Of a DNA stretch of 64,000 nucleotides, positions 1 through 64,000 are shown piece after piece; position 1 is the first letter of the stretch; each line of letters starts with the position of its first letter. This DNA is from an uncultured delta proteobacterium (GTDB taxonomy: Bacteria; Desulfobacterota; Binatia; Binatales; Binataceae). Both the position numbers and the translations under genes were made by a program. The stretch spans positions 1,152,001-1,216,000 of the forward strand of contig CAWJET010000002.1 in the NCBI GenBank assembly GCA_963842085.1, written 5' to 3'. The notes beneath the pieces were generated by a model, which made no database searches, was not told the origin of the DNA, and saw nothing but the letters and a program-made list of their open reading frames with translations.

Positions 1-27
1 ATTCGCGCGAGCCTGATAGTATCCTCG

Positions 28-1230
28 ATGTTACTCCCGCGGGCCGTAACTCCGGCCCCACGGCGGAGTTATGCCGTTGGGGAGTTAGAAGGCAATCTCA
101 CGTTGAAGCGATGGTGCGCGACAACTCTCCTCCCGACGCTCGCACTGCTTGCGATTGCCGGATGCTCGCACGGTCCCGCTGACACTTTCGGCGAGCACGA
201 GGCCGTGCCCATCCTGGCGGCCAAGGTGGAACAGAAAACCGTCGCCGACACGATCCATGCGATCGGCCGCGTCGAGGCTTATTCCACCGTGGACGTGAAG
301 GCGCAGATTAACGGCCAGGTCATGCAGGTGCACTTCCACCAGGGACAGAGCGTCAAGCAGGGCGACCTGCTGTTCACGATCGATCCGCGCCCGTTCCAGG
401 TCGCGTTGCATCAGGCCGAAGCGAACCTGGCGAAGGATCGCGCGCAATACCGGCAAGCCGCGGCCGACCAGCAGCGCTACTCGTTTCTGCTCAAGCAGGG
501 CGTCGGCTCGCAACAGCAATACGATCAAGCCGAGGCTGCGGCGGGATCGCTCAAAGCCGCGATGGAAGCCGACGACGCGGCCGTGCAGACCGCCAAATTA
601 AATCTTGACTACACCGAGATTCGCGCGCCGATCGACGGCCGCACCGGCGACCTGCTGGTTCACGCCGGCAACCTGGTCAAGCCCGACGCCGACACCGCGA
701 TGGTCGTTATCAACCAGGTGCGTCCGGTGTACGTCGACTTCGCGATTCCCGAGCAGAAGCTGCCGGCCGTGCGCGAGTACATGGCGGAGCGCAAGCTCCC
801 GGTCCAGGTCTCGCTGCCCGAGCAGCAAGGCCCGCTCGAGTCGGGCGAGCTGAGCTTCGTCGATAACAGCGTCGATGCGAAGACCGGCACGATAAATCTC
901 AAAGGACTGTTCACCAACGCCGACGGCCGGCTGTGGCCGGGCGAGTTCGTCAACGCGACGCTGGTTCTGCACGAGCACCCGGGCGCGATCCTGGTGCCGT
1001 CGCAGGCGGTCCAGACCGGCCAGCAGGGTTCGTTCGTCTTCGTCGTGCAGCCGGGGATGAAGGCCGAGATCAGGCCGGTCGTCATCGGCGAATCGATCGA
1101 CAACCACACCGTCATCACCAGTGGACTCAAGCCCGGCGAAACCGTCGTGACCGACGGCCAGCTCAGGCTGATTCCCGGCGCCAAGGTCACGATCAAAAGC
1201 GGCCTGACCGAGACCGGGGCCTCTTCATGA
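28..1230 (+). CDS. RND efflux periplasmic adaptor subunit (MdtA-like lipoprotein)
   Basis: Lipobox-like IAGC, barrel-sandwich hybrid motifs (VKQGDLLFTID, IRAPIDGR), SVDAKTGT. The true start may be slightly downstream. Confidence 0.93.
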   Translation: MLLPRAVTPAPRRSYAVGELEGNLTLKRWCATTLLPTLALLAIAGCSHGPADTFGEHEAVPILAAKVEQKTVADTIHAIGRVEAYSTVDVKAQINGQVMQVHFHQGQSVKQGDLLFTIDPRPFQVALHQAEANLAKDRAQYRQAAADQQRYSFLLKQGVGSQQQYDQAEAAAGSLKAAMEADDAAVQTAKLNLDYTEIRAPIDGRTGDLLVHAGNLVKPDADTAMVVINQVRPVYVDFAIPEQKLPAVREYMAERKLPVQVSLPEQQGPLESGELSFVDNSVDAKTGTINLKGLFTNADGRLWPGEFVNATLVLHEHPGAILVPSQAVQTGQQGSFVFVVQPGMKAEIRPVVIGESIDNHTVITSGLKPGETVVTDGQLRLIPGAKVTIKSGLTETGASS

Positions 1231-4200
1231 ACATCGCCGAAGCCTTCATTCGCCGCCCTGTGATGACGACGCTGAGTTCGCTGGCGATCGTGCTGTTCGG
1301 CCTGATGGCGTACCGCTATCTGCCGGTGAACGATCTGCCCAACGTCGATTTCCCAACCATCGTGGTCAGCGCGTCGCTGCCGGGCGCCAGTCCCGAGACG
1401 ATGGCTTCGTCGGTGGCGACTCCGCTCGAAAAGCAGTTCTCGACGATCGCCGGGCTGGACTCGATGACCTCGACCAACATCCAGGGCTCGACCAACATCA
1501 CGCTGCAGTTCAACCTGACGCGGAACATCGACGCCGGTGCGCAGGACGTGCAGGCCGCGATCGCCGAGACGCAGGCCCAACTGCCGCAAGGGATGCCGAG
1601 TCCGCCCTCGTATCGCAAAGTCAACCCGGCCGACCAGCCGGTGCTCTATCTCGGCCTCAGCTCGACCACGATGCCGATTTCGCAGGTCGATGAGTACGCC
1701 GAGACCTACCTCGCCGAGCGCATCTCGATGGTCTCCGGCGTGGCGCAGGTGCAGGTCTACGGATCGCAAAAGTACGCCGTGCGGATTCAGCTCGATCCCA
1801 AGGCGCTGGCGACGCGCGGCATCGGCATCGATGAAGTTGCGAGCGCGATCCAGAACGCCAACGTCGATCTGCCGACTGGTACGCTCTACGGCTCACACCA
1901 GGCATTCACCGTCGATACCAAGGGCCAGTTGACCAATGCGGCTGCGTACCGCTCGCTGATCGTCGCGTACCAGAACGGCTCTCCGGTGCGGCTCGAGGAC
2001 CTCGGCCGCGTGCTCGACAGCGTGCAGAACGACAAGACCGCGGGCTGGGCCGACGGCGAGCGATCGGTCGTGCTCGCGGTGCAGCGCCAGCCGGGCACCA
2101 ACACGGTCGAAGTGGTCGACAACGTAATGCGCCTGATTCCCTCCTTCCGGGCTGAAGTTCCGGCCGGGCTGCATATCATCGTGCTGGGCGACCACGCGGA
2201 GACTATTCGCGCGTCGGTCAACGACGTCCAATACACCCTGCTGCTCACCATCTTCCTGGTCGTGATGGTGATCTTCCTGTTCCTGCGCAACCTCTCGGCA
2301 ACCATCATCCCGAGTCTCGCGCTGCCGATGTCCATCATCGGCACCTTCGCCGTCATGTGGACGCTCAACTACTCGCTCGACAACCTCTCGCTGATGGCGG
2401 TCACGCTCGCCGTCGGATTCGTGGTGGACGACGCCATCGTCATGCTCGAGAACATCGTGCGCCACCTGGAGATGGGCAAGGACGTGCTGACCGCGGCGCT
2501 CGACGGCTCCAGCGAAATCGGTTTCACCATCCTCTCGATGACTTTCTCGCTGGCCGCGGTGTTCATCCCGGTGCTGTTCATGGGCGGCATCCTCGGCCGC
2601 CTGCTGCACGAATTCGCGGTCACGATCGGCGCGGCTATTCTGGTGTCGGGCTTCGTCTCGCTGACTTTGACTCCGATGCTGTGTTCGCGCTTTCTGCGCC
2701 CGCCGGGGGCCGAGCGACACGGCAGGTTTTACGCCGTGACCGAGCGTTGGTTCGATCGGATGCTCGACGCCTACCAGCGCAGCCTGGCGTGGGTAATGCG
2801 CCATCGACGCGCGACCATGTATTTCTCCGGCGTGCTGCTGCTGTCGACGATCTACATGTTCTACGCGATTCCCAAGGGCTTCCTGCCGTCGGAAGACGCC
2901 GACCAGTTGATCATTTTCACGCTCGCAGCCCAGGGAATTTCCTTCGACTCGATGGTCGAGCATCAGCTCGCCGCCGCCAGCTTGATCAAGGATGATCCGA
3001 ACATCAAAAGCTACTTCGTCAGCGTCGGCGCGGGCGGACCGGGCGGCGCCACCAATTCAGGCATCATATTTCTGCACCTGAAGCCGGCCTCGGAGCGGAA
3101 ACTCAGCGTCGATCAGTTGATTACGAAGTGGCGGCCGCTCCTGAACAGCGTGCCGGGGCTGCGCGTGTTCCTGCAGAATCCGCCGCCCATCAGTATCGGC
3201 TCGCAATTCACGCGCAGCATGTACCAGATGACCTTGCAGAGCCAGAATACCGCCGCGCTCTACAAGTACGCGCCGATGCTCGAGTCGAAACTGCGCCAAT
3301 TGCCCGATCTGCGCGGCGTCAACAGCGACCTCCAGGTCGATAATCCGCAGATCACCGTCGATATCGATCGCGACAAGGCGCACTCGCTGGGCGTATCGGC
3401 CAATGCGATCGAAGACGCGCTCTACGACGCCTACGGCTCGCGCCAGATCTCCACCATCTACGCGCCCAACGACGAGTACTGGGTGATCATGGAAGTCCTG
3501 CCGCAGTATCAAGCCAATCCGTCCACCCTCTCACTCCTCTACGTTCGTTCGTCCAGCGGAGAGCTGGTGCCGCTCGACACCGTGGTCAAGTTCACGCGCT
3601 CGCTGGGGCCGTTGCAGATCAATCATTCGGGGCAGCTCCCTTCGGCCACCATTTCATTCGACGTCGCACCCGGCGTGTCGCTGGGCAAGGCGCTCGGCGA
3701 GGTCCACCAGCTCGCGGCTGCCACGCTGCCCGACAGCATCACCACCAGTTTCCAGGGCACCGCGCAGGCGTTCGAGTCGTCGCTGTCCGGGCTCGGTGTG
3801 TTGCTGGTGATGACGATCCTCGTGATCTACCTGGTGCTCGGCGTGCTCTACGAAAGCTTCGTCCATCCGATCACGATTCTCTCCGGCCTGCCCTCGGCCG
3901 GCTTCGGCGCGCTGATGACGCTGTGGCTTTTCGGCATGGAGCTCGACCTGTTCGCGTTCGTCGGCGTCATCATGCTGGTCGGCCTGGTCAAGAAAAACGC
4001 CATCATGATGATCGACTTCGCGCTCGACGCGCAGCGCACGGAAGGCAAGTCGCCGGCCGACGCGATCTTCGAGGGCTGCATCATCCGCTTCCGGCCGATC
4101 ATGATGACCACGATGGCGGCGCTGATGGGGACTTTGCCGATCGCGATTGGGCTGGGCGCCGGCGGCTCGTCGCGCCGCCCGCTGGGCGTGGCGGTAGTCG

Positions 4201-4391
4201 GCGGCCTGTTCTTCTCCCAGTTCCTGACGCTCTACATAACTCCGGTCTTCTACACCTACATGGAGGCGTTCCTGGCCCGTTACAACGCATGGCGCGAAGG
4301 CGGCCAGCTTGTGCCCGCGACCCGGCCCGCAGCCGCGAAAATCGCAAGCGCGCCAGCCGCCGACCCGGCCGACGGCCGCCTCGCGTCCTGA
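1227..4391 (+). CDS. RND efflux permease subunit (MdtB/C, AcrB family)
   Basis: ATG overlaps the adaptor stop (ATGA). Motifs FIRRPVMT, LPNVDFPTI, GFVVDDAIVMLENI, RFRPIMMTT. Confidence 0.96.
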   Translation: MNIAEAFIRRPVMTTLSSLAIVLFGLMAYRYLPVNDLPNVDFPTIVVSASLPGASPETMASSVATPLEKQFSTIAGLDSMTSTNIQGSTNITLQFNLTRNIDAGAQDVQAAIAETQAQLPQGMPSPPSYRKVNPADQPVLYLGLSSTTMPISQVDEYAETYLAERISMVSGVAQVQVYGSQKYAVRIQLDPKALATRGIGIDEVASAIQNANVDLPTGTLYGSHQAFTVDTKGQLTNAAAYRSLIVAYQNGSPVRLEDLGRVLDSVQNDKTAGWADGERSVVLAVQRQPGTNTVEVVDNVMRLIPSFRAEVPAGLHIIVLGDHAETIRASVNDVQYTLLLTIFLVVMVIFLFLRNLSATIIPSLALPMSIIGTFAVMWTLNYSLDNLSLMAVTLAVGFVVDDAIVMLENIVRHLEMGKDVLTAALDGSSEIGFTILSMTFSLAAVFIPVLFMGGILGRLLHEFAVTIGAAILVSGFVSLTLTPMLCSRFLRPPGAERHGRFYAVTERWFDRMLDAYQRSLAWVMRHRRATMYFSGVLLLSTIYMFYAIPKGFLPSEDADQLIIFTLAAQGISFDSMVEHQLAAASLIKDDPNIKSYFVSVGAGGPGGATNSGIIFLHLKPASERKLSVDQLITKWRPLLNSVPGLRVFLQNPPPISIGSQFTRSMYQMTLQSQNTAALYKYAPMLESKLRQLPDLRGVNSDLQVDNPQITVDIDRDKAHSLGVSANAIEDALYDAYGSRQISTIYAPNDEYWVIMEVLPQYQANPSTLSLLYVRSSSGELVPLDTVVKFTRSLGPLQINHSGQLPSATISFDVAPGVSLGKALGEVHQLAAATLPDSITTSFQGTAQAFESSLSGLGVLLVMTILVIYLVLGVLYESFVHPITILSGLPSAGFGALMTLWLFGMELDLFAFVGVIMLVGLVKKNAIMMIDFALDAQRTEGKSPADAIFEGCIIRFRPIMMTTMAALMGTLPIAIGLGAGGSSRRPLGVAVVGGLFFSQFLTLYITPVFYTYMEAFLARYNAWREGGQLVPATRPAAAKIASAPAADPADGRLAS

Positions 4392-4444
4392 CGCCGGGGT
4401 TTTAGATAAAGAAGGATCCAATGCGAGAGGACCGAAAGAAATCC

Positions 4445-4852
4445 ATGTCGCGAGTGCGCGTTCGGTCTCAGCCACTGATTGCCGTCCGCGACGTACGCGC
4501 GAGCAGCCGCTGGTACAAACGACTGCTCGGTGTCGACACGCTCCCGGAGCATGAGCATCGCGATAGCTATGATCGGATGCTTTGTGATGGTCAGCTGGTC
4601 CTCCAGCTCCACGCGTGGGACGAGGAGGATCACCCTAATCTTGTCAATGCGGACGCGGCGCCACATGGACATGGGGTATTGCTCTGGTTCGAGGTGGACG
4701 ACTTCGATGCGGCCGTCGAACGAGCTCGCTCGCTCCAGGTCGAAGTCATCGAGGAGCCGCACGTCAACCCAAATTCCGGAGATCGCGAGATGTGGCTCCG
4801 CGACCCCGACGGCTACGTGGTAGTGATCGCAAGTCCTGATCGATCAGCTTAG
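4445..4852 (+). CDS. VOC/glyoxalase family protein
   Basis: IAVRDV..S..WY..LLG, LWFEVDDFDAA, LRDPDGY motifs. Alternative start at 4421. Confidence 0.85.
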   Translation: MSRVRVRSQPLIAVRDVRASSRWYKRLLGVDTLPEHEHRDSYDRMLCDGQLVLQLHAWDEEDHPNLVNADAAPHGHGVLLWFEVDDFDAAVERARSLQVEVIEEPHVNPNSGDREMWLRDPDGYVVVIASPDRSA

Positions 4853-5959
4853 CCGGTAAAACCGCAACGCGTTCCGGGTCAGGATGTTATCGCGCGCGCT
4901 CGCCGACAACGTCCCCAGCGCCCGGGTCACCTCGCGCACCACACCCGGATACGTGCAATCGAAGTGCGGGTAGTCCGAGCCCCACAGCACGTTGCGCTCG
5001 ACGCCCAGATCAATCATCGCCTTGAGCGTGCTCTCGTCCGGATCCATCGACACGTAGCATCGCTCGGCGAAGTACTCGCTGGGCTTGCGCTTCAGCCACG
5101 GCACGTAGCTGCCCATTTTCTCGTAGTGACTATCCATCCGATCGAGCCAATAGCCCAGCCATCCGATGCCCGACTCGAGGAAGCCGACCGTCAGTTTTGG
5201 AAATCGTGCAAGCACCCCGCCGCAAACTATATCCATGCAGGCCGCCTGCTGCTCGAACGGATGACAAACCATGTGGAAGAAGAAGGGGTCGTGGTAGCGA
5301 TCGCCGCCCATCGTGGGCATGCGCGTACCGAAACTGCCGTGGATGGCCACTGGAATGTCCAGTTCTTGCGCCTCGCGCCAGAACGGATCGTAGGCCGGGT
5401 CGTTGAGGCGGCGCCCGTTGAACGGATTGGGCCTGACGAACACCGCCTTGAAGCCAAGATCGCGCACGACGCGGCGCATCTCGCGCACCGCCTCATCCAC
5501 GCTTTGAACCGGCATCGGCGCGACGCCGAACAACCGTTTCGGAAAGGGCTTGCAGAAATCGGCCAGCCAGTTGTTGTAGGCACGGCACGCCGCCGCGGCG
5601 AGTTGCGGATCGGTCAGATCGCCGTAGAGCAGCCACAACGACGGGTAAAGAACCGCTACGTCGATCCCTTCTTCGTCCATAACCTTGATGCGAGCGTGAG
5701 GATCGTAGCCGCCGGGCAGGATGTCGTCCCAGGTGAGTTTGCGCGCGCGCTCGAGGTCCGAGAGTCCGCCCGGCGTCATCGACGCCGCCACCGGCAGCGA
5801 CGGCCGGCTGCGATTCTCGCCGTCGATCCACAGTTCGTCGCCACCGTCGCGATTGCGGCGAATCTGGATCATGCGCTCGCGGAATTGCGGTTCGGCGTAA
5901 TCCTGCCAGAGCGCGCGTGGCTCGACGATATGCCCGTCGGCGTCGATTATCCGGGTCAT
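4844..5959 (-). CDS. Amidohydrolase 2 family protein
   Basis: IIDADGH, PVAIH, FLESGIGW, WGSDYPH. Confidence 0.92.
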   Translation of the reverse strand: MTRIIDADGHIVEPRALWQDYAEPQFRERMIQIRRNRDGGDELWIDGENRSRPSLPVAASMTPGGLSDLERARKLTWDDILPGGYDPHARIKVMDEEGIDVAVLYPSLWLLYGDLTDPQLAAAACRAYNNWLADFCKPFPKRLFGVAPMPVQSVDEAVREMRRVVRDLGFKAVFVRPNPFNGRRLNDPAYDPFWREAQELDIPVAIHGSFGTRMPTMGGDRYHDPFFFHMVCHPFEQQAACMDIVCGGVLARFPKLTVGFLESGIGWLGYWLDRMDSHYEKMGSYVPWLKRKPSEYFAERCYVSMDPDESTLKAMIDLGVERNVLWGSDYPHFDCTYPGVVREVTRALGTLSASARDNILTRNALRFYRLS

Positions 5960-6017
5960 GAGCGAATTCCTCCTTGAAGGCGGAGTACTCAGATCAATGA
6001 CGCGTCGGGCGGTATTG

Positions 6018-6584
6018 TCAAGAAAGACGGGCGCCAGACCATTCCTCGCGGATCACCGCATACTGGTATTCGTCGCACCACTCGCCCTTGAACCACGCGT
6101 TATGGAGGAAATGCCCTTCTTGTCTCATCCCGAGCCGCTCCATCAGCGCGATGGACGGACCGTTGCGACAATCCGTGGTCGCGATGACGCGGTTCAGCCG
6201 GAGCGCATCGAAAGCAAAATCCACTACGGCTCGGACGGCCTCGGTCGCCAGTCCGCTGTGCTGGTATTCGCGCGCAAAGGTGTAACCGATTTCGCCGATT
6301 CGCGGCGTCGTTCTGATCACCAACAGGGCGCAATCGCCCGCGAGCACGCCGTCCGCTTTGACCTCTGCCGCGAACTGAAACCATTTCCCGGGGACGCCGG
6401 GCCGGTGGCGGCTTTGCTGCGTGATGAATCTCGCCGCCTCGGCGCGCGAGATCGATTCCCATGACTGGTAGCGCGCAACCTCGCGATCGTTTCGGTAGGC
6501 CATGAAGCTCGCGAGGTCTGAATCGCGAAACCGCCTAAGTATCAAGCGCGGGGTCTCGAGACTGATGAATGTTCGCGTGTTCAC
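6018..6584 (-). CDS. GNAT RimJ/RimL-type acetyltransferase
   Basis: LETPRLILR, EIGYTFAREYQHSGLATEA, N..SI.LMERLG. Confidence 0.9.
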   Translation of the reverse strand: MNTRTFISLETPRLILRRFRDSDLASFMAYRNDREVARYQSWESISRAEAARFITQQSRHRPGVPGKWFQFAAEVKADGVLAGDCALLVIRTTPRIGEIGYTFAREYQHSGLATEAVRAVVDFAFDALRLNRVIATTDCRNGPSIALMERLGMRQEGHFLHNAWFKGEWCDEYQYAVIREEWSGARLS

Positions 6585-6595
6585 CAGTAGATACG

Positions 6596-6853
6596 CTATT
6601 CGAACGCCTCACCAATAAGGTGGAAGGGATAAATTATCGCCGTTCCAATCGCGCTCAGGACGCCGCCGGAATTGCCCGATGAACTCGGGGACGGCACCGG
6701 CGTCGGCATGCTGGACGGATCGCGCGCTTCATCCGAGATAGAGGCGTATGGAGGCGCCGTTTCATAAGTAGTCTCCGTCGTGCATCCCGCCGCGAGCGCG
6801 ATCGCGCCGCCAACAATCGCGGCCGCGAGGATCGATTTCCGCCTTCCCGTCAC
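6596..6853 (-). CDS. Small lipoprotein, unknown function
   Basis: Signal peptide with LAAGC lipobox; GAAAGGAAG-like RBS upstream. Confidence 0.7.
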   Translation of the reverse strand: MTGRRKSILAAAIVGGAIALAAGCTTETTYETAPPYASISDEARDPSSMPTPVPSPSSSGNSGGVLSAIGTAIIYPFHLIGEAFE

Positions 6854-6929
6854 TCGCTTCCTTTCGGCGCTCCGCTAATCACGGTATCGGCAGCGGAGTA
6901 CGGTTTCAACGCGCGGCTGATTTCAATGG

Positions 6930-7244
6930 GTGGACCTGCACGGGCCAGCGACGGGAGGTCGCCGATTTGCCGGACTGAGAGAAAGAAGACCGAGCGAACT
7001 TCTTGCACAAAAGTACTTGCTGACACTGGGATTTGGCGACGGCAGCTCGATAGCGCTCAGTGGCGGCAACAGCGTCGCGATCGACGACGGCACTACGCAA
7101 AACTACCAGACGCTGCCGAGCCGCGTGACGCTAATCAGCAGTGACGTTCATACGATCGTTCCCGACAAGACGACCGGGCAGCAGCACAGTATCGAAGTGG
7201 ATACTCCGAATACGAAGTCGACCGGGCCTTCGCCGGACCAATAG
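6930..7244 (+). CDS. Hypothetical protein, possibly an N-terminally truncated fragment
   Basis: The C-terminal half has protein-like beta-strand composition; the start is uncertain. Confidence 0.35.
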   Translation: MDLHGPATGGRRFAGLRERRPSELLAQKYLLTLGFGDGSSIALSGGNSVAIDDGTTQNYQTLPSRVTLISSDVHTIVPDKTTGQQHSIEVDTPNTKSTGPSPDQ

Positions 7245-7252
7245 CCGGGCTG

Positions 7253-8698
7253 CTAGCGGGCGCGCAACTGATCGCCCGGCACCCACGTCGAGTGGAACCC
7301 GACCGGCACGCGCTGCGGAATCTGAACGCGCGCGATCGGACCCGCCGCGAAATTCTTCGCGTCGATTATGACGACCTCGCCGCTGTTCTTTGCGGCAGCG
7401 TCCGCGACGAACGTCACGACGTAGCCGTCGTCTTCGTCCCGCGCGCCGATGCGCGGCGCGAACGGCGCTTCATTCGAAGTTCGACCCGCGCCAAACAGGT
7501 GTTTCTCCGAGGTCCCGCGAACGGTGTCGTACTTCACCAGCCCTTCATAGTGCGGCACACATGAGTTGTACGCATAGCGCGACTTGCGGCCCATCTTGTG
7601 CCGGTTGATCGTGGGCCATTCGGTCTTTTCGTCGTCGAGCTGCTCTTCGCTCACCGCGCCCGTCACGAGGTTGAACCGCCAGCGGCACAGTTGAGCCTCG
7701 AGGCGCAGGAACGCGCGCATCCGTGCGAGCTCTCCTTCACCGCGCTTCGCGCCCGGCTCCGCCTGGATCACGCGGCACGCTTCCATCACGAACTCGTCGC
7801 CGTCCTCCCACGCGTTGACTACGTGGTAGATATAGCAGGGCGACGCCTCGAACCATCTCACGTCGGCGTTGGTTCCGTAGCGCGGCAGGATGCCGAACCG
7901 GCTCGGCAGTTCCGGGTAATAGGTAACCTTGTGCACCTTGCGCTCGAGCAGTTGCGGGTCCCAGAACAGCGGCAGGTCCATGAGCAACGAGTAATGTTCG
8001 GTGAACGCCATGTCATGCGGCAGGCGCGAGCCGGGAAGCTCGATCGGCGCATGATGGGTCAGTTCGCCGCGCGCCGAGACGACGTTGTAGGTCATGTACG
8101 GCGGCGTGGTCGCATAGTCGAAGAACAGCAGCTCGCCGCTCACCGGATCGACCTTAGCGTGCGCGGACACGGCCCGCTCGAGCTTGCCGCCGAAGCGCTC
8201 GACGCCGAGCGTTTCCAGCGTGCGCGGATCGAGCTTGTACGGCAGCCCGCACTGATACCAGAGCGCCAGCGCGTAGCCGTTGTGAAATACGAGGTCGGTG
8301 TTGGCGGAATCCTTGAGCCATCCGTCGGAACCGGCGCCGCGCGGAACGCTGGGATCGGGACGATCCATCAGGCCCGGCCATATCGTGCGCTTGGCATCCT
8401 GCTCGGCGGCGAACCCTTCGGTGCGAATCCAGCGGTTGCGATAGGCCGCCTTGCCATCATGGAATTCGATGCCGTGCACCATGCCGTCGCCGTCGAACCA
8501 ATGGTAGCGGCCGCGCGGCTGAAAGATCGGATTAGGCCCGTTGCGCAGATACGCGCCGTCGAGGTCGTTGGGAATCTCACCGATGACAGTCAAATCGTCG
8601 GCGGTAATCTCAGTTGAGATCGGCGCATAGATTCCCTTGAGGAACGGATTCTCGCCCGGCTCGATCTGAATAGGAATTTCGCGCTCGATCTTAACCAT
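7253..8698 (-). CDS. Carotenoid cleavage oxygenase (RPE65 family)
   Basis: YLRNGPNP, HWFDGDGMVH, four Fe-ligand His motifs (SAHAK, PHDM, IYHVVN, GFHST). Confidence 0.93.
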   Translation of the reverse strand: MVKIEREIPIQIEPGENPFLKGIYAPISTEITADDLTVIGEIPNDLDGAYLRNGPNPIFQPRGRYHWFDGDGMVHGIEFHDGKAAYRNRWIRTEGFAAEQDAKRTIWPGLMDRPDPSVPRGAGSDGWLKDSANTDLVFHNGYALALWYQCGLPYKLDPRTLETLGVERFGGKLERAVSAHAKVDPVSGELLFFDYATTPPYMTYNVVSARGELTHHAPIELPGSRLPHDMAFTEHYSLLMDLPLFWDPQLLERKVHKVTYYPELPSRFGILPRYGTNADVRWFEASPCYIYHVVNAWEDGDEFVMEACRVIQAEPGAKRGEGELARMRAFLRLEAQLCRWRFNLVTGAVSEEQLDDEKTEWPTINRHKMGRKSRYAYNSCVPHYEGLVKYDTVRGTSEKHLFGAGRTSNEAPFAPRIGARDEDDGYVVTFVADAAAKNSGEVVIIDAKNFAAGPIARVQIPQRVPVGFHSTWVPGDQLRAR

Positions 8699-8804
8699 GA
8701 TGCGCTCCGCCGCGTCCGCGTCAGCTGAGATATTCCGCAAGCGCGAGATTATCACGCACGCAGGCTGCGCAACAAAGCAGTCCGACGCTTATCGCCAGCG
8801 ACGC

Positions 8805-9206
8805 CTACGAGGGGAACTCCTTGAACTGGGGCAGCTTGTCGGTGATCTCGAACCACGGCGCCTTCGAGCCGACAAAGATGTGGGCTTCGGGGCGCACGCC
8901 GGGGTCTTCGTCGAGCGAGCCCAGGTACAGGAACAGGCTGTCCTTCATCGACTCCGCCGCGCCGGCCAGCGGCGAGCCGCAGTTCTTGCAGAACATGCGT
9001 TTTGCGCCGGGCGACGAGGCGTAGCTACCGAGCAGGTTCTCGCCCTTGGTCCATTTGAAATCCTTCGACGCGACCTGCGCCGCCGGTATGAACGCCGAGC
9101 CGCTGTTCTTGCGGCACATCGAGCAGTGACAATTTCCCGCATTTTCGAGCTTGCCGGTGATTTCGTATCGCACGCCGCCGCAGAGGCATCCGCCGTGAAG
9201 AGCCAT
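8805..9206 (-). CDS. GFA (CENP-V) family Zn protein
   Basis: GGCLCG, CHCSMCRK, FCKNCGS. Confidence 0.92.
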   Translation of the reverse strand: MALHGGCLCGGVRYEITGKLENAGNCHCSMCRKNSGSAFIPAAQVASKDFKWTKGENLLGSYASSPGAKRMFCKNCGSPLAGAAESMKDSLFLYLGSLDEDPGVRPEAHIFVGSKAPWFEITDKLPQFKEFPS

Positions 9207-9319
9207 CGTCGTTCCTCCATTTGGATTTTCAGCTTGGGTCTGCTTTTTCCGTATCTATTTCGATTTCGCGACTGAGGCAATCCAACGACGCGCGATGGCG
9301 GCGGCTCGTGTATCGTAGA

Positions 9320-9742
9320 TCAGTCCGTCGCCCGGCACCGGCGCGGAGGCTTCCGTTTCGGCGCAGGCCGTCCGTCCGCTTTGGGAACCTGAGCTCGCTC
9401 GATCAGATAAAGAAGGCCGTTCAGCTCTTCTCCGACCACGTACAACTTCCGCGAAGTGCGCGTGAGGGCTTGAGAGACTGACTTAACAAATACTCTCTCA
9501 ATCGCCACCATCTCCATTTCCTCCGCACCCTCGATGATTGCTTGGCGGACCGAGCGCAGTTGAAGGACTAGATTGGAACGGTCGATCTCGAAAATCCCGT
9601 CTTGATCCAATCGCGGATCGAAAGTCTCAGAAAGATTTGTACCCTGAGGAACATTACGCTTAACCATGACCGACAGGAGAGCACGGATTGTGCCACGGTC
9701 TTGAGGAAAAAAATGCTTTACGAATCTAGTGCGAGAGTCCAA
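9320..9742 (-). CDS. Hypothetical protein
   Basis: 140-aa ORF in a visibly lower-GC stretch, divergent from the sigma54 activator; start uncertain. Confidence 0.5.
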   Translation of the reverse strand: MDSRTRFVKHFFPQDRGTIRALLSVMVKRNVPQGTNLSETFDPRLDQDGIFEIDRSNLVLQLRSVRQAIIEGAEEMEMVAIERVFVKSVSQALTRTSRKLYVVGEELNGLLYLIERAQVPKADGRPAPKRKPPRRCRATD

Positions 9743-9847
9743 TGGTAACTACCTGACAATGAAGTCCCGTTGCGATAGATCGATCGCAGCGAAATTTCGT
9801 TGAGACAGAAGCAACGAAGTGGCGATCACTCCGCAGAGGGAAACGCC

Positions 9848-11590
9848 ATGGCGACCGAGCTGAGGAAATCCGGCATCGGCATTGTAGGCGAGATGCCATG
9901 GGGCACTCACTTCTGTCAGTTCTACGATACAAGGCACGATTTGCTCGACGTGCTCGTTCCCTATTTCAAGGCCGGCCTGGAGAACAATGAAACCTGTATA
10001 TGGGTTGTTTCAGCGCTGACTGAGCAGGATGCCGGTGACGCATTGAGACACGCTCTTCCCGACTTTGAACGATATGTTGCCGACTACAGCCTGGAAATTT
10101 TCCGAGACACCGAGTGGTACATGCCCGACGGTCATCTCGACCTGGATAGAGTCAAAAGGGCTTGGAGCGAGAAACTCGCCGAGGCATTGGCAAGAGGCCA
10201 CACCGGAATAAGAGTGACCGCTGACACGTTCTGGCTGAAGCGCGAGCAGTGGAGCGATTTCAACGCCTACGAAGATGAGCTCAACCGCTCCATGGTCGAT
10301 CTGCGGATGACCTGTCTGTGCAGCTATCCACTGGCCAAAAGCGGAGCCGCAGACGTCCTCGATGTGACGCGCACGCATCAGTTTACCTTTGCGCGACGAA
10401 GGGGCGATTGGGAGCTGGTCGAAACTTCCGAGCTGAAGCAGGCGAAGTCGGAGATCAAGAGAATCAACGACGAGCTCGAGCGGCGCGTCATAGAAAGAAC
10501 CAAGGAACTGACAGCCGCCAACGAACAGCTTAAACGCGCCCTCGAGGAAATCGACAACCTACGCCGGCGCCTCGAATTGGAGAACGAGTATCTGCGCGAA
10601 GAGGTCCGCGCCGCGACCGGCGACAGCACGATTCTTGGAAACAGCCCGGCCATCCGAAGCGTGCTCGAACGAATCGATATGGTTGCGCCGACCGATGCCA
10701 CGGTGCTGATCCTGGGCGAGACCGGTGTAGGCAAGGAGCTCGTCGCGCGCAACATTCACGAGCGCAGTCGCCGCCGCGAGCGTCCGCTGATCAAGGTGAA
10801 CTGCACCGCAATTCCGCGGGAGCTGTTTGAAAGCGAGTTCTTCGGCCACGTCAAGGGAGCCTTCAGCGGAGCGTTCAGAGATCGGGTCGGCCGCTTTGAG
10901 CGCGCCGACGGCGGTACCCTGTTTCTCGACGAGGTGGGCGACCTGCCGCTGGAGATGCAGCCCAAGCTGCTCCGAGTGCTTCAGGATGGCGAGTTCGAGG
11001 CGCTTGGAGATGAGAAAACGCGCCGCGCCAACTGCCGCGTGATCGCCGCCAGTAACCACGATATTAAGGCCGCCGTCCACGACGGACGATTCCGCGAGGA
11101 TCTCTACTACCGGCTGAGCGTCTTTCCGATCGAGGTGGCGCCGCTGCGCGAACGGCAGGAGGACATCCCGATACTTGCGGACCATTTTCTCGAGGTGGCC
11201 CGCAAGAGGTTCAAGCGGCCGGATCTGCAGTTGACCGAGAGCCAGATCCAGCGCCTCAAGCACTACAATTGGCCCGGAAACGTGCGCGAGCTTCAGAACG
11301 CCGTGGAGCGGGCCGTGATAACGGCGCGCGGCGGCGCACTGCGCTTCGACATTGTGGAGACAGGGACAGAATCGCCGGCTCCGTCGTTGCCGTGGGCAGG
11401 CGATAGCGCCGCCGGCGAGAATCTGAAGGTCGTGTCGGAGGCGGAAATGAAGCGGATGGAACGTGAGAACATCGCCGCCGCGCTGAAACTCAGCAAAGGC
11501 CAAATCTACGGACCGGGGGGCGCAGCCGAATTGCTCGGCGTCAAACCAAGCACTCTTAGCACGCGCATCCGCAAGCTCGGTCTGAAATAA
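9848..11590 (+). CDS. Sigma54-dependent enhancer-binding protein with N-terminal MEDS domain
   Basis: MEDS signature ([19 protein letters not shown]), coiled coil, [31 protein letters not shown]-terminal Fis-type HTH. Confidence 0.92.
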
Positions 11591-11681
11591 GCAAGCCAAC
11601 CGCGGCAATCCGACGGCACGCGATGGCCTTGAGCGCGAGCGCATGCTCTACTCAGGTCAAATCCCCGGAGGCGCGCATCGC

Positions 11682-12212
11682 ATGGATGTCACGAAAATTC
11701 CGCCCGGCCGCAACCCGCCCGACGACATCAACGTGCTGGTGGAAATTCCGCAGGGCGGAGTTCCGGTGAAGTACGAAATGGACAAGGTTTCCGGCGCGCT
11801 GTTCGTCAATCGTTTTCTGCATACCGCGATGTACTATCCGGCCAACTACGGATTTATTCCAAACACGCTGTCCGAGGACGGCGACCCCTGCGACGTGCTC
11901 GCGCTGTCGCAGGTGCCGGTCGCGCCCGGCGCCGTCATCAGATGCCGTCCGGTGGGCGCGCTGCTGATAGAAGACGAAAACGGCATCGACGAGAAAATTC
12001 TCGCGGTGCCGGTGGATGAGCTGAATCCATACTTCAACGAAATCGCGAACTACACCGACCTGCCGCCGATCATGCTCGAACAGATCGATCACTTCTTCCG
12101 CCACTACAAGGACCTCGAGAGAGGCAAATGGGTGAAGATCGGTAATTGGGTGGATCGCGAGGCGGCCCGCAAGCTGATCCTCGAAGCAATCGCGCGTATG
12201 CACCAGAAGTAA
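11682..12212 (+). CDS. ppa: Family I inorganic pyrophosphatase
   Basis: VKYEMDK, YPANYGFIP, DGDPCD, HYKDLERGKW. Confidence 0.95.
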   Translation: MDVTKIPPGRNPPDDINVLVEIPQGGVPVKYEMDKVSGALFVNRFLHTAMYYPANYGFIPNTLSEDGDPCDVLALSQVPVAPGAVIRCRPVGALLIEDENGIDEKILAVPVDELNPYFNEIANYTDLPPIMLEQIDHFFRHYKDLERGKWVKIGNWVDREAARKLILEAIARMHQK

Positions 12213-12280
12213 ATTCGCCGGTAAGGCGGCGCCAGCATTTTGCTCGCGCGCGCTTGAGCGCGGACCTGGTTACGAACTGA

Positions 12281-12781
12281 CTATTGAGCCATCTCACCCT
12301 TCGTTTGCGCCAGCGGCACCAACTGCGCGATGTCGCACTGGATCAACGCCTGGATCTTGTTGTCGATCTGATAGAAGCGCGTCACCTTAACTTGCGAGAC
12401 CGCGGCCAGGAACTTCGGAACGAACTCGCGCTGCACGTCAAGCCGCGCCTGCTGAATAGCCATTACCTCGTCGAGCTTCTTTTTCGCATCGGCGTCCGTG
12501 AAGTTTTTGTACTTGGCGGCGAACTCCTTCAGCTCTCGGACGTGGCGGTCTTCGATGCTGTCCATCCGGGCTTCGTAGGCGTCGTAAACCGGCCAGAACC
12601 TGGCCGCTTCATCGGCGGTGAGATTCATGTTGGCGCCGACGGTCGCCTTGCGCTGTGCGCGGGCGGCCGCGATATCAAGTTGCTTCTGCGAGGTCTGCGA
12701 ATACGCCGGCGCCTTGAAGCCAAGCGTGCAGACCAGCAGCGAAGCTACCGTGAAACTCGCGATAATAGTCTTGAGACTCAT
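12281..12781 (-). CDS. Secreted helical protein, unknown function
   Basis: Signal peptide; LT.DEA.RFWPVYDAY motif typical of periplasmic helical proteins. Confidence 0.7.
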   Translation of the reverse strand: MSLKTIIASFTVASLLVCTLGFKAPAYSQTSQKQLDIAAARAQRKATVGANMNLTADEAARFWPVYDAYEARMDSIEDRHVRELKEFAAKYKNFTDADAKKKLDEVMAIQQARLDVQREFVPKFLAAVSQVKVTRFYQIDNKIQALIQCDIAQLVPLAQTKGEMAQ

Positions 12782-13007
12782 CAATGGGGTTCTCCTGGAG
12801 ATTTTGGCTTCAGCAAAGACCGCAGGATGGTGCTGCATTGGGAGATCATAGTCAAGTGATCACTATCTGCGCGCTCGAACTCGGGCTTGTATTGCATTCA
12901 GCGAGGTAAAGTGCGAGTTTGCAGCCGACCAGGCAGGCAACCAGAGGAATTTTCCGCGGGGTCCGGCCATCCGGAACGGAAAGCCTCATCATAGACGGAG
13001 GACCAAA

Positions 13008-13559
13008 ATGAATTCGAAATCACGAGAAATGGTAATCGCACTGGGATTGGCGGTGGCACTGGCCGCGGGTGCGCCATCGGCACGGGCCCAGGGCGCAGCG
13101 CCCGCGCCGGCGCCTGCGGCATCCGGCGGAGGAGCTACCGTTCGGGCAGGATACCTGACTTGTCACGTCGCGGCCGGATGGGGCTTTATTTTCGGCTCGT
13201 CACGCAAGCTGCAGTGCGCGTACGCCCTGCAACCGGGATACACCGAGTATTACACCGGTTCGATCACGAAGTTCGGCGCTGACATCGGATACCTTCAGTC
13301 GGGCGTAATTCTGTGGGCAGTTCTCGCCCCGACCACCAATCTCGGCCAGGGAGCACTCGCGGGTCATTACGGCGGAGCGACCGCGAGCGCGGCGGTCGGA
13401 GTCGGCGCGGGCGCGAATGTGCTGGTCGGAGGCTTCAACAGCTCGATCGCGTTGCAGCCGGTCTCGATCGAAGGACAGAACGGGCTGAACGTCGCGGCGG
13501 GTGTGGCCCAGATGACGTTGAAGTTCAACAAAGAGAAGCCGGCAAAGAGCACCCCGTAG
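13008..13559 (+). CDS. DUF992 family secreted protein
   Basis: G.LTC.V..GWGFIFGSS..L.C and LQPVSIEGQ.GLNVAAG; GGAGG RBS. Confidence 0.88.
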   Translation: MNSKSREMVIALGLAVALAAGAPSARAQGAAPAPAPAASGGGATVRAGYLTCHVAAGWGFIFGSSRKLQCAYALQPGYTEYYTGSITKFGADIGYLQSGVILWAVLAPTTNLGQGALAGHYGGATASAAVGVGAGANVLVGGFNSSIALQPVSIEGQNGLNVAAGVAQMTLKFNKEKPAKSTP

Positions 13560-13583
13560 CCGGACTTTCAGAGTCACTTACGG

Positions 13584-13621
13584 CGGGGGCGGTCCTTGCG
13601 GCCGCCTCCGTTTTTCTTTTT
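13584..13621 (+). terminator. Intrinsic terminator after the DUF992 gene
   Basis: GC-rich stem (cgggggcggtc / ggccgcctccg) followed by a T-run. Confidence 0.7.
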
Positions 13622-13645
13622 CAGTTGACCGTTGGTGTGCGGTTC

Positions 13646-14056
13646 CTAGATCTTGGCCTTTGGATACCGCGCGCGCATCCAGTTCACGAACTTTTCCGGC
13701 GCCGCCATCGTCGAGAGGCGCCCCTGTCGCACCAGCGCCCAGTCGTCGAACTTTCCGGACTGTTTGATTTCCGCCAACCTGACCGGCGGCTCGAGGCGGC
13801 CTGCGAACTCCAAATCGACCACCGCCGACTTCGGATTCCTCGGATCGTCGCGCGGTTGCGACTTCACCACGGCCATCCCGACCACGCTCGTAACGCCGCC
13901 GCTATGATAGATGAACACGATGTCGCCGGGCCTCATATCGCGGATGGCGCGAAGCGCCTGCGGATTCGTCACCCCGTCCCATGTGGTGCGGCCCTCGCGC
14001 TCAAGATCGTCGATCGAGTAAGTCCCGGGCTCGGTCTTGGCAAGAAAGTAGTTCAT
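13646..14056 (-). CDS. EVE domain protein
   Basis: YFLAKTEP..YSIDDL, WDGVTN, FIYHSG, RQGRLS. Confidence 0.92.
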   Translation of the reverse strand: MNYFLAKTEPGTYSIDDLEREGRTTWDGVTNPQALRAIRDMRPGDIVFIYHSGGVTSVVGMAVVKSQPRDDPRNPKSAVVDLEFAGRLEPPVRLAEIKQSGKFDDWALVRQGRLSTMAAPEKFVNWMRARYPKAKI

Positions 14057-14139
14057 GAGCGCGTCCTCCTTAGCCGTGATTCAGTGTAAATCTAACATAG
14101 GCGGCGCCGCTCGTGGCGGCCGGGCGCGCTGAAACTCTC

Positions 14140-15039
14140 ATGCCGGAACTACCCGATGTCAGTGTGTACGTGGAAGCGTTGCGGACCCGCGTCGTCGGCC
14201 ACAAGCTCGTCCGGACGCTGGCGAGGTCACCGTTTCTGCTGCGCTCGACGACTCCTCCGCTGAGCGCGACTGCGGGCAGGGCGGTCCGCGACGTGCGACG
14301 GCTGGGCAAACAAATCGCCATCGGCCTCGAGGGCAACCTGTGGCTCGTGCTGCATCTCAAAATCGCAGGCCGCCTGCATTGGAGTACTTCCGCCCCCAAG
14401 CTCGGCGGCAAAAACGTGCTGGTTGCCTTCGAGTTCGACCACGGCTGGTTGTGGCTGACGGAAGCGGGCACCCAGCACCGGGCCGCGCTCCACGTGGTCG
14501 AGGGCGAAGCCGGCCTTCAGTCTTTGAACGCCGGCGGCATCGAACCGCTCGACGCCGGCCTCGGCGCATTCGCCGCCGCGCTGCGATCGGAAAATCACAC
14601 GCTCAAGCGCTCACTCACCGACCCGCACATTTTCAGCGGGATCGGCAACGCGTATTCGGACGAGATACTGCATCGCGCACAGCTCTCGCCGATCGCGATG
14701 ACGAATAAACTGACGGACGTTGAAATCGAGCGTCTCTATGACGCCACTCGCACGACGCTGCTCGAATGGACCGAGCGCCTCCGCGCCGAAGCGGCTGGTG
14801 AATTTCCCGAGAAGGTAACTGCGTTTCGTCCCGGCATGGCGGTGCACGGTCGCTACCGGCAGGCGTGCCCACGATGCGGCGCCAGGGTCCAGCGCATCCG
14901 CTACGCCAGCAACGAGACCAACTATTGTGCGAGGTGCCAGACCGGCGGCCGCCTGCTCGCCGACCGCGCCCTCTCGCGCCTGCTGCACCAGGACTGGCCG
15001 CGTACGCTCGACGAGCTCGAAGCGCTCAGGAAGCGATGA
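14140..15039 (+). CDS. Fpg/Nei family DNA glycosylase
   Basis: N-terminal MPELP, H2TH SGIGNAYSDEIL, zinc finger CPRC..CARCQ. Confidence 0.92.
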   Translation: MPELPDVSVYVEALRTRVVGHKLVRTLARSPFLLRSTTPPLSATAGRAVRDVRRLGKQIAIGLEGNLWLVLHLKIAGRLHWSTSAPKLGGKNVLVAFEFDHGWLWLTEAGTQHRAALHVVEGEAGLQSLNAGGIEPLDAGLGAFAAALRSENHTLKRSLTDPHIFSGIGNAYSDEILHRAQLSPIAMTNKLTDVEIERLYDATRTTLLEWTERLRAEAAGEFPEKVTAFRPGMAVHGRYRQACPRCGARVQRIRYASNETNYCARCQTGGRLLADRALSRLLHQDWPRTLDELEALRKR

Positions 15040-15060
15040 GCCCGGTTCGCGTCGCCAAGG

Positions 15061-15468
15061 TCAGGCAGCCCGGCCCGCCTTTTCTCTTTCGTGGTTGGAG
15101 GCGTATTCGTTGCGCAATCGGCTCGCCAATTCCAGTGCGATTCTCCGCCACAGCTGTGGATATCTGTCGGCCAGCGCCGAAAAGTCCGATTCCGAAATTC
15201 GCGCGACCACCGAATCAGAAGTTGCGGTGACCGACGCCGAGCGCGGCGTACGTGGATCGACGACCGCCATCTCACCGACATGCTCGCCGGCCTTCCTGCG
15301 GGCCACGATGCGCCTGTCGATCGCAACCGAAAACGCGCCCTTGAGAATCAGAAAAAGATCGGTGTCAGAGGCACCCTGCTCGATGAGTTTCGTTCCCGCA
15401 GGTACCTCTTCCAACTGTACTCGCGGCGCGACTGCTGCCGCCAGGTCCTTGTCACGGACCAAGGACTG
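15061..15468 (-). pseudogene. Isolated cNMP-binding domain resembling a truncated Pycsar PycTIR-type effector
   Basis: GEHVGEMA..PRSASVTA and LWRRIALELASRLR; in-frame TAG just before the QSLV motif; no downstream effector domain. Confidence 0.6.
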
Positions 15469-15605
15469 CTAATCCTCTGCGTCTGTCTAACCCCTTAATA
15501 TATAAGCCTTATCTCGGCACTGTGCGGAAATTGTGCGGCAGACCCGCGGTGTCAGAAGCGGTGCGAAGCTCGCGTATTGGTTGGGACGCGGAAACGCCGC
15601 ACGGC

Positions 15606-16736
15606 TCAGGAGACGAGAGCCGCGGGCGGCGTATGGTGATCGTGGTGACTGTGGTGACTGTTATTTCCGTCGTTCCCGCGTGATGGTACGACTGTCCGAG
15701 TCGTCGGCCGCGCGTCGAGATAGTGGTCGCGTCGCTCGACAGCGGCCTTGAGATCCGTGCTAGTGGTGATGTTGTAACGAAGAAAAATCTCGCGGGTTTT
15801 GTGACCTGACAGTTCCATCGCAACTTGCTCGGGAACACCCGCGCGGCTGAGGTTCCGAATTGCGCTGCGTCTAAAGTCATGGACAATCAGCTTGGGATAA
15901 CCGATCGCCGTACAGGCGGAAGCCCAGGCGTCGCGAAAATCCCCAATCCGCTTACCGTTGACGTGGAACACGAAAGTACAATCGAGACGACGCGCGGCTC
16001 GCGCGCGTGTGATTATTTCGGCGAGCTCGCCGGACAGTGGCAATTTGCGCGGTTCTTTGTTTTTAGACTTGTCGGGCGGCAGGTTGATTTCGTTGGCCTC
16101 GATGTCGATATCGGACCACTCAAGTCCCTTCATCTCGGAGACACGCCACCCTGAGAGATAGAGGAAGGCGATCGGGTCGCGCAGACGCTCAGGTAGCTCA
16201 TTCCGAAGGGCGTTGAACTCCGCGTTCTCGACGAATCCTTTTCGGGCGTTATCCTCCGCCAGCATGTCGATCTTCGGCGCGCGAGATAGGCACTCGTCGT
16301 CAACGGCGATCTTGAACGCATGTTTGAGCGCTGCCAGCTCACGGTTGATTGTCGCGTTCGCCGCGCCTTGTTCGATCCGCGCTGTCTTATAGGCTTTAAC
16401 CCGGCCGGCATCGATATCGATGGCTAGATCAGTCCCGAAGTAGCCGCTTAGGTGTTTGATGCTGCCCTCCAGCCGCCGTCCGGATCGGCGGCCCTTATGC
16501 AGGTAATCGGTGCGGATCATTTCGGCGAGGTCTTCGAAGCGCACCTTTTCTTCGGCCTGTCCGAGGAACTTAGCGCCGCGGCGTCCGGTTTCCTTGATCC
16601 TTGCGTTCAGCAAGCGCCGCGCGACGGTTTCGGATTCGCTTTCGGACGACTCGCGATATTCCTGGCCGCGGTGCCCGTAGCGAATCCACCAAATTGTCCC
16701 GCGCAAATAGATGCCGCCTGTGCCGCGTTTACTCAT
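15606..16736 (-). CDS. Tyrosine integrase
   Basis: Arm-binding N-terminus (WWIRY), SAM-like ATINRELAALK, catalytic R (SGWRVSE), K (KSKN), HDFRR, SGHKT..F.RY. Confidence 0.95.
   Translation of the reverse strand: MSKRGTGGIYLRGTIWWIRYGHRGQEYRESSESESETVARRLLNARIKETGRRGAKFLGQAEEKVRFEDLAEMIRTDYLHKGRRSGRRLEGSIKHLSGYFGTDLAIDIDAGRVKAYKTARIEQGAANATINRELAALKHAFKIAVDDECLSRAPKIDMLAEDNARKGFVENAEFNALRNELPERLRDPIAFLYLSGWRVSEMKGLEWSDIDIEANEINLPPDKSKNKEPRKLPLSGELAEIITRARAARRLDCTFVFHVNGKRIGDFRDAWASACTAIGYPKLIVHDFRRSAIRNLSRAGVPEQVAMELSGHKTREIFLRYNITTSTDLKAAVERRDHYLDARPTTRTVVPSRGNDGNNSHHSHHDHHTPPAALVS
15634..15660 (+). repeat. Triple 9-bp repeat TGGTGA(TC/CT)G, candidate left integrase arm sites
   Basis: tggtgatcg-tggtgactg-tggtgactg; matches 29315-29341 at 25 of 27 positions. 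Confidence 0.75.
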
Positions 16737-17728
16737 GACTTTCGCTCCTTCTTTTTCATCGGATTCTCACTTTGCCGGATTTCCGTGGCCGCATCGGCGA
16801 CTTTTTTTCTATCGCGTGCGGCCTGCGCGGCGTCGCGGGCTGGGATACGGGCCGCTCGGCAGGTAGGGCAATAGATGCGCCTGGCCGTCGCGTGCCCGAC
16901 TCTCTTACCTGGTGTCGGCTGGCTTGCGGACATAAAAAACAGGCGCGCGCAGGACGAGCAGCGCGCAATCGCCGCGGCCCGGACGGTTGCGGCGACGAGT
17001 TCCAGCGCGATCAACGCTAGGACTGAGCCCGTGTAGCGGTTGGCGCCGAGTTGCGGACGGACACTTCGGCCTTCGATGCCGACGTGGAATCTAACGTCCG
17101 CGATTACGAGCCAGCGATTCAGATTCTCCGCCAGCCGCTCGCGGGGATCGGAAAGAAACTGAGCGATTGGATGGTCCGGCGCATAGCCATCGATTTGCTG
17201 CCATGTTTCCGGGGCGACTTTAGCTCCGCGCTGGGTTGTCGCCGCGGCCTCGAGCAGGCGATTAGCGTCGGCGGCGCGCATACGCCACTGCGATACCGGC
17301 TCGGAATAGAGCAGCGGCGGTTCCCGCCCTATTCGTGGAAGGCAAATGAGGGTCGTCCCACCAGCCCAATGCGGCGCGGCAGGGAATTCTTCGGGCAATA
17401 CGTTGCATCCCATCGTCTCGACGGGCTGATGGTATGCGACGAAATTATGCTGTTCGCAGAGCCAGAGCGGCCCATAAGCGCGGGCAAACTCGAGCACGTC
17501 CTCATTTCCGGCCACGGGTGTTTCGAGGGCAAGGAAACTTTCGAGCATTGCGCCAATCTCGATCTTCCGCGCCGCCGCTTTCGCGCTCCAGAGAAGATCG
17601 TCGCCGGCGAGACTGAGGGTTTCGGGCGCTGACACACTGGAGCCGTCGATCGGCCGGGAGAGACCATAGGCCGTAAACAGGTCGCCCAGTCGCGCTATAC
17701 CTACGGGTTCTGGTGGCCCCTTCGTCAT
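16733..17728 (-). CDS. Hypothetical protein with C-terminal zinc finger (CGNR-like position), coupled to int
   Basis: CSSC..F and IYCPTCR; stop overlaps the int start. Confidence 0.7.
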   Translation of the reverse strand: MTKGPPEPVGIARLGDLFTAYGLSRPIDGSSVSAPETLSLAGDDLLWSAKAAARKIEIGAMLESFLALETPVAGNEDVLEFARAYGPLWLCEQHNFVAYHQPVETMGCNVLPEEFPAAPHWAGGTTLICLPRIGREPPLLYSEPVSQWRMRAADANRLLEAAATTQRGAKVAPETWQQIDGYAPDHPIAQFLSDPRERLAENLNRWLVIADVRFHVGIEGRSVRPQLGANRYTGSVLALIALELVAATVRAAAIARCSSCARLFFMSASQPTPGKRVGHATARRIYCPTCRAARIPARDAAQAARDRKKVADAATEIRQSENPMKKKERKS

Positions 17729-17776
17729 ACGATAATAATACACGAGTTGCAGGCACGCCGCAACCGTGAGACAACT

Positions 17777-17983
17777 ATGCGCATGAGCGCGCAACGCAAC
17801 GAAGAAACACTTCTGTCGCTCGAACAGGTTCTACAGCGCCTGCCGATTGAAGGGCGGCCGCACCGGGTGACGCTTTGGCGTTGGATAAACCAAGGCGTTT
17901 TTCCGCAGCCGTTACGACTCGGGCTGCGCAAGGTCCGATGGCGCGAAAGTGACGTCGATGCCTGGCTGGCGGAACGCAAATGA
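17777..17983 (+). CDS. alpA: AlpA family regulator / excisionase
   Basis: TLWRWINQGVFPQPLRLG.RKVRWRESDVDAWL. Confidence 0.88.
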   Translation: MRMSAQRNEETLLSLEQVLQRLPIEGRPHRVTLWRWINQGVFPQPLRLGLRKVRWRESDVDAWLAERK

Positions 17984-18285
17984 TCACGCTCGACGCTCTT
18001 ATTGCCGGCGAGTGTCCGACCTCGCGCGATGAGGCGGTCGCTCTGATGGGCTTGCTCGCGGCTGCTCACGCCAAGCTCGCTGCGGTCATGGCGGTGGCTA
18101 TGGTCGAGACGCCGACCGCGGACCGGCTGCTGGACGTTGACGAAGCCGCCCAGATGCTCAAGGTGGATCGGCAGTGGATATACCGGCGCACGCGCAAACT
18201 TCCGTTCGTCGTTCGCCTCGACGGCGCCGTCCGCTTTAGTGCCTCGGGCATCGAGCGCTTCATCGCGGCAAAGAGGGGGCGGTGA
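17980..18285 (+). CDS. HTH_17 (excisionase-like) DNA-binding protein
   Basis: LLDVDEAAQMLKVDRQWIYR..VRF..IERFI; ATGA overlap with alpA. Confidence 0.85.
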   Translation: MITLDALIAGECPTSRDEAVALMGLLAAAHAKLAAVMAVAMVETPTADRLLDVDEAAQMLKVDRQWIYRRTRKLPFVVRLDGAVRFSASGIERFIAAKRGR

Positions 18286-19934
18286 TGGAACCTGCGCGAT
18301 TGAAAATAGTGAAGGCGTTGGAACCGACGCGACCGCGGATAGTGGTGCTGCCAGGCGAGCGGCCGTGGCTGATTGACGGAGCCGAAGAGGCTGTTCTCGA
18401 GAACTACGCTCGATGGGGGCTCTTTCAGCCCGGTGACTTGCTGGTTCGAACGACAACCTTGAGCGCCGAAGACGTTGAAAAAGAGAAACTCATCCGTCGC
18501 AAGGCCGGCTCCGTCATTTTGCGACGAGCCACCGCGCCGATGCTTGAGGACATTTTCGGTCGCGCCATCCACTGGGTGGTGCGGGTCCCGGACAAAGACA
18601 AGGTGCCGGGCTCATTCAAAGACAAGGTGATTGATTGCCCGCCCAAGGTCGCGGCGATCTACCTCTCCCGGGAAGGTATGTGGCGACTGCCGCGTCTGAC
18701 AGGGATTATCGAGGCGCCGATCATGCGGCCCGACGGGAGCGTCCTGACCGCGCCCGGTTACGATGAGGCGACCGGCCTACTCCTCCAGTCTCCGATTGCC
18801 TGGCCGGCGCTGCCCGCACCGTCGAAAGGTGCGGCCGAGGCCGCTGCAAAGTGTCTAATCGAGCCCTTTGACGAATTCCCGTTTTCATCACGCGCCGGCT
18901 CGAGCGTGCTGCTCAGTGCGATGCTCACAGGGCTTCAACGGCGGCTGCTGCCCACTGCTCCCGCGCACGCATTCGACGCGAGCATTCAAGCCGCGGGCAA
19001 AACGATTCAGGGCGACTGCGTATCGCTATTTCTTACCGGACGCGAAATAGCGTCGATGACCTTCAATTCAAACGAAGAAGAATTCCGCAAAAAATTGATG
19101 GCCGGCCTGGTTGCTGGCGATGCGATTTTCGAGATCGACAACATCACGAAACCGCTGCGCTCCGACACTCTCGCGTCGATTCTGACGAAGACACTGCACA
19201 GCGATCGGATCATGGGGCTTGGCGAGAACCGATCGGTGCCCACCAATTGCCTGTTCATTCTTACAGGCAATAATCTACAGTTTTCGGGCGATATGCCGAG
19301 TCGCGTGATCAGTTCGCGCGTCGAGCCCGACTGTGAGCGGCCCGAGGAACGGACCTTCAAAATTTGCAACCTTCGCGCCCATGTGCTCGAGCGTCGGCCG
19401 CAGTTCGTGAAGGCGGCTCTAACGATCTTGCAATCCTATTTTCACGCCGGGCGGCCGCCTCAGGGTCTTAAGCCGTTCGGCCGATTCGAGCAGTGGTCCG
19501 ACGAGATTCGCAGCGCGATCGTCTGGGCGGGGCTCCCAGATCCTTGCTTAAGCCGTGATGAAGTAATCGACGCCGATCCAGAGCGCGACGCCGCACTCGC
19601 AGTCCTCGAAAACTGGTTCCGGGTCCTCGCCGATGCGCAGACCACCATTCAGGCGTTGATCCGATGTGCAACCGGTCACGGGATGCTCGGCGATCATGAT
19701 TTCAGGCCGCCCGACGACGAGCTGAAAACCGCGCTGCTCGGAATCGCCGCAGACTATGAGTGCGCCGACAAGATATCTTCGCAACGGCTCGCTGCGTGGT
19801 GTCGCGATCGTGTCGGTCGCATCTTCGGCGAGTACAAACTTGTCCGCAGCGGCAAGGCGCACGCGGGCTTTCAGACTTGGCAAATTGTGAAATTAAACAA
19901 ACCGACGGAAACGATAGTAACTAAGGAGATTTGA
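18282..19934 (+). CDS. Replication-associated SF3-like helicase/ATPase without a recognisable primase domain
   Basis: PIMRPDGS...GYD motif, Walker A-like QAAGKT, Walker B-like FEIDN, motif C-like ILTGNN. Confidence 0.72.
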   Translation: MMEPARLKIVKALEPTRPRIVVLPGERPWLIDGAEEAVLENYARWGLFQPGDLLVRTTTLSAEDVEKEKLIRRKAGSVILRRATAPMLEDIFGRAIHWVVRVPDKDKVPGSFKDKVIDCPPKVAAIYLSREGMWRLPRLTGIIEAPIMRPDGSVLTAPGYDEATGLLLQSPIAWPALPAPSKGAAEAAAKCLIEPFDEFPFSSRAGSSVLLSAMLTGLQRRLLPTAPAHAFDASIQAAGKTIQGDCVSLFLTGREIASMTFNSNEEEFRKKLMAGLVAGDAIFEIDNITKPLRSDTLASILTKTLHSDRIMGLGENRSVPTNCLFILTGNNLQFSGDMPSRVISSRVEPDCERPEERTFKICNLRAHVLERRPQFVKAALTILQSYFHAGRPPQGLKPFGRFEQWSDEIRSAIVWAGLPDPCLSRDEVIDADPERDAALAVLENWFRVLADAQTTIQALIRCATGHGMLGDHDFRPPDDELKTALLGIAADYECADKISSQRLAAWCRDRVGRIFGEYKLVRSGKAHAGFQTWQIVKLNKPTETIVTKEI

Positions 19935-20397
19935 AAATGGATCGGAAAGAATTCGAGGGGATCGAAACTGAGGAGCGCGTCACATTTTCGCTGAACGATG
20001 CCTGGCGGATCGTCGCCGAAGGGCCCGAGGCCGCGGTCGATCGTGCTCTCGCGCGCATCGCGCCATTCCGCCTCGAGGTCGCCGAGGTCCTGCGCGAACG
20101 GCAGGGGTTGCCTAAGCGCGGCGAAGAAATCGTCAGGCGAGAGGTGTCGGCGAACGTGCCGAGCAAAGAGGTGCAGCGCGCGAACTATATCAAATGGTTC
20201 AGCGAGAAAGGTATGTACTATAGGCCCAGCGAGCAGGAGCTTGACGCGATGTTCGCGCAGGTTAATGAGGGGGATGAGATTTTTTTGATTTCGCCCACTC
20301 GTTCACGGTGCGCCGTCCGAATGGGCTCCTTGTGGCTGTGGACCGCAAGGGCCGCGTCACTCCGCCGTCGCCGTACAGCCCGGCGCTGAAAAAGTAG
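19931..20397 (+). CDS. Hypothetical protein with an apparent -1 frame switch at the T7 run (20280-20286)
   Basis: Frame 0 ends at 20389 with an atypical tail. The -1 frame continues DFAHSFTVRRPNG...ALKK* to 20397 with GC3-rich codons. Confidence 0.6.
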
Positions 20398-20453
20398 AAA
20401 AGGAACGGCCGCGAGCGTTACGAGCGCCGGCGGCCGTGACGGAGAGAAACGCA

Positions 20454-21284
20454 ATGAGTCCGACGACCATATCAGAGCCGCGCGTGCCGTGGCGCAACGA
20501 TCTGCGCGCGGAGTTGAATTCGATCGCGAACTGCAACCTTCACAAGTACACAGGAATCGAAGGGCTGTCCCTCGGGCTGCACGTCATTCACGTGCATCCG
20601 CCAGACTACGTGAGTAAGGACGACTACACCTTTAAGCTGTCCTGGAAGGAGCGACGACTCACTCGCGACCCGCACCGGCCGCAACCGGCGCTATCGCGGC
20701 AAAGGTTTGACGAGCTGGTGGATCATGAACGCCGATTCGGCCGGCGCTCACGCATCGCAGACGAGGATCGCGTGCTCTCGGGCGTCGATCTATTGGCCGA
20801 CAACTCGTGGCCTTTTTGTCGCACTTGCGGCCTGCCCTTCGCCGCGATGCTGAATGGGCACCCGAGACAGGGCTTTTGGGTGTGTCGAATCGAGGACGGC
20901 GCCGATCTCTGCGAGTGCTGCTGGCTGGCTGAGCATTACGCCGGCGACCGCCAAGCGATGATTCAGCACGTGCTCGCGCAAGACCTCGGCGGCGACGTGA
21001 TGCGTGCGTCCGTCAGACTGGGGCTCCGCCGCGGGTGGGATGACGACACCATATTTTTTCGGAACGTGGAGGCCTACTGGACCTCGCCCGGACTCTTCGA
21101 ATTGCTTCGGCTTCATCGGGTCAGCATGTCGGAATCCGCCGGAGTGATCTTGCAGGTGCTCGAGGCGCTGATTGCTGAGGCGAAACCCGAGGAGCGGTTG
21201 TCGAAGCAACAGAGGGACGAGCGACGCGCGGCACTGTGGCGCGACGAGCAGCGCGATCCGCGCACGCTCGCGGCTATCGGGTGA
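20454..21284 (+). CDS. Hypothetical protein with Cys motifs
   Basis: CRTC and CECC motifs; GGAGAG upstream of the ATG. Confidence 0.6.
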   Translation: MSPTTISEPRVPWRNDLRAELNSIANCNLHKYTGIEGLSLGLHVIHVHPPDYVSKDDYTFKLSWKERRLTRDPHRPQPALSRQRFDELVDHERRFGRRSRIADEDRVLSGVDLLADNSWPFCRTCGLPFAAMLNGHPRQGFWVCRIEDGADLCECCWLAEHYAGDRQAMIQHVLAQDLGGDVMRASVRLGLRRGWDDDTIFFRNVEAYWTSPGLFELLRLHRVSMSESAGVILQVLEALIAEAKPEERLSKQQRDERRAALWRDEQRDPRTLAAIG

Positions 21285-21340
21285 AAGCACTTGAGCGAGC
21301 GGCGCTGGACCGGGCGCACGGCTGAGGGAGTCCGACCGAC

Positions 21341-21751
21341 ATGAGGTACACCGATACCTTTGAGGTTGGCTGGGCCTTGGTCAAACGCTCGACGGGGAAG
21401 GCGATTCTATGCGTTGGCCGCCCGCCTTGTGTCATCGCCGGCAATGACATGTGGGTGCCGCGCAGCCAACTTCGCTGCGACCTAAGTCGTGTCGGTGACT
21501 ACGGACTCCTAGTTGTAACCGGCTGGTGGGCGAACAAGAGCGGCCTACTCGATATTGACGACGTTGACGACGACCGCTGCGATGAACATCACGAACCACC
21601 AGCACCGCTCCGGCTGGTCGAGACTGAGCAGACTTATCGCCGCCTGGCGAACGAGCATCACCCTGATCACGGCGGCAACCTTCGCGTGATGCAAGCGATC
21701 AACTTGTTAATAGACGCGGTGCACAGGGACCTGCGCCGCGCAAATGGGTGA
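21341..21751 (+). CDS. Phage-type small domain fused to a C-terminal J-domain
   Basis: YRRLANEHHPDHGGN..MQAIN (HPD motif); GGGAG RBS. Confidence 0.7.
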   Translation: MRYTDTFEVGWALVKRSTGKAILCVGRPPCVIAGNDMWVPRSQLRCDLSRVGDYGLLVVTGWWANKSGLLDIDDVDDDRCDEHHEPPAPLRLVETEQTYRRLANEHHPDHGGNLRVMQAINLLIDAVHRDLRRANG

Positions 21752-21805
21752 AATGCAGACATCGGAAATTTTTCAGGCACGCCTTGAGTGTGCTCTTTGT
21801 CGCGC

Positions 21806-21985
21806 ATGGACAGCAATCAAACAGATTCGGGCGCGTTCGTCTCGATTCCGGCCGCGGCGAAAAAATTGGGTGTGAGCACAAAACGGCTTGCGCTGGCGAT
21901 CGATCTGAGGCAGGTGCCGGCGGTCATGCTCGGCCGGCGCAAAGTGATCCCGAGGCAGGCGATCCAGAAGCTACTAGACCAATGA
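21806..21985 (+). CDS. Small HTH_17/excisionase-like protein
   Basis: VSIPAAAKKLGVS...PAVMLGRRKVIPR.AI.KLL. Confidence 0.75.
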   Translation: MDSNQTDSGAFVSIPAAAKKLGVSTKRLALAIDLRQVPAVMLGRRKVIPRQAIQKLLDQ

Positions 21986-22191
21986 GAAAAACGGACGAGC
22001 TATTCGCCGCCTACCGCGCTTTGATCGACGAGCACCTCGCGATGCGAAAACAGCTCGGCGCGGCAATGCGGACCTTTGAACGCGAATTTCGCGCGTGCAG
22101 GCCGGAAGATGAAGCGTCGCTGGCGTCGAAGTTTCGCGCGATTCTGGAGGCGCTTCGTGCGTCTGAAATAGGAAAGGAGAGCAACGAGTGA
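21982..22191 (+). CDS. Small helical hypothetical protein
   Basis: ATGA overlap upstream and GTGA overlap downstream (translational coupling). Confidence 0.55.
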   Translation: MRKTDELFAAYRALIDEHLAMRKQLGAAMRTFEREFRACRPEDEASLASKFRAILEALRASEIGKESNE

Positions 22192-22865
22192 ACAAGGAAA
22201 TTTTTGATGAAATTTTTGCTGACTTTTCTGCCGCGAACAAACTGATCGAGCGCGATCCGGTCGTGATGGGCGAGAGGCTCGCTCGAGCAGCCTGCGATCG
22301 AATCCTTCTGCCGGATCTGCCGGTGGACGTTCTACACAAGGGTTTAAGTCAGCGGGTTGGTGCGCTGTCGGGCCGCATGAAGGACGCCGTCGAGCGTGGC
22401 AGGGCGTATCTGATTGCCGAAACGATCATCCCGGAATTCGCGAACGATCTGCGCGACTGGATGAGCTATGAGCGAAGGTCAGGGGCGTTGAAGCCCTGGT
22501 CCGCGGCGGACAAGGGCAAGGGCAAGGCTCACCTGTTCGAAGGGTTCGCGTGGCACCGCGAGCCCGGCATGATCATAAGGCGCCTCGAACGTGGCGATGA
22601 TTTCGGAAAGATAACCTTTCGCGAAGTTGAGATCGTCGGCGCTGACGGCACCCATAAGCCTTCGTTCGTACGACGCGATCCGCGTATCGACGACTACCGG
22701 CCGGTCGGTCGGAGCAAAGAGAGTTGGTATCAAGAGTGGTGCACGCCAGAAAGCGTGATCGCCGAAGCTGAGGCGGCGGCGCGGCGCGAGGAGGAAATCG
22801 CAACGCGGCCATTTTCAGCCACGTCCGGGCCGAATGCCGGCGAGGCGACAGTGGTGCGCCGATGA
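22188..22865 (+). CDS. Hypothetical protein
   Basis: AAGGAG RBS; 225-aa ORF within the operon. Confidence 0.7.
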   Translation: MNKEIFDEIFADFSAANKLIERDPVVMGERLARAACDRILLPDLPVDVLHKGLSQRVGALSGRMKDAVERGRAYLIAETIIPEFANDLRDWMSYERRSGALKPWSAADKGKGKAHLFEGFAWHREPGMIIRRLERGDDFGKITFREVEIVGADGTHKPSFVRRDPRIDDYRPVGRSKESWYQEWCTPESVIAEAEAAARREEEIATRPFSATSGPNAGEATVVRR

Positions 22866-22924
22866 GCGGAATTTGCGTCGGCGGGATCGCGATCGAGATT
22901 ATGTCCAATGAAAGGGGGAATTCC

Positions 22925-23257
22925 ATGTATGGTTTAACAGAGCTCTCAACTTATGGCCTGAGAGAGGCCGTGCGCCGCGTTATGACGGCGATGAATGAAG
23001 ATCCCCGCGCAGGGGAAGCGATGCTGCGAGCGCGCGGTAAGGGCGGGCTCGTAGGCGTGTCGCTTCACGCATCTCCACCAGGTTCGCAACCATATCCCGG
23101 AAAACGTGCACCGTCGCCGTTTCCGCCGGCGGATGACTGGCGGCCGTCAAATCCCGGTGTAGTCGAGTCCGACGAAGATGACGACGACGGTCTCGAGATG
23201 GGCGTTCAATTTCCAGATCGATCGACGAACCGCAGTCGCCGAAAAAAGGGGAAGTAA
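22925..23257 (+). CDS. Hypothetical protein with acidic then basic tail
   Basis: AAAGGGGG RBS before the ATG; alternative start at 22862. Confidence 0.55.
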   Translation: MYGLTELSTYGLREAVRRVMTAMNEDPRAGEAMLRARGKGGLVGVSLHASPPGSQPYPGKRAPSPFPPADDWRPSNPGVVESDEDDDDGLEMGVQFPDRSTNRSRRKKGK

Positions 23258-23259
23258 AC

Positions 23260-23541
23260 ATGGGCTGGAACACGAAACTGAGCAACGTCGCCAAGTCAGG
23301 ATCGACGACGGCGATCAACGCGCTGACCGCCGCGAATTGCGCCGGCGACGTTGGCAAGGATGCTGGTTTCGCGACGCATCTTTCGGCGGCCCAAAACGCC
23401 GCGATCGCCGCCGTCGCGGGGCTCGGAGGCGCCGCTGCGAACTGCGACGTCTCCCTAGTCTGCAATACAGACACCGGACCAGGCCGGGCCGGAATCGACG
23501 CTGGCGCTGTGATCACGATCACAGTGGTCGAGCGACATTGA
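23260..23541 (+). CDS. Small Ala/Gly-rich hypothetical protein
   Basis: AAGGGG RBS; GC3-rich codons; begins 2 bp after the previous stop. Confidence 0.65.
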   Translation: MGWNTKLSNVAKSGSTTAINALTAANCAGDVGKDAGFATHLSAAQNAAIAAVAGLGGAAANCDVSLVCNTDTGPGRAGIDAGAVITITVVERH

Positions 23542-23554
23542 TGTGTGAAGAAGT

Positions 23555-23698
23555 TTTGCCGAGGCGTGCGGTAGTACCGCCCGCTCGAAAGCCGCCGGTT
23601 TTGCCGCCGGCGGCCCCCTCGGCAAAGCCGAGGCAAGCGCGGCCTTGTTCCCCGCGTGAGGGTTCGGTGCGCCTTCCACGCCGGCCCTCAGCCTCGGC
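23555..23698. ncRNA. Candidate structured RNA/DNA element upstream of the terminase genes
   Basis: Two adjacent multibranch folds closed by perfect 10-bp and 8-bp stems, each enclosing two hairpins. Expression is not shown. Confidence 0.4.
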
Positions 23699-23710
23699 GA
23701 TTTCTGAATC

Positions 23711-24130
23711 GTGATGGAAACTTCAACCGCAATTGAACCGAGTAAGCCTCGACGCACGCCCGCGCTTAAGCGCGACCAACAGCGGCGCCGAAAAGTGACA
23801 GCCTTGGTCCGGCTCAGCGGCCGTGACGATCCTAAGTATCGTCCGGGGTTCCAAATGGCGGCCGAAATTCTTCTGGTCAAAGAGCGCGTCTATTTAAGTT
23901 TGAAAGATCGGGAACTCATTAACCCGGATGGCTCGGTCATCGGTGCGGTCGAAAGTTTCCGAAGACTTTGCGACAGCGCGGGCGCGGCCTTGAAGGCGCT
24001 AGGTCTGCTCCCCAGCTCCGTTCTACCCGATGAGCGTGCCGGATCTCTCGATGCCGTCTTCGAACGGATTTCAAAGGTACGCAGGGTACGCGAAGGGGCC
24101 GCGAGCGGTGAGCAGAGCCCAGCAGCTTGA
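23711..24130 (+). CDS. Putative terminase small subunit-like protein
   Basis: Lies immediately upstream of and overlaps terL; helical, with a P27-TerS-like ALKALGL.P motif. The call is mainly positional. Confidence 0.5.
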   Translation: MMETSTAIEPSKPRRTPALKRDQQRRRKVTALVRLSGRDDPKYRPGFQMAAEILLVKERVYLSLKDRELINPDGSVIGAVESFRRLCDSAGAALKALGLLPSSVLPDERAGSLDAVFERISKVRRVREGAASGEQSPAA

Positions 24131-25576
24131 ACACGCCCGCGAGGACCTCGCGGCATACGCAGCGGCGCTCTACCCTCGGTTCGAACTGCCACCGCACCTG
24201 CGCATTCTCGTTTCGGTCCTCGAGCGCGTTGAGCGTGGCGAACTGGACCGCGTGATTGTGGCGATGCCGCCCCGGCACGGCAAGAGCATGACGACGAGTC
24301 AGTTGTTTCCCGCATGGTATCTCGGGCGCAATCCTACCAAGTCGATCATCGCCAGCTCGTACGGACAGGAACTCGCGAGCGACTTCGGGCGCCGCGTCCG
24401 GAACTTCGCCAGCGAACGATTGCATCGTCAGATCTTCCCCGAGTGTGTGATCGCCGACGACAGCGATAGTGTCCGTCGGTTCCATACGACGGCGGGCGGT
24501 GCGTTTTACGGAATTGGCGCCGGTGGACCGATTACCGGCCGCGGCGCTGACCTGCTGCTGATCGACGACCCGATCAAGAGTGCCGACGACGCGCGCTCGC
24601 CTGCGCTGCGCCGTTCGCTTCAAGAGTGGTACCAGAACGTCCTATATACGCGGGCCGAACCGGGTGCCGCGATCGTTTTGATCCAAACGAGATGGCATCA
24701 AGACGACCTCGCGGGCTGGCTACTCAAAGAGCATGCGAGCGAAGGCTGGAAAGTGATCTCACTGCCCGCAATCGCGGAGGTGAGCGAAGGTTGGAGAAAC
24801 GAAGGCGATGCGTTGTGGCCCGCGCGCTTCCCGCGCGAGACACTGGACCGCATCCGCGAAGCGATCGGCACCACGGCATGGACTGCGCTGTACCAACAGC
24901 GGCCGGCGCCCGAGCAAGGCGCTATCTTCCGGCGCGAGTGGTGGCGGCCGTACGCCGGTCCGGTCGAGTGTCACCGAACAATTTTCTCGCTCGACACGGC
25001 GTATAAGGCCGGCCTGGCGAACGATTATTCGGTGATCGCGATTGTCGGCGAGTCGCGCGACGGGTATTACCTGCGCCACGTCAGTCGCGGAAGGTGGGAA
25101 TTTCCACTGAGGCACTTGCCGAGATCTGGAAACCTCACGCCGTGCTGATCGAGGATGCCGCAAGCGGCCAGTCTCTCATTCAGGCGCTCAAAGCCGAGAC
25201 GCGACTGCCGATCCTGCCAGTCAAGCCGCTCGGCGATAAGGTATCGCGCGCGCATGCCGTCAGCCCGCTGGTCGAGAGTGGTCGCGTGTTTGTTCCTGCC
25301 GAGGCTTCTTGGCTCGCCGACTTCATCGATGAGGCGACGTCATTCCCCGCGGCGCCGCACGACGACCAGGTGGACGCGATCACGCAGGCGCTCAATTACC
25401 TACGGGGCGAGGGACACGGCGAGTATCACTTCATCTCGCTGCGCGAATGCGAGGCGGCGGCGGCCGGCGGCCAAAACTACAGTACGCTAGGCCGCCAGCA
25501 GAGGATCGACCGCCTCGAGGACGGACGACTGGCGCGCCAACGGGCGCGGCGGGGCAGGTTCGCGGGTGTTTGGTAG
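24108..25576 (+). pseudogene. terL: Terminase large subunit, split by a frameshift near 25105
   Basis: Walker A MPPRHGKS, GPITGRGADLLLIDDP, IQTRWH.DD, nuclease SLDTAYK...DYS. The second frame carries LIEDAASGQSLIQ, DK.SRA and PHDDQVDA. Confidence 0.88.
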
Positions 25577-25602
25577 AAGAAAAAATTAGTAGTAGAACCA
25601 CA

Positions 25603-25785
25603 GTGCACCTTTTTGTAGGCAACATTTTGTTTTCGATGACCGAGCGAGAGCTGCGCGATTTGCTGGAGCCATACGACTGTGAGAGCGCGCGGGCGGAAAT
25701 TCACATCGAGGTTGCGCCGAGTTCCCGGTTCCGGTCACCTGATCATCGGCGGGCAGCAGCTCGGGCTCCGCGGTCGGCGTGGTAG
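25603..25785 (+). pseudogene. RRM (RNA-recognition motif) fragment
   Basis: RNP2-like LFVGNI.F..TE.ELRDL joined to a final-strand-like IHIEVA; RNP1 is missing. Confidence 0.55.
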
Positions 25786-26044
25786 CGTCGAACTGCTCGG
25801 GCGGTTGCCCTGCGGAAGCTGCGCGGCACGAGGCCTGATTTAGAATCGCCCCGTAGCGGCAAGGCCGCGAAGGTTTCCGGCAGAGAGCGGATCATCGATA
25901 GGCCGCCTTGTTGCATGGAGCGAAGTTGTCGGCCGCGCGGCAGTTTGCTAACCCACAGACACGACGCTCCGACAAACTGCACGATGAACCTTCCTTGGAA
26001 ACGAAAGCTCCCGACCGGAGAGGCTCTATAGGGAGGCTGAACGG

Positions 26045-26629
26045 ATGGGTGTCTCGCTGTCAGGGCGGGACACTCCGTTAAGGGAACCCGAGTTGCAGCG
26101 CCGTCTGCTCGATGCCCGGGCCGACAGGCGAAATGCGATCCTAAATTGGGGTCAGACCATAGGCATCATCGGCACACTTTTGGTCACGCTTTTCTTTTCC
26201 GCGCGCAATCGGACAGCGCAAGTGAACCAGACGTCCGGCGATTTCATGCTCCGTTTCGATGACAAGCTCAATGCTGGTGGGAGCGGACGTGTTAGCAGGG
26301 CGCTGGATAATGGTGTTCCGCTGACCGGGGACAAGGACGTGTCGGATGACGACATCGACGATTTTCTATCAAATTACGAACTCCTAGCGGCAGCGTATCG
26401 TCATGAATTGATCAACCGAGACATGGCTGAGGACGCGTTCTCGTACGACCTAGAAAAGGCGCTGAAAGAACCGCGCATCGAACAACAACTCGTCGACGAG
26501 AGGCGCGAGGAAAGCGACATCTACGATGGCGTTCTCGAGCTGGCGCGGGCGTGGAATATCAGTACAGATCTGACCGTCCCCGCAAGCCCGACAAGCGCAT
26601 CAAGTCCGACTACTGCGCCGACTCATTGA
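26045..26629 (+). CDS. Single-TM hypothetical cargo protein (DUF4760-like layout)
   Basis: GGAGG RBS, one N-terminal TM helix, helical domain with FLSNYE.LA. Confidence 0.65.
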   Translation: MGVSLSGRDTPLREPELQRRLLDARADRRNAILNWGQTIGIIGTLLVTLFFSARNRTAQVNQTSGDFMLRFDDKLNAGGSGRVSRALDNGVPLTGDKDVSDDDIDDFLSNYELLAAAYRHELINRDMAEDAFSYDLEKALKEPRIEQQLVDERREESDIYDGVLELARAWNISTDLTVPASPTSASSPTTAPTH

Positions 26630-26869
26630 TCGTTATTGAGCGCGAGAGGACTATGACGCTTCGGCCGGGAGACGCTTTGCCCAGGCATCCAGTTTCCGCG
26701 AACCTTCGCTTTTCATGACCGCATTTGTTAAACGGCAAGGATGAATCTCCGCCACACTGCCGCGCTCGCGGGTTTGCTCACCTTCGACGCGATTCTCGCG
26801 GAGGCCTGAAAATTCCCCTTGTCCGGGTGGGTCGACTCACCGAGATCGCTCAAGTAGGCTTTTGGCTGA

Positions 26870-27268
26870 ATGGACGGCGCTATCTGCACGGATTGTGGCC
26901 ACGCGTTTGGAGGCGAGAAACCTGGCGTGCCCTGCCCCGAGTGCGGTTCGATCCGACGTACCATCACCGCCGGCGGGGAACAGAAAGCCAAACCGGAGAT
27001 GAAAGGCTCCGGTACGGTCAACTTCGCGGCTCGGATAGAAACGCACTCGGGCCTGACAGGCAGCGTTATCGTTGACAAACTTGTTGTTGTCTTAATAAAC
27101 AACTGGTTTAGGTTCTGCTTGGGGATCGCCCTAATACTTGTGTTGGAAGCGATTAGCTCGGTTTTGCCCCAATTCTTGGGGTCCGTCGTCCGTGTGGTTT
27201 TCGAGGTGGTGATTTTGCTGTGCGTACCCAATTGGCGAGTCCCTGAAGCCAAAAGAAAACGCTCCTGA
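26870..27268 (+). CDS. Zn-ribbon plus membrane hypothetical protein
   Basis: CTDC..CPECGS followed by two hydrophobic segments. Confidence 0.45.
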   Translation: MDGAICTDCGHAFGGEKPGVPCPECGSIRRTITAGGEQKAKPEMKGSGTVNFAARIETHSGLTGSVIVDKLVVVLINNWFRFCLGIALILVLEAISSVLPQFLGSVVRVVFEVVILLCVPNWRVPEAKRKRS

Positions 27269-27648
27269 TCCGCTGAACCCCCGTGTTAACGGCCTAGGCG
27301 AAGGGCCTGAAAAATGCCCCGGCTCTGGGTTGTTCAAGCCCCTATTATCCAGTAACGGTGAGCAAGCAGAGGATTCACCCTCGACCGGCCTAGGGTTTCT
27401 TTTGGTTGCTCAATGAACGACCGAAATGAACAAGCAGACAACCAGAGAAACCCGCCCTCCGGTTGTTCATCTCGCGGCCGGGCCTACGGATCGGCGTGAC
27501 GCCACGGTTCGGCATCGACACGAACGCCTAACTCGTTTCGCCGATCGCTGATCGCGAGCCCGCGATTCCGCTCGCGCGCGCGATGACGACGTTGCAATGC
27601 CCGCGTGCACAATTCGATCTGCCGAACGTGCCGGCCGGCGCCGGCCGA

Positions 27649-27837
27649 CTAGCGCGAACGGTAGCGTTCGAGCGCGATCAAAGAACCACCAACCAGAAGC
27701 GCCAAGCCACTGGCGACGGTTCCTGGATCGAGCTCCGGAGCAGGCCAAACGCGGGTTGCACCTGCGACTCCTTGGAAGCCAACCGCGAAGACGGCACCAG
27801 CTGCAACGGTCAAAATCCACTTAGGAAGGTTTTTCAT
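27649..27837 (-). CDS. Minimal secreted peptide with VPEID-CTERM-like sorting tail
   Basis: GGAGGAG RBS, signal peptide, APELDP motif, TM helix, basic RYRSR end. Confidence 0.7.
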   Translation of the reverse strand: MKNLPKWILTVAAGAVFAVGFQGVAGATRVWPAPELDPGTVASGLALLVGGSLIALERYRSR

Positions 27838-27859
27838 TGCATCTCCTCCGTAGAAAGAT

Positions 27860-27889
27860 TAGATACAACCAAAAGCATCTGATTGTCAA
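27860..27889 (-). promoter_or_regulatory. Sigma70-like promoter for the CTERM peptide gene
   Basis: Minus strand TTGACA-N18-TATCTA with TG immediately before the -10. Confidence 0.45.
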
Positions 27890-27930
27890 TTCAAAGAGAC
27901 TCAAATCAAATAAAGTCAAATTAAATAAAC

Positions 27931-27954
27931 CATTCGTACGGTCATTCGTACGGT
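27931..27954 (+). repeat. Tandem 12-bp repeat CATTCGTACGGT x2
   Basis: Exact duplication; inverted copy of GTACGGTCC at 28070-28078. Confidence 0.7.
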
Positions 27955-28018
27955 CCTCTACACCGTTCAACCCCAACGGCCCTAGGGGTTTCGTTGCGCA
28001 GGCCCCTGGCAAACCCAA

Positions 28019-28031
28019 CAAATACTTGATT
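28019..28031 (-). promoter_or_regulatory. IHF-consensus site
   Basis: Minus strand AATCAAGTATTTG fits WATCAANNNNTTR. Confidence 0.45.
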
Positions 28032-28199
28032 CGAACGGCTTAAGCCCTTGAAAATAAAGGGAAATATCGGGACCGTACAGGTGTCCAACTGTTTTTCGGG
28101 TGATAAAGGGTGCTTGGTACGAGACGGCGAAGCTACTCACAACAGGGGCCGAAAGCAATTTGCATGGAATTACGCCATATGGTACGGTCTACAGTTTAT

Positions 28200-28430
28200 A
28201 TGGCTGGAACACGATCAATAGATATACAAAAGGGCATCAAGGCCGCCGATAATAGCCGCCGATCCGCATGGGAGCAGTTTCGTAGCGACGAGAAGCTCCA
28301 GCATGCCTACAACGTCAAACCCGAAGAACTGGAATCTCTCTCAAGGCTGGCGATGCTAGGGAACGTCGCAAGCAAGCACGATTATCTTTTCATCCTTAAA
28401 ACGATGCGGGCCAGGCGTCACCGCTACTGA
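28200..28430 (+). CDS. Small hypothetical protein
   Basis: Protein-like helical ORF; start uncertain (28110-28200). Confidence 0.5.
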   Translation: MAGTRSIDIQKGIKAADNSRRSAWEQFRSDEKLQHAYNVKPEELESLSRLAMLGNVASKHDYLFILKTMRARRHRY

Positions 28431-28504
28431 TCGGAGTGATGCCACTTGAGGCGCGTAGAGCGCCGGCGCCAGCATCGCGCTCGCCGCTTGTCCTTCCTGC
28501 TACT

Positions 28505-28592
28505 TCGAGGTCGCGCGTAATGCCGAGGTCGGATAACTTCATTGTCGTCGAGGTCGCGCGTAATGCCGAGGTCGGATAACTTCATTGTCGTC
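28505..28592 (+). repeat. Exact 43-bp tandem duplication
   Basis: 28505-28547 is identical to 28548-28590. Confidence 0.9.
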
Positions 28593-28622
28593 AGTGACGA
28601 CGATGATTTTCGATCCCGCCTT

Positions 28623-29174
28623 TTATTTCTGAGCTTTCGGTTTGCCGGATGTAATGTCGATGAAACCCGTTCGCCCTTCTTGGCCAACCTGGCGCTCTAT
28701 ATCATTCGCGGCTCTGCGCGAGATCTCGTCGAGCAGGTCCGGCCGCTTCTCAGCCAGCTCTTTAACGTGCTCGGCTGCCCATTTATTAAATTGGCCCTCG
28801 CGAGCTCCTGATCCGGCTTGCAGGATGTTCTGAACCTTTTGTTGCACCTGACGTTTGGCCGCCGTGTTTTCGGTCGTCGCTTCTCCCAGTACGGCAAAAG
28901 TAATCGACGCACGTACAGATTCATCGATCGGGATGGTTAAGTAGGCTTCCGGTTGCCTCACTGAACAGCGAGGATAGCGGACAAGGCTCGTCCCGTTCGA
29001 ACCAAATATCTCAATCTCGAACTCTTTGCCGTTTAGCACCGCACATAAGGTCTCTTGATTGCCGAGCAGTTCACGCCCACGATTCGTGAAAACTAAGGCA
29101 GTTACAGTCATCGTGTCCAGGCCCTCGCGCAGCGTTACTATCTCTCCGGCAGCTCTTCCGATTCCGGTCGCCAT
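28623..29174 (-). CDS. Hypothetical cargo protein
   Basis: Lower-GC ORF open to 29306; the ATG at 29174 is a plausible start. Confidence 0.5.
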   Translation of the reverse strand: MATGIGRAAGEIVTLREGLDTMTVTALVFTNRGRELLGNQETLCAVLNGKEFEIEIFGSNGTSLVRYPRCSVRQPEAYLTIPIDESVRASITFAVLGEATTENTAAKRQVQQKVQNILQAGSGAREGQFNKWAAEHVKELAEKRPDLLDEISRRAANDIERQVGQEGRTGFIDITSGKPKAQK

Positions 29175-29314
29175 AGCTTGTTCGGTTTGGCCAGGAACCA
29201 AACTTGCCTGATCGGTTTCCCCGAAGGCCACAACATCACAATTCCACCAGAGTTTGACGCCTAGATTGCTCATACAGTGGATGATAGCAGGTGGAAGTCG
29301 GCGCACGAAACTTT

Positions 29315-29341
29315 TGGTGACTGTGGTGACTGTGGTGACTG
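29315..29341 (+). repeat. Triple 9-bp repeat TGGTGACTG, candidate right integrase arm sites
   Basis: Three perfect tandem copies, 150 bp from the tRNA 3' end. Confidence 0.8.
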
Positions 29342-29490
29342 TATTTTACCCCGTTAGAATTTCTATTGCCCCAGCTTTTCACCCAACCGCACAAAACCTG
29401 TACAATCCGCCTTGATCTCCCGGCTTCCAAACACCGCGCTCTGTTCTCGATGGCCGCTATAACTATCTAATTTTATTGTCTAATTTCAAA

Positions 29491-29575
29491 TGCCGGGGGC
29501 GGGACTCGAACCCGCACGGAGCTTTCGCTCCAGAGGATTTTAAGTCCTCTGCGTATGCCATTTCGCCACCCCGGC
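29491..29575 (-). tRNA. tRNA-Leu (anticodon TAA), CCA not encoded
   Basis: GCCGGGG/CCCCGGC acceptor stem, GAGGA-CTTAAAA-TCCTC anticodon arm, long variable arm GGAGC-GAAA-GCTCC, GTTCGAG T-loop. Confidence 0.97.
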
Positions 29576-29777
29576 CAGTAAGCAAACTAGATCGTTAAAT
29601 CATAAACACATCCGCGGGCGAAGACAGCGCGTTAGGCTGCCCGAGCACGCCTCTGACGCGATTCAGAGCGGCGTGCAATTGCTCATTCTGTCTGGCACGC
29701 GATGGATATATGCTCGGTGTCGCTGCGCGTCACGGATGATGACGGGTCGCCGATTGCGCCGGCGGAAGGGCGGACTG

Positions 29778-30305
29778 TTGCCAGGGAAACTGTTCATCGT
29801 CGCGGTCCTATTGGCGCTGATCATGCCGGGTTGCGCCGTATACCGTCGCTACGAAGCCTCAAAGCCTGAGACCGTTCGGAGAACCGAGGCGATGCTCTCC
29901 GACGCCGGTTTCACCACTATCAAGCTCGACACTTCCGATAAAGTCGGACTCGTGGAAGACCTCCCGCCGCACGAAATTCGCAGCTATGCGGTCCAATCCG
30001 GCAAGGTCTATTGGTATTACGACCCTGATATTTGCGCATGCGTGTATGAAGGACACCAGAGCGAATTCGACCGCTATCAGATGGCGCTTCAGCATCAAGA
30101 TGATCCCGAGCAATATGCCGCCGAATCCAACGACGAGCAGGTTTCCTCATTGAACGCCTTGAACGGTACTTTTTTCCCTCCACCGATTTTTTGGATTGGC
30201 GGATTCAACCCAGGGCCACGCGGATATTACGGCGGCCACGGCGGCTCTCACGGAGGGGGACACGGTTTCGGCGGCGGCCACGGTGGCGGAGGTCACGGAC
30301 GCTAG
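29778..30305 (+). CDS. Lipoprotein with Gly/His-rich tail
   Basis: Hydrophobic signal with MPGC lipobox, CAC motif; start uncertain. Confidence 0.65.
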   Translation: MPGKLFIVAVLLALIMPGCAVYRRYEASKPETVRRTEAMLSDAGFTTIKLDTSDKVGLVEDLPPHEIRSYAVQSGKVYWYYDPDICACVYEGHQSEFDRYQMALQHQDDPEQYAAESNDEQVSSLNALNGTFFPPPIFWIGGFNPGPRGYYGGHGGSHGGGHGFGGGHGGGGHGR

Positions 30306-30385
30306 CTGGCCGCATCGATGTGCTGGTGTAGGGCGGGTCGGAGGTTTCAGCCCTAAAATTGATCGACCGAGACGCGGCTTGAATG

Positions 30386-31909
30386 TCAGGCCAGCGCGAG
30401 GCGCTTGAACTGTTCGGCCGGCGCTTCCATCTCGACCAGGGCGGCGCGGAGTTTTTCTGCCGCTCGTTTTTCTTCAGCGGTGCCCGCCAGGTTCGCTTCT
30501 TCCGCGGGATCGTCGCGCACGCGATATAGATGATTGCCACTGAACTTGCCCATCGCCCAGAACGGAAGCAAGTCGCCGGCCCGGAACGGTTGGCGGATGA
30601 CCGGAATCCTTGCACCCGGCATCCGGTCGAGCACCGCGCGTTCGTCCGGCGGCGGCATCAACAGCTGAGGCATCTGCGGTATCGGCATCGTGGTCCATCG
30701 ATTCGACCACAGGCTCAGCGGCGCGTTGCCGCCCGCCGGCGCGCGCGCGTACTTCGCTTGCGTGTCGATCAGATGAACCTCGCGTCCCCACACGCCCGCG
30801 AGCGCCCAGTCGCGAATCGAGCGCGCCTCTCCCGTCACGAGCGGAAGCATCGAGCGCCCGTGCGTACGATGCTTCATCTCGACGCCGAAAACTTCCGCCA
30901 ACGTCGCGCAGATATCAACGTTGGTCGTCAGCGCGTCCACCGCGCCGGCGCCCACTCCGGGCCACGCAACCAACAACGGCGTATGCCCGAGCGGTTCGTA
31001 GATGGGCACCGCGGGCTTGCCCCAGATGTCCTTTTCGCCGAGGTAATGCCCGTGATCGGTGCAAACGATCACTGCAGTATCGTGGTAGAATCCGCCGCGC
31101 TCGATAGCCGCCAGCAACTTGCCCAGCCAGGCGTCGATCATCGTCAGCTTCGCACCGTAAGATGCGCGAATCTGCCGCGCTTGTTCGGCGGTGAGCACGC
31201 CGCGGGCCAGAGCGCCGCGAATATATGGCGGCCAGATCATGTGCGGGCCCTGCCACGACGAATCGTACATCGACGCGTACGGTTCCGGCGTATCGAACGG
31301 CTCGTGCGGATCGAACTCGTCGACGAAGAGCATGAAGCGCTCGTGGCTGCGCGCCGAGCGCTCGAGCCAGTCAGTGGCCGCCGCCATCGTGCGCGGCCCG
31401 GGAAAATCCGCCTCGCCGCGAAAGTAGCCGCGCGAGTTGTCGTACGGAGTATGCCCGCGCGCAAACGATGGCGCGCCCATCCAGCTCGGGTCGGGGCGTG
31501 TCTGCCAAGGGTCGCTCTCATGCCCGCGCTGGTAGTCCCACGCGGTAAAGTCGGTGTGATAGTTTTCGCCACCGACCTCGAACAGGTGCGGATGGTCCGA
31601 CACCAGCTTGGTAACGACGCCGGCCGCGCGAAGATAGGCGGTTAGCGGCCGCTCCCAGATTTCGATCGAGCCCCATGGCTTCCACAAAAAATCGATCGCG
31701 CCGCACAAGATGTCGTGACGCGCCGGAATGCACGGCAGCGAGCCCGAGTAATGACGGTCGAAGCGAACCGCGCGCCGCGCGAAGCGGTCGAGATTGGGGG
31801 TGGCGAACTCGCGCCCGCCGTAGGCACCGAGCATGTGCCGATTGAGGCTGTCGAGCAGTATTACGATGGCGTTTTTCGCAGCCCGTGCCGTGGATTCGTC
31901 CGCGCTCAT
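30386..31909 (-). CDS. Cys-type sulfatase
   Basis: ILLDSL, CIPAR (CxPxR), DPHEP, TDHG. Confidence 0.92.
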   Translation of the reverse strand: MSADESTARAAKNAIVILLDSLNRHMLGAYGGREFATPNLDRFARRAVRFDRHYSGSLPCIPARHDILCGAIDFLWKPWGSIEIWERPLTAYLRAAGVVTKLVSDHPHLFEVGGENYHTDFTAWDYQRGHESDPWQTRPDPSWMGAPSFARGHTPYDNSRGYFRGEADFPGPRTMAAATDWLERSARSHERFMLFVDEFDPHEPFDTPEPYASMYDSSWQGPHMIWPPYIRGALARGVLTAEQARQIRASYGAKLTMIDAWLGKLLAAIERGGFYHDTAVIVCTDHGHYLGEKDIWGKPAVPIYEPLGHTPLLVAWPGVGAGAVDALTTNVDICATLAEVFGVEMKHRTHGRSMLPLVTGEARSIRDWALAGVWGREVHLIDTQAKYARAPAGGNAPLSLWSNRWTTMPIPQMPQLLMPPPDERAVLDRMPGARIPVIRQPFRAGDLLPFWAMGKFSGNHLYRVRDDPAEEANLAGTAEEKRAAEKLRAALVEMEAPAEQFKRLALA

Positions 31910-32080
31910 CAATTTAATCCTAGCAGAGCCGAAAGGCGGCCGGCTAAGCATCGAAATACTGCGGTTCAATTGTCTTGGTCTGGTGAAACCACCGCCGCTA
32001 CGCCACGTCTATAGATGCGAGTCGGGCGGTATGGACTTGCGTCGCGACATGGACTGAAATGACAGGGTGAAGCGGGATTC

Positions 32081-32806
32081 GTGAAGCTGATGAAGAATCA
32101 AACCGCGATAAATCGAAGCCTCGCTCTCGGACTCAGCGCCGGAGCAATTGCTGTGGCAATCGCAATTTCGGGATGCGCCGTCGCACCGGCGCCCATCGCG
32201 CACACGCCAAACGTCGTGGCGACTCCGCAACAAGGCCAGTTGGCGGTGAGCGTTGCGGCCGCACCTACCGTCGGGGAAGTAACCCCTGTTTACGTGTCGA
32301 TTGCCAATGGCACCGACGCGCCGCGCTCGGTCGTGCCAAGCCAGGTGTTCGCGGTGAACGACGCCGGCGAACGTGTCGCGCCTCTCCCGCCGGGTGAGGC
32401 GGCTCGGCAGGCCGGCAGCGCCAAGGAGCTAGAGGGAGCGGTGCAAAGCGCCGCCGTCAGCGGTGTCGGGGGCGCCACCGTGGGGGCAGCCGCGGGAGCA
32501 GTGGCGGGAGCTGCCGGCTCAGCTGGCGGCTGGGGCTTCGGATCTCCGGGCGCTGGCGCGCTGATCGGTAGCGCGTTCGGCGGTGGATGGGGCATATTCC
32601 GCGGCGCCGAAAAAGGCCAAACGAAAGCCGACCAGCAGGCGAATCAGCAAATCGAAGCAGTCTCGCTCAAGCCCGAGGAAGTGCGCAAGGACTTCACGGT
32701 GAGCGGATACGTCTTCTTCCCCAAGGGACAATACAACCAGGTCGAGATGCTGCTGGTTGATCGCGAAACCGGCGATACCGAGGTCGTCCGCGAACCCTGG
32801 CACTGA
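32081..32806 (+). CDS. Lipoprotein with glycine-zipper region
   Basis: ISGC lipobox, GAAAGAVAG motif, GYVFFP. Confidence 0.7.
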   Translation: MKLMKNQTAINRSLALGLSAGAIAVAIAISGCAVAPAPIAHTPNVVATPQQGQLAVSVAAAPTVGEVTPVYVSIANGTDAPRSVVPSQVFAVNDAGERVAPLPPGEAARQAGSAKELEGAVQSAAVSGVGGATVGAAAGAVAGAAGSAGGWGFGSPGAGALIGSAFGGGWGIFRGAEKGQTKADQQANQQIEAVSLKPEEVRKDFTVSGYVFFPKGQYNQVEMLLVDRETGDTEVVREPWH

Positions 32807-32817
32807 CAACTCGCGTC

Positions 32818-33867
32818 TTACAGCAGCGATGAGATGATCACGATTGCGCCCTGCCCTTTCCCTTTCTCGGCCGGATCGCAAATTACCGCCTTGCTGCCAA
32901 TGAACTTCATATCGGTCGGATCCATCAGACCGTCAGCAAACGGACGAGCGATCCCCTTCTCCACTCGATAAACATTACCGTCGCGTGCGTTGTCGTTCTC
33001 GGAAGCGAATTTGCCCGTATCCGCGATCATCAACTCGTCACCATATGAGCCGAAGCTCGACGGCGACCACGCGAAGCCCGACGGCCGAGTAAATCCAACC
33101 AGGTAAACTTCATCCTTCATCTTGCCGTCCGCACCGACCATGCTGATGCGTCCGACCTTCGCCGCAAAACCCCCCTTCGCGCGCATCCCGACCAGCATCA
33201 TGCCGGCCGCCTTCGAATCGGACGCCGGCGGAAAAGTAATCGTGGTCAGCTCGAACTGGACCGGTTTGTTGTAGGTACCGAACACGCTCGCCTTGCCCGA
33301 CGAGTCGATCGAGTAGATCGTGGCGTTGCCGCTGGTCGCCGCGTAGAGCTTGCCCGCGAACGGCGTCCCGGCGGCGCCAAATTCCATGTCACGGCATTCG
33401 GTCGGCGCGGCACCCGCGTCGGGCAGTTTGGCGAACGTGCTGACGGCGCCAGACTTGTCTATTCGCTCGACCTCGCACGGCCCCTTGAGATCGCCGACCG
33501 CTGCGAGCACGAAAACATTGCCCTCGTAGGACCCGAATCCCGCCGGACCGATCGCGACTCCGGCCGGGTGCTTGATCTTCGCCTTGTCCGCGAGCGCCGT
33601 AACCTTGCCGCCGAACGTGACCGAGAAAACTCCGCCCGCCTGGTCGGACACCACGATGGCGCCGTGATTGTCCTGTAGAAAGTACGGTGCGACCAAACCG
33701 GGCGCCTTGAGCGCCTTGATCTCGAACGGCACTTCCACGTCGAGCCCCGCCCCCGACGCGCGCGCGATCGAGTTGGTCAGGCTCGGCAACGCCGCAATCG
33801 CCAGGGCGGCGACGCTCAATGCTGTGGCGAAGACCGAAAAGCTACTTTTTCTTTTCGAGAAGTTCAT
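32818..33867 (-). CDS. Secreted beta-propeller-like protein
   Basis: Signal peptide; repeated P.G/D...  blade-like motifs. Confidence 0.65.
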   Translation of the reverse strand: MNFSKRKSSFSVFATALSVAALAIAALPSLTNSIARASGAGLDVEVPFEIKALKAPGLVAPYFLQDNHGAIVVSDQAGGVFSVTFGGKVTALADKAKIKHPAGVAIGPAGFGSYEGNVFVLAAVGDLKGPCEVERIDKSGAVSTFAKLPDAGAAPTECRDMEFGAAGTPFAGKLYAATSGNATIYSIDSSGKASVFGTYNKPVQFELTTITFPPASDSKAAGMMLVGMRAKGGFAAKVGRISMVGADGKMKDEVYLVGFTRPSGFAWSPSSFGSYGDELMIADTGKFASENDNARDGNVYRVEKGIARPFADGLMDPTDMKFIGSKAVICDPAEKGKGQGAIVIISSLL

Positions 33868-34102
33868 CCAGTGCCTCGTTGACAACGTATTTTTCGTTCG
33901 GATCCCGGTCGTCCAGCTCGGACTTGCGGCGCGATACCCATTCCGCCAGTCCAATCGTCGCGGCCTCCTCGGGATTCGAGACCCCCATCGCCGCCGCCAC
34001 CCGCATGAGCTGCCCAAACAACTCGTCGGGCACATCGATCTGGATTTTCCTGCTCAAGCTGCCTCGGTCGATACACTTTCCGGCGATCGTTCGCTCTTCC
34101 AT
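33842..34102 (-). CDS. Small hypothetical protein (ribbon-helix-helix-like)
   Basis: KIQIDVPDELF..L; overlaps the downstream start. Confidence 0.55.
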   Translation of the reverse strand: MEERTIAGKCIDRGSLSRKIQIDVPDELFGQLMRVAAAMGVSNPEEAATIGLAEWVSRRKSELDDRDPNEKYVVNEALDELLEKKK

Positions 34103-34130
34103 ATAGTCTTAGGTCGCGGCGGTCGTCAAA

Positions 34131-36122
34131 ATGAATTCCGACGTGTCATCGCCGATTAAATACGCCGGCACTGTTGTTGAGTACCTCGATCAGGGCCGGC
34201 TCAAGGCGGCTTTCGTGACCCGCGAACAGGAACGCCATCTCGCGGTGATCGATTCCGCCGGACGCGAGCGGCTGGTGCCGCGCGACCTGGTCCTGATGCG
34301 TCATCCCGATCGACGCGCCGATCGCGAAAATGTCGCCGACGCACTCGCCGGCCTGGAACGGGAGCGCGCCGAACTGGCCGCCGAACTCGATCTCCAGTTG
34401 CTGTGGGAGGTCGCGCAGGAGCAGGGCCGCAGTTTTTCCGCCGCGGAACTCTCCGAGTTGTTCTTCGGCCGGCGCTCCGACGCCGCCGCCTCCGTGATGC
34501 TCGAGGCGCTGCTGAACGATCGCACCTACTTTGTCCGCCGCCACATGGATTTCGTGCCGCGCACGCCCGACCAGGTCGAACGGCTGCGGCTCCAGAACGA
34601 TCGGATTCGGGCGCGCAGCGACGACTATCGTAAAATCCAGAAGAACCTGCGCGACGCCCTCAACGGCGCCGAGATGCCGTCCGCCGAAGAAGCGGCCGCG
34701 CTCATCGAAGAGCTGTCGCGCTATCTCAAGAACCCGTTCACGCGTAGCCGCGACATGACACAGATGCTCGCGCACGCGGCGCCCGACGTCGATCCCGCCG
34801 AAGCGGCTTTCGAGATTCTGGAGCGCCTCGGCGCGCGTCCGCGCGTTCCACGTTTCGCATTCATCGCCGGGCTCAAGGACGAATTCAGCGACGCCGCGAT
34901 GAAGGAGGCAGCCGAGGCGGTGCCCGGCCCGCGCGCAATCTCCGACGGCGGATACACCGTCACCGTCGATGACGACGACACCGTCGAGATCGACGACGCT
35001 CTCAGTTGCGAACCGCTCGCCGACGGCGGAATGCGGGTGCGCGTGCACATCGCCCTGGTTGCCGACTTCATCGTCAAGGGCGGCGCGATGGATCAGGAGG
35101 CGGCCGCGCGCGCGACCACCGTTTACCTTCCCGAAACAACCATCAGGATGCTGCCCGATCCGATTTCATGCCGCGCCGCCAGTTTGATCGCCGGCGAAGA
35201 TCGCCCCGTGATGACCACCGACGTGCGGTTGTCGGCCGACGGCGAGTTGGTCGAAGGTTCGATTTATCCCGCGCGAATTCCAATCATGCGCCGACTCGAC
35301 TACGACCAGGTCGATCGCATCCTCGAGTCGGGAACCCGCGCCGACGAGACCGCCGCGACCGTCTCTCGCCTGCACGCCGCCGCGCTCCAGCTTCGCCAGC
35401 GGCGCCGAATCGCCGGCGCGGTGCTGGTGCAGCGGCGCGAGGCGAAGGTGCGCGTGCGCGGCGACGAGGTTGAAATCACAGTGCTCGACAGCGCGTCGCC
35501 GGGTCGCACGCTGGTGGCGGAGTTCATGGTGCTGAGCAATTTCGTCGCTGCTCGCTACGCCGCCGCGAACCGGATTCCGATCATTTACCGCGTGCAGCCG
35601 CAAATTGGCGGCGGCGACCCGGCGTCGATGCGCCCGCGCCTGTCGCTGCACCCGGAATATCACGCCGGAATCGGACTCGACTTCTATGCGCAGTTGAGCT
35701 CGCCGATTCGCCGCTACGCCGATTTGGTCCTGCAGCGACAACTGCTGGGGGCGCTTAAGAATCGCGACCATGAGGCGCCGACTTACAGCGTCGATGAATT
35801 GCTTACCGTGCTCGCCGGAGCCGAGAATGCAGAAGCGTCCGGGCGTGAACTCGAACGGCGCGCCAAGCGTTACTGGATTCTCCGTTATCTCGAGCGTCAC
35901 GCGCTTGACGGGCCAATCCTCGCCTACGTCACCCGCGAAGGCCAAAGCGCGGAGCTCGCCGACTCCGTCGTGCGCGGAACCTTGCACGGCGCGCCCACCT
36001 TACCCAATCAGATGCCGATAATGGTGCAGGTGAGCCGCGTCGATCCGCTGCGCGGATGGCTCGCGTTCGACTTCGTCGGTCCCGCCGACGAAGCCTCTAC
36101 AGGCTCAATCAGAACGATCTGA
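34131..36122 (+). CDS. RNB-domain ribonuclease II/R family protein
   Basis: TVDDDDTVEIDDALS, LVAEFMV, SSPIRRYADL. Confidence 0.92.
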   Translation: MNSDVSSPIKYAGTVVEYLDQGRLKAAFVTREQERHLAVIDSAGRERLVPRDLVLMRHPDRRADRENVADALAGLERERAELAAELDLQLLWEVAQEQGRSFSAAELSELFFGRRSDAAASVMLEALLNDRTYFVRRHMDFVPRTPDQVERLRLQNDRIRARSDDYRKIQKNLRDALNGAEMPSAEEAAALIEELSRYLKNPFTRSRDMTQMLAHAAPDVDPAEAAFEILERLGARPRVPRFAFIAGLKDEFSDAAMKEAAEAVPGPRAISDGGYTVTVDDDDTVEIDDALSCEPLADGGMRVRVHIALVADFIVKGGAMDQEAAARATTVYLPETTIRMLPDPISCRAASLIAGEDRPVMTTDVRLSADGELVEGSIYPARIPIMRRLDYDQVDRILESGTRADETAATVSRLHAAALQLRQRRRIAGAVLVQRREAKVRVRGDEVEITVLDSASPGRTLVAEFMVLSNFVAARYAAANRIPIIYRVQPQIGGGDPASMRPRLSLHPEYHAGIGLDFYAQLSSPIRRYADLVLQRQLLGALKNRDHEAPTYSVDELLTVLAGAENAEASGRELERRAKRYWILRYLERHALDGPILAYVTREGQSAELADSVVRGTLHGAPTLPNQMPIMVQVSRVDPLRGWLAFDFVGPADEASTGSIRTI

Positions 36123-36167
36123 TCAGCCTGGCCCTTCACTCTAAGCACCTCGCAGCGACTAGTCCCG

Positions 36168-36254
36168 TGTCATTCGGAGCGCAGCGAAGAATCCCCGATC
36201 AGTGCTGGCTGTGGGGCACAGAAGCCGGGATCCTTCGCTGCCCTCAGAATGACA
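36168..36254. repeat. REP-like long palindrome
   Basis: tgtcattcggagcgcagcgaagaatccc ... gggatccttcgctgccctcagaatgaca, an imperfect inverted repeat. Confidence 0.8.
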
Positions 36255-36294
36255 GAATGCGAACCCTCAGCCGCGCTGCGAAGACGCAAGCGAA

Positions 36295-36513
36295 TCAGCT
36301 CTCGAGCGGCGCCGCGAGAATGCCGCGCGCATCGGCAACTGGTCCCGCGCCGCCTCCATCACTCATTGCGATGTACCAGGGCGCGACTTCGCGCAAGTGG
36401 ACGCTTGCTGCGCTCGCCGCATGACCCACTTTGGCCCGGGCGTGAGCGCCGAGCGTCGATTGAACTGCCAGCGACGCACCCATGATCAATCCCGCTATTA
36501 TAGTCAAGCGCAT
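36295..36513 (-). CDS. Small secreted hypothetical protein
   Basis: GAGGA RBS and signal peptide. Confidence 0.45.
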   Translation of the reverse strand: MRLTIIAGLIMGASLAVQSTLGAHARAKVGHAASAASVHLREVAPWYIAMSDGGGAGPVADARGILAAPLES

Positions 36514-36649
36514 ATATTTTTCCTCGACGCTCATGCGTCCGTGGCGACCCAAATTAGCCACGCCGGGCGCCCTCGCGGACGCCCCTCTGCGTGACTCCCC
36601 TCTTCACCCCGCGACTCCCCCCATTTTCCCCGCTACGTGCCGGCTGGTC

Positions 36650-36844
36650 CTACGCCTCTGCGAACGCGTCCTGCTCCAGACGCCACCGGTCGATCGATTC
36701 GATATTGAAGCGCCAGTCGCTGCCAACCTTGAACGCCGGCAGCCGTCCGCGCTTGAGCTGTCTGTATATCGTCGACGGATGGACCTTGAGGTAGTCCGAA
36801 AGTTCCTTAACCGTCAGTACGTGGCTGCTGTCATTTTTCAGCAT
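36650..36844 (-). CDS. HTH_17 DNA-binding protein
   Basis: LTVKELSDYLKVHPSTIYR...LPAFKVGSDWRF; GGGGAG RBS. Confidence 0.9.
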   Translation of the reverse strand: MLKNDSSHVLTVKELSDYLKVHPSTIYRQLKRGRLPAFKVGSDWRFNIESIDRWRLEQDAFAEA

Positions 36845-36917
36845 CTGCTAGCTCCCCTTTTCAGATCCCCTTTATTGATTCGTGTGATCACCCAAACGAC
36901 CCTTGAGGAGGCTTAAC

Positions 36918-36932
36918 GCAATCTGCGTGCCG
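36918..36932 (-). promoter_or_regulatory. Sigma54 -24/-12 promoter
   Basis: Minus strand CGGCACGCAGATTGC (GG-N10-GC, with GGCAC and TTGC). Confidence 0.7.
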
Positions 36933-37149
36933 AGGGAGCGCGAGCCGAAATGTCACACGAATAAAGCGGTCTGCGGCTACGATTGAATGCCGCAGGCGGT
37001 AGGATTTTGCCACTACGCCAGAAAAATGCCGGTCTCGCCGTCAAGGGGACCCATCAATGCTCGCCGTCGCACTCCTGGGACACTCGTTGTCCGGTTTTGA
37101 CCGCGTCGCGTCTCTGCTAACTACGGGTTAACGCCTCGCCTCTTATGAT

Positions 37150-38019
37150 CTAGACCTTGCCGATTAGCTCGCGCGCGGCCTCGCGAACACCCTGGAGCAG
37201 CGCCGCTTCGTCTGCGCCGCGTTGCAGCAGGATCAGCCGGCTCACGCCGAGGTCGGCGTAGCGCTTCGCGGTATCGCGATCGACCTTCGCTCTGGGCAGC
37301 ATCGACGAAATCCTCGGGCCCGGCGTGATACTTATCTCGACGTCCTCGAAACGACGGCCCGCCTCCTTGCATGCTGCGCGCAGGCCCTCGACACATTTCG
37401 CAGTCCCGTCCAAATCCTGCGCAAACCCGTACCATCCCTTCGCGAGTCTCGCCGCGCGGCTGAACGCCTCCTTTGTGTGCCCACCGAAGACAATCTCCGG
37501 ATGCGGCTTCTGCACTGGCCGCGGCATCGCGTTGACGCCCTTGAACGAGATCCACTTGCCGGCGAACTCCGGCTGCGGCATCGACCAGAGTGCGATCATC
37601 GCCGCGAGCCATTCCTCAGATCGCGCACCCTTGTGATCGAACGGCGCGCCGATCGCGTCGAACTCCGGCTTCAGGTATCCAACGCCGATTCCGAAAATCA
37701 GCCGTCCGTTCGACAGCACGTCGGTCGAGGCAAGCTCCTTGGCGAGCACCACGGGATTGCGCTGCGGCAATATTATGATGCCGGTGCCGAGCCGAATTTT
37801 CGTCGTATGCGCTGCGATGAACGCAAGCGCGATTGCGGGATCGAGCATCGGGTAGTCCGCCGGCACTGGCGAGGGCGGCGCCTGCGGGTCGGGCAGGATC
37901 ACGTGCTCGCCCGTCCACACGCTTTCAAACCCCGCGTCTTCGGCCGCACGCGCTACTGCGGCGGCGCACTTGGGAAACGCACACGGTCCACTGTTGATTC
38001 CGAATAATCCGAATTTCAT
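37150..38019 (-). CDS. LLM-class F420-dependent oxidoreductase
   Basis: GFESVWTGEH, IRLGTG, LSNGRL.FG.GVG, P.PVQKPHP. Confidence 0.9.
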   Translation of the reverse strand: MKFGLFGINSGPCAFPKCAAAVARAAEDAGFESVWTGEHVILPDPQAPPSPVPADYPMLDPAIALAFIAAHTTKIRLGTGIIILPQRNPVVLAKELASTDVLSNGRLIFGIGVGYLKPEFDAIGAPFDHKGARSEEWLAAMIALWSMPQPEFAGKWISFKGVNAMPRPVQKPHPEIVFGGHTKEAFSRAARLAKGWYGFAQDLDGTAKCVEGLRAACKEAGRRFEDVEISITPGPRISSMLPRAKVDRDTAKRYADLGVSRLILLQRGADEAALLQGVREAARELIGKV

Positions 38020-38132
38020 AGACGACTGATTATCACGGCATGGTGGATTGCGGCCAGTTCCGATGCGTTGACGCGGCGCGCCGCGCATCATCATAATCGC
38101 ATCGACCAGGAGGCGGTTGAGGCGGACGCGCG

Positions 38133-38684
38133 ATGAGATGTCCCCAGTGCGGTAACGACACCCAGCAAGGCGCCGCCTTTTGCTCGCGATGCGGCACGCG
38201 CATGTACGCGCCCAAGCCCGCCTCGGTGCGCGAGTATGCGCTCGCCGTGTTCCGCCCGTCGCTATGGTACTACGCCAACGGCTTCCTCGTCGGCGGAGTT
38301 TTGATCGCGTTCGGCGGGCGCTTGCTCTACGGCAAGTTCCAACAGGTCCAGGTACCGATCCAGGTCGGCTTCGCTGTAGTCGGCCTCGGCGTGCTCACGG
38401 TCATCGTCACGATGATTCGTGCCCGAACCGTCAACTGGAGCCTGACTTCGGATCGCCTGATCGAAAAGCGCGGGATAGTCGCGTCGCGCCGGCGCGAGAT
38501 GGAGCTGGCCGATATCCGCTCGGTCGAAGTCAGCAAGCGCGTCTTTCAACGGATGATCGGACTCGGCGACGTCACCATCGCGTCCGCCGCCAGCGCCGAC
38601 TATGCCATCCGTATCAACGACATCTACGACCCCGACAATGCCGCCGAGACGATTCGCAAGGCGCGCCTCAAACGGATGGCGTGA
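38133..38684 (+). CDS. Zn-ribbon / bacterial PH-domain membrane protein
   Basis: CPQC..CSRC, two TM segments, LTSDRLI..G...I..V...QR..G.GDV.I. Confidence 0.82.
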   Translation: MRCPQCGNDTQQGAAFCSRCGTRMYAPKPASVREYALAVFRPSLWYYANGFLVGGVLIAFGGRLLYGKFQQVQVPIQVGFAVVGLGVLTVIVTMIRARTVNWSLTSDRLIEKRGIVASRRREMELADIRSVEVSKRVFQRMIGLGDVTIASAASADYAIRINDIYDPDNAAETIRKARLKRMA

Positions 38685-38689
38685 TCACG

Positions 38690-39316
38690 ATGAGCAAGCG
38701 GCCCGACCTGCGCTACGAACGACGCCTGTGGAAACTCGGCATCGACGCCGTCGCCGGCGTTGACGAAGCCGGCGTTGGCCCGATGGCCGGACCGGTGATC
38801 GCCGCCGCCGTCGTCTTCGCCCCCGAAACTTTCATTAGCGGCGTGCACGATTCCAAACAATTGACCCACGAGCAGCGCGAGGAACTCTTCACCCCGATTA
38901 GTGAGCGCGCCATCGCCGTCGGCGTCGGCGTCGCCGAGGTCAACGAGATCGATCGCCTCAATATATATTGGGCCACGATGTCTGCGAGCCGCCGGGCACT
39001 GTCCGCCTTGAATCACGCGCCCGGTCACGTGCTGGTGGACGGCCGCCTGATCCCCGGCCTCAAACTTCCGCAGACAAGAATTGTCGGCGGCGATCGCAAA
39101 AGTTTCTGCATCGCCGCCGCCTCGATCATCGCCAAGGTGACGCGCGACCGCATGATGGTCTCGCTCGACGCCCAATACCCCGGTTACGGCTTCGCCCAGC
39201 ACAAGGGCTACTGCACCAACGAGCATATGCAAATGCTAATCAAGCACGGCCCCTCGCCAATCCATCGCCGCTCCTTCTGGCCGGTAGCAGCGTCCGCGCA
39301 ACGCCTGCTCTTTTAG
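38690..39316 (+). CDS. rnhB: Ribonuclease HII
   Basis: GVDEAG.GP.AGPV, DSK, VDG, IAAASIIAKVTRD, HKGY, HRRSF. Confidence 0.96.
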   Translation: MSKRPDLRYERRLWKLGIDAVAGVDEAGVGPMAGPVIAAAVVFAPETFISGVHDSKQLTHEQREELFTPISERAIAVGVGVAEVNEIDRLNIYWATMSASRRALSALNHAPGHVLVDGRLIPGLKLPQTRIVGGDRKSFCIAAASIIAKVTRDRMMVSLDAQYPGYGFAQHKGYCTNEHMQMLIKHGPSPIHRRSFWPVAASAQRLLF

Positions 39317-39428
39317 CAATGGCCGGCTCGATGTCAACTGGATTTATGTTGACCGCCGTTTACCCTGAACTCCAATCGGGTTACAGTTTGACTAGGCGCG
39401 CACCCTCCGGCGTGCATGGTAACTTCCG

Positions 39429-40442
39429 ATGGCGCTCGAACGCGACAAGCATACTGCCCAGCACGCCCTGCTGACGCTCCAGGAGAGCCAGCTTCTCGAC
39501 CTCTACCGCCGCATGACTCTCATCCGCCGCTTCGAGGAGAAGACCGCCGAGATGTACAGCCGCGGCAAAATCACCGGCTTCTGCCATCTCTACGCCGGCG
39601 AGGAGGCCGTCGCCGTCGGCGCGATTTACGCGCTCTACGACAAGGATTACGTCGTCTCGACCTATCGCGAGCATGGCCACTGCCTGGCCAAGGGCGCCGA
39701 CCCGCGCGTCGTGATGGCCGAGTTGTTCGGCAAGTCCACCGGAATTTCGCACGGCCGCGGCGGCTCGATGCATCTGTTCGACCAGGACCTGCGCTTCATG
39801 GGCGGCTACGCGATCGTCGGCGGCGGATTGCCGATCGCATGCGGCCTCGCGCTCGCCGTCAGCTACAACGAAGGCCCCGAAGTCGTCTGCTGCTTTTTCG
39901 GCGACGGCGCTCTCCCGCAGGGCGCGTTCCACGAGACCCTCAACATGGCGTCGCTGTGGAAGCTGCCGCTGGTTTTCATTTGTGAGAATAATTTTTACGG
40001 GATGGGCACCCTAGTCCAGAATGCGATCAGCCAGGAAGAACTCTACCGCTTCGCCGAGCCTTACAAGATGCCGGGCGTGCGCGTGGACGGGATGGACGTG
40101 CTCGACGTTTACGGCGCCACGATGGAAGCCGTCGCTCGCGCTCGGGCCGGTGACGGGCCGTCGTTGATCGAGGCCGTCACGTATCGCTTCCGCGGCCATT
40201 CGATGTCCGATCCGGCGGAGTACCGCTCCAAGCGCGAGGAAAGAATCTGGCAGGAGCGCGATCCGATCAAGAACTTGCGCCGCCGCCTGCTGACCGAAAA
40301 GCGCGCCACCGACGCCGAGCTCGATGAAGTCGAGCACGAGGTCGCCGCAACCATCGAGGATGCAGTCAAATTCGCCGATGAAAGCCCCGAACCCTCCATG
40401 GACGAGCTCGGCAAAGGCGTTTACGCGTCCGAGGATAAGTGA
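39429..40442 (+). CDS. pdhA: Pyruvate dehydrogenase E1 alpha
   Basis: GFCHLY.GEEA, GRGGSMH, GDGA, YRFRGHSMSDP. Confidence 0.95.
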   Translation: MALERDKHTAQHALLTLQESQLLDLYRRMTLIRRFEEKTAEMYSRGKITGFCHLYAGEEAVAVGAIYALYDKDYVVSTYREHGHCLAKGADPRVVMAELFGKSTGISHGRGGSMHLFDQDLRFMGGYAIVGGGLPIACGLALAVSYNEGPEVVCCFFGDGALPQGAFHETLNMASLWKLPLVFICENNFYGMGTLVQNAISQEELYRFAEPYKMPGVRVDGMDVLDVYGATMEAVARARAGDGPSLIEAVTYRFRGHSMSDPAEYRSKREERIWQERDPIKNLRRRLLTEKRATDAELDEVEHEVAATIEDAVKFADESPEPSMDELGKGVYASEDK

Positions 40443-41416
40443 TGGCGCAGATCAGTTACCGCGAAGCGTTGAACCAGGCCCTGCGCGAGGAACTCGATCG
40501 CGACGAGCGCGTCTTCATCATGGGCGAGGAGGTCGGCTACTTCGGCGGCGCATTCAAGGTTACCGACGGCCTGCTCGCCGTTTACGGTGAGAAGCGCGTC
40601 CGCGACACTCCCATCTCGGAACTGACGATTGTCGGCGCAGGCATCGGCGCCGCGATGGGCGGTCTCAAACCGGTAGTCGAATTGATGACTATCAACTTCG
40701 GACTACTGGCTATGGATCAAATAGTCAATAGCGCCTCGAAAATACACTTCATGTTCGGCGGCAAGGCTACCGTGCCTGTAGTCATTCGCGCGCCGCAGGG
40801 TGGAGGACATCAGTTAGGCGCGCAGCACAGCCAGAGCCTCGAAGCGTATTTCCTGCACTCCCCCGGGCTCCGCGTGGTTATTCCCGCCACGCCCGCCGAC
40901 GCCAAAGGACTGCTGAAAACCGCGATTCGCCAGGTCGATCCCGTGATGTTCCTCGAACACGAGTCACTCTACGGTGTCAAGGGCGAAGTCCCCGAAGATC
41001 CCGAGTTCACGGTGCCGTTCGGCAAGGCGAATGTAATCCGCGAAGGTAAGGACGTGACTATAGTCACTTACTCGAAATGCGTATACGACGCGATCGCCGC
41101 CGCCGAAGCGCTCGAGAACTCGGGCATCGACGCCGAGATAGTCGATCTCAGGACGTTGAACCCGCTCGACATGGCGACCGTGGTCGCGTCGGTGAAAAAG
41201 ACCGGCCGCGCCATCGTCGTTTACGAAGGCTGGCGCACGGGCGGCGCCGGCGCTGAAATCGCCGCGCAGATTCACGAGGCCGCCTTCGACTCGCTCGATG
41301 CGCCTGTCGTCCGCGTCGCCGCGCTCGACACTCCTATGCCATATAACCGGCATCTCGAGCACGCTTCGCTGCCAAGCGCCGGCGATATAGTGAAGGCGGC
41401 GGAGCAGTTGACGTAG
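40442..41416 (+). CDS. pdhB: Pyruvate dehydrogenase E1 beta
   Basis: DTPISE, GAQHSQS, DAKGLLK, DLRTLNPLD. Confidence 0.95.
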   Translation: MAQISYREALNQALREELDRDERVFIMGEEVGYFGGAFKVTDGLLAVYGEKRVRDTPISELTIVGAGIGAAMGGLKPVVELMTINFGLLAMDQIVNSASKIHFMFGGKATVPVVIRAPQGGGHQLGAQHSQSLEAYFLHSPGLRVVIPATPADAKGLLKTAIRQVDPVMFLEHESLYGVKGEVPEDPEFTVPFGKANVIREGKDVTIVTYSKCVYDAIAAAEALENSGIDAEIVDLRTLNPLDMATVVASVKKTGRAIVVYEGWRTGGAGAEIAAQIHEAAFDSLDAPVVRVAALDTPMPYNRHLEHASLPSAGDIVKAAEQLT

Positions 41417-41445
41417 GCTCACTCACTTTCTTTGGGTGGGAAATC

Positions 41446-42843
41446 ATGAGCAACGAAATCACGATGCCCAAGCTCTCGGACACGATGGAGGAAGGCAAGA
41501 TCCTCCGCTGGCTCAAGCATCCCGGCGACAAAATCGCGCGCGGCGAGGCGATCGCCGAGGTCGAGACCGACAAGGCCGACATGGTGCTCGAATCGTTCGA
41601 TGAGGGCGTGCTCGAACAGATCAAATTGAATGAAGGCGAGAGCGCGCCGGTGGGCACCGTGATCGCGCTAATGAAATCCGCAGGCGCGAAAGACGCCAAA
41701 TCCGGTGCCAAGCCTGGCTCCCAAGGCGATACGGCCGCCGTCACCGAAAGAGCCTCACAGTCAGCCAAGCCGATTGCGACAAAACCGAAGGCAGCCGAAA
41801 AGAAAGAGTCACCGAAAAGATCGATCGCCCCGGCCGCCGTCGTCACCGACGGCTCCGCCGGCGATCTGCACGTGCATCCTGCGATGTCCGCGAATCTCTC
41901 CGCCGCGCCGACCGCCATCGCCGCTCCTCCTCCCCAACCCGAGCCGCCGGCCTCCGCGGCTGACGCCGACGCGGGCGACGGCCACAAGCTGCGCGCCTCG
42001 CCGCTGGCGCGCCGCGCCGCCGAGGAGGCCGGCGTCGACATCGCCCACGTCCGCGGCACCGGTCCCGAAGGGCGCGTGACCAAGCGCGACATCGACAACT
42101 TCGTCCGCGAGCAGCAACTGTTCAAGTTCCGCCGCCTGGTGTCGCCGCGCGAGGGCGCACCCGGCTCGCGCGAAGAACTGTCCGCGATGCGCAAGACCAT
42201 CGCCAAGCGGATGGCCTTGTCCAAGCGCGAGATCCCGCACTTCTACGTCACCGTCGAAGTCGCGATGGAAGACGCGGTCCGCTTGAAGGACTCACTCGAA
42301 GCGACCGAGCTGTTCGAGGAGACCGTCACCTACAACGACATCATCGTGAAGGCCTGCGCGCTCGCACTCGGCCGCTACCCGCGCATCAACGCCAGCTACG
42401 TGGACGAAGGCATCGCAATCCATCCCAACATCAACATCGGAGTCGCCGTCGCAGTCGAGGACGGCTTGATCCTGCCGGTGATTCGCGAATGCGAGCGGTT
42501 GTCGCTGCTGGAGATTTCGCGCGCTGCCCATAGACTCGTCGCCAAGTCGAGCCGCGGCGGTTTCACCTCCGACGAACTGTCGGGCGCGACCTTCTCGATT
42601 TCCAACATGGGCATGCTCGGCATCGAGCATTTCGCCGCGGTGATCGTGCCGCCCCAGGCCGCGATTCTCGCCGTGAGCGCCATCAAGGATCGCCCGGTCG
42701 TTCGCAACGGCCAGCTCGCTGTCGGCAAAACCATGATGGTCACCGGGTCATTCGACCATCGCATCGTTGACGGTGTGGTAGCCGGCCGCTTCCTGGATGA
42801 ACTGAAGCGCTTTCTCGAAAACCCCGCCAGCCTGCTGCTGTGA
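41446..42843 (+). CDS. pdhC: Dihydrolipoamide acetyltransferase E2
   Basis: Lipoyl ETDKA, E3-binding ASPLARR..GTGPEGR, DHRIVDG. Confidence 0.94.
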   Translation: MSNEITMPKLSDTMEEGKILRWLKHPGDKIARGEAIAEVETDKADMVLESFDEGVLEQIKLNEGESAPVGTVIALMKSAGAKDAKSGAKPGSQGDTAAVTERASQSAKPIATKPKAAEKKESPKRSIAPAAVVTDGSAGDLHVHPAMSANLSAAPTAIAAPPPQPEPPASAADADAGDGHKLRASPLARRAAEEAGVDIAHVRGTGPEGRVTKRDIDNFVREQQLFKFRRLVSPREGAPGSREELSAMRKTIAKRMALSKREIPHFYVTVEVAMEDAVRLKDSLEATELFEETVTYNDIIVKACALALGRYPRINASYVDEGIAIHPNINIGVAVAVEDGLILPVIRECERLSLLEISRAAHRLVAKSSRGGFTSDELSGATFSISNMGMLGIEHFAAVIVPPQAAILAVSAIKDRPVVRNGQLAVGKTMMVTGSFDHRIVDGVVAGRFLDELKRFLENPASLLL

Positions 42844-43562
42844 ACGATAAAATCACCCTGTACGACTTCCACGGCTCGCCATGCGCGCGTCGAGTGCGAA
42901 TCGTGATGCTCGAAAAGAGCCTCGAGTGGGAAACCCGGCTCGTCGATCTCACCAGGATGGAGCAGAAGCGGCCGGAGTATCTCGCGCTCAACCCTAACGG
43001 CCTGGTGCCGACGCTGGTCCACGGCGCTCGCGTCATCTACGAGTCCAACGTCATCACCGAATATCTCGATGCCGTCTTTCCCGAGCCGCGCTTGTATCCC
43101 GCCGACCCCTGGCGATGCGCCCGCGCGAAGATGTGGCAGGCGTTCGAGCTCTCGATGGCCAAGGAGTACCGCCCGCTGATGTACCTGCGAGTGATTGGAC
43201 CGCTCGATCGCCAGCGCCCCAGGGACGAGGTGATGCGCGACGTGCGCCGCTCCACGGACGATCCCGCGCACATCGATTGGGTGAGCCGCGTGTGCGACGG
43301 TACCGCCGTCAGCGAGGATGAGGCGGCGCTGCTGGCGGGTCAGCTCTACCAGCGCATCGATCACATCGAGGGTGAGCTGACCGGCGACTTCCTCCTAGGC
43401 GAGCGCTTTTCGATCGCCGACATTTCCGTGTATCCGCGAGTCGCGATGTATCCGATGGTCGGCCTGGCGCTTGACTCCACGAAGTATCCGCGAACGACCC
43501 GCTGGATGTCCGCGATGGCGCAACGCCCGACGTTCAAGCGCAGCGAACGCGTCCGCTCCTGA
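42840..43562 (+). CDS. Glutathione S-transferase family protein
   Basis: SPCARRVR, LNPNGLVP, YESNVI.EYLD, FSIADI; GTGA overlap with pdhC. Confidence 0.9.
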   Translation: MNDKITLYDFHGSPCARRVRIVMLEKSLEWETRLVDLTRMEQKRPEYLALNPNGLVPTLVHGARVIYESNVITEYLDAVFPEPRLYPADPWRCARAKMWQAFELSMAKEYRPLMYLRVIGPLDRQRPRDEVMRDVRRSTDDPAHIDWVSRVCDGTAVSEDEAALLAGQLYQRIDHIEGELTGDFLLGERFSIADISVYPRVAMYPMVGLALDSTKYPRTTRWMSAMAQRPTFKRSERVRS

Positions 43563-43583
43563 TTGACGGTTTCGACACCCGGC

Positions 43584-43895
43584 TCAGTAGTCGGTGCTGA
43601 CTCGACTCAGGGCCTGATCAATCTGAGCTTGCGAGACGAGCTCGCCTTTCGAGACCTTCCGCATCAACTGCCGATCTTGCCTTGCCTGAACGTAGTAATT
43701 CTGCTGAGTGACCGGCTCCTGCGTCCAGAACTTCGCCTTGATTTCGTCCATCTGCGCCTGATGGTCGAGCTGGTTGATCAGTGCAGTTCTGTCAGCCTGA
43801 GGAATTGAACTGAGAGGCGCCGATTGAGCAATGGCGACGACTGGAATGGCCAGTCCACAGACGAAGGCAATGACCCCAAGAAATCTTGCGTTCAT
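43584..43895 (-). CDS. Small secreted hypothetical protein
   Basis: GGAGG RBS; signal peptide ending AIA. Confidence 0.65.
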   Translation of the reverse strand: MNARFLGVIAFVCGLAIPVVAIAQSAPLSSIPQADRTALINQLDHQAQMDEIKAKFWTQEPVTQQNYYVQARQDRQLMRKVSKGELVSQAQIDQALSRVSTDY

Positions 43896-44085
43896 TTCCG
43901 TAACCTCCGTAATAATCTCTTAACGCTCTCGTAATATTTTAGTGACGTTGTGGATTCAGCGGCTATTCAAAACGGTGATGCAACACTGAAGTTCGTGCAT
44001 TTCTCCGCACGCGACCGCGCGTCATGACCCTTACTCGATGCTTTGATTCGGAGAATAATGAGTAAAACATCGGAAGGACTTCATC

Positions 44086-45498
44086 TTGGATAACTCCCGC
44101 TATGACCTTGTCGTGATCGGTTCCGGACCCGGTGGTTACGTCGCTGCGATTCGCGCCAGCCAGCTTAAAATGCGCGTTGCTGTCGTTGAGCGGGACCGGC
44201 CCGGGGGAGTTTGCCTCAATTGGGGATGCATCCCGTCGAAAGCGCTGCTTAATTCCGCCGGTGCGATGGACACCATTCGCGGCGCGGCTAAGGAGCACGG
44301 CATCGAGGTTGGCGAGGTTCGGTTCGATTTCGCCAAGGTGATCGCGCGCTCGCGGGCTGCTGCAGAGAAGCTTTCCAAGGGCGTCCTCTTCCTGCTCAAG
44401 AAAAACAAGATCGATTACTTCGAGGCTGACGCCGTCATCACCGGGCCGCATTCCGTCTCGCTCAAGCAGGTTGAAGGCAAGGCAGCGCCGGCGGCCGCGT
44501 CGCTCGAAGGCGAGCGGATTTTGATTGCGACTGGGTCCGCCGAGAAACTGTTCCCGGGAATGAAAGTCGGCGACGGCGTCGTCACCAGCAAGGAGGCGCT
44601 GCTGCTCGACAAGATGCCCGCGAGCGTCGTCGTGATAGGCGCCGGCGCAATCGGCCTCGAGTTCGGCTACTTCTACAGCGCGTTCGGCGCCAAGGTAACG
44701 ATCGTCGAGCTCGAGAAGCAAATGGTCCCCGGCATCGACGCCGAAGTCGCCGAGGAGATCCGCCGCGCGTTCGTCAAACGCGGCATCACCGTGATGCTCG
44801 GGCGTGGCTACAAGTCGATGGCGCGCAAGGGCGACCTGTGGTCGGTCACGGTGACCGCGGACGGCGCCGAAAAATCGATCGACGGCGAGGTCGTGCTGGT
44901 GGCAGTCGGCCGCACCCCGCTCAGCCGCAACGTCGGACTCGAAAAACTCGGCATCGAGCTCGACCGCGGCGGCTTCGTCAAGGTAAACGACTCGTTCCAG
45001 ACCGGCGTCCCGAGCATCTACTCGATCGGCGACGTGATCCGCCCGCCCCTGCTCGCGCACAAGGCCAGCTCCGAGGGTATCGCGGCAGTTGAAATCATGG
45101 CGGGCGTGCGCGAGCCTGGCTTCGACCTGCTCGCGATCCCCGCTTGCATCTACTGCGAGCCCGAAGTTGCGACGGTGGGACTCAACGAGGCCGAGGCCAA
45201 GGCGCGCGGCATCGACGTGAAGGTCGGCAAGTTTCCGTTTCGCGCGCTGGGCAAGGCGGTTGCGATTGGCGAGACCGCGGGCTTCGTAAAAATCGTCGCG
45301 ACCAGGCAGTACGGCGAAGTGATCGGATGTCAGATTATCGGACACGCCGCCACCGATATCATTTCCGAAGTCGTGCTCGGCAAAACACTCGAGACCACCG
45401 TCACCGAAATCGGCAAGACCGCGCATCCGCATCCCACGATGTCCGAGGCGATCATGCAGGCGGCTTTGGCCGCCGACGGCGTAGCGATAGACTTCTGA
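44086..45498 (+). CDS. lpdA: Dihydrolipoamide dehydrogenase E3
   Basis: GSGPGG, GGVCLNWGCIPSK, GAGAIG, HPHPTMSE. Confidence 0.96.
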   Translation: MDNSRYDLVVIGSGPGGYVAAIRASQLKMRVAVVERDRPGGVCLNWGCIPSKALLNSAGAMDTIRGAAKEHGIEVGEVRFDFAKVIARSRAAAEKLSKGVLFLLKKNKIDYFEADAVITGPHSVSLKQVEGKAAPAAASLEGERILIATGSAEKLFPGMKVGDGVVTSKEALLLDKMPASVVVIGAGAIGLEFGYFYSAFGAKVTIVELEKQMVPGIDAEVAEEIRRAFVKRGITVMLGRGYKSMARKGDLWSVTVTADGAEKSIDGEVVLVAVGRTPLSRNVGLEKLGIELDRGGFVKVNDSFQTGVPSIYSIGDVIRPPLLAHKASSEGIAAVEIMAGVREPGFDLLAIPACIYCEPEVATVGLNEAEAKARGIDVKVGKFPFRALGKAVAIGETAGFVKIVATRQYGEVIGCQIIGHAATDIISEVVLGKTLETTVTEIGKTAHPHPTMSEAIMQAALAADGVAIDF

Positions 45499-45500
45499 TT

Positions 45501-46196
45501 ATGGATGCGCGCCGAGCACTCACCATCGCCGATTTGGGCGTGGTCGATTACGACGCCGCGCTCGCGATGCAGACCGCGATGCTCGCGGCGCGGCTCGATG
45601 GCAAAATCGGCGACACGCTGCTGATGATGGAGCATCCGCACGTCTTCACGCTCGGCCGCGGCGCCGACGAGCGCTTCATCGTCGGCAATCCCGCTGGTGT
45701 GCCGATTCGGCGCGTTTCGCGCGGCGGGCAGGTGACCTATCACGGTCCCGGACAGCTCGTCGGCTATCCGATTCTCAAGCTTGAAGGACGCGACCGCGAC
45801 GTGACGAAGTATCTTCGCGATCTAGAGGCCGCGATGATCGACGCGCTCGCAAAATTCTGCATCGACGCCGCGCGCCGCATCGCGATGACCGGTGTGTGGG
45901 TCGGCTCGTGCAAGATCGCGTCGATCGGTGTCGGCATCCGGCGCTGGACCACCTGGCACGGCTTCGCTCTGAACGTATCCACCGATCTCAGCTTCTTCGA
46001 TTCGATCGTGCCCTGCGGTATCGAGGGATGCCGCATGACTTCGGTCTGCGAACTGACGAATCGCGCGGTGTCAGTGCGCGAGTTCGCCGGCGTGATGCGC
46101 GAAAGTTTCGCGCGCGTGTTCCACTACGATGAAATAATTCTCACCGGCGCGGCGCAGATTATGCCGGCGCCGCAGTTGATGGTCAGCGATGGCTGA
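45501..46196 (+). CDS. lipB: Octanoyltransferase
   Basis: EHPHVFTLG, RGGQVTYHGPGQ, KIASIG, HGFALN, PCG. Confidence 0.95.
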   Translation: MDARRALTIADLGVVDYDAALAMQTAMLAARLDGKIGDTLLMMEHPHVFTLGRGADERFIVGNPAGVPIRRVSRGGQVTYHGPGQLVGYPILKLEGRDRDVTKYLRDLEAAMIDALAKFCIDAARRIAMTGVWVGSCKIASIGVGIRRWTTWHGFALNVSTDLSFFDSIVPCGIEGCRMTSVCELTNRAVSVREFAGVMRESFARVFHYDEIILTGAAQIMPAPQLMVSDG

Positions 46197-47079
46197 ACGG
46201 AAGCATCCCGACTGGATCAAGGTTCGCGCGCCGGCGTCGCCCGAGTACTTTCGCACCAGGGCGATTCTCGGCGAGCTCAAGCTGCATTCCGTCTGCCAGG
46301 AGGCGTGCTGCCCGAACATCGGCGAATGCTTTTCGCATCGCACGGCCACCTTCATGCTGATGGGCGACGTGTGCACGCGCAACTGTCCGTACTGCGCGGT
46401 CGCGCACGGCAAAGTGCGCCCGCTGGATGCCGACGAGCCGCGGCGAATCGCGGAGGCGGTGGCGCGGCTTGGGCTGCAACACGTCGTCGTCACCTCGGTC
46501 GATCGCGACGACCTGCCCGACGGCGGCGCCGCGCATTTCGCGGCGACGGCGCATGCGATCAAAGCGAATCCGGCGCCGGCGCGCGTCGAGGTGCTGGTGC
46601 CCGACTTCCAGGGATCGTTTGCCAGCGTCGAGACGGTGGTGGAAGCGCCAATCGACATCTACAACCACAATATCGAAACGGTGCCGAGTCTTTATCGCTC
46701 GGTGCGGCCGGGCGGGAACTACGACCGCTCGCTCGACGTTATCCGCCATGCAAAAGATACCGCGCGCCGGCTGGGCAGGCCGATGTTCACCAAGGCGGGC
46801 GTGATGCTCGGGCTGGGCGAGACCAACGAGCAACTGCTCGACGTGCTACGCGACCTGCGCCGCGTCGAGTGCGAGATCCTGACGCTCGGGCAGTATCTGC
46901 GGCCGTCGGCGGAACACATTCCGGTGGCCAGGTACGTGCCGCCGGCGGAGTTCGCGGAGTTGAAGACTGCGGCGCTCGCGATGGGGTTCCATCACGTCGA
47001 GTCGGGGCCGCTGGTGCGCAGCTCGTACCACGCGTGGAAACACGTGCAGCAAGACGGCGCGGCCGCCGGGATATCCTAA
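46189..47079 (+). CDS. lipA: Lipoyl synthase
   Basis: CQEACCPNIGEC, CTRNCPYC, RSSYHA. Confidence 0.96.
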   Translation: MAERKHPDWIKVRAPASPEYFRTRAILGELKLHSVCQEACCPNIGECFSHRTATFMLMGDVCTRNCPYCAVAHGKVRPLDADEPRRIAEAVARLGLQHVVVTSVDRDDLPDGGAAHFAATAHAIKANPAPARVEVLVPDFQGSFASVETVVEAPIDIYNHNIETVPSLYRSVRPGGNYDRSLDVIRHAKDTARRLGRPMFTKAGVMLGLGETNEQLLDVLRDLRRVECEILTLGQYLRPSAEHIPVARYVPPAEFAELKTAALAMGFHHVESGPLVRSSYHAWKHVQQDGAAAGIS

Positions 47080-47113
47080 CCTCTCTTTGTCCGAAGAGAG
47101 GTCAGCAATCTCC

Positions 47114-47154
47114 AAAAAAACAGCGCGCCGCGGGACTTCAGTCACGCGGCGCGC
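47114..47154 (-). terminator. Intrinsic terminator after mlaA
   Basis: gcgcgccgcg/cgcggcgcgc stem with an A7 run on its left side. Confidence 0.7.
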
Positions 47155-47187
47155 CGGTCGTCAAATTACGCTTGCTCTAACCTCGGC

Positions 47188-48003
47188 TTACCACTCTTCC
47201 TCGTGAAGCTTCTTGACGTCATGATCGCGCGTCTGCAGGTACGCGTCCTGAACGGCGCCGTAGAGATCGACCGCGTAGCGATCGGCTTCCTCGAATTGGT
47301 TCATATGCAGCGAGCGGTAGTTCACCGCTTCGACCGCGCGCTGCCCGGCGGCCACCGTCACCGATATCCACGTCGGAACCAGGTAGTCCAGCGGATTCAT
47401 CGCACCGTCTGCCACCAGCCCGACCGTGTCGCCAATGGTCGAGGGCCCAAAGAACGGCAGCATCAGGTACGGGCCGGTCGGGATGTTGTAGTAGCGAATG
47501 GTGAGGCCGAAATCGTTGGGATGCTCTTTGAGCCCAAACCATTCGTCGGCGGGATCGAAGAAGCCGACTATCCCGATGGTCGTGTTGATTCCGAAACGGG
47601 CGACTTCGCCGCCGGCTTCGGCCAGCTTGAGCTGAAACAGGTTGTTGGCGAACCGCGGGATCACGTTCACGTTGTCAAAGAATCTGCCTACGCTCTCGCG
47701 CACCGGTTGCGGCGCGATAACTGAGTAGCCGCTGGCGACCGGGCGCAGCACCCAGTCGTCGAGCTTGAGGTTGAAGGTGAACATCGGCTCATTGAAGCCC
47801 GACAATGGATCGGAATAGACGCCCTGATTCTCGCCCGGCGGTGTCTGCGTAGCCGGGGCCGATTGAGCGGCGGCGTTTTGCGACGGCGGAGTGCCGTTCT
47901 GACTCAGCGCCGGCGTCGCAAACGAAACGACCGCGAGCAGGGACCATGCGAGCATCGTCCAGCGCGCGCCTGTCCTTTCGATTTGTTTCGAACCAGATCT
48001 CAT
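47188..48003 (-). CDS. mlaA: MlaA/VacJ family protein
   Basis: DPL..FN..MF.FN, RFGINTT.G..G, GPYLMLP..GPST; start uncertain. Confidence 0.9.
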   Translation of the reverse strand: MRSGSKQIERTGARWTMLAWSLLAVVSFATPALSQNGTPPSQNAAAQSAPATQTPPGENQGVYSDPLSGFNEPMFTFNLKLDDWVLRPVASGYSVIAPQPVRESVGRFFDNVNVIPRFANNLFQLKLAEAGGEVARFGINTTIGIVGFFDPADEWFGLKEHPNDFGLTIRYYNIPTGPYLMLPFFGPSTIGDTVGLVADGAMNPLDYLVPTWISVTVAAGQRAVEAVNYRSLHMNQFEEADRYAVDLYGAVQDAYLQTRDHDVKKLHEEEW

Positions 48004-48073
48004 TTGCCTCTCCGTTGGGCCGTCAAATTTCCCCTGAAAGCGTACCTGTCCGGACCGAAGGAATCCATACCAG

Positions 48074-48742
48074 TTAGTGATTCGCGAGACTTGCCGCAAG
48101 AGCGGCCTGCTTGCTCTTCAAGTCGCTGATCAGGGTCTCGTAGCCCTTGTTGTTCATCACCCGATTAAACTGGTTGCGGTAATTCGCGATGATGCTGATC
48201 GCGTCCACGGTCACGTCGTAGATCTTCCAGGTGCCGCCCTCCTGCAGCAGGCGGTAGTTCACGTGGATTGCGTCCTTGCCCCCCGGCTGAATGATATCGG
48301 TATTGACCTGCGCATATTGGGAGCCCTCGTTCGACGACCTGAGGAAGGCGACCTGCTGCCCGCGATAGTCGTTGATCTTACTAAGGTAAGAATCCTCGAT
48401 GAAAGCGACGAACGCGTTGGTGAACTCCTGCTGCTGGGCAGGCGTGATCTGCTTCCAATGGTAGCCGAGCGCCGACTTCGCCATCTCGGTGAAATCGAAG
48501 GTCGCGGACACGATTTGACGCAGCTTGTCCTGGCGCTGGGCCAGCGGTGTTTGAGTGTCGCGCAGTACCACGAGCGCCTGGTCAACGGTGGTCTTCACCA
48601 CGGACATCGGATCGTCGGCCCAGGCCAGCGCCAGGAAGCGCGACGGTGCAAGGCTCGAAACGAGCGCGGCCGTCAATGTGAACGTCAGCATTGCAATCGC
48701 GCGCCGTCGCAGGATTCGCTGGGTAGAAGTTGGCGTCATCAT
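48074..48742 (-). CDS. mlaC: MlaC periplasmic phospholipid shuttle
   Basis: FDF.EMA..ALG..W, WKIYDV.VD.IS...NYR.QF. Confidence 0.92.
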   Translation of the reverse strand: MMTPTSTQRILRRRAIAMLTFTLTAALVSSLAPSRFLALAWADDPMSVVKTTVDQALVVLRDTQTPLAQRQDKLRQIVSATFDFTEMAKSALGYHWKQITPAQQQEFTNAFVAFIEDSYLSKINDYRGQQVAFLRSSNEGSQYAQVNTDIIQPGGKDAIHVNYRLLQEGGTWKIYDVTVDAISIIANYRNQFNRVMNNKGYETLISDLKSKQAALAASLANH

Positions 48743-48755
48743 AAATCTCACCGGG

Positions 48756-49274
48756 TTATTTCTCGGATTTTCCAGGCTGGTGTTCCTTGTCTGAGTTTGG
48801 GGATTTTGAGTCTTTGTCGGAGCTGCTGCTGCTGCCGGAACTGTTGATTAACTGGCCAATGGCGTCCTCGAGCACAAATGCCGACTGGGTCTGCCGAATC
48901 GTGTCGCCGTTTTTGAGGTAGTGATCGCTCGGGCCGAGTTCGATGGAGACGTACTTGTCGCCGATTATTCCGCTGGTCTTGACCGCCGCAATCGCGTCGT
49001 CGTCGATCTCCACACCGTCGTTCACTCGCATTGCGACTCGCGCGCGATAGTCCTTGAGCCCGATTTGCACAACTTTGCCGATCGGCACGCCGTCCAGCTG
49101 AACCTGATCGCCGGTCTTCAATCCTGAAATATTATCGAAACTTGCGTAGAGGGTGTATCCCGGCGCGGGAATCAGCGAGATCTTGCCCAGCGAAAGCGAC
49201 AGAATAGCCAGGCCGACAATCCCGAGAATCGCGAATATGCCGACGATGAACTGCGTGGTTCGAGTTGCGTACAT
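48756..49274 (-). CDS. mlaD: MlaD/MCE protein
   Basis: F.NISGLK.G..V...GV.IG.V, TSGIIGDKYV. Confidence 0.93.
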   Translation of the reverse strand: MYATRTTQFIVGIFAILGIVGLAILSLSLGKISLIPAPGYTLYASFDNISGLKTGDQVQLDGVPIGKVVQIGLKDYRARVAMRVNDGVEIDDDAIAAVKTSGIIGDKYVSIELGPSDHYLKNGDTIRQTQSAFVLEDAIGQLINSSGSSSSSDKDSKSPNSDKEHQPGKSEK

Positions 49275-49285
49275 AGAGCTTGGTT

Positions 49286-50116
49286 TCAGCCCGCAAGGGC
49301 TGTTTCATTCTCCTCGCCGGATGCTTTGCCGGCCAGAAACGCCTTGAAAACGTCGTCGTCGGCCGCCATCACCTCGGCCACCGTTCCGTTGAGATGAGTG
49401 CGCCCATTGTGCAGAAAAGCGACGCGGTCGGAAACCTGGAAGACCGCGGGCACGTCGTGACTGACCATCACGGCCGTCAGTTGGAAATTTTCCTGCGTGC
49501 GACGGATAAGTTCGTGAATCGCGCCGGTCCGCGTCGGATCGAGGCCGGTGGTCGGCTCGTCGAGCATAAGGATTTTCGGGCGGCGCACCAGCGCGCGCGC
49601 GAGCGCCGCACGCTTTTGCATCCCGCCGCTCATCTCGGAAGGAAACTTGTTTCCCATGCCTTCGAGTCCGACCGCCTTCAGCGTTTCATGCACGCGCTCG
49701 GCGATCGCCGCGCGATTAAGCCCGGTCTTCTCGACCAGCGGGAAGGCGACGTTGTCGAATATCGACATCGAGTCGAACAGCGCGCCGGCTTGAAAGAGCA
49801 TCCCGAATTTTTCGCGCACGCCGTCCAGCGCCCTGCCGCCAAGCTTGGTCACTTCGACGCCGTCAATCACGATTGTGCCCGAGTCGGGCCGCAGCAGCAG
49901 GTTCAGATGCTTGAGCAGGACGGTCTTGCCGGAGCCGCTGGGCCCCACGATCGTAGTGATCTGGCCGGCGGGGAAATCGAGCGTAACGCCGTCGAGGACC
50001 TGCTGGCGGCCGAAACGACGCCGAAGATCGCGCACCTCGATGGCGTTGCCGGCGCTCGCGATGGCGCCAATCGTCGGCGGATTAGCGTCGCGATGATTGT
50101 TTTCGGTTTCGCTCAT
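49286..50116 (-). CDS. mlaF: MlaF ABC ATPase
   Basis: GPSGSGKT, MSGGMQKRAALARA, DEPTTGLDP. Confidence 0.93.
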   Translation of the reverse strand: MSETENNHRDANPPTIGAIASAGNAIEVRDLRRRFGRQQVLDGVTLDFPAGQITTIVGPSGSGKTVLLKHLNLLLRPDSGTIVIDGVEVTKLGGRALDGVREKFGMLFQAGALFDSMSIFDNVAFPLVEKTGLNRAAIAERVHETLKAVGLEGMGNKFPSEMSGGMQKRAALARALVRRPKILMLDEPTTGLDPTRTGAIHELIRRTQENFQLTAVMVSHDVPAVFQVSDRVAFLHNGRTHLNGTVAEVMAADDDVFKAFLAGKASGEENETALAG

Positions 50117-50140
50117 GGCGGTTCGATCGATAGCGCGTCA

Positions 50141-50917
50141 TCACAAAAGTATTGACGTAAGAAAATAGTCGAAAGCAAGAATCAAGACGCTGGACAAAAC
50201 CACGGCCTCGGTGGTGGCGCGGCTGACCCCGGTCGCCATCCGTTCGGCGTTATATCCCTTGTAGCAACAGACCCACATTACGACTACGCCGAAGACCAGC
50301 GCCTTGTAGAGGCCGGTCATGATGTCGTGGCCGCTCATGTTGGCGGCGATGCCGTTGAAGTAGGCGCCCGACGGCGCGCCCATCAGGCCGACGCCAATCA
50401 TGTAGCCGCCAAAGATTCCAATCACGTCGAAGATCGAGGTCAGCAGCGGGAAACTGATCACGCCCGCCAGCATCCGCGGCGAAACCAGGTATTGCACGGG
50501 GTTGATCGCCATCACGGTGAGCGCGTCGATCTGTTCGGTGGATTGCATCGAGCCGAGCTCCGCAGCCATCGCGGAACCGGCGCGCGCCGTGATCATGATG
50601 GCGGCCAGCACCGGTCCGAGCTCGCGCACCAGCACCAGGGCTACGACCGTGCCGAGTGCGCCGTCCGAGCCGAAGCGGCGCAGCGTGTTGTAGCCCTGCA
50701 GCCCAAGCACCATGCCGGTGAAAGCCCCGATCAGAATGATAAGAAAAAGCGAGTCGGCGCCGATGATCCGTGTCTGCCGAATCCATAGCCGCGGCTTGTA
50801 CGGCGGGACGAAAACAAAAAAGACCGAGCCCAGCAAAAAAAGCACAAACCCGCCGAGGCGGACAATGCCGTCGAGCACAAGCGCGCCCAGCCGCTCAATC
50901 ATTTCAACGATCGACAT
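50141..50917 (-). CDS. mlaE: MlaE ABC permease
   Basis: RELGPVL, RAGSAMAAELGSM..TEQIDAL. Confidence 0.94.
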   Translation of the reverse strand: MSIVEMIERLGALVLDGIVRLGGFVLFLLGSVFFVFVPPYKPRLWIRQTRIIGADSLFLIILIGAFTGMVLGLQGYNTLRRFGSDGALGTVVALVLVRELGPVLAAIMITARAGSAMAAELGSMQSTEQIDALTVMAINPVQYLVSPRMLAGVISFPLLTSIFDVIGIFGGYMIGVGLMGAPSGAYFNGIAANMSGHDIMTGLYKALVFGVVVMWVCCYKGYNAERMATGVSRATTEAVVLSSVLILAFDYFLTSILL

Positions 50918-50936
50918 CAGTCCGTGTTTTCAATTT

Positions 50937-51581
50937 TTAGTGATGAGCAATCCCGAGCCGGGCCAACTGGTTTTGAGTATGCGTAGCGGAGCCGGCGCGC
51001 TCAAACTCGGTCAGATCGGCGATCACGTCGAGGTCCAGCGCTGGCCGCGCAAGTCGCAGCACTCTAGCTGGAACGCCAGAGCCGCGGCAATCGTCCAGAT
51101 GCCGCACCAGGCTCATGCGGCCGAATCGAGTGGGCACGGCGTCGGCGGGTGAGCGGCAAATCATGTTGGTGCCGGAAAAATCGCGCGAGGGGACCAGTAC
51201 CGCGCCGCGTCCGGAGGGCATCGCGGCAAACACGGCATCGATATCTTGGGCGGCCGTCAACGGGATGTCGGACAGCACGGTGCACACGGTTCGCGCGCCC
51301 TGGGCGATCAGCGCATCGGTGGCAAGCGCGACGGCAACGTTGAGGCCGCGCGGAAATTCCTCGTCGATGGCGAGTGCGCCGGCCGCGCGCGCTATCGCCA
51401 GCAGCCCCGAGTCGGACGTCACCACGGCGACTTGGTCGGCAGCGGCGGCGCCGAGCGAGGCGGCCAGCACGTCGCGGAACATCGCCTCGGCCAGCGCGCG
51501 GCGCTCGCCGGTGGGCAGGACGGGGGCGAGCCGGGTCTTGGCGAATTCGAGCTGCTTGGCTGCAATCAAAATAAAGCGCAC
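50937..51581 (-). CDS. cofC: 2-phospho-L-lactate/PEP guanylyltransferase (F420 biosynthesis)
   Basis: AKTRLAPVL...ER..LA.AM..DVL, GLN.A, DIP, GTN, FG..S...H, LDLD...DL. Confidence 0.88.
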   Translation of the reverse strand: MRFILIAAKQLEFAKTRLAPVLPTGERRALAEAMFRDVLAASLGAAAADQVAVVTSDSGLLAIARAAGALAIDEEFPRGLNVAVALATDALIAQGARTVCTVLSDIPLTAAQDIDAVFAAMPSGRGAVLVPSRDFSGTNMICRSPADAVPTRFGRMSLVRHLDDCRGSGVPARVLRLARPALDLDVIADLTEFERAGSATHTQNQLARLGIAHH

Positions 51582-51820
51582 GGCGTATCTTTATAACCTA
51601 ACAAGCTCGCGCATCCAAAGGGAACTTCGCACGATGAGATTTGCGCCTGCAGCCAGGAAAAAATTACCGGCTTCGCGCGACATGCTTGCGGCATCCCGAC
51701 CGACGGGGAAATGCTTGACACTGTTTCCGTGCCCGCTCCAACATAAATCGTAGATTTTTCCGGCGCTGGTCCGACCATTGCCCAATCGGAAAGCGCACTC
51801 GTCTTGGAGGAACCTCACCG

Positions 51821-52696
51821 ATGAACAGGAAGCGAAGCCTATTGACCTGGACCGCAGCGATGATCGTGACCGGCGCGATGACCCTGGCGGCGACAGGGTG
51901 CCATCACAAGACCGCCGAGGATTTTCTGGCCGAAGGCGACACTGCCATGCAGGCGACGAAGCTGGCCGACGCGGAAACGGCTTATCAGGAGGCGGCCAAG
52001 CTCGCGCCCAACGATCCGCGCGTCCATATCGCACTTGGAAATCTCTACGTATTCGAGCACAAGCCGGGCGACGCGCAAGTCGAATTCATGAAGGTCCTCG
52101 AGATCGATCCGAAAAATGCTGCGACTCACGTCGCGCTGGGCAACCTCTATGGCGATCAGAACCAGCGCGGATTGGCCGAGAATCAGTACCGCGCCGCGGT
52201 AGCGCTCGAGCCGGACCGCTCCAACTACCATCTCGATCTGGCCGAGGTGCTCAGACAGGAAGGCAAAACCGCCGAGGCTGAAGACCAGATCCGCACCGCA
52301 ATCGGACTCAGCCCCAAGGATGCGAAGGCCCACCTGGCGCTGGCGAATCTGCTCGCGACCGAACCGGCGCGCGCGGCCGAGGCCAACGCCGAGTTCGACG
52401 AGGTGCGGGCGCTCGACGCCAAGCTGATGCCCCCGGCGGCCGCGGCGCCGGCGGGAGCCGCGACGGTGACGGCGTCGGCGCCTGAAGCCGTCGCGCCGAA
52501 GATCAAGCCGCTCAACAAGCTCTTCCTGTTGACAAAAAATTCGCCGGTGTATCAAAATCCCGACGACACCAGTCCCACCGTCGCGCAAGTGCGGCGCAGG
52601 AAGTACGTCCACGTAACCGGGATCACCGGCAACTACCTGCAGATCAAACTCCGGAATGGAACGGTTGGCTTCATACCGGTAGCCGCCGCGGAGTAG
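51821..52696 (+). CDS. TPR lipoprotein with C-terminal SH3-like domain
   Basis: ATGC lipobox, several TPR repeats, YLQIKL.NG.VGFIP. Confidence 0.82.
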   Translation: MNRKRSLLTWTAAMIVTGAMTLAATGCHHKTAEDFLAEGDTAMQATKLADAETAYQEAAKLAPNDPRVHIALGNLYVFEHKPGDAQVEFMKVLEIDPKNAATHVALGNLYGDQNQRGLAENQYRAAVALEPDRSNYHLDLAEVLRQEGKTAEAEDQIRTAIGLSPKDAKAHLALANLLATEPARAAEANAEFDEVRALDAKLMPPAAAAPAGAATVTASAPEAVAPKIKPLNKLFLLTKNSPVYQNPDDTSPTVAQVRRRKYVHVTGITGNYLQIKLRNGTVGFIPVAAAE

Positions 52697-52727
52697 GGCT
52701 GAAATCATACTTTCGAGGTGAGCGGCA

Positions 52728-53435
52728 ATGGCGAACAAGGATCTCGTCACACGTGAAGTGAGCTATCCGGGCCGGGCGTGCGCGCTCAAGGCGTACGTCG
52801 CCGAGCCGCCGGGAACCGAGTCGTCGCCGGCGGCAATAGTGGTGCAGGAATGGTGGGGGTTGAACGAGCATATCCGCGACGTCGCGCGGCGGCTCGCGCG
52901 CGAGGGCTACTTAGCCATCGCGCCGGACCTGTACTCGCGCCAGGGCCACAAGGTCGCGACCGAGCCCAATACGGCCGCGCAACTTATGGGCGGACTGAAG
53001 AAGGCGGACGGCATCGCCGATCTCCAGACCACGGTGGAATGGCTGCGCGCGCAGAAACGGACGCATTCGTCACGCATCGGCGTCACGGGATTCTGCATGG
53101 GCGGCAGCTATGCGCTGCTGCTGCCGTGCGAGAGCAGGGAAATCGCGGCCGCGGCTCCGTTCTACGGCGAAATACCGCCGGACGAAAAGCTGGGGCAGCT
53201 CGCCTGCCCGATCTTTTACGCCTACGGCGAGAACGACGGATGGATCCAGCGGGCCGACGTCGAGCGGCTGGCGGCGGCGCTGAAAAAGTTCGGCAAGCCG
53301 GGTGAGGTCAAGACTTACAAGGGATGCTCGCACGGATTCTTCAACGACACCCGCGCCGACGTCTATCGCGCCGCCGAAGCGAATGACGCGTGGGAGCACA
53401 CGCTCAAGCTGTTCGCCGCAAATCTGAAAGGGTGA
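52728..53435 (+). CDS. Dienelactone hydrolase family protein
   Basis: QEWWGLN, GFCMGG, HGFFND. Confidence 0.93.
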   Translation: MANKDLVTREVSYPGRACALKAYVAEPPGTESSPAAIVVQEWWGLNEHIRDVARRLAREGYLAIAPDLYSRQGHKVATEPNTAAQLMGGLKKADGIADLQTTVEWLRAQKRTHSSRIGVTGFCMGGSYALLLPCESREIAAAAPFYGEIPPDEKLGQLACPIFYAYGENDGWIQRADVERLAAALKKFGKPGEVKTYKGCSHGFFNDTRADVYRAAEANDAWEHTLKLFAANLKG

Positions 53436-53634
53436 TCGGCGGGATTTCGCGCGTAGCGCGCCGGCCGGTCGATTTTGCTGCGCAACTTTCCGCGCACCAA
53501 CCATTGTTGCCGCATTTTGTCCTATTGACGGCGACCCTACCTCGCGACGTTCCGCACTTAGCACCCTGCAGTATGTTTAGGCACAAATTGTCAACCCACT
53601 TACTTCGCTATTGCGCCGGCAAGACACTGCTTGA

Positions 53635-56600
53635 ATGTCGACCACACAAAAGCCGCCGCGAGTAATTTCCAACCTTCATCTGAGCGCCATCGTACTTGTA
53701 TCCTTCGTCGCCTTATTCATGGTAACGGCGTTGCCGGCGGCGACCGGCGACAACATCGCGGATGCCGTGCTCGGGCAAATCGACTTCGCGCACAATCCAA
53801 TCAACAACGCCGGCGCGGCGAGTCTCGATTCGCCAAGCCAGATGGCCGTCGATCTGAGCGGCGCCACTGAGCATCTGTACGTCGTCGACGGCGCCAGCAA
53901 TCGCATCCTCGGATGGAACGACGCCACCAGTTTCGTCAATGGCCAGAACGCGGACCTCGAAATCGGCCAGCCCGACTTTGAAACCACGCGATGCAACAGC
54001 GGCACTGCCGGCCCCGACGTCGCCGGTCTTGGTGCGGATAGTCTCTGCCTGCCGGGCGGTGTGGCCGTGGACGGCGCCGGCAATCTCTACGTCGCGGACA
54101 CCGGCAACAATCGAGTGCTTGAATACAATCAGCCGTTCGCGCAAGCAATCAGCGTCGGCTTCGCCGCCAATGTCGTGTTTGGACAGGGCGGCAGCTTCAC
54201 TCAAGCTGTGTGCGCGCAGACGGCGGCGGGTCTGTGTTCGCCGCAGGGAGTCGCCTCGGACTCGAGCAACAATCTTTACGTCGCCGACGCCGGCAACCAT
54301 CGCGTGCTCGAATTCAATCAGCCGCTGGGAACATTCAACGCCATCACCGGCGCCGGCGACACCAACGCGGATCTCGTCTTTGGACAAGGCGCGACCGGCA
54401 CCGACTTTGCCAGCCACAACTGCGTCACCAACACCGATAGCGCGTCAGCCGTCGGGATGTGCAACCCCTTGTCGGTCGCCGTCGACGGTTCGGGAAATGT
54501 CTTCGTCGGCGACGACGGCGATCATCGCGTGCTCGAATTCAATCAGCCCCTGGCGCCGCTCAACATCGCCACCGGCGCCGGCGATGTAACCGCCGACCTG
54601 GTCCTCGGCCAGGGCTCCAGCGGAACCGATTTTACCGACTTCACCTGTTATGACGGGGTCGGCGGCGATCCCGCGCCCAGCGCCGACGGCATTTGCAACC
54701 TGAACGGATTGGCACTCGATAGTGCCGGCGATCTGTTTGTGACTGATATCAGCAACAGTCGCGTGCTCGAGTATCTGAACCCGCTCGCGACCGGCGGCGG
54801 ATCGCCGGGCACGCCCGGCAGTTCCGGCGACGTGACCGCGGACGTCGTCTTCGGCCAGGGCGGCAATTTCACCACTGCCGTATGCGGGGGCGCCGCGAGC
54901 AGCGGGATTGCTCCCAGCGCATCCGTGCTATGCCTGCCCGACGGAGTTGCGGTGGACGGTTCGGGCGACGTGTTGGTCGCCGACGCGTCGAACAGCCGCG
55001 TCCTCAAGTACGTCAATCCCCAGTCGTCTCCGCCGGTAGCGAGCGTGGTGCTCGGACAGGCCGACTTGTTGCACAACGGAATCAATAATCCGACCGCCGC
55101 CGCACTCCAGGCGCCCGAGGGCCTCGCGATCGATTCCAGCGGCGGCTCCAACCGGCTCTACGTCGCCGACTCGAACAATAATCGCGTGCTCGGATGGGCC
55201 AACGCGGGCGCGTTCCTCAACGGCAGCCCGGCGGATATCGTTATCGGCCAGCCCGACGCGCGCTCGGTCGCATGCAACGACGGTGTCGCGGTCGGCGATT
55301 CCAGCGGAGTCGGCGCGGACAGCCTGTGCAATCCCGTGGACGTCGCGGTGGACAGTTCGGGGCATCTGTATGTAGCCGACGCCGGCAATAATCGCGTGCT
55401 CGAATACGACGATCCGTTCGGCGCGCCCTTGCCGGTTGGACTCAGCGCCAATCGCGTGTTCGGACAAGGCGACACATTCACGACCGTCGGATGCAACCTC
55501 GGCACCGCCACTATCAACGCTACTACAATGTGTCTGCCTGAAGGCCTCGCGCTGGACACGGCGGGAGATCTGTTCGTGTCCGATCAGAGCAACAATCGCG
55601 TGCTCGAGTTCAATCAGCCGCTCGCAACGCCCAATATGCTCACCGGCGTGGGCGATACGGTCGCCGATAATGTGTTCGGACAAAGCGGCATCTTCACCAC
55701 CGCGCTCTGCAACGGCGGCGCCGGTCCCAGTGCGGACACGCTATGCGCTCCGCGCGGGCTGGTCGCCGACCCCAGCGGCGACCTGTTCATCGCCGACACG
55801 GACAATTCGCGCGTCCTCGCATATCTGAACCCGCTCGGCAGCGGCGGCGGAACGCCTGGCACGCCCGGCAGTCCCGGCGACACAACCGCGGATCTCGTTT
55901 TCGGCCAGGGCAGCAGCGGGACCAGCTTCACGACTCAGGTATGCTCGAGTTCGGCGGCCTCGCCCGCGCCGAGCGCCACGGGAATTTGTGAGCCCGCCGG
56001 CATCAGCCTCGACAATCTCGGCAACCTGTTCGTCGCCGACGCATCCAACAATCGCGTGCTCGAGTACAACGCGCCCCTGGCAGCGCCCAACCTGGCCACT
56101 GGCGCCGGTGACGTCGTCGCGGACCTGGTTTTCGGACAAAGTGCCGCCGGTACCGATTTTGTCTCCAGCGCCTGCGCCGACGCCGCCCCCGGTGACCCCG
56201 CGCCCAGCGCAACCGCGATGTGCCAGCCGGCCGGCGTTGCGATGGATTCACTCGGCAACCTGTACGTCGCCGACGAAACGAACAATCGCGTGTTGCGTTT
56301 CGACCAGCCCATAGCACCCTTGACTGCAACTCCCACGGCTACTCCGACCACCGCCGCGACCGACACGCCCACCGACACTCCGACGGCGACCGATACGGCC
56401 ACGGCGACCGACACGCCGACCGACACAGCCACTGCAACTGCGACCGACACCGCAACCGACACACCGACCGCAACTGCAACCGACACTGCAACGGCAACGG
56501 CGACGGCCACTGATACCGCAACTGCAACTTCGACGCCGACGCCGACCGATACGGCCACGGCGACCGACACGCCGACCGCCACAGCGTCCGCAACCGACAC

Positions 56601-57375
56601 CGCGACTGCGACCGCAACCGCGTCTGACACGCCGACCGCAACCGCGACCGACACTGCAACTGCAACAGCGACGGCCACTGATACCGCAACTGCAACCTCG
56701 ACGCCGACGCCGACCGATACGGCCACGGCGACCGACACGCCGACCGCCACCGCGACCGCAACCGACACCGCGACTGCGACTCAGACCGCGACCAGTACTG
56801 CCACTCCGACCTCTACCGCGACCGACACCGCAACGGCGACTGACACCGCAACCGCAACGCCTACTAACACGCCCACGGCGACCGCAACGAGCACCGCGAC
56901 TGCAACCGCGACTCAGACTGCGACCAGTACCGCCACCTCGACCTCAACCGCGTCCGCAACCGCGACCGCAACCGTGACTGCGACGCCATCTGCCACGCCT
57001 TCTCAGGTCCGGACTCCCGTTCCGACTCCCACCGCGACCCCGATGCCTGCCACGCTTAAGGTCTCAGCGGGTCAGCTCAAGCTCGGCAAGGTCGTGTTTG
57101 GCAATGGCGCCGTCAGCAAGCCCCAGCAAGTTAAGCTCAAGAACAAGAGCAAGACCACGCCGGTCACGTTTTCCAGCATCGTCACCAGCGGCGATTTCGC
57201 GATGGTGAGCGGGTGCGGCGCCACGCTCGGACCCAAGTCCAAATGCAGCGTGACCATCCGGTTCTCGCCCACCGCCTTGGGCCCGCGCGAAGGCATGCTG
57301 ACGATCGAAAGCAACGCGAGTAACTCTCCGAGTTCGGTCAGCTTGACCGGCACCGGCACGCAGGCAAAAAAGTAG
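53635..57375 (+). CDS. Large secreted NHL-repeat protein with Thr/Ala-rich linker and C-terminal Ig-like (ASH / choice-of-anchor D) domain
   Basis: More than 10 P.GVAVD..GNLYVAD..NNRVL repeats, TAT/TPT linker, C...L.P...C.V...F.P...G...G.L.I end. Confidence 0.88.
56323..57050 (+). repeat. Low-complexity coding repeat (Thr-Ala/Asp/Pro) with a near-identical 168-bp period duplication
   Basis: The stretch from ~56461 recurs at ~56629. Confidence 0.85.
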
Positions 57376-57402
57376 GGGGCGCGCAGCGGCAGCGATCGGC
57401 GC

Positions 57403-59283
57403 TCAATTCGTGAGCGCGACGGGTTCCAGATGCGGACCGGTGAGATAGACGACGCGGCCTTCGTCGGGCGCGCGCTCCCGGAGCCATCGCGCGACGATCG
57501 CCATCGCCTCCAGCTCTCCGCGCTCGGCCGGTTTCGACTTGTATCGCTCGTAGTTGCCCGCGACGAATTCCGCCACCTCGCGCGCGGCCTGGGCACTTTC
57601 CAGCATCCGCGTCATCGCCAGCCGTCCCGACAGCACGACGTGCGCGGCGCGCTCGCCAGCCTTGCCCGTCACGATCACGAGATTGTTTTCCGTTACCACC
57701 TGGCTGAGACGGGTCGCGCGATGCGCCAGCGTGGTCAGCGCCTCGAGATGCCGGCGAAAGCGCGCCGCTTCCTCAAAGCGCATCGCGGCTGCGGCCTGGT
57801 CGCGGGCCCTGGCCAGTTCACCGAGGATCGGTCCGCTCCGCCCGCGCAAAAAACCGACCGCGCGCCGCACCCGCTCCGCGTATTTGTCGCCGTCGATACT
57901 CATGTTGCACGGCGCGGCGCAATGCCCCATCTGGCCGTACACGCATGGCGAGAAATCCTCACGCGGCGCAAGTTTCCCGCTGCACGTGCGCAAGCCGAGG
58001 ATTCTCGACAGCGCGCGCACCGAATGCTCGATGCCGCCGCGCCCGATGAACGGCCCCAGGTGCATCACGCCGCGCCGCGCGCTCATCCTGGTGGAAATCG
58101 TCACGCGCGGAAACTCGTCCATCAAGTCGAGCTTGATGAAATACGCGGGCGCCGCCGACTTCAGCATTCTGTTGTACGGCGGTTTCAGCTCGCGGATGAG
58201 CCGCGCTTCGTCGAGCGCCGCCTCGAGCGGCGAGCGGGTGGTCCGGGTCTCGATTTTGTAAATGTGCGAGACCAGCTCCGCGGTTTTCGCCTTCACCGAC
58301 GCCGTGAAGTATGAGCTCACCCGCTCCCGGAGCCGGCGCGCCTTGCCGACGTAGAGCAAGTCGCCGCGCTCGTTGCGCATCAGGTAGACGCCGGGCGAAT
58401 GCGGCAGCGCGGCGATTTCTTCGGGCGGCACGTGACGCTCGATTCTCCTGCCCGCAAGTCCGCGATGATGGTCGTCGAGCAGGCGATCGAGCCGCGTGAT
58501 TCCCATCCGCTGCGCCATCTCGAGAAAAATTGAGAGAATCTCCGCCGCCATCCGCGCGTCGCCGAGTCCGCGATGCCGTCCTTCGAGCGAGAGTCCGAAA
58601 TGCCCGGCCAGCAGATCGAGCCGCCGGCGCTTGAGCGACGGCATGAATCGGCGCGCCATCCGCAGCGTGCACAGCACCGGGTTGCTCAGGCCGATTCCAA
58701 AGATGCGCCGGTATTCGAAGTCGAGAAATCCGAAATCGAAGGCCGCGTTGTGCGCCACCATCACGCGGTCGCCCATGAACTGGCGAAACGCCGGCAGCAC
58801 TTCCTCGATCGGCGGCGCCTCGCGAACCATCTCCGTCGTAATCGACGTGAGCCCGGTGATGAACCGCGGGACGACGCCACTATGCGGCCGAACGAGTTGC
58901 GAAAAGGTATCAGTAAGCCGCTTACCGACCATTCGGTAGGCGCCGATTTCGATGATCGTCCCCGGCCCGGCGCGTCCGCCCGTGGTTTCCAGATCGACCA
59001 CCGCAAACTCGGCCTGGTCGAGCCCGACGCGGATGCGATCGCTCTGCGCCAGGCGCCACTGCGCCGTGTCCGCATCGAAGATGAAATTCGGATCGCCGCC
59101 GAGCAGCTGGCGTACGAGCCGCGCGCCGAGTTCCGGGTCCGAGCCGACTCCGCTCAGCAGCAGCCCGACCAGCTCGCCGGCGTCTGCCCCGGCCGGCCGC
59201 GAGCAGAGGAACTGATACAGCTTCTGCTTGGCCGAGATGCCGAAATGACGCTGATTCGCGCCCGGTATGCTCGTTTCCTCCAC
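57403..59283 (-). CDS. DEDDh exonuclease fused to a UvrC/Cho-like GIY-YIG nuclease and UVR domain
   Basis: VDLETTG, AHNAAFD, HRGLGDA; PGVYLM...YVGKA..LR.RV.SYF; C......C..PC; AMRFEEAA. Confidence 0.9.
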   Translation of the reverse strand: MEETSIPGANQRHFGISAKQKLYQFLCSRPAGADAGELVGLLLSGVGSDPELGARLVRQLLGGDPNFIFDADTAQWRLAQSDRIRVGLDQAEFAVVDLETTGGRAGPGTIIEIGAYRMVGKRLTDTFSQLVRPHSGVVPRFITGLTSITTEMVREAPPIEEVLPAFRQFMGDRVMVAHNAAFDFGFLDFEYRRIFGIGLSNPVLCTLRMARRFMPSLKRRRLDLLAGHFGLSLEGRHRGLGDARMAAEILSIFLEMAQRMGITRLDRLLDDHHRGLAGRRIERHVPPEEIAALPHSPGVYLMRNERGDLLYVGKARRLRERVSSYFTASVKAKTAELVSHIYKIETRTTRSPLEAALDEARLIRELKPPYNRMLKSAAPAYFIKLDLMDEFPRVTISTRMSARRGVMHLGPFIGRGGIEHSVRALSRILGLRTCSGKLAPREDFSPCVYGQMGHCAAPCNMSIDGDKYAERVRRAVGFLRGRSGPILGELARARDQAAAAMRFEEAARFRRHLEALTTLAHRATRLSQVVTENNLVIVTGKAGERAAHVVLSGRLAMTRMLESAQAAREVAEFVAGNYERYKSKPAERGELEAMAIVARWLRERAPDEGRVVYLTGPHLEPVALTN

Positions 59284-59766
59284 CAGCCTGCCCCTTCGCC
59301 CCCTCTTCGCTAGCAGTAGCGGCTGGAAATCGCAACGTGTGGTTGCCAGAAAAACGGCGATTCATACCATCCGTAGCGGTCGATAGGATGGTCTACTACC
59401 ATCGGTGGGTTCGTTCCGTCAAATTTTGTTTTTCGCTGGCGGATATTGCCCAATGCTGAGCGATGAGAGTAGCGATGCGGGCGGAGAGACCGGCGAGCAT
59501 CTTGAGTCTGGTGCATAACGGGTAGGCTAGCACCTGGTGAGCGGTGCGTTCAGGCTGAAAAGTTCAGTCCCATGACGGATCGCAAACCGCCGGTCGAACC
59601 CCAGCGATGCCGAGGCTCAACGCATCTCGCCCGCGTAAGCGGAGAATCCACTTAATCGAATCTAAAACCCGCGCCGGGTTTGCAGGGGTGACCCCTGCAC
59701 CCAGTATTAAGGAAGGCAGGGCTAACCTCCTTAGGATTGGCTCTGCACCTTGGTATCAGGCGACTC

Positions 59767-60060
59767 TCAGGGAATGTTCTTGACGATTTTGCGGTACTCG
59801 TCCTCGCTGAAGGCGCGATGCGTCTCCGTGCGCACATTTCCCAGCGCGCCGACCGTCAGCGCCAGTTGCGCCATCACGTCGTCGTTCGGCGCCTCGACGA
59901 TGAACATCGAATCGTACTGTCCCATCATCGAGTAGAAGTCCTTCACTTTGGCGCCGTGCTGGCTGAAGGTCTTCTTCGCCGCGTCGACACGATCGGGCGA
60001 ACCTCGAAGATGGTCGAGCCCCTGGTGAGTCAAATGAAAAAGAACAACGTAAGTCGGCAT
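59767..60060 (-). CDS. GYD domain protein
   Basis: MGQYD, GNVRTET.RAFSEDE; GGAGG RBS. Confidence 0.88.
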   Translation of the reverse strand: MPTYVVLFHLTHQGLDHLRGSPDRVDAAKKTFSQHGAKVKDFYSMMGQYDSMFIVEAPNDDVMAQLALTVGALGNVRTETHRAFSEDEYRKIVKNIP

Positions 60061-60088
60061 CGCAAAGTCACCTCCCGCGAGTGTCTAG

Positions 60089-60207
60089 CAGGTTGCGGAA
60101 AAAGGGTTTTTGACTCCTGATGACATTGATCCAAGACGCATTCTCGTGATCGTAGTAATGCTTACTCTTCGCCGAAATCGTCTTTCATTGAGTTTTTCCG
60201 CAACCTG
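60089..60207. mobile_element. MITE with 15-bp terminal inverted repeats and CTAG flanks
   Basis: CTAG-CAGGTTGCGGAAAAA ... TTTTTCCGCAACCTG-CTAG; no coding capacity. Confidence 0.8.
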
Positions 60208-60324
60208 CTAGGTCCAATATCACACATCTCGAAGTCGCCGGCCAATCTCGTCGCGCGGCGCGGCTATGGCCCGCACCCGGTCGTCACGGTAGAATGCTTA
60301 TTCTGACAAGGAAGGTATTTGCCG

Positions 60325-60867
60325 ATGATGGAACGCATTGAATTGACCCGCGAATGCGAAGGCGTCCAGGTCCCGGCCGGGAACAAGATGATGCTCGAAA
60401 AGGGCCTCGAAGCCTTCATCACGCAATCGCTCGGCGGAACCTTCACCCTGCAAGTTCCGGCCTACGGGGGACTGTTCCGCGTCGCCGGCAAGGACGCCGA
60501 TGCGCTCGGCAAAAAGCCCGAAGATGCGGGCGCGGTGTCGGCGTCGGGCGGCGGCGATCTGGAAGCGATGGTGTGGGAGCAGCTCAAGACCTGCTTCGAT
60601 CCCGAGATTCCCGTCAACATCGTGGACTTGGGCCTTGTCTATGGAATGGAAGTGAAGGACGCCGGCGACGGCACCAAGAAAGTCGAAGTCAAGATGACGC
60701 TGACGGCGCAGGGCTGCGGGATGGGTGCGTCGATCGCGACCGACGCGCGCTACAAAATCATGAGCATCTCGGGCGTGTCGGAGGCGGATGTCGATTTGGT
60801 GTGGGACCCGCCGTGGACGCCGCAGATGATCTCGCCTGAGGGGCGCGAGCGCCTCGGTATCGACTAA
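60325..60867 (+). CDS. sufT: Fe-S cluster assembly protein SufT (DUF59)
   Basis: ITQSLGG.FT, DPEIPVNIVDLGLVY, MTLTA.GCGMG, VWDPPW. Confidence 0.88.
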   Translation: MMERIELTRECEGVQVPAGNKMMLEKGLEAFITQSLGGTFTLQVPAYGGLFRVAGKDADALGKKPEDAGAVSASGGGDLEAMVWEQLKTCFDPEIPVNIVDLGLVYGMEVKDAGDGTKKVEVKMTLTAQGCGMGASIATDARYKIMSISGVSEADVDLVWDPPWTPQMISPEGRERLGID

Positions 60868-60961
60868 TCAATTCGACGCGCAGCAGCCCGAATCTTGCAA
60901 CGACGCACGATACGTTGACACGCCTGACTGCGTCCGATAATTGTTGTCGTTCGGCATTGCC

Positions 60962-61276
60962 ATGTTTGCAATCGTAAAGACAGGCGGAAAACAGTATCGC
61001 GTCGGCGTCGGCGACCAGATAACGGTCGAGCGGCTCGCCGGCGAGGTTGGCGCGGCGATCTCACTTGACCAAGTGCTGGCGGTCGGCGGCGACGCGCCCA
61101 AGGTCGGCACGCCGGTAGTCGCGGGCGCGTCGGTGACGGCAAAGATCGTCCAGCAGCCGCGCGGCACGAAAGTGATAGTGTTCAAGAAGAAACGCCGCAA
61201 GAATTACCGCCGCAAGCGCGGCCATCGGCAGGAACTGACGGTTTTGAAGATCGAGGAAATTTCCGCCGGCGCCTGA
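60962..61276 (+). CDS. rplU: 50S ribosomal protein L21
   Basis: [30 protein letters not shown]. Confidence 0.98.
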
Positions 61277-61400
61277 CGGCGGCGCGCTAATTTTGATTTA
61301 ACTGCGGCCCGGAAGGGCTGCCCATTCGAGGAGAGCCTTCTAAGACAGATTCCAGAGGCAGAGTCTTCAGTCGCGCGCTAAAGAATGCGCGCTGAATAAG

Positions 61401-61435
61401 ACCCTCACCTTAATCCTCTCCCTGAAAGGGAGAGG
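61401..61435 (+). repeat. REP-like element (copy 1)
   Basis: accctcacctt.atcctctccc....gggagagg; second copy at 63000. Confidence 0.75.
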
Positions 61436-61473
61436 GGAAGAATTGGAAGGCCGCTCATCCAGGGAGACGCAGC

Positions 61474-61758
61474 GTGGCGCACAAGAAAGGACAAGGTTCG
61501 ACGCGCAATGGCCGCGACAGTCCGGGCCAGCGCCGCGGTATCAAGATTTACGCGGGCCAGACCGTCAAGGCCGGCAATATCATCATCCGCCAGCTCGGCA
61601 CTCGCGTGCATCCGGGGCGCAACGTCGGCTTGGGCCGCGACTATACGATTTACGCGCTCATCGACGGTGTGGTTAAGTACGAGCCGAAGGGTGAGAAGCG
61701 GCAAGTGAGCGTCGAGCCGCTCCCCGCCGGCACCGATACCGCAGGGGCGTCCGCGTAG
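61474..61758 (+). CDS. rpmA: 50S ribosomal protein L27
   Basis: [25 protein letters not shown]. Confidence 0.98.
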
Positions 61759-61784
61759 ATCGTCATTCAGCGAGATCGATTTTG

Positions 61785-61814
61785 AAGCCCTGCGGCAATG
61801 CCGTGGGGCTTTTT
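61785..61814 (+). terminator. Intrinsic terminator after rpmA
   Basis: aagccctgcggc-aat-gccgtggggct followed by a T-run. Confidence 0.75.
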
Positions 61815-61896
61815 GTTTTCAGTGAATTGATGCTCGGTGTTCTTTCGGTATTTTGATTTCGTTTTTTTTCCGCAACTCGCGACGGGAGGAATTTCG

Positions 61897-62925
<1,029 letters not shown>

Positions 62926-62999
62926 GGTTCGCTACGCCCGTGCAGACTCAAAAGGGAGCAGAATCTTGAATCGCCGCCGAAATAGCGCGCTGTATAAGG

Positions 63000-63034
63000 A
63001 CCCTCACCTTCATCCTCTCCCTTGCAGGGAGAGG
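63000..63034 (+). repeat. REP-like element (copy 2)
   Basis: accctcaccttcatcctctcccttgcagggagagg. Confidence 0.75.
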
Positions 63035-63044
63035 AGACAGAACC

Positions 63045-64000
63045 ATGCGATTCATCGATGAAGCCAGGGTATTCGTGCACGCCGGCAAGGGCGGAGACGG
63101 CGCGATCGCGTTTTTGCGCGAGAAGTACCGGCCATTCGGCGGGCCGGCCGGCGGCAACGGCGGGCGCGGCGGCAGCGTAATCTTCCAGGTCGATGAAGGC
63201 CTGTCCACGCTGCTCGATTTCAAGTACCAGCCGCGTTTGATCGCGAAAGACGGCGAACCCGGCCGCGGCAAGGAACAATACGGGCACGGCGCCGACGACG
63301 TCGTGGTGCGCGTGCCGCCCGGCACGATCGTCTTCGACGAGGAAAGCGGAAAGACGCTGGCGGACCTGGTGATGCCGGGTGAGACGGCGGTGATCGCGCA
63401 GGGTGGCGAGGGCGGCCGCGGCAACATGCACTTCGCGTCGTCGACGCGGCGCTCGCCGCGAATCGCGACGCCGGGAACCGCAGGCGAGCAGCGTTGGATC
63501 CGGATCGAGCTGCGGCTGGTCGCGGAGGCCGGGCTGGTAGGACTTCCCAACGCTGGCAAATCGACGCTGCTGACCGCGCTCAGCGCGGCGCGGCCGAAGA
63601 TTGCGCCCTACCCGTTCACGACGCTGGCGCCCAATATCGGCCGCGTGTCCATCTCCGACGCGGAAAGTTTCACGCTGGCGGATATTCCAGGGCTGATCGA
63701 AGGAGCGCATCTCGGGCTTGGGCTCGGGATCCGTTTCCTGCGCCATCTCGCGCGCACGCGCCTTCTGGTTTACGTGCTCGACGTCGCGGAGGATCCCGCA
63801 GACGCGTTCGCGACCGTGCGCGGCGAGATAGCGGCGTTCGATCCCGCGCTGGCGGAGCGGCCGGCGGTCGTCGCGCTCAACAAGACCGATTTGGTCGCCG
63901 CGGCCGGTGTGCAAAAGACCGCGCGCAGGCTGCGCAAGCTCACCGGCCTCGATGTATTCCCGATCTCGGCAGACAAGGGCGAAAACCTGGCGCCGCTGGT
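63045..64000 (+). CDS. obgE: GTPase ObgE/CgtA (partial, runs off the window)
   Basis: Own translation: MRFIDEA..AGKGGDG..F.REKY.P.GGP.GG.GG.GG, GLPNAGKST, PFTT, DIPGLIEGA, NKTD. Confidence 0.97.
   Translation, partial: MRFIDEARVFVHAGKGGDGAIAFLREKYRPFGGPAGGNGGRGGSVIFQVDEGLSTLLDFKYQPRLIAKDGEPGRGKEQYGHGADDVVVRVPPGTIVFDEESGKTLADLVMPGETAVIAQGGEGGRGNMHFASSTRRSPRIATPGTAGEQRWIRIELRLVAEAGLVGLPNAGKSTLLTALSAARPKIAPYPFTTLAPNIGRVSISDAESFTLADIPGLIEGAHLGLGLGIRFLRHLARTRLLVYVLDVAEDPADAFATVRGEIAAFDPALAERPAVVALNKTDLVAAAGVQKTARRLRKLTGLDVFPISADKGENLAPL

Follow-up and report, generated by a model that had tools for sequence, protein, structure and literature searches.

A 14.1-kb island sited at a tRNA-Leu gene, in a stretch of 64,000 nucleotides from an uncultured delta proteobacterium (hereafter, the window), is a damaged representative of a family of small mobile islands that is common among soil bacteria. 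It encodes both subunits of a phage-type terminase. Because the islands have both parts of a packaging motor and lack a virus shell, they probably use this motor to fill the empty heads of another phage with their DNA. Our main reading, to which we give a probability of about two in three, is that it is a decayed copy from a PICI-like satellite family whose members use a complete terminase of their own to enter helper procapsids.

The Island and Its Ends

The integration site is a tRNA-Leu(TAA) gene (29491-29575, minus strand), with the core within the anticodon arm (29533-29547). An earlier note on this DNA had put the left end at 15583, but it lies at 15469/15470, making 15470 the first position of the island: an AGGA-N7-TCCT core-like site that resembles the anticodon arm is found at 15463-15477, host DNA of relatives matches the window up to 15469 and then stops, and short-read contigs branch at 15469. 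The tRNA 3' half is not duplicated at the left end, where the junction truncates a host cNMP-domain gene at its 5' end. The left junction is a hybrid involving a secondary site within that gene, not a tRNA 3' repeat. Tandem 9-bp TGGTGACTG repeats (repeat family D8) occur at 15634-15674, and a repeat search revealed a second set at 29315-29355; in the 4.9-Mb genome, an 18-mer of these repeats is present only in the left set and at 29315-29341. They are probably arm-type sites for the integrase.

The gene layout previously described within ~14 kb at the tRNA-Leu gene was confirmed using Pfam, PHROGs and a tRNA call. The tyrosine integrase gene (int; 15606-16736, minus strand; PF00589, E = 2.7e-18; phrog_1, E = 2e-51) is coupled to a gene for a putative regulator with a C-terminal Cys4 zinc finger, i.e., CxxC..CxxC as read from the sequence (16733-17728, minus strand), whose sole family match in Pfam was to DUF6076 (E = 0.03). 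On the plus strand are genes for an AlpA-family regulator or excisionase (17777-17983; PF05930, E = 8e-9; phrog_66), an HTH_17 excisionase-like protein (17980-18285; PF12728, E = 1.7e-9), and a replicative helicase domain without a primase domain (18282-19934; phrog_29234, E = 3e-91; phrog_19930). The last of these aligns only with residues 313-820, in the C-terminal part of a primase-helicase of 834 aa (45% over 526 aa).

Eight small ORFs, agreeing with the "about eight" of the earlier note, occupy 19937-23541 on the plus strand. The first four (19937-21985) encode a 150-aa protein, a 276-aa protein containing two CxxC motifs, a 136-aa protein whose end is weakly DnaJ-like, and a 59-aa HTH protein, the 150- and 276-aa genes being kept in the closest relatives. 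A 69-aa helical ORF (21982-22191) is 92% identical to its counterpart in the relative L045 (dN/dS 0.07); in close relatives its homologue adjoins a tape-measure gene on the 5' side, and our guess from this position is a tail-assembly chaperone. The next ORF (22188-22865) encodes a conserved 225-aa protein that comes after the tape measure in relatives. Its predicted structure (pLDDT 84.6) is mainly helical and is not that of an HK97 capsid or a portal; fold searches gave nothing at E ≤ 0.001 in BFVD and only generic helical bundles in the PDB. The last two ORFs (22862-23541), of 131 aa (cluster c13) and 93 aa (cluster c96), are shared with five relatives and one relative, respectively.

Directly 5' of terS there is a feature that the earlier note had missed, a tandem pair of three-way-junction RNA structures (23556-23700, plus strand; fold z -4.6). 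In the second unit, 13 of 24 pairs had changes on both sides among six sequences (0/500 shuffles), and searching with the structure yielded two new matches, each just 5' of a terS. The structure may resemble a c4/CI-type antisense RNA; there was no match in Rfam, including the c4/CI-type families. When units were examined for two-part pairing with a target in the same element, 1 of 12 had a perfect 8+8 match to a translation start, and the window copy had none.

Behind the terminase genes is a variable cargo region (26045-29306), with a DUF4760-like ORF, a Zn-ribbon membrane ORF, a short secreted ORF, a 216-227-aa ORF of no assigned family, a small ORF that has paralogues at other places in the genome, and a 43-bp tandem duplication. 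It contained no PADLOC match.

The Two Terminase Subunits

The small subunit, TerS (23711-24130, plus strand), was assigned a P27/HK97-type fold by a family profile and fold searches. PF05119 was matched by 9 of 23 members of the TerS family, the window copy not being among them. Superposition on HK97 TerS gave a middling Z of 7.8 (rmsd 3.6, 83 aligned), and the top eight matches in BFVD were all TerS proteins (best E = 2.6e-3, none at 0.001). A model of window TerS in complex with the TerL of a relative scored 0.73, versus 0.00 for the best control; the mark set for this score was attained by 116/157 solved pairs versus 2/215 mismatched pairs. Contact agreement was at least 92% and partner pLDDT at least 75, with the interface formed by TerS 112-129 and TerL 4-32. 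The C-terminal helix of TerS is predicted by this model to bind TerL, with the proviso that the score may stem from likeness to known terminases.

The large subunit, TerL (24108-25576, plus strand; phrog_38 type, Terminase_6N plus 6C), is split over two frames. That TerL is broken in this copy had been noticed before, and the lesion is real: comparison with three relatives reveals a 16-bp deletion near 25105 that leaves the ATPase part intact and the nuclease part out of frame. Because short-read contigs (three runs from two studies, one run possibly being the source) span the break without gaps, it is not an assembly error. TerL is followed by a broken gene, likewise missed in the earlier note, for an RRM (RNA-recognition motif) protein (25603-25785, plus strand; PF00076, E = 0.023), which is intact 3' of terL in five relatives (cluster c8; PF00076, E = 9e-19 in L045). 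With its TerL frameshifted and its left att site damaged, the window copy is probably immobile on its own; it would need TerL in trans to move, if it can move at all.

TerLs of this kind (type A) form a clade with a support of 1.0 in a 139-sequence tree, the nearest phages falling outside. The clade comprises 18 loci in 12 of the 165 genomes of the host family and is deep (50-82% identity to one member). The best deposited phage TerL is 45% identical. TerS is upstream of TerL at all 18 loci, and TerL is in one frame at 12 and broken at six, i.e., the window copy and five others. Nine of the 17 relatives are complete between tRNA att repeats, measuring 8.4-16 kb and using seven tRNA types. Across 14 sequences, the Walker A and B motifs and the acidic nuclease residues vary little or not at all. 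Comparison with the three closest TerLs gave a dN/dS of 0.10; dS (1.2-1.5) is near saturation, so that this ratio reflects long-term constraint rather than present use. Many intact relatives sharing the layout, with TerL under purifying selection, were what the earlier note had hoped to see in its support, and the 12/18 intact loci and dN/dS of ~0.1 provide them.

Search for Head and Tail Genes

None of the 25 ORFs of the window matched a capsid, portal, protease or tail family at E ≤ 0.1 in Pfam or PHROGs. Among 264 ORFs of at least 60 aa in type-A elements there were no matches to capsid, portal, protease or scaffold families, the only head-tail connector-type match being a neck/tail-completion match in L055. 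As a positive control, the same library detected portal and capsid genes beside the nearest phage TerLs. Neither the PF04860 portal nor the PF05065 capsid was found within 90 kb of any of 72 loci, which include those with a second TerL type (type B, below); the only head-type match at type-B loci was a partial protease in L318 (E = 6e-7). The suggestion that relatives might have a portal or capsid gene here was not borne out in any of the 264 element ORFs. In the sister group, the shortness of many metagenome contigs prevents the exclusion of head genes.

These results bear on the idea that the islands are decayed prophages that have lost their head and tail modules, with terS-terL left over, which is already largely refuted and which we regard as very improbable. 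It would account for the six broken type-A TerLs among 18, the several lesions in the window copy, and the scattered tail-type genes, i.e., the tape measure, a neck gene in L055 and a tail-spike-like gene in L001, which resemble remnants. However, the portal, normally found after terL, would have had to vanish at all 72 loci, with two unrelated TerL types and at many tRNA sites, while att ends are nonetheless intact in nine type-A and three type-B elements. Moreover, the TerL clade is deep and constrained, with no contig carrying a recognized head gene, and the backbone (int, AlpA, primase/helicase) is PICI-like, unlike a prophage early region. Simple decay of a larger element, which the earlier note had kept as a possibility, does not explain the layout, given 18 loci, nine att-complete relatives, and no capsid or portal in 264 ORFs.

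Might a shell or portal instead be present but unrecognized, the elements being cf-PICI-like or small autonomous viruses? The majority of ORFs have no family match, including several of 250-870 aa in relatives, and the 276-aa protein, without a usable match in the Atlas, was seen only as a low-confidence Atlas model. Nevertheless, TerS apart, no unassigned ORF is common to the whole clade, between the att ends of the two smallest complete elements (8.4 and 8.8 kb) every ORF of >300 aa is assigned, the 225-aa ORF is helical, and the CxxC pairs of the 276-aa ORF are conserved, making this extremely unlikely. The concern that one of the small ORFs is a canonical capsid or portal is answered for the 225-aa ORF by its helical model.

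A tape-measure gene is present at 5/18 type-A loci and at 4 of 14 type-B loci examined, with a dN/dS of 0.16-0.25; when that of a relative was searched against the genome containing the window there was no match. Because the closest relatives carry this gene, the original statement "no capsid, portal or tail" stands for this copy but, as regards tails, is not general. The tape-measure genes, being under constraint, point to tailed particles. This argues against a terminase repurposed to cut replication concatemers to unit length, or to drive DNA into vesicles or host gene-transfer-agent-like particles, an explanation to which we attach hardly any probability. Orphan TerL genes without nearby phage genes do occur in these hosts and in Acidobacteria, and in one genus of the host family a cluster with a capsid gene and a different TerL is conserved; both would fit such repurposing.

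A Second TerL Type behind the Same TerS Family

The same TerS family pairs with type-B TerL at 54 loci in 39 genomes. Type B corresponds to phrog_9 (14/14 tested) and is unrelated to type A (best E = 0.45), and the type-B element L294 has the same backbone as the window. Type-B loci are often fragmented, with TerL in one piece at 42/54 and intact att ends in three elements; invariant columns of the type-B alignment retain the ATPase and nuclease motifs. The TerS tree requires six changes of TerL type, and an arrangement with each type in a single clade was rejected (p-AU = 9e-6). The two TerL types have been exchanged repeatedly behind one TerS family. TerL type was predicted by the TerS tail in 27/31 cases and by the TerS core in 20/31.

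Of 83 TerS loci, 60 have their own TerL and 23 have neither type nearby, so that TerL is dispensable in some members. This absence is also compatible with an interference device, in which TerS-TerL, with or without the tape measure, would mainly sabotage incoming phage by occupying portals or cutting concatemers, protecting the host while the island moves by TerS-type hijack or other routes. The frequent swaps of TerL type would equally suit an arms race, and satellites are described as disturbing helper assembly, e.g., PLE Rta in the accessible part of PMC12987554. Yet both the ATPase and the nuclease motifs are retained in types A and B, which would be needless for a decoy, and the TerS of the element is predicted by the complex model to bind its own TerL. 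We consider interference an unlikely main function, although it and packaging are not mutually exclusive.

Elements of the TerS family are present in 44/165 genomes of an abundant uncultured soil family, and may therefore be a main route of gene transfer there. Because terL serves as a hallmark gene for tailed phages, islands of this sort lead to overcounting of prophages, and satellite finders miss or misfile them.

Proposed Mechanism

For packaging by the island's own terminase, we infer the loading of helper procapsids by the element's motor as follows. Helper infection would cause the AlpA and HTH genes to turn on excision and helicase-driven replication. A TerS ring would bind the element's packaging site and recruit its TerL via the C-terminal helix; TerL would cut the concatemer and then dock on a helper procapsid at its portal, and packaging would need no other helper surface. 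A swap of TerL type would change the class of helper, between headful, P22-like and cos, HK97-like phages. Members with a tape measure would probably also make chimeric tails, like PLEs. Against self-packaging, TerL-portal docking is normally cognate and no compatible portal was identified; in the element's own genome, two profiles detected no HK97-type portal or capsid.

We also favor, if only narrowly, a wider proposal: that this is an undescribed, widespread strategy in which a self-encoded TerS-TerL packages the element into helper procapsids, the helper class is changed by swapping the TerS C-terminal helix plus TerL as a module between unrelated terminase lineages, an optional tape measure serves the tail, and the tandem antisense-like RNA before terS times the late genes. 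If true, a large terminase is able to dock on a foreign portal that is not its cognate one. The family makes testable both the basis of terminase-portal specificity and the retargeting of a large terminase to a foreign portal, and the natural swaps of unrelated TerL types, with the TerS tail co-changing, are ready test pairs.

Comparison with Known Satellites

In the literature searched, there was no description of a capsid-less satellite with its own full terminase. P4-like satellites are defined by Psu, Sid and Delta genes and the lack of a terminase; this class was rejected, there being no Psu, Sid or Delta match in Pfam or PHROGs and a terminase being present.

PICIs and SaPIs, in the accessible part of PMC10085698, resemble the island in being tRNA-integrated and ~10-15 kb, in having an integrase, AlpA-type regulator, primase/helicase and TerS in the same order, with cargo behind the packaging genes, and in the absence of capsid and portal. 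The features of a PICI found here were an integrase at a chromosomal att site (PF00589 and tRNA-Leu, with att pairs complete in nine relatives), a regulator of the AlpA/MerR/Stl group (PF05930, E = 8e-9), and a small terminase (family, fold searches and complex model); of the primase-replicase module, the window copy has the helicase alone and several relatives full primase-helicases. However, PICIs redirect the helper TerL by TerS alone, whereas the island family has its own, terL being listed in the same text as a cfPICI-specific component, and tail genes are "forbidden" in its PICI model, whereas some relatives have a tape measure. Reliance on the helper TerL with no other structural or packaging genes does not describe a family with TerL at 60/83 TerS loci and some tape measures. 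The capsid-morphogenesis gene that is optional in PICI type B had no match among ORFs of the window or its relatives, some of which are unassigned.

With cfPICIs, as described in the same part of PMC10085698, the island shares the left half, its own TerS and TerL, and a similar size, but not the defining capsid, portal, protease and head-tail connectors. The TerS-TerL pair is present although TerL is broken in the window copy, and, apart from the neck/tail-completion match in L055, none of these head genes was found among the 264 type-A ORFs, which include those of nine complete elements. The island family would borrow heads, whereas cfPICIs borrow only tails.

The PLEs of Vibrio cholerae rely on the helper's terminase, and their backbone and hosts are unlike those of the island. 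They are capsid-less with their own tape-measure gene, and have been shown to build chimeric tails with it, a model for the tape-measure-bearing relatives; the word "terminase" is absent from the accessible text (PMC12987554). The PLE combination of tape measure, chaperone and baseplate hub was not seen, no hub being recognized and the tape measure being present at 5/18 type-A loci and missing from the window copy. The EPIPs of Mycolicibacterium are satellites that measure ~11 kb and possess TerS and a tape measure but, in the available portion of PMC12822802 (which is inconsistent about a capsid gene), they have a serine integrase and head-tail adaptors and no TerL is listed; the island has a tyrosine integrase and neither a match to the adaptor/stopper nor a tape measure. 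The E. coli SUSP1 "F5" satellites are likewise capsid-less, with tape-measure and baseplate genes, but the preprint gives terminase in 0% of 150 members (bioRxiv 10.64898/2026.10.15.759431). A conceptual precedent is provided by pSSVx and haloarchaeal SRCEs, satellites that have an ATPase of the packaging type and lack a gene for the capsid protein; they have, however, plasmid replicons and spindle-shaped archaeal viruses as helpers, and are not a terminase or tailed-phage system (bioRxiv 10.1101/2025.02.15.638363). Known satellites thus either borrow the helper's motor (PICI, P4, PLE) or make a whole head (cfPICI), and a family with a motor but no head is the missing combination.

The island and its boundaries

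The element occupies positions 15470 to ~29547 of the window, the right end lying in the anticodon arm of a tRNA-Leu(TAA) gene. A left attachment site at 15583, where an earlier note based on the sequence alone had put that end, was rejected, and the junction was placed at 15469/15470. The gene order was as that note had described it: a tyrosine integrase and a Cys4 zinc-finger ORF, both on the reverse strand, diverge from a forward-strand run of AlpA, HTH_17, helicase, eight small ORFs, TerS and TerL, in which stop and start codons mostly overlap. A broken RRM gene lies 3' of terL and is followed by variable cargo. The absence of capsid, portal and tail genes also held, with no match to capsid, portal, protease or tail families among 25 window ORFs; PADLOC found nothing in 13 element ORFs. 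By sequence comparison, the helicase is equivalent to the C-terminal 510 residues of an 834-aa primase-helicase encoded elsewhere in the genome; because helicase-only genes are common among relatives, this form need not represent decay. A tandem 9-bp unit, which as an 18-mer is found nowhere else in the genome, occurs at both ends of the island, and these units are probably integrase arm sites.

Other repeats were seen in the window, i.e., an exact 43-bp tandem duplication in the cargo region (28505-28590), and a long repeat-protein gene (53862-57109; NHL-like repeats by eye) containing a 12-nt tandem repeat tract at 56287-56870.

The window copy is a decayed example of a probable satellite family

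Compared with three relatives, terL in the window carries a 16-bp deletion. Short-read contigs from three runs, belonging to two studies, show the same deletion, which ruled out assembly error as the source of the frameshift and confirmed that TerL is broken in this copy. The left end is also altered: it lacks the expected copy of the 3' half of the tRNA gene, and the element is instead fused, through a core-like site, to a host gene encoding a PycTIR-like cNMP domain; the 5' end of that gene is intact in relatives. An integrase-made deletion between the original attachment site and a secondary site probably shaped this end. Two of the short-read runs (X2 and X5) hold a form joining 15469 to 29489 (the tRNA end), with unknown letters in between, which may be either an empty site or an undeleted left flank; since these are indistinguishable, we did not take the joint as evidence for excision. 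Run X2 has no coverage over ~24.6-27.3 kb. The host gene itself (15061-15462, reverse strand; E 1e-43) has a cNMP-binding domain and no TIR domain; it adjoins an Fpg-like gene, and its 5' end is truncated by the element junction.

A headless layout is conserved among relatives

TerL proteins of the window's type (type A; phrog_38) were found at 18 loci in 12 of the 165 sampled genomes of the host family, with TerS upstream of TerL at all 18 and TerL in one frame at 12. In nine of the 17 relatives the whole element is bounded by a tRNA gene and a partial repeat of it (8.4-16 kb; seven tRNA types). TerL retains its catalytic motifs and has a dN/dS of 0.10 against the three closest TerLs, with dS near saturation. 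Many intact relatives that share the layout, together with a constrained TerL, are what the earlier note had looked to for support. It had also asked whether relatives carry portal or capsid genes at this position: families of capsid, portal, protease and scaffold proteins had no match in 264 ORFs, called with a simple gene caller, from the type A loci and one viral contig. As a positive control, the same library found portal, scaffold and capsid beside the nearest phage TerLs. A tree of 139 TerL sequences united the elements with nine metagenome or viral contigs in one clade (support 1.0), whose sister is two P22-like phages (support 0.90). No head gene was seen in the selected ORFs scanned on the nine clade contigs, several of which are short; for the sister-group contigs, too, the scan covered selected ORFs only.

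The closest relatives carry a tape-measure gene of 596-830 aa, flanked directly by the homologues of window ORFs 21982 and 22188 and with a dN/dS of 0.16-0.25. It is present at five of the 18 type A loci, being broken in one and of another family in one, and is optional because it is absent both from the window copy and from a complete relative (L057/L058). The 225-aa ORF that follows the tape-measure position was predicted to be helical and not a capsid, which answers in the negative, for this ORF, the question of whether one of the small ORFs is a canonical capsid or portal. A fold search with this model gave generic helical bundles only, and Atlas searches for the 225-aa and 276-aa ORFs gave no usable match. 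We consider it very unlikely that a shell gene lies hidden in the element.

In five relatives (G003, G004, G006, G009 and G020) the 3' half of tRNA-Leu is repeated several times in a span of tens of kilobases near the same tRNA-Leu gene, which points to tandem island arrays at that site.

A second TerL type occurs on the same backbone

A profile of TerS detected 83 loci in 49 of the 165 genomes: 18 have a type A TerL within 2.5 kb, 42 have a second type (type B) and 23 have neither. Type B TerLs (phrog_9 in 14/14 tested) have no sequence similarity to type A and were found at 54 loci in 39 genomes, with a median dN/dS of 0.28 (66/91 unsaturated pairs). Three type B elements are complete (11-14 kb), one of them in the window's own genome at tRNA-Leu(TAG). 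Another locus, L294, shares with the window element its integrase (63%), HTH protein (61%) and helicase (51%), and its TerL is of type B. Six switches of TerL type fall on the TerS tree, and a single clade was rejected. The TerS tail, which is predicted to bind TerL, indicated the TerL type correctly in 27 of 31 cases and the core in 20 of 31, in a comparison where four type B rows were anchored at the wrong motif; the TerS tail and terL have probably been exchanged as a module.

Profiles for HK97-type portal (19 places) and capsid (10 places), which do not cover all head types, found neither within 90 kb of any of the 72 loci. When 129 neighbouring ORFs of type B loci were compared with PHROGs (129 of 170 ORFs of at least 100 aa within 8 kb, at 14 of 54 loci, skipping integrases, primases and host genes), there was one partial protease match. 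The earlier note had left room for decay of a larger element. Given the portal-less layout across 72 loci, we now regard prophage decay as improbable: portals would have to have been lost independently in 72 prophages of two TerL lineages, a much less parsimonious history than a layout lacking a portal from the start.

The type B element at tRNA-Leu(TAG) in the own genome, L313 (C2:12755-23958), is an intact 11.2-kb sister element with genes for TerS, a ribosomal protein S21-like protein, an HNH protein and a type B TerL; S21-like genes between terS and terL were also seen at L046, L063 and L308. The own genome further contains a tRNA-Val island that has TerS but no TerL (L316; C2, ~1.04 Mb) and an isolated TerS accompanied by an 83-aa TerL fragment (L315; C1, ~1.278 Mb).

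TerS is predicted to pair with TerL

The window TerS protein itself had no family match, and PF05119 matched nine of 23 aligned relatives. The top eight viral matches of its structural model (pLDDT 79.8) were all TerS (best E 2.6e-3), and the top solved-structure match was HK97 TerS, at a middling level (Z 7.8, rmsd 3.6, 83 aligned). Compared by sequence with solved structures, the TerS profile gave nothing under E 0.5. A complex model of the window TerS with TerL of a close relative reached a score of 0.73 (best of three controls, 0.00), passing a mark reached by 116 of 157 solved and two of 215 mismatched pairs; contact agreement was 92% or more, and partner pLDDT 75 or more. In the predicted interface a conserved C-terminal helix of TerS (112-129) lies on the TerL N-terminus. 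This pass may reflect likeness to known terminases. Taken together, the relatives, the fold matches and the complex model bear out the earlier TerS-like call. With 930 representatives at E<=0.001, this is a large family. A use of the terminase other than packaging seems to us highly improbable.

A structured RNA precedes terS

Upstream of terS, at 23556-23700, lies a predicted tandem pair of three-way junctions (z -4.6) with no match in Rfam. In the second unit, 13 of 24 pairs are altered on both sides across six elements, more than in any of the 500 shuffles or any slid control. Kinship of the six sequences can inflate this count. The first unit alone is weak, and a joint fold of both gave no consensus. 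Searching 151 genomes with the RNA model yielded two additional copies; each lies immediately 5' of a terS and includes the first unit as well. The loops often resemble anti-Shine-Dalgarno or anti-start sequences. When the 12 units were compared with translation starts of the six elements, the only clear bipartite match was that of unit 1 of L057, with 8+8 pairing to a start site of L057 itself; the other 11 had no antisense target there. We claim no general target because pyrimidine-rich loops match ribosome-binding sites by chance, and an antisense or leader function is no more than a lead.

Other elements and TerL homologues in relatives

Several further arrangements were observed. Compact Mu-like elements of ~10-12 kb in the same family (L296-L298, L300-L307) encode the MuA transposase and MuB along with a tape measure; five also have a Mu-type head protease, and some a Mor-like activator or a tail gene. 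The ORFs scanned included no capsid, portal or TerL. These elements are a candidate transposable satellite type. A recurring cassette (L103-L115, L117) comprises a DNA methylase (PF01555), a DUF5681 protein and a TerL that is 35-40% identical to the window's type and forms its own clade in the TerL tree; neither an integrase nor head genes were seen around the cassette. TerL homologues of 600-785 aa (L089-L095, L097, L099-L101; Acidobacteria except L101) lie among housekeeping genes, adjoining myo-inositol-1-phosphate synthase in four cases, with no phage genes near them; they are possibly domesticated terminases. In genus g24 (L077-L086, L118-L120; TerL in 7/7 genomes), TerL, major capsid (phrog_334), DNA-ejection and other structural genes form a conserved cluster beside tamB/omp85 genes; the cluster has neither integrase nor recognised portal and looks gene-transfer-agent-like.

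Discussion

We favour, with a probability of about two in three, satellites that package themselves into helper procapsids. The elements would excise and replicate in the manner of PICIs, and their own TerS-TerL would then load element DNA into the procapsids; a self-encoded terminase would remove dependence on that of the helper and limit contact to the portal. Two profiles (HK97-type portal and capsid) detected no helper in the own genome. That the elements instead act by interfering with a helper is unlikely, although the least so of the alternatives that we weighed.

We found no description of capsid-less satellites with both terminase subunits in the open-access literature searched. Tape measures have been published for the satellites PLEs (PMC12987554), EPIPs (PMC12822802) and SUSP1 satellites (bioRxiv 10.64898/2026.10.15.759431), and the text examined for these lists no TerL. 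phiAH14b has no terminase, according to the part of its description consulted (PMC4936722), and the portion of the HE-PICI paper covered (PMC10111431) held nothing relevant to this design. Having no head genes, the element falls outside the cfPICIs, as far as that class is defined in the sections of PMC10085698 that we used. In its probable working it resembles the PICIs, three core features of which it displays, whereas its self-encoded TerL breaks their TerS-only rule.
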